DNA of 64,000 bases from Thermodesulfobacteriota bacterium (GCA_034189385.1 JAXHVD010000014.1:32001-96000); one strand, 5' to 3'; positions 1-64,000 are shown, numbered from the stretch's first letter. Notes: generated from the sequence alone by a model not told the origin. Numbers and translations: made by a program.

Positions 1-379
1 GAAAATCAACAACCTCTCCAAAACGAAGGCGATCGATGAGGTTTCCCAAGGCCCCCCCAAATATCATGGCAAAGGCCCCCCCAATCCATGGCTTGCCGGG
101 AGTGACCCTGGAATAAAAGATCAGAATGATAACAAGGGCCAAGACCGAGATGGCCAAGAAGAACAGGGTGCGCATCCCAGTCGCGTCTCCTGCCAGCAAC
201 CCAAAGGCACCGCCAGTGTTGCGGATGTGGACCAGTGAGAAAAGCCCCGGAATCACCACGAGGGATTCATGAAGTGAAAAGGCGTGAACGACAATGGCCT
301 TGGTCACCTGATCCAACACGACAATAATGCCTGCGAACAAGAAAAATGTTGAATACTTCTTACCGCTAAAGGCAACCAT
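1..379 (-). CDS. lspA: Lipoprotein signal peptidase II (3' end outside window)
   Basis: Hand translation from ATG at 379, abutting the ileS stop: MVAFSGKKYSTFFLFAGIIVVLDQVTK...NTGGAFGLL...GGALGNLIDRLRFGEVVDF; classic LspA motifs and ileS-lspA order. Not in the ORF track because it runs off the edge. Confidence 0.95.
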   Translation of the reverse strand, partial: MVAFSGKKYSTFFLFAGIIVVLDQVTKAIVVHAFSLHESLVVIPGLFSLVHIRNTGGAFGLLAGDATGMRTLFFLAISVLALVIILIFYSRVTPGKPWIGGAFAMIFGGALGNLIDRLRFGEVVDF

Positions 380-3199
380 CTAGATACCGTCATCGCCCCT
401 TTGAAGGGCCTGCACGCATCGAGAACACAGGGTCTGGTGAGTGTGGTCAGTGCCCACAGACAGATCATGTATCCAGCAACGTTCGCACTTTGCGCCAGGG
501 GCACGATCTATGCCTATGGCAAGGCCTGGGATCTTGTGGCTAAGGGGGCCCTTTTCCAACCCTCTGTTCGACACGATCGATACTTCGGATGCGATAAAAA
601 CAGCGCGGAGTTCTTCTTCAGTGGGCTTCACTGTTTCGAGGAATTCCTTGGGAAGGTCCAGCGCCACTGCGGCATCGAGGGAGTGGCCGATCACCTTCTG
701 GACCCTTGCCTCTTCCATGGCCTTGCTCACCTCTCCCCTCAATGTCATGATAGATTCCCATCGTTCTGAAAGCCCTGCATCCAGAAACGATTCGTCTACC
801 TCGGGCAACTGCGCCAGATGAACACTTGTGGGCCTGTCGTCTGCCTTGGGCATGTGCTGCCATACCTCCTCTGCCATGAAAACAATGATAGGGGCCATGA
901 GGCGCGCCAAGGTGTCGACAATGATGTACAGTGCACTCTGGGCCGACCGCCTGGCATGGGATTTCCTGGGCGACGTATAGAGTCTGTCCTTTAACACGTC
1001 CAGGTAAAAGGCACCCATATCCAAGGTACAGTAGTTGTACAAGGCATGATAAACGGCATGGAACTCGAAGGATTCATAGGCCCCACGGGTTCGTCTCACC
1101 AGATGCTGAAGTCTGAGTAAGGCAAACCGATCAATCTCGTGCATCTGTGCATATGGCACGACATCTCCCTTAGGATCAAAATCGCCCAAGTTGCCAAGGA
1201 TGAACCGGCTGGTGTTACGGATCCGGCGGTAGGCGTCTGTCAGCTGTTTGAGGATCTTCTCCGATATCTTGATATCATCCTGGTAGTCTGATGCCGCAAC
1301 CCACAGCCGGAGGATCTCGGCACCATAGCGGTTAATGATCTCGCTGGGCGCAATCACGTTCCCCTTGGACTTGGACATCTTTTCTCCCTTACCATCCACG
1401 ACAAAACCGTGGGTCAGCACACTCCGGTAAGGGGCCTTCCCACGGGTACCCACGGCAGTGAGCAACGCACTATGGAACCATCCCCGATGCTGATCGCTCC
1501 CCTCCAGGTACATGTCTGCCGGCCACCTGAGACCATCTCTAGCCTCAAGGACAGCGGTGTGGCTTACCCCTGAGTCAAACCACACATCCAAAATATCCTT
1601 CTCTTTATCAAAGGTGTCTCCCTGGCATTCAGGGCACTTTGTCCCCTTAGGCAGGAGAAAGGCCGCGTCGGCTTCAAACCAGATGTCAGCCCCATGGGCT
1701 TCAAAGAGGGCGGCCACATGATCAATGATGTCGGCCGTGATGAGGCGTGATCGGCATTTTGTGCAATAAAAAGCCACAATGGGCACCCCCCACGACCGCT
1801 GCCTGGAGATACACCAGTCCGGGCGGTTCTCAATCATCCCGTAGATGCGGTCCCGACCCCAAGCCGGAATCCAGCGTACCTGGTCAATAGATGTCAGGGC
1901 CTTTTGTCTCAGCCCTGCCTTCTCCATAGAAATGAACCATTGCTCCGTGGCCCGAAAGATCACGGGTTCCTTGCAACGCCAGCAGTGAGGGTACGTATGC
2001 TCCACGCGCCCTTTACTGACCAGTTTCCCGCATTCTTCAAGCTTGGAAATGACAACGCTGTTTGCATCAAAAACAAACATACCGGCCAGAAACTCCACAT
2101 CTTTTTCAAAGCAGCCATCATCGTCCACAGGGGAATAGATCTCTAAGCCATACTCCAGGCCAGCCTCATAGTCTTCCCGTCCGTGGCCCGGTGCCGTGTG
2201 GACACAACCCGTTCCAGTATCCAAGGTCACGTGCTCAGCAAGGATTACCATAGAGTCTCGATCGTAGAGGGGATGACGGCACAGGGACTTCTCCAGTCTG
2301 TGGGGGTCCACTTGTTCCAATACCTTATAGTCCCTGATCCCAGAGGCCTCCATGGTGCTCTCCACAAGGGCCTGGGCCAGGATATAAACCTCGCCGCCCC
2401 CTACGTCCACTGCCACATACTCAAAGGCAGGATGGATGGCCACAGCCAGATTGGCCGGAATTGTCCATGGGGTAGTCGTCCAGATGACCAGAGAGACGTT
2501 CTTTCCCTTCAGGGAGGGGAAATCGCCTCCTATGTCTGAAATCAGAGGGAACTTGACGTAGATAGATGGAGAGGTGCGGCTCTTGTACTCCACTTCTGCT
2601 TCTGCCAGGGCTGTGTGACACGTGCTGCACCAATAGATAGGCTTGGTGCTCTTAAAGAGGCTTCCGTCAGCGGCAAATTTTCCAAACTCCCTGACGATAG
2701 TTGCCACATAGCCGTGGTTCATCGTGAGATAGGGGTTATCCCACTCGCCCATCACACCGAGCCTCTTGAACTCTTCCCTCTGGAGCCCAATGTATTTCTT
2801 TGCATAGGCCCGGCACTGCCTTCTCACTTCTGTTTGACCCATCTCTTTCTTCTTCTCGCCAAGCTCCTGGTCAACCTGATGCTCAATGGGAAGGCCGTGG
2901 CAATCCCATCCCGGCACATAGGGCACGTTAAAACCATTCATCTGGCGAGATCGGATAATCATGTCCTTCAATATCTTGTTCAGGGCCGTGCCAATATGGA
3001 TATGTCCGTTGGCATAGGGGGGGCCGTCATGAAGAATGAAAGGGGGCTTGCCCTTGGATGCTTCCCTGATCTGTTCGTAAAGCCCGCCGCCTTCCCAGGC
3101 CTTGAGCATTTCAGGTTCTTTCTGAGCAAGATTTGCCTTCATGGGAAAGTCTGTTCGAGGAAGATTCAAAGTGGCTTTATAGTCCATGTCATGCTCCAA
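380..3199 (-). CDS. ileS: Isoleucine--tRNA ligase (type 1)
   Basis: [44 protein letters not shown]-terminal CERCW zinc motif. True start may be MDYK at 3187. Confidence 0.98.
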
Positions 3200-3300
3200 T
3201 GCTGGAAAGATAAATTTTCACGATGCAAATATCACAACACCATGACTTGTCAAGGAAGTGTTGAAGCACCCCAATCGCCACCGCCCCACAAAATATGGAC

Positions 3301-3335
3301 AAAAAAAGGCCTCCATGCCCGCGCACGGAGGCCTT
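3301..3335 (-). terminator. Intrinsic terminator after groEL
   Basis: Stem AAGGCCTCC/GGAGGCCTT with an A7 run at 3301, which is a U-tract on the minus strand. Confidence 0.75.
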
Positions 3336-3370
3336 ATTGAAACAACGAAACTCAGTCAATGGGATATCTG

Positions 3371-5023
<1,653 letters not shown>

Positions 5024-5097
5024 TTAGAATTTTTGTTGCTGGAGATACCAGCAAGCTTCACCTTACACGACCCTTGACACCTTGACCGTGAAGCATT

Positions 5098-5388
5098 CTA
5101 TTTCTCAATCACTCCGAGCACATCGTCTTCACGCATGATGAGGTATTCTGTACCATCGATTTTTACCTCTGTGCCCGCATATTTGCTAAAGAGTATCCGG
5201 TCATCTTTTTTTACGTCAAGGGGAAGCTTCTTACCATCCTCTGAAACTTTCCCTTTCCCCACTGCCATAACCAGACCTTCAGAGGGTTTCTCTTTGGCGC
5301 TGTCCGGGATAATGATCCCCCCCTTGGTCCTTTCTTCTTCTTCAAGACGTTTGACGAGTATTCGGTCTTGCAAAGGTCTAATCTTCAT
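5098..5388 (-). CDS. groES: Co-chaperonin GroES
   Basis: [13 protein letters not shown]...[13 protein letters not shown]; upstream of groEL. Confidence 0.99.
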
Positions 5389-5587
5389 AGTGCTACATCT
5401 CCTTCTTTCTAAATTTTCAGCCTTGTGTTGCCCTCTCTGTGGCGATTCTAACGAACTCTCCGTAAACTAGCCCATGTCACCTCCTTTCGCAAAACACTTC
5501 ATTCTTAAATCAAGCAAAATGGAATTGTGAAAAAACCATCAGGCATACAAATGGAATTGGATCATTCTACAACAAAATATATTCCGA

Positions 5588-5615
5588 AATATAATCACCG
5601 ACTTGAACTTGTAAA
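5588..5615 (-). promoter_or_regulatory. Putative groESL promoter
   Basis: Minus strand TTTACA-N16-TATATT; no CIRCE inverted repeat seen. Confidence 0.4.
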
Positions 5616-5793
5616 GGGGGAAAGGCAAAAATTTTTCGCCTGGCATGACAAGTGGGGTGGCAGGGACAGCTTCTAGCTAACCCCTAGAATGGGCCTACAA
5701 ACATGACAGATTCTGTGCTGCAACTCCCCTTTAGTACTAAACTTTTTTGATCAAAGGCTGGGCAAACACCTACCGCGGCTCACATCCTATGGC

Positions 5794-6075
5794 TCATCCT
5801 TCCTTCTTTGAAGAGCTCGATTCGCTGGTGCCTGTCTTGTCCTCCCCCCCGGGCTTCTTTTCCTTTTTCTTCGGGGAATGGGGTGCACATCCTGATTTGT
5901 GTGCATAATCCGTGACGTACCAACCGGTACCCTTCAGGTGAAAGGAGCTTTGCGAGATAAGCTTTTGAAGCTTGCCGGAACAGTGTTTACAGGTCGTCAA
6001 CGGCCTATCGGAAAACTTCTGCCAAGCCTCTACGATCCTCCCGCAATTGGTGCATTCATACTCGTAAATCGGCAT
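5794..6075 (-). CDS. FmdB-family zinc-ribbon protein
   Basis: MPIYEYECxxCG...CxxC...SFHLKGTGWYVTDY with low-complexity tail. Confidence 0.92.
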   Translation of the reverse strand: MPIYEYECTNCGRIVEAWQKFSDRPLTTCKHCSGKLQKLISQSSFHLKGTGWYVTDYAHKSGCAPHSPKKKEKKPGGEDKTGTSESSSSKKEG

Positions 6076-6107
6076 CCCAGTACCTCCGTTGGCCCAGATT
6101 CTAACTA

Positions 6108-6135
6108 AACATAATCAACCATGATCATCTGTCAA
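6108..6135 (-). promoter_or_regulatory. Putative promoter of the FmdB-family gene
   Basis: Minus strand TTGACA-N16-TATGTT. Confidence 0.45.
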
Positions 6136-6152
6136 GTGGGAAATGGTCCTTG

Positions 6153-6707
6153 TCAAACATCCCTCACCAAGTCCACCTCCCCGTGCCACCCCTTGTAGAA
6201 CTCAAACACCACGTCCAAGCCGCTGATGGGAGCTGGTTCCAAGATCGCCCTTGTCCTGTTATGCACACGCGCCTCTTCTTCCATTCTTTCCTCTGGCGAC
6301 GCCTCAAATGATTGTAGAAACTTGGTGAAACGAATAACATGAATGAGCTCATGGGTAACGATATAAAGGGCAAAAGGGAACAACCGGAGCTCCGGAGCCC
6401 CTCTTAGGGTCGAAAGGATGGTATGGTCCTGAAGACATATCTTGTAAAAATCGTATGTTGAAGAGCCGAGTGACGTCTCCACCTTCCGGCCCACATATCT
6501 CATGATCTGGGCAAAGGGCCCGTTCACCACCTCCTCTGGGGAAAGGTCAGCCAAGGTTTTGACATCATATCTGCGGGACCGCCATTCGGCGAAAGACATC
6601 TTGTAAGCATTGCTTGCCAGCTCTTCGGCCAAGGCAACTGCTTCGTTGACCACTTCCAATTGATGTCCCTCGAAATGTGGCAGTGCTTCTATGGATACCA
6701 TCTCCAC
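6153..6707 (-). CDS. Hypothetical protein with HExxH (THELIH) zincin-like motif
   Basis: 184-aa ORF; HELIH followed by a downstream EEEARVH segment that could supply the third ligand. Confidence 0.7.
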   Translation of the reverse strand: MEMVSIEALPHFEGHQLEVVNEAVALAEELASNAYKMSFAEWRSRRYDVKTLADLSPEEVVNGPFAQIMRYVGRKVETSLGSSTYDFYKICLQDHTILSTLRGAPELRLFPFALYIVTHELIHVIRFTKFLQSFEASPEERMEEEARVHNRTRAILEPAPISGLDVVFEFYKGWHGEVDLVRDV

Positions 6708-6733
6708 CCGCTTTGAGAAGGCCTAATCCTTTT

Positions 6734-6937
6734 TGTAACGTTCAAAAGTGTTGATTTGGTGGATTTCTGGACAACCAACTTCGAGATAGGAACAATCGCT
6801 TCCCTTCGGCATCCAATGCCTTTAGTTAGCCTATGCCATTTGTGTAGATGGCAATGGCTGTATGCCTGCGTTCAGCGATCATCCCTATCCCTCTGACTGC
6901 CTGCTGAAGGCCTTTGCCGCAACTTTTGAACATTACC
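6734..6937. mobile_element. MITE family A, copy 1 (about 204 bp)
   Basis: TIR GTAACGTTCAAAAGT / ACTTTTGAACATTACC; AATCCTTT on both sides (left copy offset by one extra T); body matches 12142-12341 and 37236-37552. Confidence 0.9.
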
Positions 6938-7184
6938 AATCCTTTACTTCTTAACACATTATTTGAGCTACAGCCAGCTTTCTATAGACGGACTGCAGCC
7001 CGAACAGGGATACCTTTAGCCGTTTATCACACCCCTTCTCTGGCCCTGGCCAAGGCACGGGGTCCTGAGACTGCAACGGAAAGGCAGCATACAGGGACGC
7101 CATCAGGAAAAGGCTGGACATCCCCCTTTTGTTATAATAAGAAAAAGCCCGGTTTGTAAGGACTCAAGGAATGGAGGTGATGCT

Positions 7185-7280
7185 GTGGGAAGTGTGATCA
7201 AGAAACGGAAGAAGAAAATGCGCAAGCATAAACACAAAAAGTTGATGGCCCGCACCCGCCATCAAAGAAGGAAGAAGTGA
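7185..7280 (+). CDS. AURKAIP1/COX24-domain small basic protein (ribosomal protein bS22-like), 31 aa
   Basis: GGAGGTGA RBS, GTG start, MGSVIKKRKKKMRKHKHKKLMARTRHQRRKK; upstream TGTTATAAT and downstream terminator. Below the ORF-track size cutoff. Confidence 0.92.
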   Translation: MGSVIKKRKKKMRKHKHKKLMARTRHQRRKK

Positions 7281-7310
7281 TAATGACCACATATTGCTTT
7301 TCCGACACAC

Positions 7311-7356
7311 AAAAGGCACCGCAAACCTCCAAGAAACGCGGTGCCTTTTCTTTTTT
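7311..7356. terminator. Bidirectional intrinsic terminator between the bS22-like gene and hflC
   Basis: AAAAGGCACCGC / GCGGTGCCTTTT stem followed by a T run. Confidence 0.8.
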
Positions 7357-7397
7357 GTGCAGATGACTGAAGGCTTCTTACACGATGACCGAAAAGC

Positions 7398-8342
7398 CTA
7401 TTTCCCGCCCATATACCCCTTTAAATATTTAAAAAACTCCGTGTCTGTGGAAAGTACCAGTGAGCTGTCCTTGTCCAGGGTCTCTTTGTAGATCTCAAGG
7501 GTCTTTACAAAGGAGTAGAAATCTGGATCCAGACCATAGGAGTCAGCATAGATCTTTGTAGCCTCTGCATCGGCCTTTCCCATGATGTCCTGGGCCTTCT
7601 TGTAGGCCTCTGACGTAATCTGCTTCAGATCTCTTTCCTTGTCACCTTCAATCTTGCGGGCCTCCCCTTTTCCCTCTGAACGAAACTTCTCTGCAATCTG
7701 CTTCCGCTCGGCAATCATGCGGGCAAACACCGATCTCTGGACCTCCTCCACATAATTGACCCGCTTGATCTTGACGTCCACCAGCTCAATGCCGAACTTC
7801 GCAAGCTTGGGCTGGGCCTGCTCCATGATGCTTCTGGTGATCCCCCTTCGACCTACTTTTACTGAGCCCAGGTCCCTCTTGTCCTTCATGTCCTCCAGGC
7901 CCAGTTCAAAGGTGTCCAGCTCCCGGTCTGTTCTCCTTACCGTTTCAATGAGGGGATATTCGGCCACCAGATTTCGCACCGCCGGGTCCAAGATGTCGTC
8001 CAAACGCCCCTGAGCGCCCGTCATGTTGTTGACTGTCTGGAAAAACTTCAGGGGATCAACGATCTTCCAGCGTGCAAAGGTGTCTACCCATATAAATGTC
8101 TTGTCCTTCGTGGGGATCTGTCCGGGGTCGCCATCCCACTCCTGGAGATTCTTGGGAAAGTAGTTCACATTCTGTATAAAAGGGACCTTGAATCTTAAGC
8201 CTGGCTCCGTAATGGGTTGGCCTACCACCTTGCCAAACTGGGTCACCACAACCTGCTGGGTTTCATCTACGGTGTAGACCCCTCCAGAGATGACAAGGAG
8301 GGCGATAATGGCAACTAAAATGACAAACCCTTTAGCCTTCAT
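7398..8342 (-). CDS. hflC: FtsH protease modulator HflC
   Basis: N-terminal TM, SPFH domain, RMIAERKQIAEKFRSEG, DPDFYSFVKTLE. Confidence 0.95.
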   Translation of the reverse strand: MKAKGFVILVAIIALLVISGGVYTVDETQQVVVTQFGKVVGQPITEPGLRFKVPFIQNVNYFPKNLQEWDGDPGQIPTKDKTFIWVDTFARWKIVDPLKFFQTVNNMTGAQGRLDDILDPAVRNLVAEYPLIETVRRTDRELDTFELGLEDMKDKRDLGSVKVGRRGITRSIMEQAQPKLAKFGIELVDVKIKRVNYVEEVQRSVFARMIAERKQIAEKFRSEGKGEARKIEGDKERDLKQITSEAYKKAQDIMGKADAEATKIYADSYGLDPDFYSFVKTLEIYKETLDKDSSLVLSTDTEFFKYLKGYMGGK

Positions 8343-9373
8343 TTCGGCGCCCCCTCTTCTTTGCCCAGATTCAGTAACGGCAGTACGTTCTTCTGGTCCG
8401 CATCAATGACATATTTCTTTCCTAACTTAGGGAACAGGTCCTTAAGCGCTTCCAGATAAAGACGCCTGCGCGTCACGTCCCTGGCCTTGGCATATTCCTC
8501 ATACTGGGCCGCAAACCTGGCCGCATCGCCCTTGGCCCGGTTCACCCGATCCAGGGCATACCCCTCGGCCGCCTTGATGGTCTTTTCAGCATTTCCCTTG
8601 GCAGCCGGGATCGCCTTGTTGTATTCCTCTCTGGCCTGATAGACCATGCGTTCCTTTTCCTGAATGGCCTGGTTCACCTCGTTGAAGGACGGCTGCACCG
8701 GTTCCGGTACATTGGTCTTCTTCATCTCAATGGTGGAAACATAGATCCCTGTTTCCGCCTCATCCAGTTCCTCCTGCAACAGCCCTCGTGCCTCTATAGC
8801 AATCTCTTCTCTCTTGCTGATGACCTCGTTGATACTCCTGTCGCCCACTACCAACCGCATCGTGGACTCTGACAAGTCCCGCAACGTGCTCTTTACGTTG
8901 TAGACCTTGAAAAGGTACTTCTGGGGATCCTTTACCCGGTACTGCACGATCCAGGGCACCACGCCCACGTTCAGGTCCCCTGTGAGCATCAAAGACTCCT
9001 CGTCATAGGCCTTTCCAGCGGCGTATTGTGTGCGCACACCCGCCTGAAGGGTTCTGAAACCGAACTCCTCCTTATAGACAAAGCGCACCTTGACCTTGGT
9101 GACCTTCTCAATACCTCTGGGAAACTTGACATGCAGCCCAGGGTTCACCGTTCTCACATACCGGCCAAACCGCTGCACCACGCCCACCTCGTCCACGGCC
9201 ACCGTATATACAGTGGAAGCACCCAGAAAGACAATGGCGATGAGAAGGAGAATGAGCCAGCCACCAGGGAGCTTAAACTCCTTGAATCTCTTCAGCACTT
9301 CGTCCATCTGTGGCCCCCCGCCGCCGCCAGATCTCTGTTGCTGTTGCTTAAGCTTATCCCAATCCCAGGGCAT
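8339..9373 (-). CDS. hflK: FtsH protease modulator HflK
   Basis: MPWDW N-terminus, SPFH domain (MLTGDLN), VTRRRLYLE; overlaps the hflC start. Confidence 0.95.
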   Translation of the reverse strand: MPWDWDKLKQQQQRSGGGGGPQMDEVLKRFKEFKLPGGWLILLLIAIVFLGASTVYTVAVDEVGVVQRFGRYVRTVNPGLHVKFPRGIEKVTKVKVRFVYKEEFGFRTLQAGVRTQYAAGKAYDEESLMLTGDLNVGVVPWIVQYRVKDPQKYLFKVYNVKSTLRDLSESTMRLVVGDRSINEVISKREEIAIEARGLLQEELDEAETGIYVSTIEMKKTNVPEPVQPSFNEVNQAIQEKERMVYQAREEYNKAIPAAKGNAEKTIKAAEGYALDRVNRAKGDAARFAAQYEEYAKARDVTRRRLYLEALKDLFPKLGKKYVIDADQKNVLPLLNLGKEEGAPK

Positions 9374-9525
9374 GATTCGCTCCTATCTATCGGTCTCTGA
9401 CATCCATTTTCTTCTAGACACAGCTACCACTATAGGTAAGCCCATAGACCTGGTCAAGGGAAAAGCGGTAGCAAAACACAGATTTGTTGACACCTAGAAC
9501 AAGGGTCAACTATATCCTCTTTGTC

Positions 9526-9840
9526 ATGAAGCGCAAACAGATGGCAAAGCCAGCCCCTCTCGGGAGCGTGTTGAAAGAAGCCCTAAAGGCGTCTCATATC
9601 GACGTGGATCTGGAGCTCTATGGGCTCTGGGAGCTGTGGCCGGACACCGTAGGGCCCCTTATTGAAAAAAACGCCCGGCCTGCCGCCATTAAAGGGAAAT
9701 TGCTTCTAGTAAACGTCTCGAGCGCTCCATGGATACAACAGCTTCAATACCTAAAACAAGAGTTGATCCAGAAACTAAATCAGGCCCTTGGCAGGAACGC
9801 AGTGGCAGACATTCGGTTCAAGATCGGCCCCTTGGAATGA
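9526..9840 (+). CDS. DUF721 / DciA-family protein
   Basis: WPDTVGPLIEKNARP...LLVNVSSAPWIQQL...IRFKIG. Confidence 0.85.
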   Translation: MKRKQMAKPAPLGSVLKEALKASHIDVDLELYGLWELWPDTVGPLIEKNARPAAIKGKLLLVNVSSAPWIQQLQYLKQELIQKLNQALGRNAVADIRFKIGPLE

Positions 9841-10558
9841 CGGACGACTCCCCTAGCATGGCCATCATTTCCTGACTATAGCTTCCATCTTTGTTGTGGA
9901 CAACAAGGGGGGCGGCGACCTTGAGGCCTGGTTTGCCACGTTTTAGCCCCTCTGCCAGGACCAACTCGGCATCTTTATTCTCCTTGGAATGGACCCATCT
10001 GAGTCCCTTGGGTTCAAGCTTTGAGGCTCGCATCTGCGTGAGAAGGTCTGTGGCACGGTCAGCAGCATAGATCACAAAGACACGGCCTGAGGTCTTGAGG
10101 AGCTTTTCAGCAACCCAGAGGACATCAGAGATAGCAGCTTTCACCTCGTGCTTGGCCACAGCCTTCTCAGGATCTGGATTAAGCCGACCAGAGTGGAGTT
10201 TGCGGTAAGGGGGGTTGCTGCATACGACATCTGCTACCCCCGATCTGAGATAGGGCCCGAGATCTTTCATGTCGGTGTGCAAAATGGTAATCTGGCCCTC
10301 CATATGATTCAGCCTCACGTTCTTTAAGGCCAGTTCAGCTAAGTCCTTCTGAATCTCAATCCCATAAACCTGTAGTAGCGGAAACCGGGAGGCCAAGATG
10401 AGAGGAATAATTCCACAGCCGGTCCCTAGATCAACTGCCACAGCTGGGGCTTTCAAAGATACATGATGGGCGAGCACGACGGCGTCAATGGAAAACCTGT
10501 ACCCCCTCCTTTTCTGGCATATTCTAAGTCCCTTCAGAAAAGGCGTCTCTGTAGTCAT
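9818..10558 (-). CDS. tRNA1(Val) A37 N6-methyltransferase-like SAM methyltransferase
   Basis: GYRFSIDAVVL, DLGTGCG, NPPY, AKHE. Confidence 0.88.
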   Translation of the reverse strand: MTTETPFLKGLRICQKRRGYRFSIDAVVLAHHVSLKAPAVAVDLGTGCGIIPLILASRFPLLQVYGIEIQKDLAELALKNVRLNHMEGQITILHTDMKDLGPYLRSGVADVVCSNPPYRKLHSGRLNPDPEKAVAKHEVKAAISDVLWVAEKLLKTSGRVFVIYAADRATDLLTQMRASKLEPKGLRWVHSKENKDAELVLAEGLKRGKPGLKVAAPLVVHNKDGSYSQEMMAMLGESSVIPRGRS

Positions 10559-10619
10559 GATCAGTCCTTCGGGGAAGAGCCCAACTCAGCGGCCTGGCAT
10601 TTTGTGATAAGCAAAAGGC

Positions 10620-10750
10620 TGACGGTGGCGTAGAACGTCAGAAAATAGGCTTTCCCCTCACACTGGCAAAAGCCGGAATCCAGCTCAATACGTTCTGGAC
10701 TCCAGCATTCGCCGGAATAACAAGGCTTAGGGCTTTTTACGACTCTGTCA
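10620..10750. repeat. REP-doublet miniature element family D (degenerate)
   Basis: Ends TGACGGTGGCGTAGAACGTC / GGCTTTTTACGACTCTGTCA around GCCGGAATCCAG...CTGGACTCCAGCATTCGCCGGAAT; similar to 54136-54288. Confidence 0.65.
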
Positions 10751-10791
10751 AGGTTGCCCCATCCAGCCCGTCATCCACACCCCATGGTGGA

Positions 10792-12120
10792 CTAGCCACC
10801 AAGCTTGTTCATCACCAGGCCACTTAAGACCTTTGGGAAAAAGTAAGTCGACTTGCGCGGCATAATGAGGCCCGCCTGCGATGTTTCTTCTACGTCAGAG
10901 AGTCTGGTGGGATTAAGGATAAGGGCAACGTCGCAGGTGCCATTATGAATGGCATTGAAGGCTTTTTGGATTCGGCTCGTATACAATATACGCCTTTCAT
11001 CATCTAGGGCAGCCTCTTCAAACCCTAATACCTTCTCTAACAGAAGCTTCGTGGCAATGGTGACATCGAGTTTCCTAAGGGGTCCCGGGATGTCTCCGTT
11101 ATGAAGCTGGTCCATGATCCCTGTCTTCGGGCGAAGAACATAGCCGGCCCTATGACCTCTGACAACAGCACCCATGACACCGCGCCCGGCGCCTTTGCGG
11201 ATTTTCGCCAAGAAAGGGCCAGGAGCCCCCACCTGGCCATGGGCCCCAACGTCCATGGCCTCCACATCAAAAAAGGCGCCGGCCTTTTCGGCAAATCGGT
11301 CCATGGCATTTCGGGAGACCTGGCAGAGCATTCGATGAACCGAGCGCATGATCAGTCCAGGATCTTGCATGCTGGTCAGATACATCATCACAGAATTGTA
11401 TGGGGCCCTTGCATCAGGTCCACCTTTCTGTGACTCCATCTGACGCCTGTAGATCAAGGCCGTTTCATACCGGTGGTGCCCGTCTGCGATGTAAAGTGGC
11501 TTTTGTGCCAGTTTTTCACTGACCCCTTGATGGATCTTTGGATCGGTCACGCGCCAGAGTCGGTGACGGTACCCGATCACCTCGGTGAAATCCGCATCGG
11601 GCTCCATCTCCTCTGCCGTGGACCGGAGAAGGCCCATGATCTCTTCGTCAGGATCAGAAAATAATGAGAAGACAGGGCTGAAATTGGCCTTGCATGTCTG
11701 TATCAGTCTCAGGCGGTCTGCTCTTGTGGCCGAGAAGGTCTTTTCGTGGGGAAGGATGGCGCCGCCGAAGTCCTCGAGTTCCACCAAGGCGATGAATCCA
11801 AGACGCGTGCGCAACACGCCTTCGCTCTTAAAATCCATCTTCGTCAAGTACAAGGCGGGCTCGCTGTCTTGCTTGAGTATCCCCTGTTCAAGCCATGTAT
11901 GGAAGTGCCTGGCGGCACGGGTGTATCGATCGTTTTCCTCAGTATCATCAGGTTCGTCTTGGCTCAGGATCAACCGAACCACATTTTGAGGATGCCTATC
12001 AAAATACTCCTGCCGCTCCCGCTCTGAAATAACGTCATAGGGCGGCGTGACGACATCCTTTAGATCTTGAATTCTTTCTTGATTGTAAACGATCCCTTGA
12101 AAGGGACTAATGGTGGCCAT
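10792..12120 (-). CDS. DUF1015 family protein
   Basis: PPYDVIS, ILPHEKT, YIADGHHRYETA, MPRKSTYFFPKVLSGLV. Real start is MATISPF at 12120; the longer ORF start lies inside a MITE. Confidence 0.92.
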   Translation of the reverse strand: MATISPFQGIVYNQERIQDLKDVVTPPYDVISERERQEYFDRHPQNVVRLILSQDEPDDTEENDRYTRAARHFHTWLEQGILKQDSEPALYLTKMDFKSEGVLRTRLGFIALVELEDFGGAILPHEKTFSATRADRLRLIQTCKANFSPVFSLFSDPDEEIMGLLRSTAEEMEPDADFTEVIGYRHRLWRVTDPKIHQGVSEKLAQKPLYIADGHHRYETALIYRRQMESQKGGPDARAPYNSVMMYLTSMQDPGLIMRSVHRMLCQVSRNAMDRFAEKAGAFFDVEAMDVGAHGQVGAPGPFLAKIRKGAGRGVMGAVVRGHRAGYVLRPKTGIMDQLHNGDIPGPLRKLDVTIATKLLLEKVLGFEEAALDDERRILYTSRIQKAFNAIHNGTCDVALILNPTRLSDVEETSQAGLIMPRKSTYFFPKVLSGLVMNKLGG

Positions 12121-12141
12121 GAGTCTGTTCCTTAATCTGTT

Positions 12142-12341
12142 GGTAACGTTCAAAAGTTGAGGCAAACTCTCTTAGCAGGCAGTTAAAAGGATAGGGAGGA
12201 TCGCTGAACGTAGGCATACAGCCATTTCGATCCACACCGATGGTATTGGCTACTTAAAGGCCTTGGATGCCGAAGAGAAGCGATTCGCCCTATCCGGAAT
12301 GTCTATTCAGGAATAGACTGTCACAACTCCTGAACGTTACC
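12142..12341. mobile_element. MITE family A, copy 2 (200 bp, inverted, more diverged)
   Basis: TIR GGTAACGTTCA / TGAACGTTACC with perfect 8-bp direct repeat AATCTGTT (12134-12141 and 12342-12349). Confidence 0.92.
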
Positions 12342-12527
12342 AATCTGTTTTAGTAGCCTGGGCCTGAAATCCAGCCTTGAGCTTTGAATGTGCCCACAGC
12401 ATGGGCATGGAGTGAGGGAGGTGATACTAGAAACGCAGGCCTTGTGCAAGCCCTAATTGGCTTGACCTCATATTGACAGGTATTGACAAAAGGATTATGA
12501 ACAAGACGATCGTCAATGTGGTCTCTT

Positions 12528-12620
12528 GGAGAGGTTGCCGAGTGGCTGAAGGCCCCGCTCTCGAAAAGCGGTATCCTGTGAAAAACGGGATCGTGGGTTC
12601 GAATCCCACCCTCTCCGCCA
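12528..12620 (+). tRNA. tRNA-Ser(CGA)
   Basis: GGAGAGG/CCTCTCC acceptor stem, anticodon arm CCGCT-CTCGAAA-AGCGG, long variable arm, GGTTCGAATCC, encoded CCA. Confidence 0.96.
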
Positions 12621-12948
12621 GTTATTTCATATACTTCACTTGTAAACGATGGCCCCAGAAGGAGGCTAGCACAGACGGCCCTTTCCCAACTTCAAGTGCG
12701 CAGAGACTGTTACATCCCTGTCCTTGCCCCTCTCATCTGTTCTCCATCCCCTGGATCGCCGGGGCCAAAGGCTTTTCCATGAATACGGGGCCCACAATTT
12801 CAACTCTCACTCACGTCGCCCGAGTCACAGATCTCACCAAGGAAAGTGAGCAGGGAAACGGATGAAACGAGAGAAAGAAGTAATGACGTGAAACGAAAAA
12901 AGGGAAGTGGCAGGCGCAGGTCTTTCAGGCCCAAGATTCCGTACGTGC

Positions 12949-13194
12949 CTATCGGTGGTATTTCTGAAAGATGGCAAAATGTGTGGGACATGAACAAATA
13001 TAGCTGTATCCAAAAAGGACTCGATAGGGGCAGGCAATGAGCTCAGCGTCTTTCAAAAACAATACATTCTTGCCGACTGCGTAACGGACTTCACACATGC
13101 CGCCACCTCCGTGTTCCTCGGCACGAAGACAGAAAAACTGGCGTGGACACCTCACGGTTTCTCTGATCACCTCATCTGGTATGCTATATGTCAT
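12949..13194 (-). CDS. Small cysteine-rich hypothetical protein
   Basis: 81 aa, CxxxxxC...C...CPY...CSCP, AAGGGA RBS upstream. Confidence 0.65.
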   Translation of the reverse strand: MTYSIPDEVIRETVRCPRQFFCLRAEEHGGGGMCEVRYAVGKNVLFLKDAELIACPYRVLFGYSYICSCPTHFAIFQKYHR

Positions 13195-14220
13195 AGTCCC
13201 TTACTTGGTTGAAACGGAAAAGACAATGGCTGGCGAAACCCTTGCCGCCCTGAAGTGGCCTATCCATGTCTTTTTTTTGTAGCCTATCGACTTTAAGGGA
13301 GTCAATCCCCATAACATGCCATTTTCTAGACAAAAACTACCTATCGTTTCTGCGGAAACTACGTAGGCCAAGGGGCCCATTTTCCGGCCTTGGCCGGTTC
13401 GCGCGCCTGTCCAGTCTGTCTAAGGCAGTAGGACAAGGCCCAGTGACGCAGCAGCGGGGAGAGATGGCTGACGGGCAGAAGAAACAAAAGAACCCCCTGA
13501 GAACATTGGGGGCATGAGGGAGAGATGGAGGACCCCGTGCCACTGTTCCCAGGGGAGGAGGTAAGAGGACGGAAGTGGGATGGGTTTACCACATGTAGTC
13601 CGTCCGTTATGTGAAAATAAGCACGATCAAAGAGGAAGTCAAGTCGAACCCCTCACCCTTGCACCGTCTTTTTGACAAAAAAGGGGGGGCGTTCAGGACC
13701 CATGGGACAACACATGCCATCAACGACGCAAGGTGAAAACAATGCCAGGACCATCGTTTGACTTCGATGGACTTTTCCTGTATATTAATATAAATATCGT
13801 CACTTTTTACATAATTATGGGGCTGCGGCCACGAGGGTGGTCTCCACAGAAGGAGTGCCTGTGCCAACGCCGCTTCTAACGGGGATGGCTTTCTTGGCAG
13901 GCCTTAAAACAAAGGCCCTTTGATCCTTTTGATTGTGATCTCTCTGCTCGTCGCGTCACAGGGACGGGGACCCATGAAAAGCGCCTGTCTTCTTTCAACA
14001 GATCCCTTGTGCAAAAAAGGACCGTCACATGAGTAGCCGTCGACGTGGTCAGAGGGAGAAGCGATCAGGAGGAAAGAAGGGCAACGTGTCCGGGTCAAGA
14101 AGCACGTATGAGTGGAATTTCAATGCGTCAGGGGACTGGTGGCAAGATAGGCGGTCCGGAGATGACAGGCGAGGGCCAGGTGTTGATGCATATCAGAAGG
14201 TTTCTTCCCGGGAGCTGACC

Positions 14221-14607
14221 ATGAAAGGGCCGATTGAGCAAAGACAGTATGCGCGATTTCGCGTCCCTGGCCTCGGCGCCTATGCCGTCTTTAGACGCCA
14301 CGGGCCTTTGTCCCCTATGATGGGTGAGATTATCGATGTGGGAGGCGGTGGCCTTTCGTTTTGTTACACGACCAACGAAAAAGACCCGTCCAGACCATCT
14401 GAGTTAGACATCCTCTTGACAGACGGCAGTTTTTCATTAAACCACCTCCCCTTTAAGCTCATATCGGAGGTGCCATTAGAAGATGAAGGATCTCTCGGCA
14501 TTGCCACCAGGCGATGTGGCGTGCAGTTCCAGGACCTGACAGATCACCAGAGATCTCACCTGATGTATTTCATCCAGGCATACACTACGGCAGACCCAGA
14601 GGCGTAG
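14221..14607 (+). CDS. PilZ-domain protein
   Basis: QRQYARF (RxxxR), IDVGGGGL (D/NxSxxG variant), RRCGVQF; GGAG RBS. The frame stays open upstream to 14029. Confidence 0.85.
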   Translation: MKGPIEQRQYARFRVPGLGAYAVFRRHGPLSPMMGEIIDVGGGGLSFCYTTNEKDPSRPSELDILLTDGSFSLNHLPFKLISEVPLEDEGSLGIATRRCGVQFQDLTDHQRSHLMYFIQAYTTADPEA

Positions 14608-14987
14608 CAGGGCTCGGGCAAGCCAAGAATTCCCCCACCGCCCTATCAATCCCTTTGCCGTTCATCCGCAAGGGGGCAGGCTACAGGCCCATGGGGGCGT
14701 CAAAAGATTCTGTCATGGACATTTAAGGCAGTCCTACTAAGGGCTTTCCGTGCTGGCGGCACAGCGCTCCATTAGACGCTCTTTGGACGAGCGGTTCCAC
14801 AGGACTTGTCATTCTAGCCGTAAGATGCTAACTCTCCCTATCCTGCACGGAAAGGCAGCCTTGCCACCAGCGGCGCTTGCTGTGGACCTTGATCCAGGTT
14901 CGCCAGAATGACGTGACATGGCCGCTTTGCACTTTTCGTGAATCCGTCATCATTAGACCGGAAAAAAGAACTAAGGAGGAAAAGACG

Positions 14988-15239
14988 GTGAAAGACGACA
15001 GGGGCTTATACTACTATCCTTTTCCCCAGAACAAACGGGTCCGTATGTATGTGCGCGAAATTGAGGGCAACATCTTGTTCAGGCTTTGGAATACAGACGA
15101 TCCTGCACTCTGGGACGAACACGGCTGGGTACCCTACGATGCCATCAAGCAAGCTGCAGCCATGCACAACCACAAGAAGTTTGACCCCAACCAGGCCTAC
15201 GACATCAATGTGGCCAAGATGCTCCTCAAGGATGCGTAA
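14988..15239 (+). CDS. Hypothetical protein
   Basis: Strong AAGGAGG RBS plus GTG; MKDDRGLYYYPFPQNKRVRMYVRE...HGWVPYDAIKQAA. Confidence 0.75.
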   Translation: MKDDRGLYYYPFPQNKRVRMYVREIEGNILFRLWNTDDPALWDEHGWVPYDAIKQAAAMHNHKKFDPNQAYDINVAKMLLKDA

Positions 15240-15386
15240 ACCTCGAACTGCTTATCGCCTCACTCCCCGACCCCCTTTGATCAACTCATGGGGACAAGAG
15301 ACTCTTGTTCGACATTGCCTATCTATCTTCTGGGTCTCACCCCCATGTCCCTTGGAGAAACCACCCCAAATCAATAGCCCCCCTTG

Positions 15387-15631
15387 GAGACCTTTGCAGA
15401 ACCCTTCTCACTTGATTCTGTGATCTATTTGACCCTTTTTCGGCCTTGTTCGCCAAATCGCGACACGAAGTGCCTCTCTTCAAGCCGCCAGGCGCAACCT
15501 TTGCCCTCATACTCGGCCTAAGGGCCTCAAACAGTTCACGATTTACCCACTAGCGTGGGCCGCTCACAGCAGCCGAATGGGTGCCCCAAATAGCTCACAA
15601 TGACCGTTCGAAAGGGTTATGCAAAGCTCTC
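15387..15631. mobile_element. MITE family E, copy 1 (IS5/IS1106-like ends)
   Basis: TIR GAGACCTTTGCAGAACCC / GGGTTATGCAAAGCTCTC, flanked by CCTTG on both sides; shares blocks with 45538-45770. Confidence 0.82.
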
Positions 15632-15663
15632 CCTTGGTCAATGACAGACACAGGCCTTGGGCA

Positions 15664-16494
15664 CTAGGGTTGGATGATGCCGGCATCGCGCAGAAAGGGC
15701 TTCGCGTCTTGCCAGAATGCGTGCCAACTCGGCGGACAGTCGTTGTGGTGGCAATCATAGGAAAGCATAGTGCCATTCTTGGCCACCTTAAAAAGAGCTA
15801 CGCCATGCCTGTAGGGAACGAGGGTGTCCTTTTTCCCGTGCATCACGAGAACCGGGCCTGGATAGGAACCAACGACGGCAAGGTTGTCAAAGGGGTCCAG
15901 GACAAAAAAGCCGGGAACCAGAAACTGGGACGCACAGGTCCGGACGCTCGTAAAGGTAGACAGCAGTATGAGGGCTGCCGAAGGCCGCTTTGCAGCGAGG
16001 CAGCAGGCCGCGCCACCGCCGAGTGAGCGCCCCAATAGGACAATTCGGGACCGGTCCACGTCTTCCCGCACGGCAAGGGCATCATAGGCCGCTACAAAGG
16101 CCTCTGTAATACTCTTCTGGGAAGGACTCCCCTCTGAGCGCCCATAACCAGGATATTCAACAAGCAATACCCCCAGTCCAAGGGCCGTGGCCGAGCTAAA
16201 CTCATGGGGCCAAAAGTCGATCAGCTCTGCATTTCCATGGGCGAAGATCACTGCCGGCGTTGGTTCCCCCCGAGGGGTCGTCGTTGCAGGGAGAAACCAT
16301 GCCTCCACCTTTCCATAACTGGTCTTGAGCCAGATCCTCTCTAATCCAGGAATACCCTTTGCCATTCCCAAGGGAGCCCTGATGTGATGGCGAGGAAACA
16401 CCACCTGCCTTTGAAATAGAAAGAGAAGGAAGCAGTACGCCACATACAACAGGAGAGCCCCTAAGATAACTTGTGCCACTCGTTTCCCTTTCAT
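15664..16494 (-). CDS. Alpha/beta hydrolase (ABHD13-like), membrane anchored
   Basis: HGNAE, YPGYGRSEG, GRSLGG, HGKKD, HHND; start overlaps the livF stop. Confidence 0.9.
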   Translation of the reverse strand: MKGKRVAQVILGALLLYVAYCFLLFLFQRQVVFPRHHIRAPLGMAKGIPGLERIWLKTSYGKVEAWFLPATTTPRGEPTPAVIFAHGNAELIDFWPHEFSSATALGLGVLLVEYPGYGRSEGSPSQKSITEAFVAAYDALAVREDVDRSRIVLLGRSLGGGAACCLAAKRPSAALILLSTFTSVRTCASQFLVPGFFVLDPFDNLAVVGSYPGPVLVMHGKKDTLVPYRHGVALFKVAKNGTMLSYDCHHNDCPPSWHAFWQDAKPFLRDAGIIQP

Positions 16495-17195
16495 ATCCCA
16501 AGAAAGGCTTCCCGGACCTGTCGGTTCTCCGTGAGGTCCGAAGGGCCCCCCTCTAGGACGACGCGGCCATTTTCGAGGACATAGGCCCTGTCACACATCC
16601 TCAAGGCCTGTTTCACGTTCTGCTCCACTAAAAGGACCGTCACCCCATGTTCATTGATCCTTTCAATGACATGAAAAATTTCTTCAACCAGGAGCGGGGC
16701 AAGGCCTAAAGAGGGCTCGTCAAACATCATGAGCTTGGGACGTCCCATCAGGCCCCTGCCCAAGGCAAGCATTTGCTGCTCACCACCGGAAAGGGTCCCG
16801 GCCATCTGTTTTTTCCTCTCCTTGAGCCTCGGAAAGAGGTCATAGACATGGGCCATCGTCTCCCACCGTTTCCCTTTTGCCGGCTCACAAAGTGAACCCA
16901 TGATCAGGTTCTCTTCTACACTCATCTCAGGAAACAGGCGCCTGCCCTCAGGGACATGGACAATGCCGTGCTCAATGACCTTATAGGCAGGGACCCGGTC
17001 CAGGCGGACACCATCAAAATCGATCATGCCCTTAAAAGGATGCATCAAGGCCGAAATGGTTCTGAGGATGGTGGTCTTGCCTGCCCCATTGACACCCACT
17101 AAGACAACAATCTCCTTCTCCCGGACCTCAAAGGAGACATCCCACAGGACCTGAAGATCCCCGTAAAAGACATCCACCCTATGAACCTTCAGCAT
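16491..17195 (-). CDS. livF: Branched-chain amino acid ABC transporter ATPase
   Basis: GVNGAGKT, VPEGRRLF, LSGGEQQ, DEPSLGLAP. Confidence 0.93.
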   Translation of the reverse strand: MLKVHRVDVFYGDLQVLWDVSFEVREKEIVVLVGVNGAGKTTILRTISALMHPFKGMIDFDGVRLDRVPAYKVIEHGIVHVPEGRRLFPEMSVEENLIMGSLCEPAKGKRWETMAHVYDLFPRLKERKKQMAGTLSGGEQQMLALGRGLMGRPKLMMFDEPSLGLAPLLVEEIFHVIERINEHGVTVLLVEQNVKQALRMCDRAYVLENGRVVLEGGPSDLTENRQVREAFLGI

Positions 17196-17907
17196 ATTCC
17201 TTTCCCAGATAGGCTTCAATGACTGCTGGGTTGTTTGCCACTTCATGAGGGGTGCCCTCTGCAATGGTCTCTCCAAAGCTGATGGCATGAATCCGGTCCG
17301 ATATCGTCATCATCACCTTCATAATGTGTTCCACGATAATAATGGACACCCCTTTATCCCGGATCTTCTTGATCAGTTCAATGGCTCCCTCCAACTCCAG
17401 GGGGTTCAGTCCCGCAGCAGTCTCGTCCAGCAGCAAGAGCTCTGGTTGGGTGGCCATGACCCTGGCAATCTCAAGCCGCTTTCTCTCGCCAATAGAAAGG
17501 GTCTTGGCAAGGACCTCTTTGCGGTGCTCGAAGCTACAAAAGGCCAGTGTTTCCAGGGCCAGATCACGGGCTTCTGCTTTCGTTGCCACCTTGGCAAAGG
17601 CAGCCGCTATCACATTGTCTAGAACGGTCATCCTGCCAAGGGGCCTTACGATCTGGAACGTCCGCCCAATACCGAGTCTTGAGATTCTATGTGTCTTCAG
17701 CCCCGTGATATTGCGGCCTTTAAAATGGATCGTCCCCCTTGTGGGGCGATGATAGTTGCTGATAAGATTAAAAATGGTGGTCTTGCCGGAGCCGTTAGGG
17801 CCGATCAAACCCAAGATCTCTCCCTGGTGGACCTTGAAACTCACGTTGCTCACCGCTGCAAGCCCTCCAAAATGTTTTACCAGGCCTCTGACCTCGAAAA
17901 GACTCAC
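17179..17907 (-). CDS. livG: Branched-chain amino acid ABC transporter ATPase
   Basis: FGGLAAV, GPNGSGKT, GIGRTFQ, VIEAYLG. Confidence 0.93.
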   Translation of the reverse strand: MSLFEVRGLVKHFGGLAAVSNVSFKVHQGEILGLIGPNGSGKTTIFNLISNYHRPTRGTIHFKGRNITGLKTHRISRLGIGRTFQIVRPLGRMTVLDNVIAAAFAKVATKAEARDLALETLAFCSFEHRKEVLAKTLSIGERKRLEIARVMATQPELLLLDETAAGLNPLELEGAIELIKKIRDKGVSIIIVEHIMKVMMTISDRIHAISFGETIAEGTPHEVANNPAVIEAYLGKEYAEGS

Positions 17908-18920
17908 CCCGCCATACCCTTCTTTCTAACTGAAGAGACCGTCCCCATCATCTTATCCCAATCACCTACGATGCCATTGGGAAGGAGAAGGATGACCACC
18001 ACCACCAGAATACCAAAGCCCAACACATGGGCTTGCATCACATACCCGGCCACTACGTGGACGACATCAGACCCAGTGAGCACCGCCAGCGTGTTGAAAA
18101 ATCCAAAAAATCCGGTCCTAAAAAACTCATGCACCGCCACCATCACAAAGGCCCCCACCACGGGGCCATAGAGGGTCCCCACACCCCCTACAATCCCTAC
18201 CAGAATAGCCATGATAGAGATGTCGTGAAGAGAAAACACCACCTCAGGGTCAATAAACCCCATGTAGTTCATATACAAAGACCCGGCCATCCCCGTGAGA
18301 AAGGCTGCAATGTTCAAAGAAACCATCTTGTAAAAGTGGGTATCAATGCCCAGGCTCTCGGCCGCATCCTGGTCTTCCCGGATGGAGACAAAGTAATAGC
18401 CCCATTTGGAGCCCATGATCATTTGGATGCTCAGCACGGAGACTGCGGCCAGTCCCAGGGCAATGTAGTAATAGGGCACCTTGGAGACAAAGGTCTGCAT
18501 AATGAGAATCCCTACCATGCCATCGGTCAAAGACTCCCACAGGGTGGCCACATGGCGCATGACCTCATTTAGGGCAAGGGTGGCAAGGGCGAAGTAGGCC
18601 CCCCTTAAGCGAAAACAGATCCAGCCGAAAGGCAGGGCAACGGCCATGGCCATCACCCCCCCAAAGGCCATGGCCCACCAGGCTGAAATGCCCAGTTTGT
18701 GAGCAAAAAGCCCTGCCGTGTAGGCCCCTGTGCCAAAAAAAGCGGCATCGCCAAAAGAGACCTGTCCTGTATAGCCGGCAATCACGTTCCACCCAGAACC
18801 GATGACCACCCACATGAGAACCAGGATCATTAGATGCTGCTGATAGTCGTCTTTGACCATGAGGGGAAAGAGGATCAGGACAAACAGCAATACCAGGGGC
18901 AAGATTCTTTTCACGGTCAT
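17904..18920 (-). CDS. livM: Branched-chain amino acid ABC transporter permease
   Basis: GYTGQVSFG, RLRGAYFALATL, IREDQDAAESLG; start uncertain (18920 or 18992). Confidence 0.92.
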   Translation of the reverse strand: MTVKRILPLVLLFVLILFPLMVKDDYQQHLMILVLMWVVIGSGWNVIAGYTGQVSFGDAAFFGTGAYTAGLFAHKLGISAWWAMAFGGVMAMAVALPFGWICFRLRGAYFALATLALNEVMRHVATLWESLTDGMVGILIMQTFVSKVPYYYIALGLAAVSVLSIQMIMGSKWGYYFVSIREDQDAAESLGIDTHFYKMVSLNIAAFLTGMAGSLYMNYMGFIDPEVVFSLHDISIMAILVGIVGGVGTLYGPVVGAFVMVAVHEFFRTGFFGFFNTLAVLTGSDVVHVVAGYVMQAHVLGFGILVVVVILLLPNGIVGDWDKMMGTVSSVRKKGMAG

Positions 18921-19007
18921 TTTTTGATTCTTTTCCCCATGAGTCGATGCAAAGGGTCTGCAGTAGGCCTTCTGACCGGACGTCTCAGCCAACGTGGGGG
19001 AGTCAAC

Positions 19008-19883
19008 TCAAATCTTGGTCAACCGCTTGAAGCCACCAGGCAGAAACAGGAGTACTAGAAGAAAAATCAGCAGGCCGATCATGTCGTCATAGGCCATGCC
19101 TATGTAGGTTGCGCCAAATGATTCAGCAAGTCCCAGGGTGACACCGCCGAAAATTGCCCCCACTGTGGACCCTAGGCCCCCCAGGATAGTGATGACAAAA
19201 GCCTTTCTGGTAAATGGTCCCCCAATGTCGGGAAATAAGTAATAGAGCGGCATGAGCAGGGTGCCGGCCACCGCCACAAGGGCTGCCCCAATGCCAAACG
19301 TGATGATCGTGATGCGTCTGGGGTTGACCCCCATGAGCGATGCGGCGTCCTTGTCCTGGCCCACAGCGCGAATGGATCTGCCGATATCTGTCTTGCGCAA
19401 GAACCAGAACATGAAGACCGTAAAGGCCACGGCCAAGAAAAACGCTGCTGTCAGGGCCACACTAAAAGAGATCTCTCCCAGATAGAAGGCAGAGCTCGAA
19501 TAGCTCGTCTTCACAGATCGATAGTCAGAACCAAAAACGAACCGTGCGATCTCGGTGAGGACCATGCCGATCCCCACGGTCATAAGGACTTGATTCTCAG
19601 GGAGGAGGGATTCCACTTCCATAAGTGGATTCAGGGTATATTTTTGGATCACCATCCCAAGGAGAAACAGGAGAGGGGTACTGATAAATAGGGCTAGATA
19701 AGGGTCGATTCCAAGGTAGTGAAAGCACACAAAGGTGACATACATGGCCACCATCATCAATTGACCGTGGGCCAGATTGATGATGCCCATGACCCCCATG
19801 ATCAGGGTCATGCCAATGCCTATGAGGCTGTATAGGCCGCCCTTGAGAATGCCTGCCACCAAGGTCTGCAAGAAGACTTCCAT
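19008..19883 (-). CDS. livH: Branched-chain amino acid ABC transporter permease
   Basis: IINLAHG, GRSIRAVGQD, ILGGLGS. Confidence 0.92.
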   Translation of the reverse strand: MEVFLQTLVAGILKGGLYSLIGIGMTLIMGVMGIINLAHGQLMMVAMYVTFVCFHYLGIDPYLALFISTPLLFLLGMVIQKYTLNPLMEVESLLPENQVLMTVGIGMVLTEIARFVFGSDYRSVKTSYSSSAFYLGEISFSVALTAAFFLAVAFTVFMFWFLRKTDIGRSIRAVGQDKDAASLMGVNPRRITIITFGIGAALVAVAGTLLMPLYYLFPDIGGPFTRKAFVITILGGLGSTVGAIFGGVTLGLAESFGATYIGMAYDDMIGLLIFLLVLLFLPGGFKRLTKI

Positions 19884-19949
19884 GATAACTCCGAAATACT
19901 CACCGGCAAGCACAGTTACAGAGTCATTCCAAAACCCTCCATGACCTCT

Positions 19950-21140
19950 CTAACGTTCATTCCATTTGGGCACGGGATAGACGTACTTGGCTGTGGCCAC
20001 ATCTTTGGGCCAAACCGTCTCAAGCTTGCCGTGGAGCCACTGGACCAGAAAGGTGGGAAGCCGGTTCTGCTGGGTCTTTTTGTCGTAGGCCACAAACTTC
20101 ACAGGCCCAAAGGCCGTCATCATATCTGTTGTGGCAAGGGCATCTCTTAGCCCCTTTGGTGTCAAAGAGGTGGCCCGCTTTAGTGCGTCTGCCATGACAT
20201 ACATGGCCGCATAGGCTTCAGCCCCATGATACTCTGTAGGGCAACCGTAGGTTGCAGCAAACTTGTCGTAATAGGCCTTTGCCCCTGGGTAGGGAACAGA
20301 AGGGGTCCACAGCGTAGCGGAAAAGACGTAGTCTGAGGCATCTCCTGCATTCTTCTGAAATTCAGGAAGGGTAAAACCGGCGGCGCCGCCCACAAAGAGC
20401 CTTGGATTCAGATTCAGCTCTTTGGCCTGCCGCATGAGCAAGGAAGCGTCCATGACATATGAAATCATGTACAAAAAATCTGGCTTCTTGGCCTTGACCT
20501 TTACAAGGAGGGGCTTGAAATCCACGGCACCAGCCTCATAGCCCTCCTCCATCACAACCTTTAGACCCAGGTCTCCACACTGTTTGGAAAATTTCTTGGA
20601 CCCTGATTGACCGAACAGGGTGTTCTCATGAAGGATCACAGCTGTCTTCACATCCCCTATCTCAGAAATGAAAGAGCCTAATGCCTTGGGATACTCGCTT
20701 ACCGGGGGATTCAGTCTGAAGATGTACTCCCAATCCTGCTCTGTGATCCTGTCTGCAGAACCGGTATTGACCAGAAAGGGCACCTGGCGCTGCTGTGCCA
20801 CAGCTACAGCCGCCCATGTCACGGAACTGGAATAACCGCCACCCACCATCAGAACCTTGTCCCTTGAGATCAACTTCTCAATAGCAGAACGCCCCACATC
20901 GGGCTTTCCTGTGGTGTCCTCAATGATCAGATCAATCCTCTTCCCATTTACCCCCCCGGAAGCATTGATCTCGTCTACAGCGAGGATGAATGACCTCTTT
21001 TCGATTTCACCAAACTTGGCCAACTTCCCGGTCAAAGGTAAGATGACGCCCACCTTTAACCCATCGGCGCCAAAGGCCCCTGAATATACCAGACCCATCA
21101 AGGGCAAAAGACAGCCCAGGATCAACGCGCACTTTTTCAT
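19950..21140 (-). CDS. ABC transporter substrate-binding protein (LivK/LivJ type)
   Basis: Signal peptide, VGVILPLTG, INASGGVNG, GGYSSSV. Confidence 0.92.
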   Translation of the reverse strand: MKKCALILGCLLPLMGLVYSGAFGADGLKVGVILPLTGKLAKFGEIEKRSFILAVDEINASGGVNGKRIDLIIEDTTGKPDVGRSAIEKLISRDKVLMVGGGYSSSVTWAAVAVAQQRQVPFLVNTGSADRITEQDWEYIFRLNPPVSEYPKALGSFISEIGDVKTAVILHENTLFGQSGSKKFSKQCGDLGLKVVMEEGYEAGAVDFKPLLVKVKAKKPDFLYMISYVMDASLLMRQAKELNLNPRLFVGGAAGFTLPEFQKNAGDASDYVFSATLWTPSVPYPGAKAYYDKFAATYGCPTEYHGAEAYAAMYVMADALKRATSLTPKGLRDALATTDMMTAFGPVKFVAYDKKTQQNRLPTFLVQWLHGKLETVWPKDVATAKYVYPVPKWNER

Positions 21141-21190
21141 TGTTTTGCCCCCTGCTCTGTAGCCCATGCCGCTAAGTTTGACGCAGTACG

Positions 21191-21226
21191 AAAAAAGGGG
21201 CTCTGGGATAAGTACCCGAAACCCCT
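21191..21226 (-). terminator. Putative terminator after tRNA-Thr
   Basis: AGGGG...CCCCT hairpin with an A6 run (U-tract on the minus strand). Confidence 0.5.
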
Positions 21227-21236
21227 GCATTGTTTT

Positions 21237-21311
<75 letters not shown>

Positions 21312-21448
21312 TAAATGCTCAAAACACCTTGTATCATGGGTGCTTATAAGCAGTCAACGAAATTTGCAACCTGTAGAAAATAGGCCGAAATCCACTTAAG
21401 CCCCCATCTGTCTTTTGACGGCAAAGAGGACATCTGTGGAATCTCACC

Positions 21449-21686
21449 TTGAACCCTCCCCGTGACCTGCGAAGCGCCGCCGTCAGGCAGAACCCACGGG
21501 CAATGTTCTCCCTCACGGGAGAGCTCCGCAGCACCGTAAGGTTGTTGTCTTTTTTACTATACGCTCGCTAACCCCGCAGCCTGCGCCGCGCTAGCACTGG
21601 CAACTAGCAGAACCTCTGCCGCCAGGCAGAACCTACGGGGCTGCGGTAGCTCTCCTGTCGAGAATGCGCTCGCTTATTCGGTTCAA
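21449..21686. mobile_element. Hairpin miniature element family B, long form
   Basis: TTGAACCCTCCCCG...GAATGCGCTCGCTTATTCGGTTCAA; homologous to 35204-35358 and 37314-37432. Confidence 0.85.
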
Positions 21687-21722
21687 GGAGGGGGTAGACC
21701 TGCCCGTCTGCATCCTTTTTCA

Positions 21723-21752
21723 TTGACGCAGGTCCCCATTTGGTCCTATATT
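21723..21752 (+). promoter_or_regulatory. Putative sigma70 promoter of the men operon
   Basis: TTGACG-N18-TATATT. Confidence 0.4.
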
Positions 21753-21875
21753 CTGAGCCTTTACACGGGGCTTTTTTGCTAGTTATCAGCTAGTTAACTT
21801 TTTTGGCACCCGACGAACGTGGTTCGGGGCCTTCATTTTTTTTGGAAGGAGCTTTCTCCCATCAAGGCTGTCACC

Positions 21876-22649
21876 ATGATCCTTGGCCTCTCTGATCAAA
21901 GGGGTCCTCGTCAGGAGCCCGTTCGGACAGAAGTGTGGAAGATGTTTGACCGCGTGGCCCACCGGTATGATTTCTTAAACCGGCTCCTTTCCGCAGGGAT
22001 CGACCGACGGTGGCGGGGAAAAATGGCCCGCCTGCTTCCCCCCGGTCGTGATCAGCACGTCCTGGACCTGGCCACGGGAACGGCGGACCAACTCCTCTTC
22101 CTCTTCGACAAAAGCAATAAAATCAAGTCCGGTTTGGGCATCGACCTGGCAGAGAAAATGCTTGCCATAGGAAGACAGAAGGTTCAAGGACGCGGCCTTT
22201 CTGAGGCCATTACCCTGAAAAGGGGGGATGCCATGGACATCCCCGCTCAAGACAAGACCTTTGACGCCGTCACCATCTCCTTTGGCATCCGCAATGTAAG
22301 CCGTGTCTCTCAGGCCCTGTCAGAGATGCACCGCGTCCTTAAGCCAGGGGGCCGGCTTCTTGTTCTCGAATTCTCGTTGCCGGAGCACGCCCTCATCCGC
22401 TCAGGCTACCTTCTCTATCTCAGACACATCCTACCCCCTTTGGGAGCCCTGGTATCGGGCGATTCCGGCGCCTATCGATACTTGAACCAGACCATTGAGA
22501 CCTTTCCTTATGGCGGGGCCCTGTGCCAATTGATTGCCGAAGCAGGATTTGAGGCTGTTCAGGCCCGTGCCCTGACCATGGGCATTGCAATGATCTACCA
22601 AGGTGACAGGCCCCTATCAGCAAAGGGGCATCCCACATCTAAGGAATAG
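21876..22649 (+). CDS. menG: Demethylmenaquinone methyltransferase (UbiE/MenG)
   Basis: MFDRVAHRYDFLNRLLSAGID, LDLATGTAD, FGIRNV, AYRYLNQTIETFP; start uncertain. Confidence 0.93.
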   Translation: MILGLSDQRGPRQEPVRTEVWKMFDRVAHRYDFLNRLLSAGIDRRWRGKMARLLPPGRDQHVLDLATGTADQLLFLFDKSNKIKSGLGIDLAEKMLAIGRQKVQGRGLSEAITLKRGDAMDIPAQDKTFDAVTISFGIRNVSRVSQALSEMHRVLKPGGRLLVLEFSLPEHALIRSGYLLYLRHILPPLGALVSGDSGAYRYLNQTIETFPYGGALCQLIAEAGFEAVQARALTMGIAMIYQGDRPLSAKGHPTSKE

Positions 22650-22651
22650 CC

Positions 22652-24034
22652 ATGTACACAGTGACTGAACAGATTCATGCAAACGAGACACAGCGCATCA
22701 GAGAAAGGATCATGGCCCAGCTCTTTCACGAAAAAACGACGGGTGGAAGGGCCAAAGGCGATCCAGCAATCGTCCGGGCCGAAGTCCAGGTTGAAGGGCT
22801 TTCCGCCTTGCCCTGGCTGTGCGCTCAGCCACCTGCTTCAAGAGGCTACTGGTCGGACCGGGAGAATCATTTTGAACTGGCTGGGACAGGCCGGGCCGAC
22901 GTGATAACCGGCAATTCCCGCCTGGACTACCAGGCCCTCATGGCCATGCTTCACCATCGGATCAAAAGGGCCAAAGGCCACCCCCGCTACCTTGGAGGGC
23001 TGCGATTTTCGCTAAACGGCATTCGGGAACCCGCCTGGGAACCCTTCAAGGCCTATCGTTTTATCCTACCCCGATTTGAAGTGGTCACGCGCCACGGCCG
23101 CACAGTCTTTGCCTGCAATATGCTGGAAAATGAAGATGAGGCGACCATTGAAGCTGCCCTTTCCAAAACGGCTTTCCCTGATGGATCTCCCCTTTCCAGC
23201 CTGCCCAAGGCCATTTCAAGGCAGGACTACCCAGACAAAGGGGGCTGGTGTGCCAATGTGGAGGCGGCTCTTAGGGCCTTCAAACCTGGCGACTATGAAA
23301 AAGTGGTCCTGGCCAGGAAAGCCACTTTTGCATTTGAAGAATCCATCAATCCTGCGGTGTTGTTGTGGGCATTGAAAAGAAATACCCCCCAGTGTTTTCA
23401 TTTCATGTTTCAGCCCGAGGCCGACGCTGCCTTCTTGGGAGCTTCACCTGAAAGGCTCTACCGCAGGGACAAAGATGGAATCCGCACGGAAGCCATTGCA
23501 GGAAGCCGCCCTCGAGGGGCCTCTGCTGAGGAAGATGAGCGTTATGCCCTGCAACTGAAGAGGAGTGAAAAAGACCTTCGGGAACATGAATATGTGGTAA
23601 AGAGTATTCAACGGACCCTAAAGGCCTTGTGCTCCTTGCTCAGCGTTGACGATGAACGGTCCATCATGAAGCTGGCGCGATGCCAACATTTACTCACCGA
23701 TTTTCGGGGTAAATTGGCCAATGGAGTCAAGGATGCCGATTTGCTGGAGAAGCTCCATCCCACCCCCGCCGTTGGGGGCCACCCAACGGACCGGGCCCTT
23801 CAAGACATTGCCCGCCTGGAACCCTTTGATCGGGGATGGTATGCCGGGCCTGTGGGCTGGATCGGGAAAGATGGGGCTCAATTCGTAGTTGGAATCCGCT
23901 CTGCCCTCACAGAGGGGTGCAAACTCCATCTCTTTTCCGGGGCTGGGATTGTGGACGGATCTGTCCCGATAGCAGAGTGGGAGGAAATCGAAAACAAGAT
24001 TAGTGACTTTCTTGCTTTATTGACTCATTCATGA
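22652..24034 (+). CDS. menF: Isochorismate synthase
   Basis: KVVLAR, GASPERL, EAIAGS, LHPTPAVGG, DRGWYAG, SGAGIV. Confidence 0.93.
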   Translation: MYTVTEQIHANETQRIRERIMAQLFHEKTTGGRAKGDPAIVRAEVQVEGLSALPWLCAQPPASRGYWSDRENHFELAGTGRADVITGNSRLDYQALMAMLHHRIKRAKGHPRYLGGLRFSLNGIREPAWEPFKAYRFILPRFEVVTRHGRTVFACNMLENEDEATIEAALSKTAFPDGSPLSSLPKAISRQDYPDKGGWCANVEAALRAFKPGDYEKVVLARKATFAFEESINPAVLLWALKRNTPQCFHFMFQPEADAAFLGASPERLYRRDKDGIRTEAIAGSRPRGASAEEDERYALQLKRSEKDLREHEYVVKSIQRTLKALCSLLSVDDERSIMKLARCQHLLTDFRGKLANGVKDADLLEKLHPTPAVGGHPTDRALQDIARLEPFDRGWYAGPVGWIGKDGAQFVVGIRSALTEGCKLHLFSGAGIVDGSVPIAEWEEIENKISDFLALLTHS

Positions 24035-25836
24035 AGTTGCCCCAACCCAATCTAAACGCCCTCTGGGCCTCCCTTCTTATTGAGGAACTCATCCGAAACG
24101 GCATTGACTACTTTTGTCTGGCCCCGGGCTCGCGATCAACACCCCTGACCGTAGCCGTGGCTGAAAACGGAAAAGCAAAGACCTCCCTTCACTATGACGA
24201 GCGAGGAGTGGCTTTTCACGCCCTCGGGTATGGTCGGGCCACGGGGCGTCCAGCCGGCGTCATCACCACGTCAGGGACAGCTGTTCCAAATCTCATGCCC
24301 GCAGTTGTGGAAGCGGCGATGGACCAGATTCCTCTCTTGGTGATCACCGCTGATCGACCACCGGAATTACGGGATTGCGCTGCAAACCAGACGATCGATC
24401 AGACAAAAATTTTTGGGGACTTTGTTCAGTGGTTTGTCGATCTGGCCTGTCCCAGTCGCCAGATTCCAGCTAAAGTGATCCTTTCTACGATCGACCAAGC
24501 CGTCCATCGTTCAATTGGACCTATCGCCGGCCCTGTCCATATAAACTGCATGTTTCGTGAACCGCTGGACCCCAAGCCTGCAAATGAGGACTTTCGTGAC
24601 TACCTTGCCCCCCTGGCAAAATGGCTCCCCAAAAGTTATCCCTATACCGAATATGAACGGCCGGTGCGAATGGCGAATCCCAAGGCTCTGGACGACCTGT
24701 CTCAGCTTCTGGACAAGGTGGAAAGAGGCCTCGTAGTAATAGGGCGGCTCAGCTGTCCCAGTGAGCAATCAGCCGCCTCCGCTCTGATAGAAACACTACG
24801 ATGGCCTGTCTGTGCCGATATCACCTCGGGCCTCAAATCAAGAGGAATTTCGTCAACGATCTTGGCCTGTCACGATGTCCTTATTAGAACAGAGGCCTTT
24901 GCCGCAATCCACCATCCTGAAGTCGTTCTCCAATTGGGAGGACGTTTTGTCTCAAAGCACCTGGAAGCCTTCATTCAGCAAAGCGACCCCGACCACTACG
25001 TGCTTGTGACAAACCACCCGAAAAGACAGGACCCGTCTCACAGGGTATCGCTAAGAATAGAGGGCGATCTCGGGCAAGTATGTCACTATCTGGCAGACAG
25101 GCTCAGCCCTCGTCCCGACTCGCCTTGGCTGGTCTCCTGGCAAAAAGCCTCGGCAAGAGCACGCCAGGTCTTTGAGACTTTTGCTCAAAGGGAAAAGACC
25201 TTGAGTGAACCCCAGGTGGCCCGTCTCATCTCCCGATATATGGCATCGGACCAGGGGCTTTTTATTGCCAGCAGTATGCCTATACGGGACATGGACCTCT
25301 TTGCAGACGCTCTGGGGCCTGCTATTTCTGTGGGCTCAAACCGCGGGGCTAGCGGGATAGATGGCACTATTGCCGCAGCCGCAGGCTTTGCTGCCGGGCT
25401 GAGAAAACCCCTCTCCCTCCTTACAGGAGATCTGGCCTTCCTCCACGATCTAAATTCCCTGAACTTCCTCCGTTGTGCCGATTACCCCGTTATGATGGTC
25501 GTCATAAACAACGACGGAGGAGGCATTTTCTCTTTTCTTCCTATCGCCCAGTTTGACCGATTCTTTGAGAAGTACTTTGTCACCCCCCATGGCCTGACCT
25601 TTGAAAAGGCGGCCCAGATGTTTGGAATTCAGTACTATCACCCTGAGACCGCCCCAGACTTCCAGTCTTGTTATGAGGAAGCCCTGGCCAAGGGCCATTC
25701 AGCCATTGTGGAAGTGACCCTGGATCGCAAAAAGAATCATGCGCTGCACATGCAATTGCTCAAAGATATGCAAGACGCCCTTAGAGATGACTACAAAGAT
25801 GGCGCCAAAGATCTCCTAACTGGGCAAGAGCGATGA
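24031..25836 (+). CDS. menD: SEPHCHC synthase
   Basis: APGSRSTPL, DERG, TSGTA, TADRP, NRGASGIDG, GDLAFLHD, NNDGGGIF. Confidence 0.97.
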   Translation: MKLPQPNLNALWASLLIEELIRNGIDYFCLAPGSRSTPLTVAVAENGKAKTSLHYDERGVAFHALGYGRATGRPAGVITTSGTAVPNLMPAVVEAAMDQIPLLVITADRPPELRDCAANQTIDQTKIFGDFVQWFVDLACPSRQIPAKVILSTIDQAVHRSIGPIAGPVHINCMFREPLDPKPANEDFRDYLAPLAKWLPKSYPYTEYERPVRMANPKALDDLSQLLDKVERGLVVIGRLSCPSEQSAASALIETLRWPVCADITSGLKSRGISSTILACHDVLIRTEAFAAIHHPEVVLQLGGRFVSKHLEAFIQQSDPDHYVLVTNHPKRQDPSHRVSLRIEGDLGQVCHYLADRLSPRPDSPWLVSWQKASARARQVFETFAQREKTLSEPQVARLISRYMASDQGLFIASSMPIRDMDLFADALGPAISVGSNRGASGIDGTIAAAAGFAAGLRKPLSLLTGDLAFLHDLNSLNFLRCADYPVMMVVINNDGGGIFSFLPIAQFDRFFEKYFVTPHGLTFEKAAQMFGIQYYHPETAPDFQSCYEEALAKGHSAIVEVTLDRKKNHALHMQLLKDMQDALRDDYKDGAKDLLTGQER

Positions 25837-26639
25837 ATCCCTCTCACAGTCTGTTCTATGAGCGGTTCGGCACGCCCTCAGCGCCTAAGGTGGTCTTTCT
25901 CCATGGATTTATGGGACATTCCAGCGACTGGCAGGCCATCATAGAAAGGCTGGCTTCAACCTACTGTTGCCTGGCCGTACATCTGCCGGGCCATGGAAAG
26001 AGCCTTCATCTTCCTAAAGAGGACGATTACACCCTTGATGGAGCGGCCCGGGCGGTGGCACAAATCATGAAAAAGAACCAGGCCATTCCGGCTCCTGTCG
26101 TAGGCTACTCCATGGGCGGACGAGTGGCCCTTTACCTCGCTCTCCATTACAGCCCATGCTGCTCTCGGCTCGTTGTCGAGTCGGCCACAGCCGGCCTTAA
26201 GGGGGACCAAGATCGGGCCACACGAAGGAAACGGGATCAACAGCGGGCCCAAGCCCTGCGGCAGGGCTCCTTTGAAGACTTCCTCCGAACGTGGTATGGT
26301 CAACCCCTCTTTGAAACCCTGGCGGCAGCTCCAGATAAGCTCGAAGAAGTCTTAAGGCAAAGGCGTCTTAACGACCCTGAAGAACTGGCCAAGGCCCTTG
26401 AAGGAATGGGGGTGGGATCCCAGGACTCTCTATGGGAACAGTTGCCCCGCATGAATGCACCGACGCTGCTCATGGCGGGAGAGAAAGATTCCAGGTACGT
26501 GGCAATCCTTCGGGCCATGGCAAAACGCCTGCCCTCTGCTACAATAGAAATTATTGCCGGCGCAGGCCACAACGTCCACCTGGAAAACGCCCCTGCGGCT
26601 GCGGCGCAGATAGAGCAATTCCTGGCAAAGGAGCAATAG
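25833..26639 (+). CDS. menH: SHCHC synthase
   Basis: FLHGFMG, GYSMGGR, WYGQPLF, GHNVH. Confidence 0.93.
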
Positions 26640-26644
26640 AACTG

Positions 26645-27466
26645 ATGGCAACCATTGCATGGAAAGAGGCTAAAGCGTTCACGGACATTAGATATGAAAA
26701 AGCGGGAGGGATTGCCAAAATTACCATTAACCGACCTGAGGTACGCAATGCCTTTCGGCCGTTGACAGTTGTGGAAATGTCAAAGGCGTTAAACGACGCC
26801 CGAGATGACAAGGATATCGGAGTCATCATTCTCACAGGCCAAGGCGATAAGGCCTTTTGCTCCGGCGGGGACCAACGGGTTCGGGCCCATGCGGGCTATG
26901 CTGACGAGGGCGGTGTCGAGCGACTGAATGTCCTGGATTTCCAACGCCAGATTCGCACGTGCCCTAAGCCGATCATTGCCATGGTAGCCGGCTACGCCAT
27001 CGGAGGAGGCCATGTGCTCCATTTGATGTGCGATCTGACGATTGCGGCCGACAACGCTGTCTTCGGCCAGACCGGGCCGAAGGTGGGCTCCTTTGACGGC
27101 GGCTATGGTTCAGCCTACCTGGCCCGTATCGTGGGGCAGAAGAAGGCCCGGGAAATCTGGTTTCTCTGCCGCCAGTATTCGGCCCAACAGGCCTTGGAGA
27201 TGGGGTTGGTCAACACCGTGGTCCCCCTGGAGAAACTGGAAGAGGAAACCGTCCAGTGGTGCCGCGAAATGCTTGTGCACTCGCCTCTGGCCTTGCGCTG
27301 CTTGAAATCGGCACTGAATGCAGACTGCGATGGCCAGGCTGGTCTCCAGGAGCTGGCAGGCAATGCCACCCTTTTGTTCTACATGACCGAAGAGGCCCAG
27401 GAGGGGCGGGACGCTTTTGCAGAAAAGCGGAAACCGGATTTCACCAAGTTTCCCAGGAGGCCCTAA
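26645..27466 (+). CDS. menB: 1,4-dihydroxy-2-naphthoyl-CoA synthase
   Basis: [30 protein letters not shown]; start at MATIAW (26645). Confidence 0.98.
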
Positions 27467-27614
27467 GCGCAAGGCGCGATGGGCGACGCCTGGATTGGTC
27501 ATTTGCCAGATGCCTCGGGCCCCATGGCAAGAGGCACGGCCAATAGGAGAGTGACATGTCAGACTGTAGGCTGGTCTCTTTGAGTTACTCTTCGCAGTTT
27601 ACGGCACTTCAACA

Positions 27615-28502
27615 ATGGCTAGGCTTTCCACCTTTAACATATGGGTACTGGCGGCACGGCCCAAAACGCTTTGGGCGGCTATTGCCCCTGTCATGGTAGG
27701 CACGGCTATGGCCTTTGAGACAGGAAAGGGGGCCTGGCTTCCGGCCCTGGCAGCCCTTTTTGGTGCCGTCATGATACAAATCGGGACCAATTTTGCCAAC
27801 GACTACTTTGATCATCAGAAAGGAACAGACACGGAGCATCGGCTTGGCCCCTTACGGGTCACCCAAGCCGGGCTGGTGCAACCTGAGACCATGAAATGGG
27901 CCATCGCCCTGGCCTTTTTCATGGCTGGGACAGCCGGAATCTATCTGGTCTGGCAGGGAGGCTGGCCGATTTTCATCGTAGGCTGCCTTTCGATCTTATC
28001 GGGAATCTTTTATACGGCAGGGCCCTACCCTCTCGGCTATACTGGCTTGGCTGATCTTTTTGTGTTGATCTTTTTTGGTCCAGTAGCAGTAGGAGGCACG
28101 TACTACGTCCAGACCTTGGAAATGCATCATCCCGTGCTGTGGTCCGGCCTGGCCCCCGGCCTTTTTTCCGTAGCCATCCTCACGGTGAACAATCTCCGAG
28201 ACATAGAAGAAGACAAGCGCGCCGGCAAAAAGACCCTTGCTGTAAGATTCGGCCGTTCCTATGCCCAGGGGCAATACCTCCTGTGCCTGGTGTCGGCCTC
28301 CGCCATCCCGGCAATGCTCTATATTCTAGAAGGAAACCATCCCGTTGCCATGGTGACCATCGTCCTTCCCCTTGCGGCTTTGTCGTCCATACGCTTGGTC
28401 TTTACGACCAGGGATGGTCCGAAACTTAACGGTGTCTTGGCTTTTACGGGCAAGCTCCTGCTCCTTTATAGTGTTGTTTTCTCTGTGGGATGGCTTCTGT
28501 GA
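27615..28502 (+). CDS. menA: DHNA polyprenyltransferase
   Basis: ARPKTL, NFANDYFD, NNLRDIEED, GKKTLAVR. Confidence 0.96.
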   Translation: MARLSTFNIWVLAARPKTLWAAIAPVMVGTAMAFETGKGAWLPALAALFGAVMIQIGTNFANDYFDHQKGTDTEHRLGPLRVTQAGLVQPETMKWAIALAFFMAGTAGIYLVWQGGWPIFIVGCLSILSGIFYTAGPYPLGYTGLADLFVLIFFGPVAVGGTYYVQTLEMHHPVLWSGLAPGLFSVAILTVNNLRDIEEDKRAGKKTLAVRFGRSYAQGQYLLCLVSASAIPAMLYILEGNHPVAMVTIVLPLAALSSIRLVFTTRDGPKLNGVLAFTGKLLLLYSVVFSVGWLL

Positions 28503-29602
28503 GAATATCAGACATGGCCCTTTTCGAGTTTCGCCTTCCCCTTCGCCGCCCTTTGAAGATCGGCCAAGAAGTCCTCGAACAACGACGGGGTCTTGTCCTG
28601 AGCCTAACGGACGACTCCGGCAGGCAGGCTTTTGGAGAGGCCAGCCCTCTGCCCGGCTTGAGCCGAGAGAGTATGGCCCAGGCGAAAGACGAGATGGCCT
28701 TGCTACGCCCTTGGCTCATGGGCCGACTCCTGCCCGATCATCTGGACAAGGTGAGAGGAGCTTTCAAAGCGTGGCTTGGGGAATGCCGCCTGGCATCTTC
28801 TTCACGTTTTGCTCTTGAGACGGCTGTCTTACGTCTTCTGGCGGCAAAAAGGGCCCTTCCCCTGAGTGAACTTCTTTCCCCATCCCCCCGGCCCTTCGTC
28901 AGTGTGAATGGTCTTTTGAGCGGCTCCCGCGAAGAAATTGAGAAAAAGGCCTTTGATCTTCGTGCCCGGGGATACAGGGCCTTCAAGCTGAAAGTGGGGC
29001 GGCAGACCGTGGAAGAAGACATCGCTATGACGCAGATGGTTAGAAGAATTATTACAGATGATAGTATCTTGCGTCTGGATGCCAATCGTGCTTGGCAAAT
29101 GGAGCAGGCCCTTGCCTTTGCCAAGGCTGTAGCCTCCGTTAACCTGGACTATCTTGAGGAGCCTGTCCGCACCCTTCCCCTGCTGAAAGAGCTGGTCAGT
29201 AGAATAGGAACGGCCGTGCCACTTGCTCTGGACGAGAGCTTGACAGGTCTGACACCGCGAGACCTGGATGGCTTTTTCGGGATCAAGGCTGTCGTACTGA
29301 AGCCCACCTTGCTGGGCTTTGAACAAGCCATGCGCTTCGCCCGTGGTGCCTTAAAAAGGGGTATGACGCCCGTTGTCAGTTCGGCCTTTGAATCTGAAAT
29401 TGGTATAGAGGCCCTGGCCCACATGGCGGCATCCATCAACACAGGCGATGTGCCGGCCGGTCTCGACACCCTGGATTGGTTTGAAAAGGGATTGCTCCCC
29501 ACCCCTTTTGGGATCAAAAGGGGTCGTCTTGGCATCGCAAATTTCCAGTGCTTTCCTGAACAAGCGCTGAAAAGTCTGACTGAGGTAACGTTGCATGGCT
29601 AA
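28490..29602 (+). CDS. menC: o-succinylbenzoate synthase
   Basis: GEASPLPG, KLKVG, LDAN, EEP, LDES, VSSAFES. Confidence 0.93.
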   Translation: MASVRISDMALFEFRLPLRRPLKIGQEVLEQRRGLVLSLTDDSGRQAFGEASPLPGLSRESMAQAKDEMALLRPWLMGRLLPDHLDKVRGAFKAWLGECRLASSSRFALETAVLRLLAAKRALPLSELLSPSPRPFVSVNGLLSGSREEIEKKAFDLRARGYRAFKLKVGRQTVEEDIAMTQMVRRIITDDSILRLDANRAWQMEQALAFAKAVASVNLDYLEEPVRTLPLLKELVSRIGTAVPLALDESLTGLTPRDLDGFFGIKAVVLKPTLLGFEQAMRFARGALKRGMTPVVSSAFESEIGIEALAHMAASINTGDVPAGLDTLDWFEKGLLPTPFGIKRGRLGIANFQCFPEQALKSLTEVTLHG

Positions 29603-31052
29603 TATCCAATGCCCCTTAAACGCCGCTGCCAATGCTTGGCGTGACCGCCCTGCCATCATCAGCGGAGAGAGGATGATCTCCTATGGTGAATATGAAGCCT
29701 TGGTTGCATCCACGGCCCTTGCACTCAAAAAAAGGGGGGTGATGCCGGGACAGCGTGTTGCCATCATTAGTAAAAACGACTTGGGACTACTTGTCCTTTT
29801 GTTCGCCATACTCAGAGCGGGGGCCGTCTCTTTCCCAATCAGCCCGAGACTCCCAGGGCAAGCCCTTCAGTCCACCCTGAAAAGGGTTGGTGCCTCAGTC
29901 GTCATCGATCCGGAGAACAGACTCCCGAGAAAAGGATCTTCTGAAATAGGCCAAATCGACCCAGACTCTCTCTTTGCCGCGGCAACATCCTTTGCCTCAA
30001 CATCAGGCCATGAGGTCACATGGGATCTGGATGACGAAGCCACGATCATTCTCACCTCAGGCAGCACTGCTTTACCCAAGGCTGCCCTTCATTCCTTGGG
30101 AAATCACTACTACAACGCTCTGGGCTCCAACAAGAATCTTCCCATTGAACCGGGCCATGGCTGGCTCCTTTCTCTGCCTTTGTATCACGTAGGCGGACTG
30201 GGCATCCTTTTTAGAACCATTCTGGGTGGTGGGACACTGGTCCTTCCTGAAGAAGGCGAGACGATTCATGCTGCCGTGGAAAGATATGCCGTCACCCATC
30301 TTTCCCTTGTCTCTACTCAAGTCTTTCGCCTTCTGAACCAAGGGCTGTCGGATCAAGCCGTTGACCGCCTAAAGGTCCTTCTTATTGGAGGAGGGCCTGT
30401 TTCTTCCTCCTTGATCACGCGTGCCGTCAACAGGGGTTTGCCTTTGTGCACCACATACGGTCTCACGGAGATGGCCTCACAGGTCACCACCACCGTCCCG
30501 GGCGATGCTGGGGATCGGCTTTTCAGTTCCGGCAAGATTCTGGAATATCGCCGTCTCAAAATAGAGGACGGGGCTATTTTCGTGAAAGGCCGGACCCTTT
30601 TTAGAGGTTATGTGGAAGAGCAGGGAATAGAAAAACCTTTCGATGATAAAGGCTGGTTTAAGACGGGGGATATGGGACGGATGGACCGTGAAGGCTACCT
30701 CACCTTTCTGGGGCGGCAAGACAACATGTTTATTTCAGGTGGAGAAAACATCCAACCCGAGGAGATTGAGAGCGCCCTGTGTGCCACGATGGATATTACT
30801 CAGGCTGTGGTCGTGCCTGTGGAAGACAAGGAATTCAGCTTTCGTCCCGTTGCCTTCGTCCGGACACCCTCTGGGACGCACCTGGATCAAAAAGACCTGA
30901 TCTGCCAGCTGGAGCGTGATCTGCCACGATTCAAGATCCCTGAAGCCTTTCTCCCCTGGCCCGAAGAGGCAGACAAAAGAGGCCTTAAGCCCGACCGCAC
31001 CTACCTCACGACTCTGGCGGGAGAGCTTCGACTGACCCGCCTCAACAAATGA
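29595..31052 (+). CDS. menE: o-succinylbenzoate--CoA ligase
   Basis: TSGSTALPKA, LPLYHVGG, YGLTEMASQ, ISGGENIQPEEIE. Confidence 0.93.
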   Translation: MANIQCPLNAAANAWRDRPAIISGERMISYGEYEALVASTALALKKRGVMPGQRVAIISKNDLGLLVLLFAILRAGAVSFPISPRLPGQALQSTLKRVGASVVIDPENRLPRKGSSEIGQIDPDSLFAAATSFASTSGHEVTWDLDDEATIILTSGSTALPKAALHSLGNHYYNALGSNKNLPIEPGHGWLLSLPLYHVGGLGILFRTILGGGTLVLPEEGETIHAAVERYAVTHLSLVSTQVFRLLNQGLSDQAVDRLKVLLIGGGPVSSSLITRAVNRGLPLCTTYGLTEMASQVTTTVPGDAGDRLFSSGKILEYRRLKIEDGAIFVKGRTLFRGYVEEQGIEKPFDDKGWFKTGDMGRMDREGYLTFLGRQDNMFISGGENIQPEEIESALCATMDITQAVVVPVEDKEFSFRPVAFVRTPSGTHLDQKDLICQLERDLPRFKIPEAFLPWPEEADKRGLKPDRTYLTTLAGELRLTRLNK

Positions 31053-31458
31053 TCCCAGCAAGCCCCTTTCTTATGTTTTCCGGCAAGGGAATCTTCTCCC
31101 CCGTAACCTTGTCCACCGAGACATGAACTGTCTTGAGCCTTGTAGCAACGCGTCCCTTCTTATTCCTAAAGACATAGACCAGGGTAAAAGAAGTATCGCC
31201 CATTTCTGCTGAAAGAGAAAGGGTGAAGGCTTCACCCAGGACAAGGGGACTTCGGTAGTCCGCCTCTGCGTGAACAATAGGAAGGCTGTATTGGGCATCG
31301 CGAATAATAACGTCCAGGCCGCATCCGATAGATTTCATAAAATCTTCGTAGGCGCCATGGGCGATCTTAAAGTGATTTGCGAAAAATAGAATCCCCGCAG
31401 CATCGGCATCATGGAATTTCACCCGCATTTCTGTCTCAACCTTGCTCATATCCGTCAT
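31042..31458 (-). CDS. Hot-dog acyl-CoA thioesterase, probable DHNA-CoA hydrolase
   Basis: VKFHDADAAGILFFAN, PIVHAEADY; convergent with and overlapping the menE end. Confidence 0.85.
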   Translation of the reverse strand: MTDMSKVETEMRVKFHDADAAGILFFANHFKIAHGAYEDFMKSIGCGLDVIIRDAQYSLPIVHAEADYRSPLVLGEAFTLSLSAEMGDTSFTLVYVFRNKKGRVATRLKTVHVSVDKVTGEKIPLPENIRKGLAGIIC

Positions 31459-31877
31459 GTTCCCAATCTTACATCACATCTGTAATTGAGATCAGATCCC
31501 ATTGTTTCACTGCACTACAACCAATGAAACCTGCCGTAGACATCAGCCATTCACCCTTCTTTCTTGCCTTCGGCCCTACCCTTTTGAATGGCAAGGGCAA
31601 GCCCTGCCAAAGCCGCCACGCACCCGGCCAGCGTATAGACCATCTCGTTGCTCATGACAGAGCCCACAAAAAAGCCTAACAGGCCAGCGGCCACAAGGCC
31701 GGTCCATATCTTCCCCGCCATTTCCATGGACGACCACCCCTTCCTCGTTTATGCAATATTTTTAGACATTCCTATGGTTTTTGCATGAGGTCAAGTCTTT
31801 TTACACGATACGTTGATAACGACGTAAGCCTGTGTTATGGATCTTCCAAGAATAGGAGACGAGGACAACCCTACCGC

Positions 31878-32906
31878 GTGACGCCCCTAACCCTTCTAAG
31901 ACGCTTGTGCCTTCCCATTCTCTTCATCTGCCTTTGTGCCTTTGTTCAGCCGGCCTCCGGCTTCTACACATGGACCGATGAAAAGGGCGTCAGACACTTT
32001 AGTGACACGCCTCCTCCGGCTGGAGGCCTGGATCGACTCCAGGTCAGGGAAACAGACGGTACCACTTTCCAGCCTCAAGGGCCGGAACCCCGGAGCACAC
32101 TAGAAAAGCATTTCCTTTGGTCCGTAGAAACAAACAAAAACACCATTTACCTTCTGGGCTCTCTCCATGTGCTGACAAAGGATTCCTATCCATTGGCTCA
32201 AGAAATTGAAAATGCCTATCGGCATTGCCAGAAAATCGTATTTGAAACAGACATAGATGGCCTGAATAATCCCATGATGCAGGCCAAGATCATGACCCTC
32301 GGCCTTTATCCCTTGGACCAAACCTTGCGGCAGCATGTATCTGAAAAGACCTATGCAGCGCTCAAAAAGAAGGTGGCCGAAGCTGGACTCTCCATGACCG
32401 TCTTTGAAAGGCTCAAGCCCTGGTCCTGCGGGGTGACGCTCACAATAATGGCCCTTGAAAGGATGGGATTTGATCTTCGTTACGGCATTGATACCACCTT
32501 TTTTCAGAGGGCAAAAAAGGATGGAAAAGAGCGGATCTTTTTGGAACCTGTTGAGTATCAGATCAACCTCCTTGCAAACATGGGAAAACAAGACCAAGAG
32601 CTATCCCTTAGACAGACCCTGGATGACCTTGAGGTGGTGGAAACCATGGCCCCTGATATGCTTGACGCCTGGGAAAACGGTGATGTTCACAGGCTCGATA
32701 CCATTATGAATGCAAGCCTGAAGAAGTACCCTGATATCCATGACCGCCTTCTTGTGCAGAGGAATAAGAAATGGCTCTCCCAGATCGAGAATCTTATGAA
32801 CCAGGATGACAATGTGCTGGTCATTGTAGGGGCCGCCCATCTGGTGGGAGCTGAAAGCCTTGTGGCCCTTCTCAGGGGAAAAGGTCATCACGTGACGCAG
32901 AGGTAG
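31878..32906 (+). CDS. DUF4124 + TraB/GumN family protein
   Basis: Signal peptide, YTWTDEKGVRHFSDTPP, YLLGSLH, GID, LE, RNKKW, VGAAHL; start uncertain. Confidence 0.88.
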   Translation: MTPLTLLRRLCLPILFICLCAFVQPASGFYTWTDEKGVRHFSDTPPPAGGLDRLQVRETDGTTFQPQGPEPRSTLEKHFLWSVETNKNTIYLLGSLHVLTKDSYPLAQEIENAYRHCQKIVFETDIDGLNNPMMQAKIMTLGLYPLDQTLRQHVSEKTYAALKKKVAEAGLSMTVFERLKPWSCGVTLTIMALERMGFDLRYGIDTTFFQRAKKDGKERIFLEPVEYQINLLANMGKQDQELSLRQTLDDLEVVETMAPDMLDAWENGDVHRLDTIMNASLKKYPDIHDRLLVQRNKKWLSQIENLMNQDDNVLVIVGAAHLVGAESLVALLRGKGHHVTQR

Positions 32907-33001
32907 CAGGGAGTTTAAACTTGGAGGGTTGAAGCGAAGGCTTTCGGAGCCGAGAGGGGGGAGCCCTCGACAGCATGTGGGCATCCCCCTATTACCTTGG
33001 T

Positions 33002-35101
33002 CTACCGATGGCTCACGGTAATCGCACATGTCGCTATGGTCGTGTCCAACACCTGGCCATCGCGTTTCAGCTTTAGTTTGACTTCAAACGCCTTCTCTGT
33101 GCCGTCAGGGATATGGACGGGAACCTTGATCTTTTTCCCTTGATACCTGTCCTTGACCAGTAGAAAGCCCGTGCCTCCAGACTGGTCGTCAACCTTGGTC
33201 AGTTCAGGATAATGGCTCTGAAAGACCTTGATGAGAGCCTTTACCTTGTATTGGGTGTCTGGAGCCCCCAAGATATCGTAGGCGATGTGAAATTGGATGG
33301 CCTCGCCCGGGAGAAAGTCTGTTTTACGGAGACCGTTCGTAGCTGTTGCATAGGTGTCGGTGATGACGATCCCAGGCTTTCCAAGACCGCTCAGGGGCAC
33401 CTCGAAAATCGGCATATCAGGATCGTTTGACGGAATCGACAAAACAGCGGCCTTTTCGCCATCCGCTGTTGGGGAAAATCTGACGTACACACCCGTCCTT
33501 TGCGAGGGTGTCAGAATCTGACCCGGCCCCCCATCTGTGTTGCCTGATTGGTTGGACAGTGTAGCAAAATTCGATGCATCAGGACCTGTGATCGAAAGCC
33601 CCCCCCATTGCAGATCTTCATTTCCTGCGTTTGAGATCTCCACCTGCAAGAAGGCCGAGGAGCCCCGAGGCACCTCTCCGAAGTCCATCACCGTGGGAGA
33701 GACGACGATGGCCGGGCCGCAGGCTTCTATGATCACCGGTTTCTTGCCTAGGGTCAGCTCAATGGTCCCATCAACGATCGGCACGACATAGGTAACGAAG
33801 GCGTCTTCAAAAAGAACGGCTTCCGCTTCCTGCCCCGTCTCGAACATGGGCACCACCTTCGTCACTTTCACCTCTGACGCGTTCATGGTGCTCACGTCGA
33901 GGGTGACGTCCTTTGAGTTTGTCGTATCATTGAACCAGTCGAACCAGGCCACATAGACCGGCTTTCCCTGTCGTGTAAGAAGATACTGGTAGAGATTGTC
34001 CTTCCCATAGGTGCAGGTAACGGTGTCCCAGTCCGCCTCTCCCAGTTTGTGGCTCATCAGTTTACACGTGAAATAGGATAGCTTTTTGATCCCGGGGCCT
34101 TTGTCGAACTCCCCTTGGCCGTCGTAGATCAGCCCGGTGTACCAGAAGCATCCGTTTTCCCTGCCGCCGGGCCTTTCATAGAGGAAGTTCCACAGGATCT
34201 TCTCAACACCCTCGGATGCGAGATGGACATGGCGCTTAAAGAGATCGACCGCCTGCTTCATTTCACTCTGGCTGGGGTAGTACACGCCATAGGCCGAATG
34301 AGGCGAATCCGTGTAGGTGGAGGTCTCTGTCATCCAGATGGGAATTGAAGGGAAACGTTCCTTTAGAAAATCGATCCGGTTTGAAAAGCCCTTGAAATGG
34401 TTTTTGTTCATGTAGCCGAATCGATGAAAATCGACAATGTCAAAATGGGTTTCATTCTGTAAAAGCGTCTCATAAAAGACGTCGTCCATGTCTTCGAGCA
34501 AAAGACTCCCCAGCAGGACGGAACAGTCCGGGCATGCCTGCTTCACTAACGGATAGACCAGGTTGATCAGCTCGACGTAGTCCTCGGGATGGTACAGCCA
34601 ATAGCTGGGGTTCAACCCGCTAGCCTTGTCGACCTCGTTTTCCATCTGCCAGAATTTGATGGCCGGCCTTTCATCGTCGCTCCACGACGGGGACAGGTTG
34701 TCCCCAGGCTCATAGCAGTCAGGACATTGCTCGGTGCAGCCGTAGTCGGCATCACCGTCATATCTCTCCACGCATCGCAAGATGAACTGCCGGTAATACT
34801 CGGATCTAATTTTTTCCATGTTGGTTGGGGACATGAATGTGACAACCATCTCGCCGTCTCTTTGATAAACCCTGCTAAACTTTTCGTCCGTTTTCTTAAA
34901 AGACCACTCGGCTAAATCTATGGAATAGGTCTTGCTGAAGAGCAGGTTCCCTCTGATGAAACCAACATCCAGGTCTTCCAGGTAGTCGCTCTCAAGGACA
35001 CTTTCAATGCCGAAAAATCCAAATGGAGCTCCATAGGCCGATGGAACAACGGCGATAAGTGATACGATTATCATCACCAAACTGAGTCTCTTGCAGATCA
35101 T
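33002..35101 (-). CDS. Secreted clan GH-A glycoside-hydrolase-like protein with Ig-like (choice-of-anchor D/ASH type) domain
   Basis: Signal peptide from MICKRL (35101), WQMENEVD acid/base, DFHRFG, IWMTET nucleophile; DFGEV...ISNAGNEDL...FSPT...SNDPD domain. Confidence 0.75.
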   Translation of the reverse strand: MICKRLSLVMIIVSLIAVVPSAYGAPFGFFGIESVLESDYLEDLDVGFIRGNLLFSKTYSIDLAEWSFKKTDEKFSRVYQRDGEMVVTFMSPTNMEKIRSEYYRQFILRCVERYDGDADYGCTEQCPDCYEPGDNLSPSWSDDERPAIKFWQMENEVDKASGLNPSYWLYHPEDYVELINLVYPLVKQACPDCSVLLGSLLLEDMDDVFYETLLQNETHFDIVDFHRFGYMNKNHFKGFSNRIDFLKERFPSIPIWMTETSTYTDSPHSAYGVYYPSQSEMKQAVDLFKRHVHLASEGVEKILWNFLYERPGGRENGCFWYTGLIYDGQGEFDKGPGIKKLSYFTCKLMSHKLGEADWDTVTCTYGKDNLYQYLLTRQGKPVYVAWFDWFNDTTNSKDVTLDVSTMNASEVKVTKVVPMFETGQEAEAVLFEDAFVTYVVPIVDGTIELTLGKKPVIIEACGPAIVVSPTVMDFGEVPRGSSAFLQVEISNAGNEDLQWGGLSITGPDASNFATLSNQSGNTDGGPGQILTPSQRTGVYVRFSPTADGEKAAVLSIPSNDPDMPIFEVPLSGLGKPGIVITDTYATATNGLRKTDFLPGEAIQFHIAYDILGAPDTQYKVKALIKVFQSHYPELTKVDDQSGGTGFLLVKDRYQGKKIKVPVHIPDGTEKAFEVKLKLKRDGQVLDTTIATCAITVSHR

Positions 35102-35203
35102 GGTATACCCCCTTGTCTTCTTATCGGTGCGATCTTCTGTTTCTTTAGTCTCTTTTGCTCCCTTTCTTATCGGCACTTCTTGAAGGCTGGCCCCCCACGC
35201 ATC

Positions 35204-35358
35204 TTGAACCGAATAAGCGAGCGCATTCTCCACAGGAGAGCTACCGCAGCCCCGCAGGTTCTGCCTGACGGCAGTGGTTCTGCTAGTTGGCAGTGCTAGC
35301 GCGGCGCAGGCTGCGGGGTTAGCGAGCGTGTAATTAAAAAGACAACAACCTTACGGTG
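35204..35358. mobile_element. Family B element, long form, inverted and truncated
   Basis: Near-identical reverse complement of 21532-21686; one hairpin end missing. Confidence 0.85.
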
Positions 35359-35660
35359 AGCGATTCTTTTGGATTCTTGCTTGGAATAGACGGGGGCCCT
35401 TGTGATTTCTTATTTTTGAACCCCATGAGATCTCGGACTTGGGTCGCTTCCGAGTCATGGCCGCACTGGCTCATCGGCACCCAATCGGTGCGGTGGGAGA
35501 CCTCTGGCGGCAGCCGACGGAATGAGCATAACTTATTGACATGAGGAGTAATTTTTGATATTTGATAGTAATTGTCTTGAAAATCTTGGCAAGGTCAAAG
35601 GCTCATCGTTGTTGAAAGAGGGCAAGGCCTTAGGGGGTTCAAAGGGTGGCAACGGGAAGG

Positions 35661-37169
35661 TTATCTGATCTCAAATTGCGGCCGATAGTCCTCCACGATC
35701 GGAAAGTTGTCCAGGCGTTTGTGGATAGCAGCTTGAAGAAAGGAATTCACCCACCAGTAGATGTCCTGCTTCTTTAGGGAGCCGCGCAGTCTCTTCATGC
35801 GCTGTCGTCTCTCCTCTTGCGTCATCTTGAAGGCCTGATAAAGGGCGTCTGCCACCCCTTCTGTGTCATGGGGGTTCACCAAAAGCGCCCCTTTTTGCAG
35901 TTGTGGCGCGGCACCGGCGAATTCGCTCAAGATAAGAACGCCATTCTCTTCCAGGCTTGCCGCACAATACTCCTTGGCGATCAGATTCATGCCGTCTTTA
36001 AAGGGGGTCACGAGGGCGATCTCGGCAGTACGGTAGTAAGCTACCAACTCACTTCGGTCCAGGCTGCGGAAGACGTAGTGAATGGGTACCCACCCAGACT
36101 GCGTAAACTCCCCGTTGATCTCACCTACCAGACGCTCGATTTCTACCTTTAGATTGCTATATTCCGCTATCTCTCGTCTGCTGGGCACCACCACCTGCAC
36201 CAAAACCACCCTCTCCAGCAGCTCTGGATAACGGCGGAGGGCATTCCTGAAGGCCTCCAGCCTCTCGATAATGCCCTTGGTGTAGTCCAGCCGGTCAATA
36301 CCCAGGATAATCTGTACTTCAGGCAGTTGTTCATGGATGAACCAGGCCTCATCGGCCACCCCTTCGGTGGAGGCAAGATCGGCGAACTCTTTGAAGTCGA
36401 TGCTGATGGGAAAGACGCCCACCCTCACGTGGCGGTCGCGAAATCTCATGGTAATGACCCTTCCCTTCCCCTGGACATAGACGCCCTTGACGAGACTGCG
36501 CACGCATTGGATGAAATTGCGCCGGTCACGCACGGTCTGAAAACCGATGAGGTTGTAATTCAAAAAGGACTCCAGGAGCTGAAACCTCCACGGGAGTCTC
36601 AGAAAAATGTCGAGGGGTGGGAAAGGGATGTGAAGGAAGAAACCGATGTCCTCGGTTACGCCCAAGCGGCGCAGCTCCCGCCCCACGTTGATGAGGTGGT
36701 AGTCGTGAACCCAGATGTAGTCATCAGTGGCTAAGTGTCCTTTGATCACCCGGGCAAATTTCCTGTTGACCCTTTGAAAGGCTGCCCAATAGGAGGGATC
36801 GAACTTGCACATGGAAGGAAAATCATGAAAAAGGGGCCAGGTAATCTCATTGGCGAATCCACAGTAGTACTTGTCTCTTTCCTCTGACGAGATGGCCACC
36901 GGCTTGAGCGTAAAGCCAGAGTTTTGGGTAAACTGTGCCAGGATTCCCTCCAATTTCCCGCCAGAGGCCTCTGTTGTCCCTGGCCAGCCGACCCACAACC
37001 CGCCCCGATCCCTGAGCACTGGAGCAAGGGCCGTGACCAGCCCCCCAGATCCTGGTACGGCCCTCCAGCCTTTTCCCCGGTTTCTTTCCAAGACCACGGG
37101 GAGGCGATTGGAGACGATCAAAAGACGGGTCTTGAGGCTGCCTTGTTGATAAGCCTGGTTCGTTTCCAT
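35661..37169 (-). CDS. otsA: Trehalose-6-phosphate synthase
   Basis: [52 protein letters not shown]. Confidence 0.96.
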
Positions 37170-37235
37170 GATGGAGCACCTTTCTCACCCCGCCGTTCAT
37201 CCTGACGTTCGGGCGGGGCTGCCAATCAATAGATT

Positions 37236-37552
37236 AGTAACGTTCAAAAGTGTTGACTTAGTGGATTTCTGGACCACCAACTTCGAGATAGGGATAGTCG
37301 CTTCTCTTCGGCATTGAACCCTCCCCGCGGCAAGCCACGGGGAATCTTCACCGCAAGGATGTTGTCATTTTAACTATACACTCGCTAACCCCGCCGCAAG
37401 CAGCGGGGAATGCGCTCGCTTATTCGGTTCAATGCCTTTAGGTAGCCTATGCCATTTGTGTAGATGGCAATGGCTGTATGCCTGCGTTCAGCGATCATCC
37501 CTATCCCTCTGACTGTCTGCTAGGGCCTTTGCCTCAACTTTTGAACGTTACC
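37236..37552. mobile_element. MITE family A, copy 3, interrupted by a family B element
   Basis: AGTAACGTTCAAAAGT / ACTTTTGAACGTTACC with perfect 8-bp direct repeat AATAGATT (37228-37235, 37553-37560). Confidence 0.93.
37314..37432. mobile_element. Family B element, short form, nested in MITE A
   Basis: TTGAA, hairpin CCCCGCGGCAAGCCACGGGG, spacer, hairpin CCCCGCCGCAAGCAGCGGGG, TTCAA; absent from MITE A copies 1 and 2. Confidence 0.9.
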
Positions 37553-37558
37553 AATAGA

Positions 37559-38353
37559 TTAGAGAGTGGCTTTCTGCCAACGCCTAAAAAAGTCCAGCAA
37601 CTCGTCGGGGGGCCGAAGCCAAAGATCGGCCTTTGTCTTTTTAAACTCCTCTCTCACCAGGACGCCCAGGCCCCGCGGGCTGTGCGTTTTAAGCGCGGTA
37701 AAGGCGTCTTCATCTGTAAGATCGTCGCCCAGATAGGCGGCTACGGTATCCATCTGCATTTCAGCCAGGATGGTCTCAACCACTTCACCCTTTGTGATCC
37801 CCGGGGGCCGCAGCTCTAGACCGCCGTCAAAGGCCTGGAGGCAAAGGCTTGTTCCGGCCACCAGAAGCGGCACGTGGCCCAAGGCCTTTTCCTGCATTTT
37901 CCTTTTTTCCTGGTTCTTCATGCCCCGCCAATGCAAGGCCAGGCCAAAGGGTTTCCTCTCTAAGTGGGGCCCCCAACCCATCTCCGCCATCCAGGCGGCC
38001 GTGGCCTCCAGTGCTCGCCTGTCTTGCCTGGACAGCGTTCCCTTTTGATAGGTGCCGTCCGGCAAAAGCCTCTCCCCGCCGTGGGAGCCCCAGATCTCAG
38101 GTGGCTGCCTGAGGCCAAGGAGGGCAATGAGCTCCTCTGCACGACGTCCGCTCACGACCACCAGCCGGGTGGCGCCTTGTTCGATAATCTGCTTGAGGAC
38201 CTCTACCACCCCCGGATATGGGAAGGCCTTGTCTCGCTTCACCTTAAAAGGAGCCAAGGTCCCATCATAGTCTAAGAGCAGGGTCCGGCTTTGGGATTGC
38301 TTAAGAGAGGAAAAGAACTGCGAAGGATGTCTTTCCTGATTGAGGACCTTCAT
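37559..38353 (-). CDS. otsB: Trehalose-6-phosphate phosphatase
   Basis: LDYDGTL, SGR, GSHG, ELRP...KG, GDDLTDEDAF. Confidence 0.94.
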   Translation of the reverse strand: MKVLNQERHPSQFFSSLKQSQSRTLLLDYDGTLAPFKVKRDKAFPYPGVVEVLKQIIEQGATRLVVVSGRRAEELIALLGLRQPPEIWGSHGGERLLPDGTYQKGTLSRQDRRALEATAAWMAEMGWGPHLERKPFGLALHWRGMKNQEKRKMQEKALGHVPLLVAGTSLCLQAFDGGLELRPPGITKGEVVETILAEMQMDTVAAYLGDDLTDEDAFTALKTHSPRGLGVLVREEFKKTKADLWLRPPDELLDFFRRWQKATL

Positions 38354-38454
38354 GGCTACGCCTGCGGTGGAAACCCTTGTGCCGCCTTGTCTTGGGACAA
38401 AACCTCCCATTTCTGAACGGACAGGCCCTTGGTTGTCGTGCCCACCGATGGGGA

Positions 38455-39693
38455 CTATCCTAACTCGATCCTGTCCTGACAGCCATGGACGAGGGCCACC
38501 ATGAGAGTAAGGTATTCTCTGAGTTGTCGGGTGATAAGAAAATTCTCACGCACAAACTCCTTTGCCTTTTGTCCCATCTCCTGAAGTCTCCTGGGGCGCT
38601 CCAGCAGGTAGCGGACCCTCAAAGCTGCGCCCTCTGGCGTGTTGACCAAAAAACCGGTGTGGTTATTGATGACCTGTAGCCTGATGCCGCCCGTGTTTCC
38701 GCCGATCACGGCTTTTCCCTTCCACAGGGCCTCTGTCACCGTCAGCCCGAAGCCCTCCTTGATCGACTTTTGCAGGACCACATCGGCACTCCGTTGCAGG
38801 GCATTGATCGTGCGGTGGGCATCCGCGGGCAAGTCCAACACATGGATGTCACCGTCATTCTCAGAGAAGGCCTCCACCTCGCTCAGCACCAGTCTCCCCT
38901 CTGGGTCGTCATTGGCCTGACTTCCTGCTAAGACGAGCTGCAAGTCGGGGACGTACTTTTTGGCCAACCTGAAGGCTTGGATGACACCAAGGGGGTCTTT
39001 GAACCGGTCGAAACGGGAGACCTGGAGCATGAGTGGCCTCTCAAGGTCAAGACGGAACTGGTCGCAGACAGCTTTGAGCTCCTCCTCTTCAAGGTCCACG
39101 TTCTTTTCACTTAAGGGATCAATGCTGGGAGGAATCAGATACTGGGGATGGGGCAAGGGTTGGGCAAAATCAGACAGTGAAAAGATACTGGCATCAAAGG
39201 CCTCCAAGAACTTGCGTAAATACTTCCAGACAGGTCTGTAGGGATGGCTGAGATCGATGTGGCAACGCCAAATCCATCTGCCCTTGCGCTTAGGACACAA
39301 AGAAAGAAGCGGAGCTGGTTGGGGATCATGAATGATCACGAGGTCTGCGGCCTCTAACAAAGGGGCCAGGGCCCGTGCACTCCGTTGGTTGGTCTCCTCG
39401 TAAGACTGGAGTAAAGCGTCTGGGATTTCAATCCTGTCCCCTTGCAGGGCATTGTGGAAGCTTTTGGTACATTGAAAGAAGTTCTCATCTCCGGTGATGA
39501 CTTCCCAGCTGGTGTCAATGCCCAAGGCCTGCATGAGGGGGACGAGCTTGACCAGGATTTCGGCGACCCCTCCTCCAAGGCGGGTAGAGTTGACATGCAC
39601 GACCCGGAGACCTTGCAGGCGCTCTGCCAGTTGGCCCAGTTGGTTGGTCACATCTTCACCGGCTACCCTGGCGTATGCTTTGAGGATCTTCAT
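38455..39693 (-). CDS. treT: GT4 glycosyltransferase, trehalose synthase TreT-like
   Basis: HVNST..GGGVAEIL, FHNALQG, IHDPQP, WRCHID, SRFDRFKDP, EGFGLTVTEALWKG. Confidence 0.9.
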   Translation of the reverse strand: MKILKAYARVAGEDVTNQLGQLAERLQGLRVVHVNSTRLGGGVAEILVKLVPLMQALGIDTSWEVITGDENFFQCTKSFHNALQGDRIEIPDALLQSYEETNQRSARALAPLLEAADLVIIHDPQPAPLLSLCPKRKGRWIWRCHIDLSHPYRPVWKYLRKFLEAFDASIFSLSDFAQPLPHPQYLIPPSIDPLSEKNVDLEEEELKAVCDQFRLDLERPLMLQVSRFDRFKDPLGVIQAFRLAKKYVPDLQLVLAGSQANDDPEGRLVLSEVEAFSENDGDIHVLDLPADAHRTINALQRSADVVLQKSIKEGFGLTVTEALWKGKAVIGGNTGGIRLQVINNHTGFLVNTPEGAALRVRYLLERPRRLQEMGQKAKEFVRENFLITRQLREYLTLMVALVHGCQDRIELG

Positions 39694-39700
39694 AAAAGGA

Positions 39701-40378
39701 CTACTTTCCGAAATAAGACTGGAACACGTTGCTCAGTTGCTCGCGCAGCTCCTTTAAACTGGAAAAAAAGGGGTCCAGCTTGGCCAAACGGGCACAAAGA
39801 TCTTCATAGCCCTCAAAGCATCCCCCCAGCCAGGCCCTGAAGTCATCGACCCTGTCCTGGGTCCGCCGGCGACCATCTACAAAATGCAAGAACACACTGC
39901 CTAAGGACATGTGAGGCACGGCCTGGGCAAGCACTTCAGGGCGTTCAATCCGCTGGCGCGTGTCAAAGACAACGATCTGTGAGCGAACGAAATAGAACTG
40001 ATTCTCTGGCTTGGCCCAAGAGACCAACTCGAATTCATCCAGGCGTTCTTCGATGACCTCCACCAGCTCCTGACGCAGGGCCTCCAGGTCCGTGAAATCG
40101 GTGGGGTCAATGACGCCCAGTCTTTCGGCCAAAACCAGGTCCTGTAGGGCGTAACGGGTCCAAATGGCGAAATCATTGTGGTATTCGGGATCGTCGAAAC
40201 GGGGTCGGAGGAGCCCCCCCCAAAAATGGTAGTAGATGCTCTCTGGGTGGATGGTCAGCAGGTTGTCCCTGAGCTCTCGTAAATTCTGGGCTCGCTTGCC
40301 GGTGGCGATGGCGGCCAGGGCACAATCCTGCACTTTAAAAGGCTGCTTCCCTTCCCTTTGTGCTGAGTCGTTTTCCAT
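39701..40378 (-). CDS. DUF5752 family protein
   Basis: AQNLREL...SIYYHF...NDFAIW...LAERL and a second SVFLHF...DDFRAWL unit; directly upstream of treT. Confidence 0.85.
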   Translation of the reverse strand: MENDSAQREGKQPFKVQDCALAAIATGKRAQNLRELRDNLLTIHPESIYYHFWGGLLRPRFDDPEYHNDFAIWTRYALQDLVLAERLGVIDPTDFTDLEALRQELVEVIEERLDEFELVSWAKPENQFYFVRSQIVVFDTRQRIERPEVLAQAVPHMSLGSVFLHFVDGRRRTQDRVDDFRAWLGGCFEGYEDLCARLAKLDPFFSSLKELREQLSNVFQSYFGK

Positions 40379-40585
40379 GGATTCACGTTTGGGGTTTAGA
40401 AGATATCCCACCTCTGCGTTTCGGCAGGTAATCCACGACAGAAGCCCTGTCCAGCACAGTGGTAAAGGCCTTGATAGGTCTCAAATTCCTCAGAGGAGCC
40501 ACAATGCGTGGTCTGTTCCCAACTATCCCTTATCATGTCTAAGCCCTTGGCTACAACTGTAAACCTTTCTTTTCAGATGAAAACT

Positions 40586-40610
40586 TGACGGTTTCGCAAA
40601 AAGTCCGATT
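40586..40610. repeat. Isolated family D-like terminal sequence
   Basis: TGACGGTTTCGCAAAAAGTC resembles the 54136 end TGACGGCTTCGCAAAAGTC; no partner end found. Confidence 0.5.
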
Positions 40611-40834
40611 CGCTCGCTTCGCAAGCATTATTGGGATTCATCCTCCGCGACCCTTAATCGCCAAGACTCTCCACCGTGGCGGAGAAGAAAAGCACTTGAG
40701 CAGTTTGGCGTCAAAAACGCGAGCGGTAAACTTGAATCTTTCTCATTTAAACTATAATATAACAAAGTTGGTGTATTGACCAAAGGTGAACCCCCCAACG
40801 ACACTAAGCTTGAATCCTTTAAGGAGGCTAGGTC

Positions 40835-41875
40835 ATGCTCAAGTTTAGAGAACTTAAGGGACATAAAGATGATCATCATCTTAGAAAGGGTACTCCGGTC
40901 ACAGGAGAAGAGATGGATGGCTTCAGGGCATCAAGGCCTGAACCGGGTGACCCAGACACTGATGGCATAACAGGTGATGAGAAGGGTCCACATCTCTATC
41001 AACAGGCTGTTGACTATTGTAACGAGACCTTCTCCGGGGTCAGGCGTAACATGCCCATCTCCATGGACAGATGTTCGCGCATCATTTATAGCATGGTGGA
41101 GGCCTCAGTTGGTAATTCCCTCTATTCCAGAACTCTACACGGCCTAAATGGAACGGATTTTCTTGTGAGCCATTCCGTCAATGTGGCTGTCTATTCCATC
41201 AAAATGGCTGCAGGTCTCGGTTTCAGTAGGCAAAAGCAGGTGGAATTGGGCATGGCTGGCTTGCTCCATGACGTCGGCAAGTGCATGATTCCTGAAGAGG
41301 TTCTCTACAAGGGAGGGAGCCTCAGCGACGAGGAATTCCGTATGGTTCGAGAGGCCCCAAATCACGGATACGACCTTTTGAGATCTCTGGGGAAAAAATA
41401 TGCCTATTTGGCCGAGTGCTGCCTGCAAGTCTACGAGCGGATCGACGGCACTGGTTACCCAAAGGGCCTTAAAGGAAACGAGATACACGAGTATGGCCAG
41501 ATCATTGGATTGGTAAATTTTTACGAGGCCCTCACCCATTCACGGCCCCAACGGGAGAAATTTCTTCATCTTGCAGCCGTGAAAGAGATCATCAAGTCCG
41601 GAAAAAGTGCCTTCCAGAGACACTATCTCAAGGCCCTTCTGAGAACCTTCCCCATTTTTCCATTAGATAGCTATGTGAAGCTGAATTCCAATGCCATCGG
41701 CAGGGTCACCGAGACTTATCTGGATCAGCCCATGAGGCCTAGGCTTCAGATTATAAGCGACTCTCAGGGCAGCCCGGTGTTAACGGAGCAAGTCGTTAAT
41801 CTGCCCGACCATCCCTTCTTATACATCGTCGATTCCGTGTCTAAGGCGGAACTTGGGGAAGTCCTATTCCCTTAA
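40835..41875 (+). CDS. HD-GYP domain protein, degenerate active site
   Basis: HSVNV, LHDVGK, VYERIDGTGYP, C-terminal FPLDSYVKLN...RP domain; AAGGAGG RBS. Confidence 0.9.
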   Translation: MLKFRELKGHKDDHHLRKGTPVTGEEMDGFRASRPEPGDPDTDGITGDEKGPHLYQQAVDYCNETFSGVRRNMPISMDRCSRIIYSMVEASVGNSLYSRTLHGLNGTDFLVSHSVNVAVYSIKMAAGLGFSRQKQVELGMAGLLHDVGKCMIPEEVLYKGGSLSDEEFRMVREAPNHGYDLLRSLGKKYAYLAECCLQVYERIDGTGYPKGLKGNEIHEYGQIIGLVNFYEALTHSRPQREKFLHLAAVKEIIKSGKSAFQRHYLKALLRTFPIFPLDSYVKLNSNAIGRVTETYLDQPMRPRLQIISDSQGSPVLTEQVVNLPDHPFLYIVDSVSKAELGEVLFP

Positions 41876-42230
41876 ACGTCACCGTCCCTTTTGGAAGTAG
41901 CAAGACGCCTGTCACCAGCCCTACCCAAAAGGCGGGGCACCTGTCAGACCATGGCCTTCTCCTTCCGTGGAGTCTCCTCATGGCCCAAATGGCCTGAAGT
42001 TCACCTTGACATAGAGCAGCGTATCAGATACACATAATTCAATTAAATAGGAGACTTGCAATCATTCCATGGAAAAGGAGATGTGGTTTCGCTGACTTCG
42101 CCCGGTGGTGTGAAAGAAAATCGGCCTGTGGTTACCTTCAGGATTACCGGATCTACCGGCTTTCCAGTTGCAGATGAAAAGCACTCTGTCTTAGCATTGT
42201 GATCATTGTGATCGGAATCGGAATGCGTCT

Positions 42231-43028
42231 ATGTACCTCACCTATTGGAAACTGAAAGAGTTTCCCTTTGAGAATGTTCCAAACCCTCGCTTTTTTTTCT
42301 ATTCCAGTCAACATGAGGAAGCGCTAGCACGGCTTTTGTATGCGACCCAACACCAAAAGGGGGCAGCGCTGTTGACCGGTGAAGTGGGTTCTGGCAAGAC
42401 CACAGTGGGCAGGGCATTCATGGATCAGTTGGGCCAATCAGAGTATCACGTGGTTTCCATCATCAACCCCGCCTTAAATCCCACTGAGCTTATTGGCGCT
42501 ATTCTCCTAGAAATGGGATCGGAGGTGGCGTCCGATTCTAGGGGGGTCCTTTTGAGAAAGCTCTATCAACGGCTCCTCCAGAATGCCGAACAAGGGCTCA
42601 AGACCGTCCTTGTGGTCGATGAGGCTCAGGTCGTCGAGAGCAACGCCACCTTCGAGCAGTTGAGAATGCTTCTGAATATGCAAGCGAAGAATCGCTTTCT
42701 GCTCACGTTGATCCTTATGGGACAACCCTTGCTGAAAAAAAAGCTAGCTTCTGTCAGGCCATTGGACGAAAGGATATCCATCAAGTACCGCATGGAACCC
42801 TTCACCTTTAAAGATACGGTGCGATATATCTTGTCTCGGTTGAAAAAGGCCGGGGCGTCTAGCCCTTTGTTCACGAGACAATCGGTGGATCTGATTTATG
42901 ACTACTCCCACGGGATCCCCTTGCGTATCAACAATATTTGCGATCGCAGTCTCTTGATAGGGCTCATGAAAAAGGCCAAGATCATAGACTCGAAGATTGC
43001 ATTAGATGCTATTGAGGAGTTTCAATAA
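42231..43028 (+). CDS. ExeA-family AAA ATPase
   Basis: MYLTYWKLKEFPF..PNPRFFF, GEVGSGKT, VVDEAQ, LMGQP, GIPLRINNICD. Confidence 0.93.
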   Translation: MYLTYWKLKEFPFENVPNPRFFFYSSQHEEALARLLYATQHQKGAALLTGEVGSGKTTVGRAFMDQLGQSEYHVVSIINPALNPTELIGAILLEMGSEVASDSRGVLLRKLYQRLLQNAEQGLKTVLVVDEAQVVESNATFEQLRMLLNMQAKNRFLLTLILMGQPLLKKKLASVRPLDERISIKYRMEPFTFKDTVRYILSRLKKAGASSPLFTRQSVDLIYDYSHGIPLRINNICDRSLLIGLMKKAKIIDSKIALDAIEEFQ

Positions 43029-43128
43029 GACGGCCAGCCTGGGCCCTTTCTGCCCTTGTCTGTCAGGGCCATGACCGCTTTGTGGCCTGTGCATCTAAAT
43101 GGGGAGCTTGTGTTGACCTGAGGGGAAG

Positions 43129-45300
43129 ATGAGAAAATTTCAAGCGATGAAACGACTCTTGGTCTTGTCGGTGTTGCTGGGAACCGTGATGGCCATGGGA
43201 TGCGCTGAGAAGAAGGAAATCGTCAGACCTATTGGTTGGACCATGAAAAGTAGCGGGCCTGTGTCATCGGGCCAGTATCGTGGCCTTGCTCTCGCTGATT
43301 TAGACAACGACGGGAACACGGATGTCGTCGGGGGCTCTCTCCATCCTGGAACCATCACCGTATGGCATGGGGATGGCAAGGGAGGATGGTCCGATCCTAG
43401 TTTCATTCCCGTCAAAGGACAGATCCGCTCCGTGGCCACAGCAGATTTTAATGAAGATGGCCTTCAAGACATTGTCTACTCAGTCCAAGATGGAGCCTTT
43501 GGAGTGCGGGTAAAACTGAACCAGCCGAGTGGCATTTGGACAAGTGGCATCAGTGCCATTGAGAAGAGCCAATATGAGCGTCTAAAGACGGCAGACGTGA
43601 ATGGAGATGGCCACGTGGATATCATCGCGGCCAATTCAACCTCCGACATTGATGGAGGTATCCAGATTTGGTTGGGAGACGGAACAGGCCGGTGGACGTT
43701 GGAATCAGGCCCGGTAAACACAAACGTATACATAGACGTGGCACTGGCCGACTTCGACAGGGACGGGAATCTTGATGTGGTTGGGGCCGGCTGGGGCCCC
43801 TACGGCACCTTGCATGTCTGGCTTGGAGACGGCTACGGGGGATGGTCACCGATGTTGCCTTTGGAAAAGGGCAGCTACTACGGTCTGTCAGCCGGAGATC
43901 TGGACGGCGACGGAAACCTAGATATTCTGGCCGCTTCCTACCAACAAGGCATCCAGGTTTTTCTCGGGGACGGTGATGGAGACTTCGTGAAAGGCAAAAG
44001 CCCTGCAGAGGGGGGAAGCTTCTGGGAGGTTCTCATAGCCGACCTCGACGGCGATCACAAAATGGATCTGCTTGCCAGTTCTATTGACTCGAAAGGCATA
44101 CAGGCATGGAGTTCCAAAAATGTGCTGCAATGGAGGAAAGAAGAGAAGAAGGAAGATAGGGAGCCCTGGTCTCCTATAGAAGGTCGGTTTCCATCATCGG
44201 GCGTCTATTACGACATGGACGTCCTCGACCTTGACGGGGATGGTGTTCATGATGTGTGCGCAACCAGTTATGGTGAGGGGATCAAAGTGTGGCTAGGTAC
44301 CGGTGGTTTTTCTGAACAAAGGGCCCAGAAGCGACCCGCAGTCATGGAACCATCTCCCTTGACAGAGGTTGAGGAAAACAGTGCCTTTAAGACCATATCT
44401 GGCATGCCAGAGTATAAGCTGGGGCCAAGTGATCTTATTGAGATTACGGTCTGGAAGGGCATGGAGGCAAGAACAGAGGAGGTACTGGTCAAGCCTGACG
44501 GGAAGATATCGTTCGGATACGTGGACAAGCTTTATGTAAACGGCATGACCCAAAGTGAGTTGGAGCATTGCCTTGCCCAAAAGCTCAAACAATACATACG
44601 GGAGCCACGGGTGGACGTCAACATGAAGCGCTTTGCAAGCAAGTCGTTCAGTGTGTTAGGCGCCATTTCCACGGCAAGGCATGACCGAGGCCCCGGCGAC
44701 TACCGACTTACAGGCAGAGTCACTGTGTTGCAGGCCCTTGGAACAGCAGGTGGACCTACAAGAGATGCCAATCTCCGTGAGGTGAGTCTTCGTCGGAGAG
44801 ATGGTACAACGATGGTACTCAACCTGTACAAGGCCATTGTTCAGGGTGATAAGACGCAAGACATTGTGATTGATGATGCAGATATTGTGTTCGTCCCCAC
44901 CATGTCCAAGGAGAAATCACTCGTTTACGTCCTTGGAGAGGTTGAAAAACCGGGCGCCTATCCCTTCGAGCGGGAGATCACAGTCCTGGAGGCCATATCA
45001 AGGGCTGGGGGATTTACGACTTACGCAACACTTGAGAGCACCAAGATCATCAGAGGGGACATATCCAGGCCTGAGGTGCTCCCTGCCAATCTTCAAAGGT
45101 TATTCAAGAAGGCCGATCAAAGCCAAAACATCGTCCTTGCCAACAAAGATGTGGTCTATATTCCTAGGAGTTTCATCGGCGACGTGAACGAGTTCATTGA
45201 GAAAATCAGGCCCTCCTTGCGGGTTGTCCTCTGGCCGGGTGACTTCCGAGATGCCTATATGGACACGGATAGACTTCGTATCACAAACTATAACGACTAA
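43129..45300 (+). CDS. Lipoprotein: seven FG-GAP-like repeats fused to polysaccharide-export (Wza/OPX) and two SLBB domains
   Basis: Lipobox-like MAMGC; DLDNDGNTD, DFNEDGLQD, DVNGDGHVD, DFDRDGNLD, DLDGDGNLD, DLDGDHKMD, DLDGDGVHD; YKLGPSDLIEITVW..VKPDGKISF; VLGEVEKPGAY..EAISRAGG. Confidence 0.88.
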   Translation: MRKFQAMKRLLVLSVLLGTVMAMGCAEKKEIVRPIGWTMKSSGPVSSGQYRGLALADLDNDGNTDVVGGSLHPGTITVWHGDGKGGWSDPSFIPVKGQIRSVATADFNEDGLQDIVYSVQDGAFGVRVKLNQPSGIWTSGISAIEKSQYERLKTADVNGDGHVDIIAANSTSDIDGGIQIWLGDGTGRWTLESGPVNTNVYIDVALADFDRDGNLDVVGAGWGPYGTLHVWLGDGYGGWSPMLPLEKGSYYGLSAGDLDGDGNLDILAASYQQGIQVFLGDGDGDFVKGKSPAEGGSFWEVLIADLDGDHKMDLLASSIDSKGIQAWSSKNVLQWRKEEKKEDREPWSPIEGRFPSSGVYYDMDVLDLDGDGVHDVCATSYGEGIKVWLGTGGFSEQRAQKRPAVMEPSPLTEVEENSAFKTISGMPEYKLGPSDLIEITVWKGMEARTEEVLVKPDGKISFGYVDKLYVNGMTQSELEHCLAQKLKQYIREPRVDVNMKRFASKSFSVLGAISTARHDRGPGDYRLTGRVTVLQALGTAGGPTRDANLREVSLRRRDGTTMVLNLYKAIVQGDKTQDIVIDDADIVFVPTMSKEKSLVYVLGEVEKPGAYPFEREITVLEAISRAGGFTTYATLESTKIIRGDISRPEVLPANLQRLFKKADQSQNIVLANKDVVYIPRSFIGDVNEFIEKIRPSLRVVLWPGDFRDAYMDTDRLRITNYND

Positions 45301-45440
45301 CAGGCTGTTGAAAAACGTCACGAGCGCGGTCAAGACAAGGCAAAATCCGACGAAAAAGCGCAGTTTATGTGTAATAAATGAGCATTTTGAGGAGGATTTT
45401 AACGCCGTATTGTCAAGCGCAGTAGTTTTTCAACAGCCTG
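45301..45440. mobile_element. MITE family C (IS5-like), 140 bp
   Basis: Perfect 16-bp TIR CAGGCTGTTGAAAAAC / GTTTTTCAACAGCCTG with 4-bp direct repeat CTAA that includes the upstream stop codon. Confidence 0.92.
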
Positions 45441-45537
45441 CTAAGTGCTCTCATTGAAAGTGGTGGTAAAGCCAGACATGGCCTTTTCAACGCAGGGGCT
45501 GAGAGCGCAATGCCCCTGTGCTTTTGCCCATCTTTAA

Positions 45538-45770
45538 GAGAGCTTTGCATAACTCTTTCGAACGGTCGTTGTGAGCCCTGTAGTGCAAGGACGATTGTAC
45601 CAGCGAGTGACGCACAAAGCGCCAATACACCAAGATGGCGCCTCCCCGTCGTGCCTGATGGCACAACAGGGTAAACTTTTTGGGGCACCCATTCGGCTGC
45701 TGTGAGCGGTTCGCCGTGGCGAATCAAAAAGCTTATATGAACAAGCGAGAAGGGGTTCTGCAAAGGTCTT
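45538..45770. mobile_element. MITE family E, copy 2 (inverted)
   Basis: GAGAGCTTTGCATAAC / GTTCTGCAAAGGTCT ends; shares GGGGCACCCATTCGGCTGCTGTGAGCGG and TTTCGAACGGTC blocks with 15387-15631. Confidence 0.82.
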
Positions 45771-45798
45771 AAGACTCGCGCTTTTCAAGGCAAGTAAC

Positions 45799-47922
45799 AT
45801 GGCACCATACAATGCAGCTCTCAAAGATTGCTGGAGAGTCCTGAAAAAGAGGAGCACTGTCTTCTTTTGCGTGGTCTTGTTCATGGCCCTTTTTAGTTTT
45901 CTCTTCGCCAAGTTTCGGGCACCGGTTCCAAGATACCAGGCCACGGCGTCAGTGAAGATCGAAAAAGTAAGCAATGTGGCAAACCTCCTTACCGATATGC
46001 TCACCTGGGGCCCTGGGGGCGATGTCCGCACACAAACCCACATCATTACGAGCTTTCCTGTTTTTATTGAGAGCGCAAAGCACCTCAGATGGCTCCCGAA
46101 AGAGCTCTCTGCCGAGGCAGTCCGGAACTCAAAAAAATACCTATCTGTTGTAGATAGGTTGAGCGCCATGGTCGAAACTGAGGCAGAGCCGAACACCAGC
46201 ATCATCCACATTATGGCTACCTCTAAAGACCCAGAAGAGGCCGCCAGGATCGCAGACACGGTGGCAAGGGCCTACCGGAGTTTCAATATTCTGCAAAGAA
46301 ACAGACAGACCCTGGAAATGCGAGATTTCATAGAGAAACAGCTAAGCGCGACAGTAAGCCGACTGGAGACGGCCGAAAACGACCTGCGCTCTTTCAAAAA
46401 GAAACACGGGGTTATATCTTTGGATGCCCGCGCAGCCCAGATATTGAGTCAACTCAGTGCGGCGGAATCGGAACTTGAACAGGTAAAAGGAGAAGTAGGG
46501 AAAATCTCTTCTCAGCTTAAGGGTGTGGAAGGAAAAAAGGTCACGCCGAAGAGCCTTGCCCAGGCGGTCTTTTCGACAGACCCGAATGCACCCCTTCGTC
46601 AGCTGGGCCCGGCTCTGAACGATTTGATTTTGAAAAGAACGGCTTTACTTGTGGATTTTACGGAAGACCACCCCAAAGTCAAAGAGATAGACAGCAAAAT
46701 AGAGGGCCTATTGAATGAATTAAGGGCGCAGCTCACGTCGTACCTGAAGGCCTTGAAGCCTCGTGAACAGGACCTCCTTTCAAGGCTGGAACGGTTGCGA
46801 GAAGAAAGTCGTACGCTCCCTGACAACGCATTGCAGTTGACCAGGCTGGAAAGAGAAGTCAGGCTTTACGAAACGCTATGTGAGGAACTGAAGAGAAAGC
46901 ATCAGGAGGTTCTGATTCAGGAGTCGGGAAGAATCGAGGAGGTTACCATCGTGCGGCCAGCCATAGTTCCCAGGCGGCCGGTGAACATTGGTTCCAGTGC
47001 TACAACTGTGGCCACCGGCGTGATCATAGGAATCGTCTTGGGAATCGTCTTGGCCTTTGTCATCGAGACGCTGGACACCTCCATAGGCACCATTGAAGAC
47101 GTTGAGAGCCTCTTGCAGATTCCTGTTCTCGGCTTGATTCCCGCTGCAGAGATAGAAGGAAAGCGCAAGAGGGAAGACAAACTAGACAAGGGGCCTCCAA
47201 AGGAGAGCAGGGGCCTCATCACCCGCTTTGAACCCACGTCCATTGTAGCTGAATCATACCGATCACTGCGGACAAACCTTCAGTTCATGGATGTGGAAAG
47301 AGAAGGGAAATCCTTCCTTATCACGAGTGCTTCCCTTCAAGAAGGAAAAACCCTTAACGTGGTCAATCTGGCACTCACTATGGCCCAAGCTGGTGACAAG
47401 GTCCTTCTCATTGAAGGGGATCTAAAAAGACCCAAGATTGCCACCATGTTTGGCCTCCATGGGAGACCAGGTATAACAGACTATGTGCTCGGAAACTATG
47501 AATGGCAGGAGATTACCAATACGATAACAGATGTGATGCTGGGCGAGTTCGAAATAGAGGATATCCTGAAAACCCCGGGCCTGGATAACCTCAGTATCAT
47601 GACTGCAGGGACAAGACCGCCCAACCCCTCAAAGATCTTGAGTTCTTCACGATTCAACGAGTTCGTGAAGGAAGCCAGGACCAAGTACGACGTGGTTCTT
47701 CTTGACGCACCGCCTCTTCTCCCCTTCGCCGATGCCATAGAGATTGCAAAAAGAGCAGACGGCGTTATCCTCGTTTACGAAGTGGGAAAAAGATCCTTGG
47801 GGGCCCTCAAGCGTGCCAAGATGAGCCTGGACAATGCCAGTGCAAGGGTGTTGGGAGTCATCCTGAGCAACGTGAAGCCTGAAGCCTTTGCAGACATTGC
47901 TGATTACCATCGGCTACGATGA
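45799..47922 (+). CDS. Wzc/GumC-type polysaccharide co-polymerase with BY-kinase domain
   Basis: Two TMs around a coiled-coil, AESYRSLRTNL, SASLQEGKT, IEGDLKRP, LLDAPP; only one Tyr at the C-terminus. Confidence 0.92.
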   Translation: MAPYNAALKDCWRVLKKRSTVFFCVVLFMALFSFLFAKFRAPVPRYQATASVKIEKVSNVANLLTDMLTWGPGGDVRTQTHIITSFPVFIESAKHLRWLPKELSAEAVRNSKKYLSVVDRLSAMVETEAEPNTSIIHIMATSKDPEEAARIADTVARAYRSFNILQRNRQTLEMRDFIEKQLSATVSRLETAENDLRSFKKKHGVISLDARAAQILSQLSAAESELEQVKGEVGKISSQLKGVEGKKVTPKSLAQAVFSTDPNAPLRQLGPALNDLILKRTALLVDFTEDHPKVKEIDSKIEGLLNELRAQLTSYLKALKPREQDLLSRLERLREESRTLPDNALQLTRLEREVRLYETLCEELKRKHQEVLIQESGRIEEVTIVRPAIVPRRPVNIGSSATTVATGVIIGIVLGIVLAFVIETLDTSIGTIEDVESLLQIPVLGLIPAAEIEGKRKREDKLDKGPPKESRGLITRFEPTSIVAESYRSLRTNLQFMDVEREGKSFLITSASLQEGKTLNVVNLALTMAQAGDKVLLIEGDLKRPKIATMFGLHGRPGITDYVLGNYEWQEITNTITDVMLGEFEIEDILKTPGLDNLSIMTAGTRPPNPSKILSSSRFNEFVKEARTKYDVVLLDAPPLLPFADAIEIAKRADGVILVYEVGKRSLGALKRAKMSLDNASARVLGVILSNVKPEAFADIADYHRLR

Positions 47923-47979
47923 CGGCGAAGAGGAAGAGGGAAAAGGGGTTGGCTCCGTGAGCATTTGCGGGACAGGACA

Positions 47980-50148
47980 CTAGCTGCACTTTGAAAAGCC
48001 GCAGGAATGGCACACCTGACAGCCCCCTTCATGTTCCAGGACCCCTCCACAATCAGGGCAGGTGCCCATCATGTTCCGCATCTCTGTGGTGCCCATGTTA
48101 GTGTGGCTTTTGATGACTTGAGCAATGGCATCGGGACAGGAAAGGACCATTTTACCGTTTTGCCAGATCGGTGACGGGCAACGGATGCCCGTGAGCTGCT
48201 TTACGATAGGCTCCACTTTCACTCCGCTGCGCAAGGCTAGGGATATGAGACGGCCTGCAGCCTCGATCTGGGAAGAGGCACACCCCCCGGTCTTTCCCAT
48301 TTGCGCAAAGACCTCGCAAATCCCCTCATCGTCTTCGTTAATCGTCACATACAGTTTCCCGCATCCAGTCGTGATCCGCTCTGTCACCCCTGTGGTCCTC
48401 ACGGGCCGGGTCCGGGGAAGAATGGCTGCCGCCTTTTCCTTGTCTCTGCCAATATTGAGCACCTGACGGCCACGACTGCCATAACGGTAAATGGTGACCC
48501 CCTTGCAACCCATGTCATAGGCAAGCCTGTAAACCTTCTCAATATCTTCAAAGGTCGCATCTTGCGGGAAATTGACGGTCTTTGATACAGCATTGTCGGT
48601 GTGTTTTTGAAAAGCCGCCTGGATGCGGATGTGCCATTCAGGTGCGATGTCATGGGCCGTTACAAAGAGGCGCTTTATCTTGTCTGGGATTCCCTGGATA
48701 CCCTTGATGGAGCCTGTCTGGGCAATCTGCCGGACCAATTCTTCACTATAGAACCCCTCTTCTCTTGCCCTCTGCTCGAACAAGGGATGAATCTCGAAAA
48801 GGATTTCTCCGTCCAACACCTTGCGCTCATAAGCCACGGCAAAGATGGGCTCCACGCCACTTGAGCACCCCGCAATAATGCTAATCGTACCTGTAGGGGC
48901 GATGGTCGTTGTGGTGGCATTGCGCATATAGGGGGTCTTGGGATCATCAAATATACTTCCCTCATAGGTGGGAAAGTTTCCACGCTTCTTGGCCAAGGCA
49001 CCAGATGCCTTCCTGGCCTCTCTGAGGACAAAGCCCATGACTTGCTCGGCCCGGCGCACAGCCGCGTTCGAATTATAGGGGATCCCCATATGGACGAGCA
49101 TATCGGCAAATCCCATGACCCCCAGGCCGATTTTTCTGATCTTCTTGGTCATGGTTTCAATCTGGCGCAGGGGATGCTTGTTGACCTCGATGACATTATC
49201 AAGGAAGTGAACGGCCATCCGAACAGTCTGCCTCAGTTTGGCCCTGTCCAGTCTTCCTTCAGTCACCATCCTACTCAGATTAATGGAGCCCAAGTTACAC
49301 GATTCGTAAGGAAGAAGCGGTTGTTCACCACAAGGGTTGGTGGCCTCTATCTCGCCAAGATGGGGGGTAGGGTTGGCCCTGTTCATGTGGTCCAGAAAGA
49401 TAATCCCTGGTTCGCCACTTTGCCAGGCCGCCTGCACAATTTGGTCAAAGACCACCTTGGCTCCCACCCTTCTTGCGACCTTGCCGCTCCTGGGGTTTAT
49501 CAAGGCGTAGGTCTTGTGGGCACCCAGCGCCTCCATGAAAGAGGACGTGAGGGCAACAGAAATATTAAAGTTGTTGAGCCTGGACAGGTCGGTCTTGCTT
49601 TTGACGAAGGCCTCAATATCTGGATGGTCCACCCTGAGGATTCCCATGTTTGCCCCACGACGGGTGCCTCCCTGCTTGACCGTCTCAGTGGCCACGTCAA
49701 AGACGGTCATAAAGGACAACGGGCCGCTCGATATCCCCCTGGTGGACAACACCACATCATTTTCAGGCCGCACACGGGAAAAAGAAAAACCAGTCCCCCC
49801 CCCACTCTTATGAATGACTGCTGTATGTTTGAGCGTTTCAAATATACTGTCGATGGAATCTTCAACAGGAAGGACAAAACAGGCAGCCAATTGCCCAAGC
49901 CTGCGTCCTGCATTCATCAGGGTGGGAGAATTAGGCACAAAGTCCAAATTGGTCATCAAATGGTAGAAGTCTTCTTCAACCTGCTTGACATCGGCCTTGG
50001 GATCAAACTTGGCGTCAGCCGCTGCCACAGCTCGAGCTACCCGCCTGAAGAGGTCCTCCGGCGTCTCGGCGGGCCTTCCTCTCCCATCCTTGCGAAGATA
50101 CCGCCGTTCAAGGACTACCATGGCGTTTTTAGATAGAGATAATGACAT
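47980..50148 (-). CDS. nrdJ: Class II (B12-dependent) ribonucleotide reductase with TSCPD domain and C-terminal zinc ribbon
   Basis: [62 protein letters not shown]. Confidence 0.96.
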
Positions 50149-50174
50149 GATCGACTCATACCCTCAGTGGGCAG

Positions 50175-51083
50175 TTACTGGTTCCTATACGCTTCCGTTT
50201 CCTGCTTTAGAAACGTCACAAAGGCCCGGCACAAGGGTGACTCACTTCGATACTTGGCCATGATCAAATAAAAAGCCCTTTTAAAAGAAAGCCCCTTGAT
50301 CTCCAGTTTTTTGAGTGTGCCTGTAGCCAACTCCTCAGCAACAGCGCATTCAGAAAGGATGGAAATCCCCACCCCCGCCTTGATGGCCTGGCGAATCGCC
50401 TCCGTGCTCCCTACGGCCGCCACCACATTGATCTGACGAGGCCAATACCCTGATTGGTCCAATACTTCTTCGATGGACTTTCGCGTCCCAGAGCCTGGTT
50501 CACGGAGGACAAAAGGTTCGACGCCGAGTTCCTCTAACGTCACACGACCCCTGGCTGCCCACTTATGGTCACCGGGAACGATGAGGAACATCTGGTCATC
50601 CATGATCTTTTCTTGAACGAGCCGGCTTTCCCTGGTCTTGGCCCCCACCACGCCCAGCTCCACGGAGCCTTCCAGGGTTTCTTGAACAATCCTGGAAGTG
50701 TCCCCTTCTGTCAACGTCAAGGTTACTCCAGGGTAGGCCTCCTTGAACTTCCCTAACAAAGGCGGCAAGATATAGCCGCCCGGGATGGTGCTCCCCCCAA
50801 TAGCAAGATGCCCCCTCACCTTTCCCTGAAACTCAGCCATGACCTTTTCAGCATTATCCCTAAGGGCAATCATCTTCGTGGCATATCCATACAAGAGCTC
50901 TCCCGCCTTTGTAGGAGCAACCTCCCTGCCTAGGCGGTCTATCAGCTTGCACTCAAAATGATGCTCCAGGTCCTTGATGTGACTGCTTACCGTGGGTTGA
51001 GAAAGAAAGACCGCGCTGGCCGCCTTGGAAAAGCTCTTCAGCTCCACGACCTTGCAAAATATGTAAAGCCTCCATAAGTCCAT
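50175..51083 (-). CDS. LysR-family regulator (CysL / selenium-metabolism-associated type)
   Basis: SFSKAA..LSQPTVSSHIK HTH, GGSTIPGGY, REPGSGTR, STEAI. Confidence 0.92.
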   Translation of the reverse strand: MDLWRLYIFCKVVELKSFSKAASAVFLSQPTVSSHIKDLEHHFECKLIDRLGREVAPTKAGELLYGYATKMIALRDNAEKVMAEFQGKVRGHLAIGGSTIPGGYILPPLLGKFKEAYPGVTLTLTEGDTSRIVQETLEGSVELGVVGAKTRESRLVQEKIMDDQMFLIVPGDHKWAARGRVTLEELGVEPFVLREPGSGTRKSIEEVLDQSGYWPRQINVVAAVGSTEAIRQAIKAGVGISILSECAVAEELATGTLKKLEIKGLSFKRAFYLIMAKYRSESPLCRAFVTFLKQETEAYRNQ

Positions 51084-51270
51084 ATTAGCACTATAAAAGC
51101 CGGCTCAAGCACATGATCTCATGCGGCAAGCTTCTCCCATGCGGAGATCTTTGTATCACTCCTTGAACCCTCATGGTAAGCTTTCCGCAACCGCGTCCGT
51201 GCAAGTGAAGGGGCCATCGTACATGTCTCGATCTGCCGGAGAAGACCGTTGATCAAAGAGATGAGTGGTA

Positions 51271-51771
51271 TCATAGCCCCTTGCCTGCAGCAAACTTCGC
51301 CTTAAGTCTTTCAGAAACCACATCAGGAACCATCCCGGTGGTGTCTCCCCCGAATCGGGCAGCTTCTTTGATAATGGAGGAGCTGATGAAGATCCATCGC
51401 AAGCCTGTCATGAGAAAAACGGTTTGCACGTTCTTCTTCAGCTTTCGATTCATCAGGGCAAGTTGGAATTCATACTCAAAGTCTGACACAGCCCTAAGGC
51501 CCCTGAGGATGGCATCAGCCCCCCGCTCGGTCACATAATCCACCAGAAGCCCGTCAAAGCTATCGACCTGGACATTAGGCTCGTCCTTGAAAACCTCCGT
51601 CAACATCTCTACGCGCTCTTGTACTGTAAACAGCGGGGTTTTGCTCCCATTCGTAGCAATGGCCACAATGACGCTGTCAAACAGCTTTAACCCCCGGTAA
51701 ATGATGTCACAGTGGCCATTTGTGATGGGGTCAAAAGTCCCAGGATAAACGGCCGTCTTTCTTGTATGCAT
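51271..51771 (-). CDS. coaD: Phosphopantetheine adenylyltransferase
   Basis: YPGTFDPITNGH, RGLRAVSDFEYE, ISSS. Confidence 0.98.
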   Translation of the reverse strand: MHTRKTAVYPGTFDPITNGHCDIIYRGLKLFDSVIVAIATNGSKTPLFTVQERVEMLTEVFKDEPNVQVDSFDGLLVDYVTERGADAILRGLRAVSDFEYEFQLALMNRKLKKNVQTVFLMTGLRWIFISSSIIKEAARFGGDTTGMVPDVVSERLKAKFAAGKGL

Positions 51772-51883
51772 GCTATTTCACCTTCACGTCCACTTGTGCT
51801 TATGGCTTTTCTCCAATCCAGTTGGAGAAAAGGGTTGGGAGATGATCCAGTTTTTTTGAGTAACACCTCCGGCACAGCTCGTT

Positions 51884-52438
51884 TTATAACACAGATTCGA
51901 AAAAGGAGACAACGGTCTTCCCCTTTTGTCTATGGTCGATCCTCTCAAAGGGGCCGACCTTATCTGGCAGAGGCTCCCGGGTACTGTGTTCAACGACCAC
52001 GCAGGCCCCCTGGGCAACGCAGGTACTGCGCTCCAAGAGTTGCATCGTTCTTTCAGCGAATCCTTTATTATAGGGGGGATCCATGAAGACCAGATCAAAG
52101 GCCCGATCCAGGGCCCTCAAAAAGCCCAGTCCCCGAAGGATGTCCTGCCTCAAGACAGTGCTTTTGCCTTCCAATCCGCAGGTGGAGATGTTTTTGGCAA
52201 GACTCCTGATGGACTGGACTTGGCTATCAACAAATACGGCAGAGGCCGCGCCGCGGCTGAGGGCCTCTATTCCAAGACTGCCAGTGCCGGCAAATAGATC
52301 AAGGACCACCGCATCTTCCACACGATTCGCCACGATATTGAAGATGGACTCCCTCAAGTAATCCGTGGTGGGACGAATCTCCTGCCCCCGCAAGGGGTGG
52401 AGCCTCCTTTTTTTTAAAGTACCGCCAATAACCCTCAC
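51884..52438 (-). CDS. rsmD: 16S rRNA G966 N2-methyltransferase
   Basis: GTG start (M)RVIGG, RPTTD, DLFAGTGSLGIEALSRGA, DPPY. Confidence 0.95.
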   Translation of the reverse strand: MRVIGGTLKKRRLHPLRGQEIRPTTDYLRESIFNIVANRVEDAVVLDLFAGTGSLGIEALSRGAASAVFVDSQVQSIRSLAKNISTCGLEGKSTVLRQDILRGLGFLRALDRAFDLVFMDPPYNKGFAERTMQLLERSTCVAQGACVVVEHSTREPLPDKVGPFERIDHRQKGKTVVSFFESVL

Positions 52439-52489
52439 CAGTATCCACCACAATGCTAGTGCAGTGTCTCCACTGGCCTTACAATTTCC

Positions 52490-52578
52490 GTTATGTCGGA
52501 CTTGATCGGGCATCCAGTAATTGTGCTGGATTCCCCGGTCCCCAGATCAAATCCGGGGCAGGCAAGCCGGGGAATGGC
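52490..52578. repeat. REP-like palindromic doublet
   Basis: GTTATGTCGGACTTGATCGGGCATCCAG...CTGGATTCCCCGG...CCGGGGAATGGC downstream of ntrX. Confidence 0.6.
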
Positions 52579-52749
52579 CACTTTCCGCCTTTTCTTGTCA
52601 GGTTCATATTGTTGTCAAGAAATCGCAGAGAGACAACTAGCCACGCCCATTTCCCCACTCAGTTTGTCAAAAAACGCCTCAGAACAAGCGAAAAAGCATT
52701 TGGGCAACAGCCCCTTGATGCGACACCAAAAGGGCAAAGGCACCAGTGG

Positions 52750-54105
52750 TCATGAGCTGATGCCAAAAGACTCTATTTTCTTGTAGAGCTGGCTTTTTTC
52801 CATACCGATGGAATCTGCAGTTTGAGAAATGTTGTTGTTGTTTTCAGCGAGCTTCTGCCGGAGATAGGCCTTCTCAAACTCCCTCTTGGCTTCGCTAAAG
52901 GAGGCCCCTTCAAAGAATTCCACACCAGCCTCTTCTTGTTTTTGGCGCCTGTATGTAGGAGGGATGTCGCACTCGTCGATGACATCCGCTTGTGTCATGA
53001 TGGCCAGTCTTTCCACCAGATTCTTCAGCTCCCGCACATTGCCAGGCCATGAATATTCCTGCAAGTGCTCAATGGCTGCTGGTGTCATGGTCTTTTCACC
53101 CCAATCGCTCTCCTGGGCAAATCCCCTCAAAAAAGTCTCTACCAACAGGGGGATGTCTTCCGTGCGTCTTCGCAAAGGGGGCACCTCGATTGGGATCACA
53201 TTCAGACGGTAGTAAAGGTCTTCCCTGAATGCCCCCTTTTCAATCTCTTTCTCCAGGTCTTTATTACTCGCCGCCAGCACCCGCACATCTACTGTCAGCG
53301 TTCGCCCCCCGCCTACCCTTTCAAATTTTTGTTCTTGCAAAATTCGAAGGATCTTTGCCTGGGTCCTTAGACTCATGTCTCCTATCTCGTCCAGGAAAAT
53401 GGTGCCCCCATTGGCTATCTCGAACTTGCCCCGCTTTTTTGACGACGCGCCGGCAATGGCCCCCTTTTCATGACCAAAGAGTTCGCTTTCGATCATCCCA
53501 TCCGGTATGGCAGCACAATTGACGTCAATCAAGGACTGGTCCGCTCGATCGCTCATCTGGTGAATCGTGCGCGCCACCAACTCTTTGCCCGTTCCGTTCT
53601 CGCCAATGATCAGAATCCAGGCATCCGTGGGAGCAGCCGTAGCGATCTGTCTCTTCATGGCCTGAATGGTCGCGCTATTTCCCGTGATAGAATGCTTCTC
53701 TAATGTCTTTTTGCGCAGGAAACGGTTTTCCTCCTCCAGCCGTCTGAAGTTGAGAGCATTATTAATGGTAACGACGACCTTCTCGATGGAAAGAGGTTTT
53801 TCGATAAAATCATAGGCGCCAAGCTTGGTTGCCTTGACCGCTGTCTCAATGGTGCCATGGCCTGAAATAATGATCACCTGAAGAAAGGGATTCGTCCTTT
53901 TGATTTCCTGAAGGGTTTCTATCCCGTCCATACCGGGCATCCAGACGTCCAAGAGGACCAGGTCCGGGGCCTGCTCTTCAATCAGCTTCAAGGCCTCATA
54001 CCCATTTGGGGCAGTCAGTGTCTCATAGCCTTCATCAGAAAGGATGCCACTTAATGCCTGCGATATGGTACTCTCATCATCTACAACCAATATGGTGGGA
54101 AACAT
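52750..54105 (-). CDS. ntrX: NtrX-like response regulator (REC-AAA-HTH)
   Basis: LVVDD/LLDVW REC, GENGTGKE, ESELFGHEKGAIAGA, FLDEI, FREDLYYRL, WPGNVREL; downstream of the NtrY-like kinase. Confidence 0.88.
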   Translation of the reverse strand: MFPTILVVDDESTISQALSGILSDEGYETLTAPNGYEALKLIEEQAPDLVLLDVWMPGMDGIETLQEIKRTNPFLQVIIISGHGTIETAVKATKLGAYDFIEKPLSIEKVVVTINNALNFRRLEEENRFLRKKTLEKHSITGNSATIQAMKRQIATAAPTDAWILIIGENGTGKELVARTIHQMSDRADQSLIDVNCAAIPDGMIESELFGHEKGAIAGASSKKRGKFEIANGGTIFLDEIGDMSLRTQAKILRILQEQKFERVGGGRTLTVDVRVLAASNKDLEKEIEKGAFREDLYYRLNVIPIEVPPLRRRTEDIPLLVETFLRGFAQESDWGEKTMTPAAIEHLQEYSWPGNVRELKNLVERLAIMTQADVIDECDIPPTYRRQKQEEAGVEFFEGASFSEAKREFEKAYLRQKLAENNNNISQTADSIGMEKSQLYKKIESFGISS

Positions 54106-54135
54106 AGATCAACCCCTCTTCCAAATGTCCATCCG

Positions 54136-54288
54136 TGACGGCTTCGCAAAAGTCTTAAAGTCCCTCACTCCGGCGAAAGCCGGAGGCCTGAACAGAGCTA
54201 CTGCACACCCGCCGGCAGTTTACCCCGTGCTTGATGCGGGGCCGGGATGACAACAAATGGTATCCTTCGGCTTTTTGCCATTTCATCA
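54136..54288. repeat. REP-doublet miniature element family D between ntrY and ntrX
   Basis: TGACGGCTTCGCAAAAGTC...CTCCGGCGAAAGCCGGAG...GGCTTTTTGCCATTTCATCA. Confidence 0.65.
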
Positions 54289-54292
54289 CCCC

Positions 54293-56506
54293 TCAAGCCG
54301 GCAGTTCCACAATGAAAGTAGTCCCTGTGGGGTGGTTGTCCTGGACCTGGATCGATCCGTAGTGATCTTCGACAATGGCATTCACGATAGACAGTCCCAG
54401 GCCCATCCCTGTCTTCTTGGTCGAAAAATAGGGCTCAAAAAGATGGCCCTTGTCTTCCGGCGAAATCCCGCTGCCTGTGTCACTAATCTCCAGGCGCACG
54501 CGCTTTGAAACTGGATCAAAACCCATGGTGATCGCAACAGTGCCTTTTCTCCCCACGGCTGAAATAGCATTGTCAATGAGATTGAGTAATACACGCTTCA
54601 TCTGCCCCCTGTCCAGATTCAATTGGGGGATCTCTGAGGTCGTCTCCACTTCAAAGGAGATGTGAGGGTGGGCCTCCCGGTAAAGGGCCACGGCCTCACC
54701 TGCAATCTGTGGCAGGTGGCACGGTTCAGGGTTCACAGCCGGCAGACGAGCAAAGGAAGAGAACTCATTGACGAGGCGTCCTATCTGATCCACCTGGTCA
54801 ATGATGGTCTGAGTACACTCTCCAAAGATCGCCTTGTCGTGACGAATCTGCTTACCATACTTGCGCCTAAGCCTTTGTGCAGAAAGCTTTATAGGTGTCA
54901 GGGGGTTTTTCACTTCGTGGGCAATGCGTCTTGCCACCTCACGCCAAGCCGCCATCCTCTGGGCCTTCTCAATCTCTGTGAGATCGTCAAAGACAACGAC
55001 CGTGCCCATGTACCGCTCCTTCTCATCCCTAAGGGCAGCCACATGGACCATGAAGGTGCGCGCTGTTTCATCAACCGTAATCTTGACGGTCCTTTCCACA
55101 GAATTGCCGGGACCCCCTTTTAGCTCTTTCAACAAATCTTTAGCTTGTGTCAGGTGTTCAGGCTTCAGTACCTCCTCATACATCCGGTTGAGAAATCCCT
55201 TCCCTTCGATGCCAAGCATTTTCTCTGCTGATTTGTTGATCGTCGTAAAAAAACCCCCGGCGTCCAGCGAAACAACACCGGCAGATACGTTCTGTAACAC
55301 GGTCTCCATGTATAAACGCCGCTGTTCAATCTCTAGGTTTCTCTTCTTGAGCTCCTGTGTAGACAACTCCAGCTGTGCTTTACCCAATCTCAAATCCCGG
55401 GTCATCCTGTTAAAGGCATCCACCAGCGTGCCCATCTCGTCATCAGAAACCATCTCAAGGGCAAAATTCAGATCGCCGTCAGCCACCCGGCGCGTTCCTT
55501 CGGCCAACTCCTGGATGGGAACCGTTAGGGTTTTTGCCAGATAGAACCCAAACCACGTGGCGCAGAACATGATCAGCAGGGCCACGATGGAAAGCGTAAT
55601 GAGATGGCTGACCTGGATAGGCTTCTTCACCATCTTCATCTGCTGGTACTGGTCAAAGCCCCTTAAGATGGTGGTCATGTTTTCTGACAGGTTTGGCGGA
55701 ATCACGGTTGTCACAGCCACGACCCCCAGCGCCTTATCGCTGCTCGCGTTCACTGGGATGCTACCGAGGGTCCTGATCATCTCGCCCGAAGGAAGGAACC
55801 CTGTGATGGTCGGAAACCCTCTTCGTCGCAATGCCTTCTGAATGCTCTCAGCAGGCACGGGTGGAAGGGGTGCACCTTCCAGTTCGGCATCGAGCCCGAC
55901 GGCCAGCCGCTCAGACCGATTAGAATAGATTTCTATGGCCTGTAGATTAAAGGCCCCCTGCACAACCCGAACATAATGCTTCAGCGCTTCGCTGTTCTTC
56001 TCCACCAGCAGGTCTCTGCGGACAATCTGATAGGCGATCCTCTCCAAGAAGAAACGATTGTTCTCTCCAACCTGCTTGTATACCTGTTTACCTACCTCCA
56101 GAGACTTCTCCAAGGACTGTTCCACCGGGACATTAAACCAGAAGGCCACACTTGACGTGAGAAACTGCGATGAAAAAAAGAAAAGCAGGACCGTTGGGAT
56201 GAGAGACAGACAGGCAAAGGCCACCACAAGCTTCGTCCGCAGCTTCGCGCCCATCACCTTGCGCTTGCGGTCATAGAGGAGTTTCACCACGTTTCTCAGC
56301 ACGAGAAAAATCAACAGCAACAGCAACAGCATGTTCATATTGATAAGAATGAACGTGATGATGGTGTTGGAAACGGGGAGTCCCGTGCCAAAACGGATAA
56401 CCTTGGTTTCTATATAGGTAAGAAAGGCGACGGCGAGGACCAAGATGAGAATAATGATCCGCTCACGCTTGCGGCGCTTGGCTTCCTCTTGCGACATGGG
56501 TAACAT
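54293..56506 (-). CDS. ntrY: NtrY-like sensor histidine kinase (TMs, HAMP, PAS, HisKA, HATPase)
   Basis: GAKLRTKLV, AWREVARRIAHEVKNPLTPI, NLIDNA, DTGSG, GMGLGL. Confidence 0.92.
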   Translation of the reverse strand: MLPMSQEEAKRRKRERIIILILVLAVAFLTYIETKVIRFGTGLPVSNTIITFILINMNMLLLLLLIFLVLRNVVKLLYDRKRKVMGAKLRTKLVVAFACLSLIPTVLLFFFSSQFLTSSVAFWFNVPVEQSLEKSLEVGKQVYKQVGENNRFFLERIAYQIVRRDLLVEKNSEALKHYVRVVQGAFNLQAIEIYSNRSERLAVGLDAELEGAPLPPVPAESIQKALRRRGFPTITGFLPSGEMIRTLGSIPVNASSDKALGVVAVTTVIPPNLSENMTTILRGFDQYQQMKMVKKPIQVSHLITLSIVALLIMFCATWFGFYLAKTLTVPIQELAEGTRRVADGDLNFALEMVSDDEMGTLVDAFNRMTRDLRLGKAQLELSTQELKKRNLEIEQRRLYMETVLQNVSAGVVSLDAGGFFTTINKSAEKMLGIEGKGFLNRMYEEVLKPEHLTQAKDLLKELKGGPGNSVERTVKITVDETARTFMVHVAALRDEKERYMGTVVVFDDLTEIEKAQRMAAWREVARRIAHEVKNPLTPIKLSAQRLRRKYGKQIRHDKAIFGECTQTIIDQVDQIGRLVNEFSSFARLPAVNPEPCHLPQIAGEAVALYREAHPHISFEVETTSEIPQLNLDRGQMKRVLLNLIDNAISAVGRKGTVAITMGFDPVSKRVRLEISDTGSGISPEDKGHLFEPYFSTKKTGMGLGLSIVNAIVEDHYGSIQVQDNHPTGTTFIVELPA

Positions 56507-56517
56507 GGAGGTTGGCC

Positions 56518-57147
56518 CTAGTACATGAAGTCCAAAGTGTACCAGTCAGTCTCGAAATCCCAGAGAAACAGGAAGAACCGAAACACGTAATGGAGATAAA
56601 AGGGAAGGGTTATCTTGCTGAGTTTGGCCTTTATCTCGACTTCATAGCGATGGCCTTTTTCCAGGATGTCGAGCTCGGCAATCTTGAGATTCTCCACTTC
56701 AGCCATGATCTCTTTGGCTTCAGACAGGGAGTTCACCACAAGGGGACACCCCTCGCGCTCGCTCCTTGTGATGACAAATTCGTTCTTCAGATTATTGTAT
56801 TTTACCGTGTGGGTTATCTCCAAGCTGGCCAGTTCCTTGTCTGCCCACCAGCCTCGAACGCGCTCAAGGGCGGTCAGGAATCTGAACGTCGTTGGAATCC
56901 CGTTTAGGATGGCCTGCTCTAAATCGTCGGTGAAACATCCCTCCACCCGAAAATGGACGATGATACCATCTGGGGTGTTCTTCACCACCACGTCCGTTAT
57001 CCTTGCATCCTCACTCCAGGCGAACTGCGAAGAAAACAGGATTGCGCACAGTGTGACGATCAAAAGCCCTTTTCTCACGTAGGTTATAATGCTTTCCTCC
57101 CGTCCTGCTACCGCCTCATGCCCACAGTGCCCGTGGCCCCTTTCCAC
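56518..57147 (-). CDS. DUF4390 family exported protein
   Basis: Signal-like segment, AILNGIPTTF, LPFYLHY..WDFETDW; usual position upstream of ntrY. Start uncertain, likely downstream of 57147. Confidence 0.82.
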   Translation of the reverse strand: MERGHGHCGHEAVAGREESIITYVRKGLLIVTLCAILFSSQFAWSEDARITDVVVKNTPDGIIVHFRVEGCFTDDLEQAILNGIPTTFRFLTALERVRGWWADKELASLEITHTVKYNNLKNEFVITRSEREGCPLVVNSLSEAKEIMAEVENLKIAELDILEKGHRYEVEIKAKLSKITLPFYLHYVFRFFLFLWDFETDWYTLDFMY

Positions 57148-57336
57148 GAACGACAGCCAGCCTGAACTAGGCTACACCCTTGCCCCTGGCCCCCCGGCCA
57201 TTGAAAGCCCTCATCAACTCCCAAAAGAGGCCCGAAGGAACCCAATAGGCCTGACCAAGGGTCGTAACCACCTTAAATCACGATAACGAACTGGGGATTA
57301 AATTGCAAGGGATTTCGAGGCCAAACAGGGATGGGC

Positions 57337-58209
57337 CTAAGGTGAAAAGGTCGATGCCTCCACCGTATCCCAGCAAGACCGTTGGTCAATGAACCGCGTC
57401 AACAGGGCATGATTGAGGGTGTGACCGGACTTGTGGGCTACAATATGGCCCACAATGCCCATGCCTAAAAGAGATAGGTCACCAATACAGTCGAGTATCT
57501 TGTGGCGAACAGGCTCATTCTGGTACCGAAGCCCTTCCGGATTCAACACCTTTTCCTTGTCAATGACCACAGCATTGTCCAAAGACCCACCGCGGGCGAA
57601 TCCATTCCGCTTCAAATACTCGACTTCATGCAGAAAGCCAAAGGTCCTGGCGCGGCTGATCTCCTCTTCAAAATGCCCATTATCCAGAGAAATAGAGTAG
57701 GTCTGGTCTCTCAACATGGGGTGGTCAAAGTCTATGCTGCACGTCACCTTAGGAATGTCTGATGGGTAGAGCCCGACCTTTTTGTCTGCCTCTTCCATTT
57801 CAATGGGCTTCTTGACGACAAAGAAGAACCGTTTACCCGATTGGGGACTAATCCCTGCCTCTTTCAGCATCGACGTAAAGGGTCCGGCGCTACCGTCCAT
57901 GATGGGAGCCTCATAGGCATCCATCTCCACTAGGGCATTGTCTATCTGCAAACCTGCAAATGCAGCCATGAGGTGTTCAATGGTAGAAACGATCACCCCA
58001 TCGGCACCCAAGGTGGTCGCCAGACTCGTGTCAATCACATTGCGAAAATGGGCGGCAATCACCGGCTTGTGGGGAAGATCAACCCGGACAAACTTTACCC
58101 CGTGGTTCACGGGGGCCGGTTTGATGGTCAACGTAACGCTTCTCCCCGAATGGAGCCCCACACCGGCACACTGAACCGATTTTCCTAACGTTTGCTGGTG
58201 ATCATGCAT
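57337..58209 (-). CDS. lpxC: UDP-3-O-acyl-GlcNAc deacetylase
   Basis: GVGLHSG, TIEHLMA, PIMDGSA, ARTFGF, HKILDCIGD, SGH. Confidence 0.97.
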   Translation of the reverse strand: MHDHQQTLGKSVQCAGVGLHSGRSVTLTIKPAPVNHGVKFVRVDLPHKPVIAAHFRNVIDTSLATTLGADGVIVSTIEHLMAAFAGLQIDNALVEMDAYEAPIMDGSAGPFTSMLKEAGISPQSGKRFFFVVKKPIEMEEADKKVGLYPSDIPKVTCSIDFDHPMLRDQTYSISLDNGHFEEEISRARTFGFLHEVEYLKRNGFARGGSLDNAVVIDKEKVLNPEGLRYQNEPVRHKILDCIGDLSLLGMGIVGHIVAHKSGHTLNHALLTRFIDQRSCWDTVEASTFSP

Positions 58210-59152
58210 GACAGATCGTCCCTCTTACTCAATATCAAGTTTCTTGTAAAGAAAAAACGCACAAGGCCTCAAACGGGGGCCAAGAGACGCACTAGCCCAC
58301 CCTGCCGTTGGCTCCTTGGAAAAAGGCTGCCTTATAGATTTAATACAATGAAATACCTAGATATTTGCCCCTTTTCTATGAACAGGCCCGTTGCCCGCCC
58401 CTGTGCCGGGACGCTCCAGGCATCTTCTGCCCGCCCCAGCCTCATGTCCTGTCATTTATTAAACGCCACGGACACCCTATAAATTGGGCCGTAATGTACG
58501 CATTTTATGGCCGTTGTCAACAAAATCCTCACCTTTATGGCAATTTGTAGGCCTTATCATGTTCTCTTTAGGATAAGAGCCTGTATTCAAAAGGACAGAT
58601 GACCGTGTGGTTTACACCCCCAACGGCTGGTGATCTTCTGCTTTTCCAATCTTGCCCCATGATGTGTTCCTACTATACATCTTTAGACATTGAACAAGTT
58701 ATATAATGATAAGATCAATAAATATGTGGTTGTTACAGTGGAAGGGCTGGATGGTGTGAGGGTAATCTGGAGCCCTTCGGTACTGGGGGGAGCTCATTTC
58801 CTCTACGATAAAAGAAAAAGAGGACATCATCTAAAACAGAAAGGTCAAACATGCCACGGCACTTCCATCCCACGGGCTGCTCAGATGAGATCTAATCCAC
58901 CCCCCTCCAATACACCAAGTTATGTCGTCGGTGTTTTCGTGTCGTTTCGCCTTGACTCAGGAACCCAAATGTTCGTACATAGCCTTCACGAAAGCGGCAA
59001 GTCTTTTCATCTATCCCTCTCATTCTGCCTGCGGCCGTATAGGGACTTTTGAAGTTCATGAATCTGTCCGCCACTGATTCGTAAAAGGGGCAAAAGACGC
59101 GTTGAATAGCTTCTGTTGTTATTTGTTCGGAACGGGGGAAGTTTTATAGACA

Positions 59153-61018
59153 ATGCCGAACCAAAGCATGCCTGATGTCTCAAAGTATGGCTCTATTCAT
59201 GATTTTTTAAAGGCCCAAGCCCAGCGAGCACCTAATGCTCTTGCCATTCTGGCTCCTGGGCGGAATCCCCTTACGTACAGCGAATTGTGCATTCAAACTG
59301 AAGGTACGGTGGAAATGCTAAATGCAATGGGGGTTGGCCGTAATGACCGCGTAGCCATTGTTCTTCCTAACGGCCCCGAGTTAGCCGCTGCCTTTCTGGC
59401 AGTGGCCTCTGGGGGAACCAGCGCCCCGCTGAATCCCGCCTATGGCGCTAAGGAATTTGATTTCTATCTTGGCGATTTAGATGCCAAGGCATTGGTTATT
59501 CAATCTGGCATGGACTCGCCAGCGATCAGCGTGGCACGAACACGCGGGACCCCCATCATCGAACTGTCACCTGTGGTTGAGGCAGGGGCAGGGAGTTTCA
59601 CGCTCGTGGGCGCTGAACGATCGGCAGCGGCCAATGGCGGCATTGCACAGCTGGAGGATGTGGCTCTGGTGCTGCACACCTCAGGCACGACATCGCGACC
59701 CAAGGTCGTCCCCCTGACCCAGAGGAATCTTTGCACCTCGGCCCACAACATTCGGAGCGCTTTTGAGTTGGGTGATAGCGATCGCTGTCTCAATGTGATG
59801 CCCCTATTTCACATTCATGGCCTCGTGGGAGCCATCCTTTCGACGCTGGCGGCTGGCGGGAACGTCGTTTGCACTCCAGGCTTTGACGGGTCCGAATTCT
59901 TCAACTGGGTGGCAGGGTTTCACCCAACTTGGTACACGGCAGTGCCTACCATGCACCAGGCGATCCTGAACGGTGCTTCATCCCATCACAACGTCATCGC
60001 CCGTTATCCGCTGCGATTCATACGTTCCTGTTCTGCCCCTTTGCCGCCAAAGACAATGGCAGCGTTGGAAGGCCTGTTCAATGCCCCTGTGCTTGAGTCG
60101 TACGGGATGACCGAGGCTGCCCACCAAATGACCAGCAATCCCTTGCCTCCCCGTAAGCGTAAACCTGGTTCCATAGGGATACCCACCGGACAAGAGGTGG
60201 CCATCATGAATGAAACAGGCGACCTTCTAAAGACAGGCGAGACCGGTGAGATCGTGATCCGAGGTGCGAACGTCACACAGGGCTATGAAAACAATCCGGA
60301 AGCCAACAAAAGCGCTTTTTGCAACGGTTGGTTCAGAACCGGGGATGAAGGCTTTTTTGACGAAGACGGCTACTTGTTCTTGACAGGCCGTATCAAGGAA
60401 ATGATCAATCGTGGCGGCGAAAAAGTAGCGCCGAGAGAAATTGATGAGGCGGTCATGGAGCATCCTGCTGTGGAACAAGCTGTGACCTTTGCCGTCGCCC
60501 ATGCCACCCTTTGGGAAGATGTTGCCACAGCCGTGGTGTTGGGAGCAAAGGCTTCGGCAACGGAGAAGGAGATCCGTGAGTGGGCCTTTGCACGACTGGC
60601 TGATTACAAAGTGCCAAGCCAGGTGGTCATAGTAGATGAGGTGCCGAAAGGCCCTACCGGGAAGCTTCAACGCATCGGTTTGGCAGAGAAGTTCATGTCA
60701 AAGCTCAAGTCACCATTCGTGGCACCCAGGAATCCGGCGGAGAAGGCCGTGGCCAGGATCTGGGCCGCGGTCCTGGATATGGAGCAGGTAGGGATTTACG
60801 ACAACTTCTTCGGACTGGGTGGAGACTCGCTCCTTGCCACCCAGGTGGTTTCTCGGTTGCGGGCAGCTTTTCGTGTGGAGCTGCCCTTGCCAACGATGTT
60901 TAGGGGGCCCACTGTGGCCGACCAGGCGTCATTGATTGAAGAGCTGCTCATGAGTGAGGTGGAAGGGCTGACAGAAGAGGAAGCGCGACAGTTTCTTGAG
61001 CAGCGACACGGCTTTTGA
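59153..61018 (+). CDS. Acyl-CoA-ligase (oxalate--CoA ligase AAE3/Pcs60-like) fused to a phosphopantetheinyl carrier domain; NRPS loading protein
   Basis: LHTSGTTSRPKVVPL, MPLFHIHGL, TWYTAVPTMHQ, LRFIRSCSAPL, YGMTEAAHQMTSNPLP, PTGKLQR; then DNFFGLGGDSLLA and an acidic docking-type tail. Confidence 0.88.
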   Translation: MPNQSMPDVSKYGSIHDFLKAQAQRAPNALAILAPGRNPLTYSELCIQTEGTVEMLNAMGVGRNDRVAIVLPNGPELAAAFLAVASGGTSAPLNPAYGAKEFDFYLGDLDAKALVIQSGMDSPAISVARTRGTPIIELSPVVEAGAGSFTLVGAERSAAANGGIAQLEDVALVLHTSGTTSRPKVVPLTQRNLCTSAHNIRSAFELGDSDRCLNVMPLFHIHGLVGAILSTLAAGGNVVCTPGFDGSEFFNWVAGFHPTWYTAVPTMHQAILNGASSHHNVIARYPLRFIRSCSAPLPPKTMAALEGLFNAPVLESYGMTEAAHQMTSNPLPPRKRKPGSIGIPTGQEVAIMNETGDLLKTGETGEIVIRGANVTQGYENNPEANKSAFCNGWFRTGDEGFFDEDGYLFLTGRIKEMINRGGEKVAPREIDEAVMEHPAVEQAVTFAVAHATLWEDVATAVVLGAKASATEKEIREWAFARLADYKVPSQVVIVDEVPKGPTGKLQRIGLAEKFMSKLKSPFVAPRNPAEKAVARIWAAVLDMEQVGIYDNFFGLGGDSLLATQVVSRLRAAFRVELPLPTMFRGPTVADQASLIEELLMSEVEGLTEEEARQFLEQRHGF

Positions 61019-61030
61019 TGGGCTGGAAGC

Positions 61031-64000
61031 GTGACTCAAAAAGAGGACATGGGGCAACGGCGGTCCAGGCTCTCACCGGCCAAGGGAGCGCTGCTTGAGA
61101 AACGGCTGCAACAGGCGCTGACGGCCGATTTTGAATCGAAAGTAATCCCTAAGCGTCCAGAGCCAGAAGACGTACCTCTGTCTTTCGCTCAGGAACGCTT
61201 TTGGTTCCTTCATCAGCTGGAGCCTGGCAACCCTGCTTACAACCGTCCTTTTGCCCTTCGTCTCACGGGCCCGCTCAACGTGACCGCCTTGGAGCAGACC
61301 CTTAGTGAAATCTTGCGCCGGCACGAGACACTGCGGGCAACTTTCTCCTCCATGGACGGACGACCGGTCCAGGCCATTTCCCCCGCCCGACCCGTGACTC
61401 TTGCGGTGACAGATCTGAGCAGGCAACCTGATCCGGAACGAGAAGCGCAGGCCAGGCAGTTGGCGGCTGTGGAAGCCCAGCGATCCTTTGATCTGGTCCA
61501 AGGGCCTTTGGTTCGGGCCACCTTGCTACGTCTAGACAACGAGGAGCACCTGCTACTGCTGGTGATACACCATATTGCCTTTGATGGCTGGTCCGCCAAA
61601 GTGCTCATCCGTGAGCTCACGGCGATCTATGAAGCTTTTTCCAAGGGGAGCCCGTCGCCGCTGGCTGAACTGCCTATCCAGTGCGCAGATTTTGCACTCT
61701 GGCAGCGACAGTGGCTGCAGGGTGATGTCTTCAAGATACAGCTCTCCTATTGGCAAGACCAACTGGCAGGTTCCCCACCCTCACTGGATCTCCCCGCGGA
61801 TTACCCACGGCCGGCGACACAGACGCATCGGGGGAGACGTGAAGCCGTGACGTTGCCTGTCTCTTTGTTGAGATCACTAAAAACCCTAAGCCAGCAGGAG
61901 GGCGTCACCCTGTTCATGGTATTGCTGGCAGCCTTCCAGGTCCTGCTGCATCGGTATACGGGAAAGGATGACATCGTCGTGGGCTGTCCTATTTCAGGCC
62001 GCACCCACGTGGAGACAGAAAAAGTGATCGGGTTTTTGGTCAATACCTTGGTCCTTCGGACTGACCTGTCTGGCAACCCGACTTTTCGGGAACTATTGAG
62101 TCGGGTCCGTGAGGTGGCAATGGGCGCCTACGCCCACCAGGATCTGCCCTTCGAGAAACTCATAGAGGAGTTGAAATTGGACCGGGACCTCAGCAGAACA
62201 CCGTTATTTCAGGTCATGTTCAACTTGGAGAATGTTCCTGGAGAGGTAGTGCTAACACAAGACCTGACCTTAGATGAATTCGAATTTGACAGTCGCGTCT
62301 CACAGTTCGATTTGACCTTGGAAGTAGTGGAGAAGACCGACGGGCTGTCCTGTTTGTGGGTGTACAACAGCGACTTATTTGATGAGACCACTGTTAAGCG
62401 AATGTCAGGACATTTTAGGACTTTGTTAGAAGGCATTGTGGCCAATCCAGGACAGCGCATCGGATTGTTGCCACTTCTAACGGAATCTGAACGACATCAG
62501 TTTCTGGTGGAGTGGAATGACAATCGAGTCCACTATCCCGAGGATCAGTGCGTCCATCAGCTTTTTGAGTCTCAGGCGAAACGAACGCCCGACGCCGTTG
62601 CGGCGGTCTTTAAGGACCAGCAGATGACTTACGACGAGCTGAACCGTCGGGCAAATTGCCTGGCACACTACCTGCGCAAGCTTGGGGTGGGGCCGGACAT
62701 CTTGGTAGGAGTTTGTGTGGAGCGCTCCTTGGAGATGGTAGTGGGGCTGCTGGGCGTTCTCAAGGCCGGGGGTGCTTATGTCCCTCTGGATCCGGCCTAT
62801 CCTGAAAAGCGCTTGGCCTTCATGGTGGAAGAGACAGAGGCGCCGGCGTTATTGAGCCAAAAGCACCTGGCAAAAAGGTTTAGCGATACCGGGGTAAAAG
62901 TCGTGTGTCTGGACAGAGATTGGGATGTAATCTCCCGAGAACCAGAAGAGAATCCTCTTTCTGAAACAGGGCCCCGCAATTTACTCTATCTGATTTACAC
63001 TTCGGGTTCCACGGGAAAACCGAAAGGGGTGGAAATCGAACATAGGGGGGTAGTCAGTCTTATCTCGTGGCAGCAACGAACATTCTCTGTGTCTGAGGCA
63101 GACCGAGCGACCCAGCTTGGAGCACTTTCTTTTGATATGACCGTCATGGAGCTGTGGCCTTATCTGACTGCGGGAGCAACCGTGCATTTCCCGCCGGATA
63201 ACGAAACGCGCACGTCGCCCTTGCAACTCCGTGATTGGTTGGTCTCAGAGGCAATTACCATCAGCGACCTGGTGACCCCATTGGCGGAATGGGTTCTGCC
63301 GCTGAGCTGGCCCAAAGGTTCCGCACTTCGGACCCTTGTGACTGGGGGCGACAAACTCAGTTCTTATCCTTCAGACGACTTGCCTTTTGAGTTTGTGAAC
63401 ACCTACGGCCCTGCAGAGTACACGGTACTCACGACATGGGCTACTATTGAACCAAATCAGCGAGCCCACTCAGCGCCACCTATCGGCCGACCCATCGATA
63501 ATACGCAGGTGTACCTGCTCGACAAATACTTACAGCCTGTTCCCATCGGCGTACCTGGTGAGCTGTACGTTGGCGGTGTGGGCCTGGCCCGAGGCTATCT
63601 CAAGCGCCCGGAGCTGACGGCCGAGAAGTTCATACCCCATCCATTCAGCCATGCCCCCGGTGCGCGTCTTTACAAAACTGGCGACCTGGCCCGTTATTTG
63701 CCCGATGGGGCCATTGAGTTCCTCGGCAGGATGGACAGCCAGGTCAAGATTCGTGGCTGCCGTGTGGAACTGGGAGAGATTGAGACAATACTAGGGCAAC
63801 ATCCAGCTGTGAACAAAGCCGTGGTCTTGGCCACAGAGAGGGGAAGCAAACACGGCCGCCTTCCGATTTCACCGGCAACAGACAAGATCCTGGCAGCCTA
63901 TGTGGTACTGCACAAGGGCCACTCTGTGTCCACTAGTGGACTGCGCCGGTTTCTGAAAGAGAGACTGCCGGAGTATATGGCCCCTTCAGCGTTTGTGGAA
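61031..64000 (+). CDS. Non-ribosomal peptide synthetase, C-A domains (runs off the window)
   Basis: Hand translation at spot-checked positions, all in one frame: LSPAKGALLEKRL, LSFAQERFWFLHQLEP, HHIAFDGWS (near 61568), YLIYTSGSTGKPKGV (near 62987), NTYGPAE, GELYVGG, YKTGDL, QVKIRGCRVELGEIE, LPEYM. Absent from the ORF track because no stop falls in the window. Confidence 0.96.
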   Translation, partial: MTQKEDMGQRRSRLSPAKGALLEKRLQQALTADFESKVIPKRPEPEDVPLSFAQERFWFLHQLEPGNPAYNRPFALRLTGPLNVTALEQTLSEILRRHETLRATFSSMDGRPVQAISPARPVTLAVTDLSRQPDPEREAQARQLAAVEAQRSFDLVQGPLVRATLLRLDNEEHLLLLVIHHIAFDGWSAKVLIRELTAIYEAFSKGSPSPLAELPIQCADFALWQRQWLQGDVFKIQLSYWQDQLAGSPPSLDLPADYPRPATQTHRGRREAVTLPVSLLRSLKTLSQQEGVTLFMVLLAAFQVLLHRYTGKDDIVVGCPISGRTHVETEKVIGFLVNTLVLRTDLSGNPTFRELLSRVREVAMGAYAHQDLPFEKLIEELKLDRDLSRTPLFQVMFNLENVPGEVVLTQDLTLDEFEFDSRVSQFDLTLEVVEKTDGLSCLWVYNSDLFDETTVKRMSGHFRTLLEGIVANPGQRIGLLPLLTESERHQFLVEWNDNRVHYPEDQCVHQLFESQAKRTPDAVAAVFKDQQMTYDELNRRANCLAHYLRKLGVGPDILVGVCVERSLEMVVGLLGVLKAGGAYVPLDPAYPEKRLAFMVEETEAPALLSQKHLAKRFSDTGVKVVCLDRDWDVISREPEENPLSETGPRNLLYLIYTSGSTGKPKGVEIEHRGVVSLISWQQRTFSVSEADRATQLGALSFDMTVMELWPYLTAGATVHFPPDNETRTSPLQLRDWLVSEAITISDLVTPLAEWVLPLSWPKGSALRTLVTGGDKLSSYPSDDLPFEFVNTYGPAEYTVLTTWATIEPNQRAHSAPPIGRPIDNTQVYLLDKYLQPVPIGVPGELYVGGVGLARGYLKRPELTAEKFIPHPFSHAPGARLYKTGDLARYLPDGAIEFLGRMDSQVKIRGCRVELGEIETILGQHPAVNKAVVLATERGSKHGRLPISPATDKILAAYVVLHKGHSVSTSGLRRFLKERLPEYMAPSAFVE

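What the first reader, a model, noticed from the sequence alone, without database searches (positions are those of the whole stretch)
59153..64000. NRPS assembly line apparently primed with oxalate: AAE3/Pcs60-like ligase fused to a carrier domain
Seen: the first protein is not an amino-acid A domain or an obvious long-chain FAAL. It carries LHTSGTTSRPK, PLFHIHGL, TWYTAVPTMHQ, LRFIRSCSA and TEAAHQMTSNPLP, fused to a GGDSL carrier domain, and is followed 12 bp later by a C-A NRPS. Knowledge (from memory): these motifs closely match oxalyl-CoA synthetases of the plant AAE3 / yeast Pcs60 family, which are normally stand-alone oxalate-catabolic enzymes. Inference: the ligase loads oxalyl (or another small dicarboxylate) on its own carrier and the C domain builds an N-oxalyl peptide, a plausible metal chelator. 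I know of no characterised pathway with this layout in an anaerobic Desulfobacterota, though the rest of the cluster is outside the window.
Basis: partly seen in the sequence, partly recalled or inferred. Interest (0 to 1): 0.82.

Follow-up and report, generated by a model that had tools for sequence, protein, structure and literature searches.

The report
Oxalate-loading starter of a peptide synthetase
A bacterium from marine samples carries a relative of the plant and yeast oxalate-activating enzyme fused to a carrier domain at the head of a 22-kb peptide assembly line, where it likely loads oxalate as the first building block, an apparently undescribed way of starting such lines that recurs in many bacterial phyla.

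Summary
Observation confirmed. The 621-aa protein is an oxalate-CoA-ligase-type domain (best matches AAE3, LsOCS, Pcs60) fused to a carrier, 12 bp before a C-A-T NRPS. The three oxalate-contacting residues of AAE3 are kept (S294, H324, K504). The fusion is a widespread subfamily: 30 of 160 related loci are carrier-fused, 17 of these 30 have a C domain nearby (2 of 130 stand-alone), and 4 are single ligase-T-C proteins. It most likely loads oxalyl as NRPS starter (0.8); no assay exists. The scan noted this starter before on other DNA. New here is the rest of the 22-kb cluster: a hydratase-A(MT)-T loader whose pocket lacks the amine-binding Asp, an FkbH/ACP/dehydrogenase cassette without any PKS, a Pro-type module with a Cys thioesterase, and a beta-keto acid cleavage enzyme. 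The genome lacks the ICL-family lyase that usually accompanies the starter, so that enzyme is the candidate oxalate source (0.3). Docking ends hint at two starter arms converging on one terminal module. The metal-chelator idea has no support in the cluster (no receptor, transporter or Fur box). No paper describing oxalate-primed NRPS was found; MIBiG was not searchable.

The parts
59153..61018 (+). orf1: oxalate-CoA-ligase-type adenylation domain fused to a carrier (T) domain, 621 aa; predicted NRPS loading module
59195..60697 (+). Ligase domain (about residues 15-515). Oxalate pocket I221-H222, C293-S294, G318-M319, H324, K504, against AtAAE3 V215-H216, C288-S289, A313-M314, H319, K500
   Evidence: alignment, residues from PMC8905533, conservation
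60506..60622 (+). C-subdomain positions T452, S489, Q490, which are Lys/Arg in stand-alone relatives and AAE3 (inferred CoA-phosphate clamp). W454 replaces an otherwise near-invariant Gly
   Evidence: clamp concept from PMC8460268
60746..60934 (+). Carrier domain, GGDSL with Ser559 as predicted phosphopantetheine site
60938..61015 (+). Acidic C-terminal helix (LLMSEVEGLTEEEA), putative docking donor
   Evidence: sequence pattern only
61031..61120 (+). Basic N-terminal segment of orf2 (LSPAKGALLEKRL), putative docking acceptor for orf1
   Evidence: same pattern in most C domains that follow the ligase-carrier fusion
61169..62500 (+). orf2 condensation domain with intact HHIAFDG motif; sister to the first C domain behind the same starter in a Gemmatimonadota cluster (L003)
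62564..64000 (+). orf2 adenylation domain, pocket code DMMDVGTVL (amino acid, possibly basic). The gene runs on beyond the window to C6:96447 and ends in a T domain; the cluster continues to C6:113408

Best explanation
The ligase domain likely activates oxalate with ATP and likely loads it on its own fused carrier, and the next gene's condensation domain would then join the oxalyl group to an amino acid, so oxalate is the predicted starter of a short N-oxalyl peptide. Inferred further steps: the oxalyl-aminoacyl unit passes to the terminal Pro-type module and is released or transferred by a cysteine thioesterase. A second arm (hydratase-A-MT-T loader and/or hydroxymalonyl-ACP cassette, then a paralogous C-A-T) supplies a different diacid cap, probably to the same terminal module. 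Oxalate supply here is not by the usual ICL-family lyase; the cluster's beta-keto acid cleavage enzyme is the candidate.
For: Shown: top sequence and fold matches are oxalate-CoA ligases. All three oxalate-contacting residues are kept, and 6 of 8 pocket residues are identical to AAE3. PMC8905533 calls Ser289/His319 specific to oxalyl-CoA synthetases and reports malonate 4 orders and glyoxylate 61-fold worse for LsOCS. All 120 listed homologs carry PP-binding. C domain in the locus: 17 of 30 fused against 2 of 130 stand-alone; 4 single-chain ligase-T-C proteins. ICL/PEP-mutase-family lyase: 6 of 30 fused against 1 of 130 stand-alone, and beside 3 of 4 fused copies in the host's own order. All three putative CoA-clamp basic residues are present in 90 of 128 stand-alone, 4 of 62 fused and none in the window. 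One branch (0.98) separates 43 stand-alone plus one fused sequence from 61 fused. PPTase and MbtH lie in the cluster. No oxalyl-CoA decarboxylase over cut-off in the genome.
Against: No biochemical data. Pocket conservation among the fetched loci is partly built in by the search patterns. Yeast Pcs60, a proven CoA ligase, keeps only 1 of the 3 basic residues, so their loss does not prove a switch to the carrier. The window protein has Trp at 454 where 188 of the other 189 relatives have Gly, which may impair this copy. No known oxalate source is in the cluster: no PF13714 match in a 90%-complete genome. The BKACE is far closer to Kce (170 bits) than to ObcA (30 bits), accompanies 0 of 30 other fused loci, and its 9 nearest relatives in the class have no such ligase nearby. 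Amino-acid codes of orf2 and orf9 match no label I can assign firmly.
Confidence: 0.8

Rival explanations
1. The ligase loads another small acid (glyoxylate, malonate, or hydroxymalonate from the FkbH cassette) rather than oxalate.
For: No oxalate-making lyase found in this genome. The cluster encodes a C3-diacid cassette. Plant LsOCS accepts glyoxylate and, poorly, malonate. Two pocket positions differ from AAE3 (V to I, A to G).
Against: The same I/G pair is found in all 128 stand-alone relatives, including a Methylobacterium copy beside a PanE-like gene (57.5% identical). The triad is intact. None of the 30 other fused loci has FkbH.
Confidence: 0.1
2. Oxalate is loaded but this copy is impaired or decaying (G454W), or the first C-A-T gene is a recent dispensable duplicate, so the line as written makes no N-oxalyl peptide.
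For: W454 is unique among the 190 aligned sequences. orf2 and orf9 share 74% in A and 82% in T. One contig of an independent study places the ligase-carrier gene directly before the hydratase-A gene, without orf2 and MbtH (joint 2829 to 6742, one contig, likeness 85).
Against: All 12 genes are intact open frames with catalytic motifs. A 97%-identical relative keeps the orf1-orf2 junction. The orf2 C domain groups with the starter-accepting C of L003 (0.97).
Confidence: 0.06
3. It is an ordinary oxalyl-CoA synthetase of oxalate catabolism or a fatty/aryl acid ligase (FAAL-like), and the carrier fusion is incidental.
For: Best NCBIfam model is 'FadD7 family fatty acid-CoA ligase' (423 bits, below its cut-off of 650). 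Stand-alone relatives are 55-62% identical.
Against: No FAAL structure among the 46 PDB matches at E up to 1e-40, and no insertion against AAE3 longer than a few residues. No oxc in the genome. The fused subfamily is tied to C domains, PPTases and thioesterases.
Confidence: 0.04

Closest known systems
Oxalate-CoA ligases / oxalyl-CoA synthetases (Arabidopsis AAE3, PDB 5IE0-5IE3; Lathyrus LsOCS, 6QJZ; yeast Pcs60, 8AFF)
   Same: Fold, 40-44% identity in the structural alignment, oxalate pocket, A8 and A10 motifs.
   Different: Fused carrier and docking helix, loss of basic C-subdomain residues, NRPS context instead of oxalate catabolism.
Grass-pea beta-ODAP route (OCS plus BOS acyltransferase; PMC8905533)
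   Same: Activated oxalate is transferred to an amine to give an N-oxalyl amino acid.
   Different: CoA-bound and made by a separate acyltransferase; here carrier-bound and predicted to be condensed by an NRPS C domain.
FAAL-ACP and aryl-acid A-T loading modules of lipopeptide and siderophore NRPSs (FAAL features from PMC8460268; EntE/DhbE type recalled)
   Same: Acyl-AMP ligase loads a carrier that primes a C domain; loss of CoA-phosphate basic residues parallels FAALs.
   Different: Different ligase family, C2 diacid pocket, no FAAL insertion.
FkbH/ACP/dehydrogenase cassettes for hydroxymalonyl- or methoxymalonyl-ACP (zwittermicin, FK520; recalled; Chan 2006 seen only as a reference title)
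   Same: FkbH (over TIGR01686 cut-off), small ACP, 3-hydroxyacyl-CoA dehydrogenase and acyl-CoA dehydrogenase lie together.
   Different: No ketosynthase or acyltransferase in the cluster, so the unit cannot be a PKS extender here.
Burkholderia oxalogenesis ObcA/Obc1 and DUF849 beta-keto acid cleavage enzymes (passages of PMC5028181 and 10.64898/2026.01.15.699783)
   Same: Related TIM-barrel chemistry; Obc1 turns oxaloacetate plus acetyl-CoA into oxalate, acetoacetate and CoA.
   Different: The cluster's enzyme is a plain 277-aa DUF849 protein, only weakly like ObcA (30 bits), with no ObcB or C-domain partner seen.

Membership tests
Oxalate-CoA ligase (AAE3/Pcs60) | Best sequence and fold match among ANL enzymes | tested here: met
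Oxalate-CoA ligase (AAE3/Pcs60) | Oxalate-binding Ser289, His319, Lys500 | tested here: met
   S294, H324, K504
Oxalate-CoA ligase (AAE3/Pcs60) | Stand-alone enzyme with CoA as acceptor | tested here: not met
   Fused carrier; 0 of 3 basic clamp-position residues. Loss of CoA use itself is inferred, not shown.
Oxalate-CoA ligase (AAE3/Pcs60) | Measured oxalate adenylation | not testable with these tools
   needs an enzyme assay
Fatty acyl-AMP ligase (FAAL) | FAAL-specific insertion and closest similarity to FAALs | tested here: not met
   Collinear with AAE3; no FAAL among 46 PDB matches at E up to 1e-40 or among the 25 best NCBIfam models shown of 107
Fatty acyl-AMP ligase (FAAL) | Loss of Arg/Lys clamp for CoA phosphates | tested here: inconclusive
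   Basic residues lost, but their role is inferred from position and Pcs60 keeps only one
Amino-acid NRPS adenylation domain (orf1) | TIGR01733 match and amine-binding Asp in motif A4 | tested here: not met
   TIGR01733 not among the 25 best models for orf1, but over cut-off for orf2; PLFHIHG in place of FD
Siderophore NRPS cluster | TonB-dependent receptor, exporter or Fur box with the cluster | tested here: not met
   None among the 15 cluster and downstream proteins scanned; receptors lie on other contigs; no Fur consensus match at up to 6 mismatches upstream (consensus recalled)
Hydroxymalonyl-/methoxymalonyl-ACP PKS extender cassette | FkbH + ACP + two dehydrogenases | tested here: met
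Hydroxymalonyl-/methoxymalonyl-ACP PKS extender cassette | Partner PKS (KS/AT) in the cluster | tested here: not met
   No KS or AT domain in C6:91153-119611
ObcA/Obc1 oxalate synthase | N-terminal extension of about 200 residues and closest similarity to ObcA | tested here: not met
   277 aa; Kce 170 bits against ObcA 30 bits
Lysine-fermentation Kce | Equivalog score and amine-binding Glu | tested here: not met
   266 bits, cut-off 382; Val where Kce and the genus's own Kce-type copies have Glu (role of that Glu recalled)
A characterised MIBiG cluster | Match in MIBiG/antiSMASH | not testable with these tools
   no such library available; only paper searches

The most novel reading that the evidence does not exclude
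A branched NRPS that caps amino acids with a series of small diacids (C2 oxalyl, C3 hydroxy- or methoxymalonyl, C4 malyl/fumaryl type) on separate loaders, funnels two starter arms into one proline module through charge-swapped docking ends, and makes its own oxalyl supply with a plain DUF849 enzyme cleaving oxaloacetate, a new route of bacterial oxalogenesis in an anaerobe.
Probability: 0.15. Interest if true: 0.87.

Novelty: new variant of a known kind. Interest (0 to 1): 0.7.

Why it matters
If true, oxalate joins fatty, aryl and hydroxy acids as a general NRPS starter, loaded by a portable module that annotation calls a fatty-acid ligase. The module precedes A domains with many different codes, so it predicts a family of N-oxalyl amino acids and peptides. 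N-oxalyl amino acids mimic 2-oxoglutarate (own knowledge), and one minimal cluster in the host's order is predicted to make N-oxalylglycine. The first step is cheap to test with a single 621-aa protein. This cluster also exposes a second conserved, apparently undescribed loader (hydratase-A-T with code SARDxTLG) and PKS-free use of an FkbH cassette.

Tried and rejected
Docking test: the orf2 C-end with the orf10 N-end in the complex predictor gave no verdict (score 0.27, mark 0.34). Expression: no RNA holder listed. BKACE as an ObcA ortholog: rejected on sequence; the ObcA structure paper and the Gulick review were not held, so ObcA active-site residues could not be compared. BKACE as a conserved partner of the starter: not seen (0 of 30 loci; 0 of 4 genomes behind L003, L004, L005, L059; G113 has an unrelated copy on another contig). 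Genomic context of the hydratase-A family could not be obtained: 0 of 400 phylum genomes with this query, 0 of 5 handles, only stand-alone hydratases on plasmids. No Rfam match upstream; one sigma-54-like match with 2 mismatches, not beyond chance. A dedicated oxalyl-accepting C-domain clade: not found; the first C domains are scattered over the tree. Foxicin as a PKS-free FkbH precedent: rejected, it is a PKS/NRPS hybrid. The rest of the window was not annotated (one search failed and was not repeated). In the AlphaFold model the pocket loops have pLDDT under 50, so no pocket geometry was read from it.

Full report
OBSERVATION. The window is G000:C6:32001-96000. Pfam gives AMP-binding, AMP-binding_C and PP-binding for the first protein, and Condensation plus AMP-binding for the second. 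The four best PDB sequence matches are oxalate-CoA ligases (5ie0 431 bits, 6qjz 421, 8aff 384, 8atd 301); the next is FadD13 at 227. A fold search with an AlphaFold model (mean pLDDT 80.9) ranks the same enzymes first. NCBIfam's best model is FadD7 at 423 bits, below its cut-off of 650. Contigs of the likely source run cover C6:90999-109999 without differences, which is not independent. An independent marine sediment study holds a relative whose contig spans the orf1-orf2 junction with 78 differences in 2762 bases. dsrA scores over its cut-off.

THE OXALATE POCKET. Passages of PMC8905533 list the AAE3 pocket as V215-H216, C288-S289, A313-M314, H319, K500, with S289, H319 and K500 touching oxalate and the first two specific to oxalyl-CoA synthetases. 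On the alignment these are I221-H222, C293-S294, G318-M319, H324, K504. S294, H324 and K504 are invariant in 62 of 62 fused and 128 of 128 stand-alone ligase domains (6 of 195 candidates dropped for short coverage). Part of this is built in: the locus searches used patterns from these motifs. LsOCS uses glyoxylate 61-fold and malonate about 10,000-fold less efficiently than oxalate.

THE FUSION IS A WIDESPREAD SUBFAMILY. All 120 listed homologs carry a PP-binding domain, some also a thioesterase or hexapeptide-repeat domain (hits ranked by similarity to the fused query). A C domain lies in 17 of 30 fused against 2 of 130 stand-alone loci; four proteins are single-chain ligase-T-C fusions (L005 Calothrix, L006 Verrucomicrobiota, L059 Blastocatellia, L104). 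An ICL/PEP-mutase-family lyase lies in 6 of 30 against 1 of 130, a ThDP enzyme in 3 of 30 against 3 of 130 (BLAST with one reference each, so lower bounds). Record titles of fused loci span at least seven phyla. A FastTree tree of 62 fused, 43 of the 128 stand-alone and 4 outgroup domains has one branch (0.98) with all 43 stand-alone plus L031 on one side; the root is unreliable and half of the fused rows were picked by similarity to the query. The gene is sporadic among kin: 0 of 60 relatives and 5 of 400 order genomes, 4 of them fused, with a lyase beside 3 of the 4.

SIGNS OF A SWITCH FROM CoA TO THE CARRIER. Positions 452, 489 and 490 are Lys/Arg in 105, 123 and 110 of 128 stand-alone domains but in 13, 10 and 20 of 62 fused ones; all three are basic in 90 of 128 against 4 of 62 (3 of 31 among fused loci alone), and the window has none. 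PMC8460268 (passages) describes such C-subdomain Arg/Lys residues as the CoA-phosphate clamp that FAALs lack. That these positions are the clamp is my inference. Against it: AAE3 and LsOCS have all three, but Pcs60, a proven CoA ligase, has one. The window protein also has Trp454 where 188 of the other 189 aligned domains have Gly. A low-depth contig of a second sample of the same study agrees with the Trp codon, near its end, so it is probably real, with unknown effect.

[quoted passage not shown] No PKS domain, receptor or transporter was found among the 15 proteins scanned up to C6:119611. Pocket codes, read at positions recalled from GrsA: orf2 DMMDVGTVL (possibly basic), orf9 DVMVMAAVL (hydrophobic), orf10 DVQFIAQVV (Pro-type), orf4 SARDLTLGT (labels recalled). 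orf4 lacks the amine-binding Asp and has Arg at 239; SARD-x-TLG is kept in 52 of 52 aligned homologs (52 of the 58 with the hydratase domain). In all 58 the hydratase domain comes first, and two continue into C-A-T, so this is a second loader. One of two stand-alone relatives inspected (33% identical) sits beside CoA transferases, a CoA-ester lyase and tricarboxylate transporters; the other lies in a beta-oxidation-type cluster. I infer a dicarboxylate of the malate/fumarate type. The C domains of orf2 and orf10 are sisters (0.97 each) to the first and last C of the two-module Gemmatimonadota cluster L003, so this cluster looks like that backbone with a second arm inserted. The orf10 TE has Cys as nucleophile (GACLGG). 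Cys is found in 22 of 26 ligase-T-TE proteins (after removing two mis-binned rows and adding one), 6 of 9 NRPS TEs behind the starter, and 2 of 12 hydratase-A-T-TE proteins.

LINEAR OR BRANCHED. The acidic C-end of orf1 and the basic N-end of orf2 match the pair seen in most related loci, which supports orf1-to-orf2 hand-over. orf2 and orf9 both end in the same basic variant, and orf10 starts with an acidic variant. From the sequence pattern alone I infer that both feed orf10, giving oxalyl-aa-Pro and a second diacyl-aa-Pro (about 0.4). One X3 contig joins the ligase-carrier gene directly to orf4, skipping orf2 and MbtH (one contig, probably another organism), so the two loaders travel together.

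WHERE THE OXALATE COMES FROM. The genome (90% complete) has no PF13714 match and one BKACE, the one in the cluster. BKACEs turn a beta-keto acid and acetyl-CoA into acyl-CoA and acetoacetate, and the related ObcA acts on oxaloacetate (passages). The cluster enzyme is not the genus's Kce type (36-38% identity, Glu replaced; 8 of 36 genus genomes have some BKACE). Its 9 nearest relatives among 400 class genomes (42-62%) lie beside GNAT or hexapeptide acyltransferases (5 of 9) and glycosyltransferases (4 of 9 by Pfam; 32 neighbours scanned, not all), and it occurs fused to each. It is therefore likely an acyl-CoA supplier. Against an oxalate role: ObcA scores only 30 bits, none of those 9 loci has the ligase, and no other fused locus has a BKACE. 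I give it 0.3; uptake of oxalate or oxidation of glyoxylate are alternatives.

COMPARISON WITH THE LITERATURE. Searches for oxalyl with NRPS or carrier terms, for MaoC-A domains, for FkbH/hydroxymalonyl with NRPS and for bacterial oxs returned no description of an oxalate-primed NRPS; I saw these as listings with abstract starts. The library lacks most subscription papers and MIBiG was not available. Seen as passages: PMC8905533 (plus section 12), 10.1101/2022.08.30.505785, 10.64898/2026.01.15.699783, PMC11961710, PMC5318452, PMC5028181, PMC8460268. No supplements were read. Fan 2016, Oh 2014 and Chan 2006 were seen only as citations. Earlier AI notes of this scan report the same starter in other genomes, with a lyase, a ThDP enzyme or a Cys thioesterase; I took the reading of the lyase as oxalate source from them and tested only its co-occurrence. 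None was found for this place or for orf4.

VERDICT. Shown: anatomy, pocket, family context. Inferred: oxalate loading and N-oxalyl condensation (0.8), branched logic (0.4), BKACE supply (0.3), product structure (low). It works like a FAAL-ACP or aryl-acid loading module but belongs to neither family, and it departs from AAE3/Pcs60 in acceptor and context. New variant of a known kind; interest 0.7.

Noticed in passing
L169 (G113:C12) 9783-18395: Minimal cluster lyase, ligase-T, C-A-T-TE with Gly-type code DILQLGMIW and Cys TE in a genome of the host's order; predicted to make N-oxalylglycine, a 2-oxoglutarate mimic (label recalled).
   Followed up: partly
L005 9989-15706: Calothrix single-chain ligase-T-C-A(Ser-type)-T-TE inside a glycosyltransferase and FkbM-methyltransferase locus; may decorate a polysaccharide.
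   Followed up: partly
L007 4882-9341; L172 12764-18216; L010 9302-13075: Ligase-T fused to or beside hexapeptide-repeat acyltransferases, with lyases or glycosyltransferases: possible oxalylation of bacterial glycans (the L172 C-terminal domain was not scanned).
   Followed up: partly
L019 4179-8690: Ligase-T followed by a lantibiotic-dehydratase N-terminal (PEARL-like) protein, with arginase, phosphotransferase and GNAT genes upstream, in Ktedonobacteraceae.
   Followed up: no
L001 6780-10709 (C6:96779-100708): Widespread hydratase-A-T loader family with invariant SARDxTLG pocket; 11 of 58 carry an embedded FkbM methyltransferase; no paper found.
   Followed up: partly
L199-L207: A DUF849 subfamily that sits beside GNAT or hexapeptide acyltransferases and glycosyltransferases in the host's class; acyl product unknown.
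   Followed up: partly
window 60512-60514: Trp454 in place of a Gly kept in 188 of the other 189 aligned relatives.
   Followed up: partly
L012, L125, L138: ThDP enzymes (oxalyl-CoA-decarboxylase-like, below cut-off) directly after the ligase-carrier gene; two of the three carry the NRPS-type docking N-end.
   Followed up: no
L002 8761-13612 (C6:114760-119611): Downstream low-GC genes (44-50% against 56% in the NRPS genes): peroxiredoxin, transglutaminase-like protein, TPR-sulfotransferase; link to the cluster not shown.
   Followed up: no
window 47980-58209: Upstream housekeeping block on the minus strand (class II ribonucleotide reductase, LysR, CoaD, RsmD, NtrX/NtrY-like pair, LpxC; names recalled from the translations), so the cluster's left border is the 943-bp gap before 59153.
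   Followed up: no
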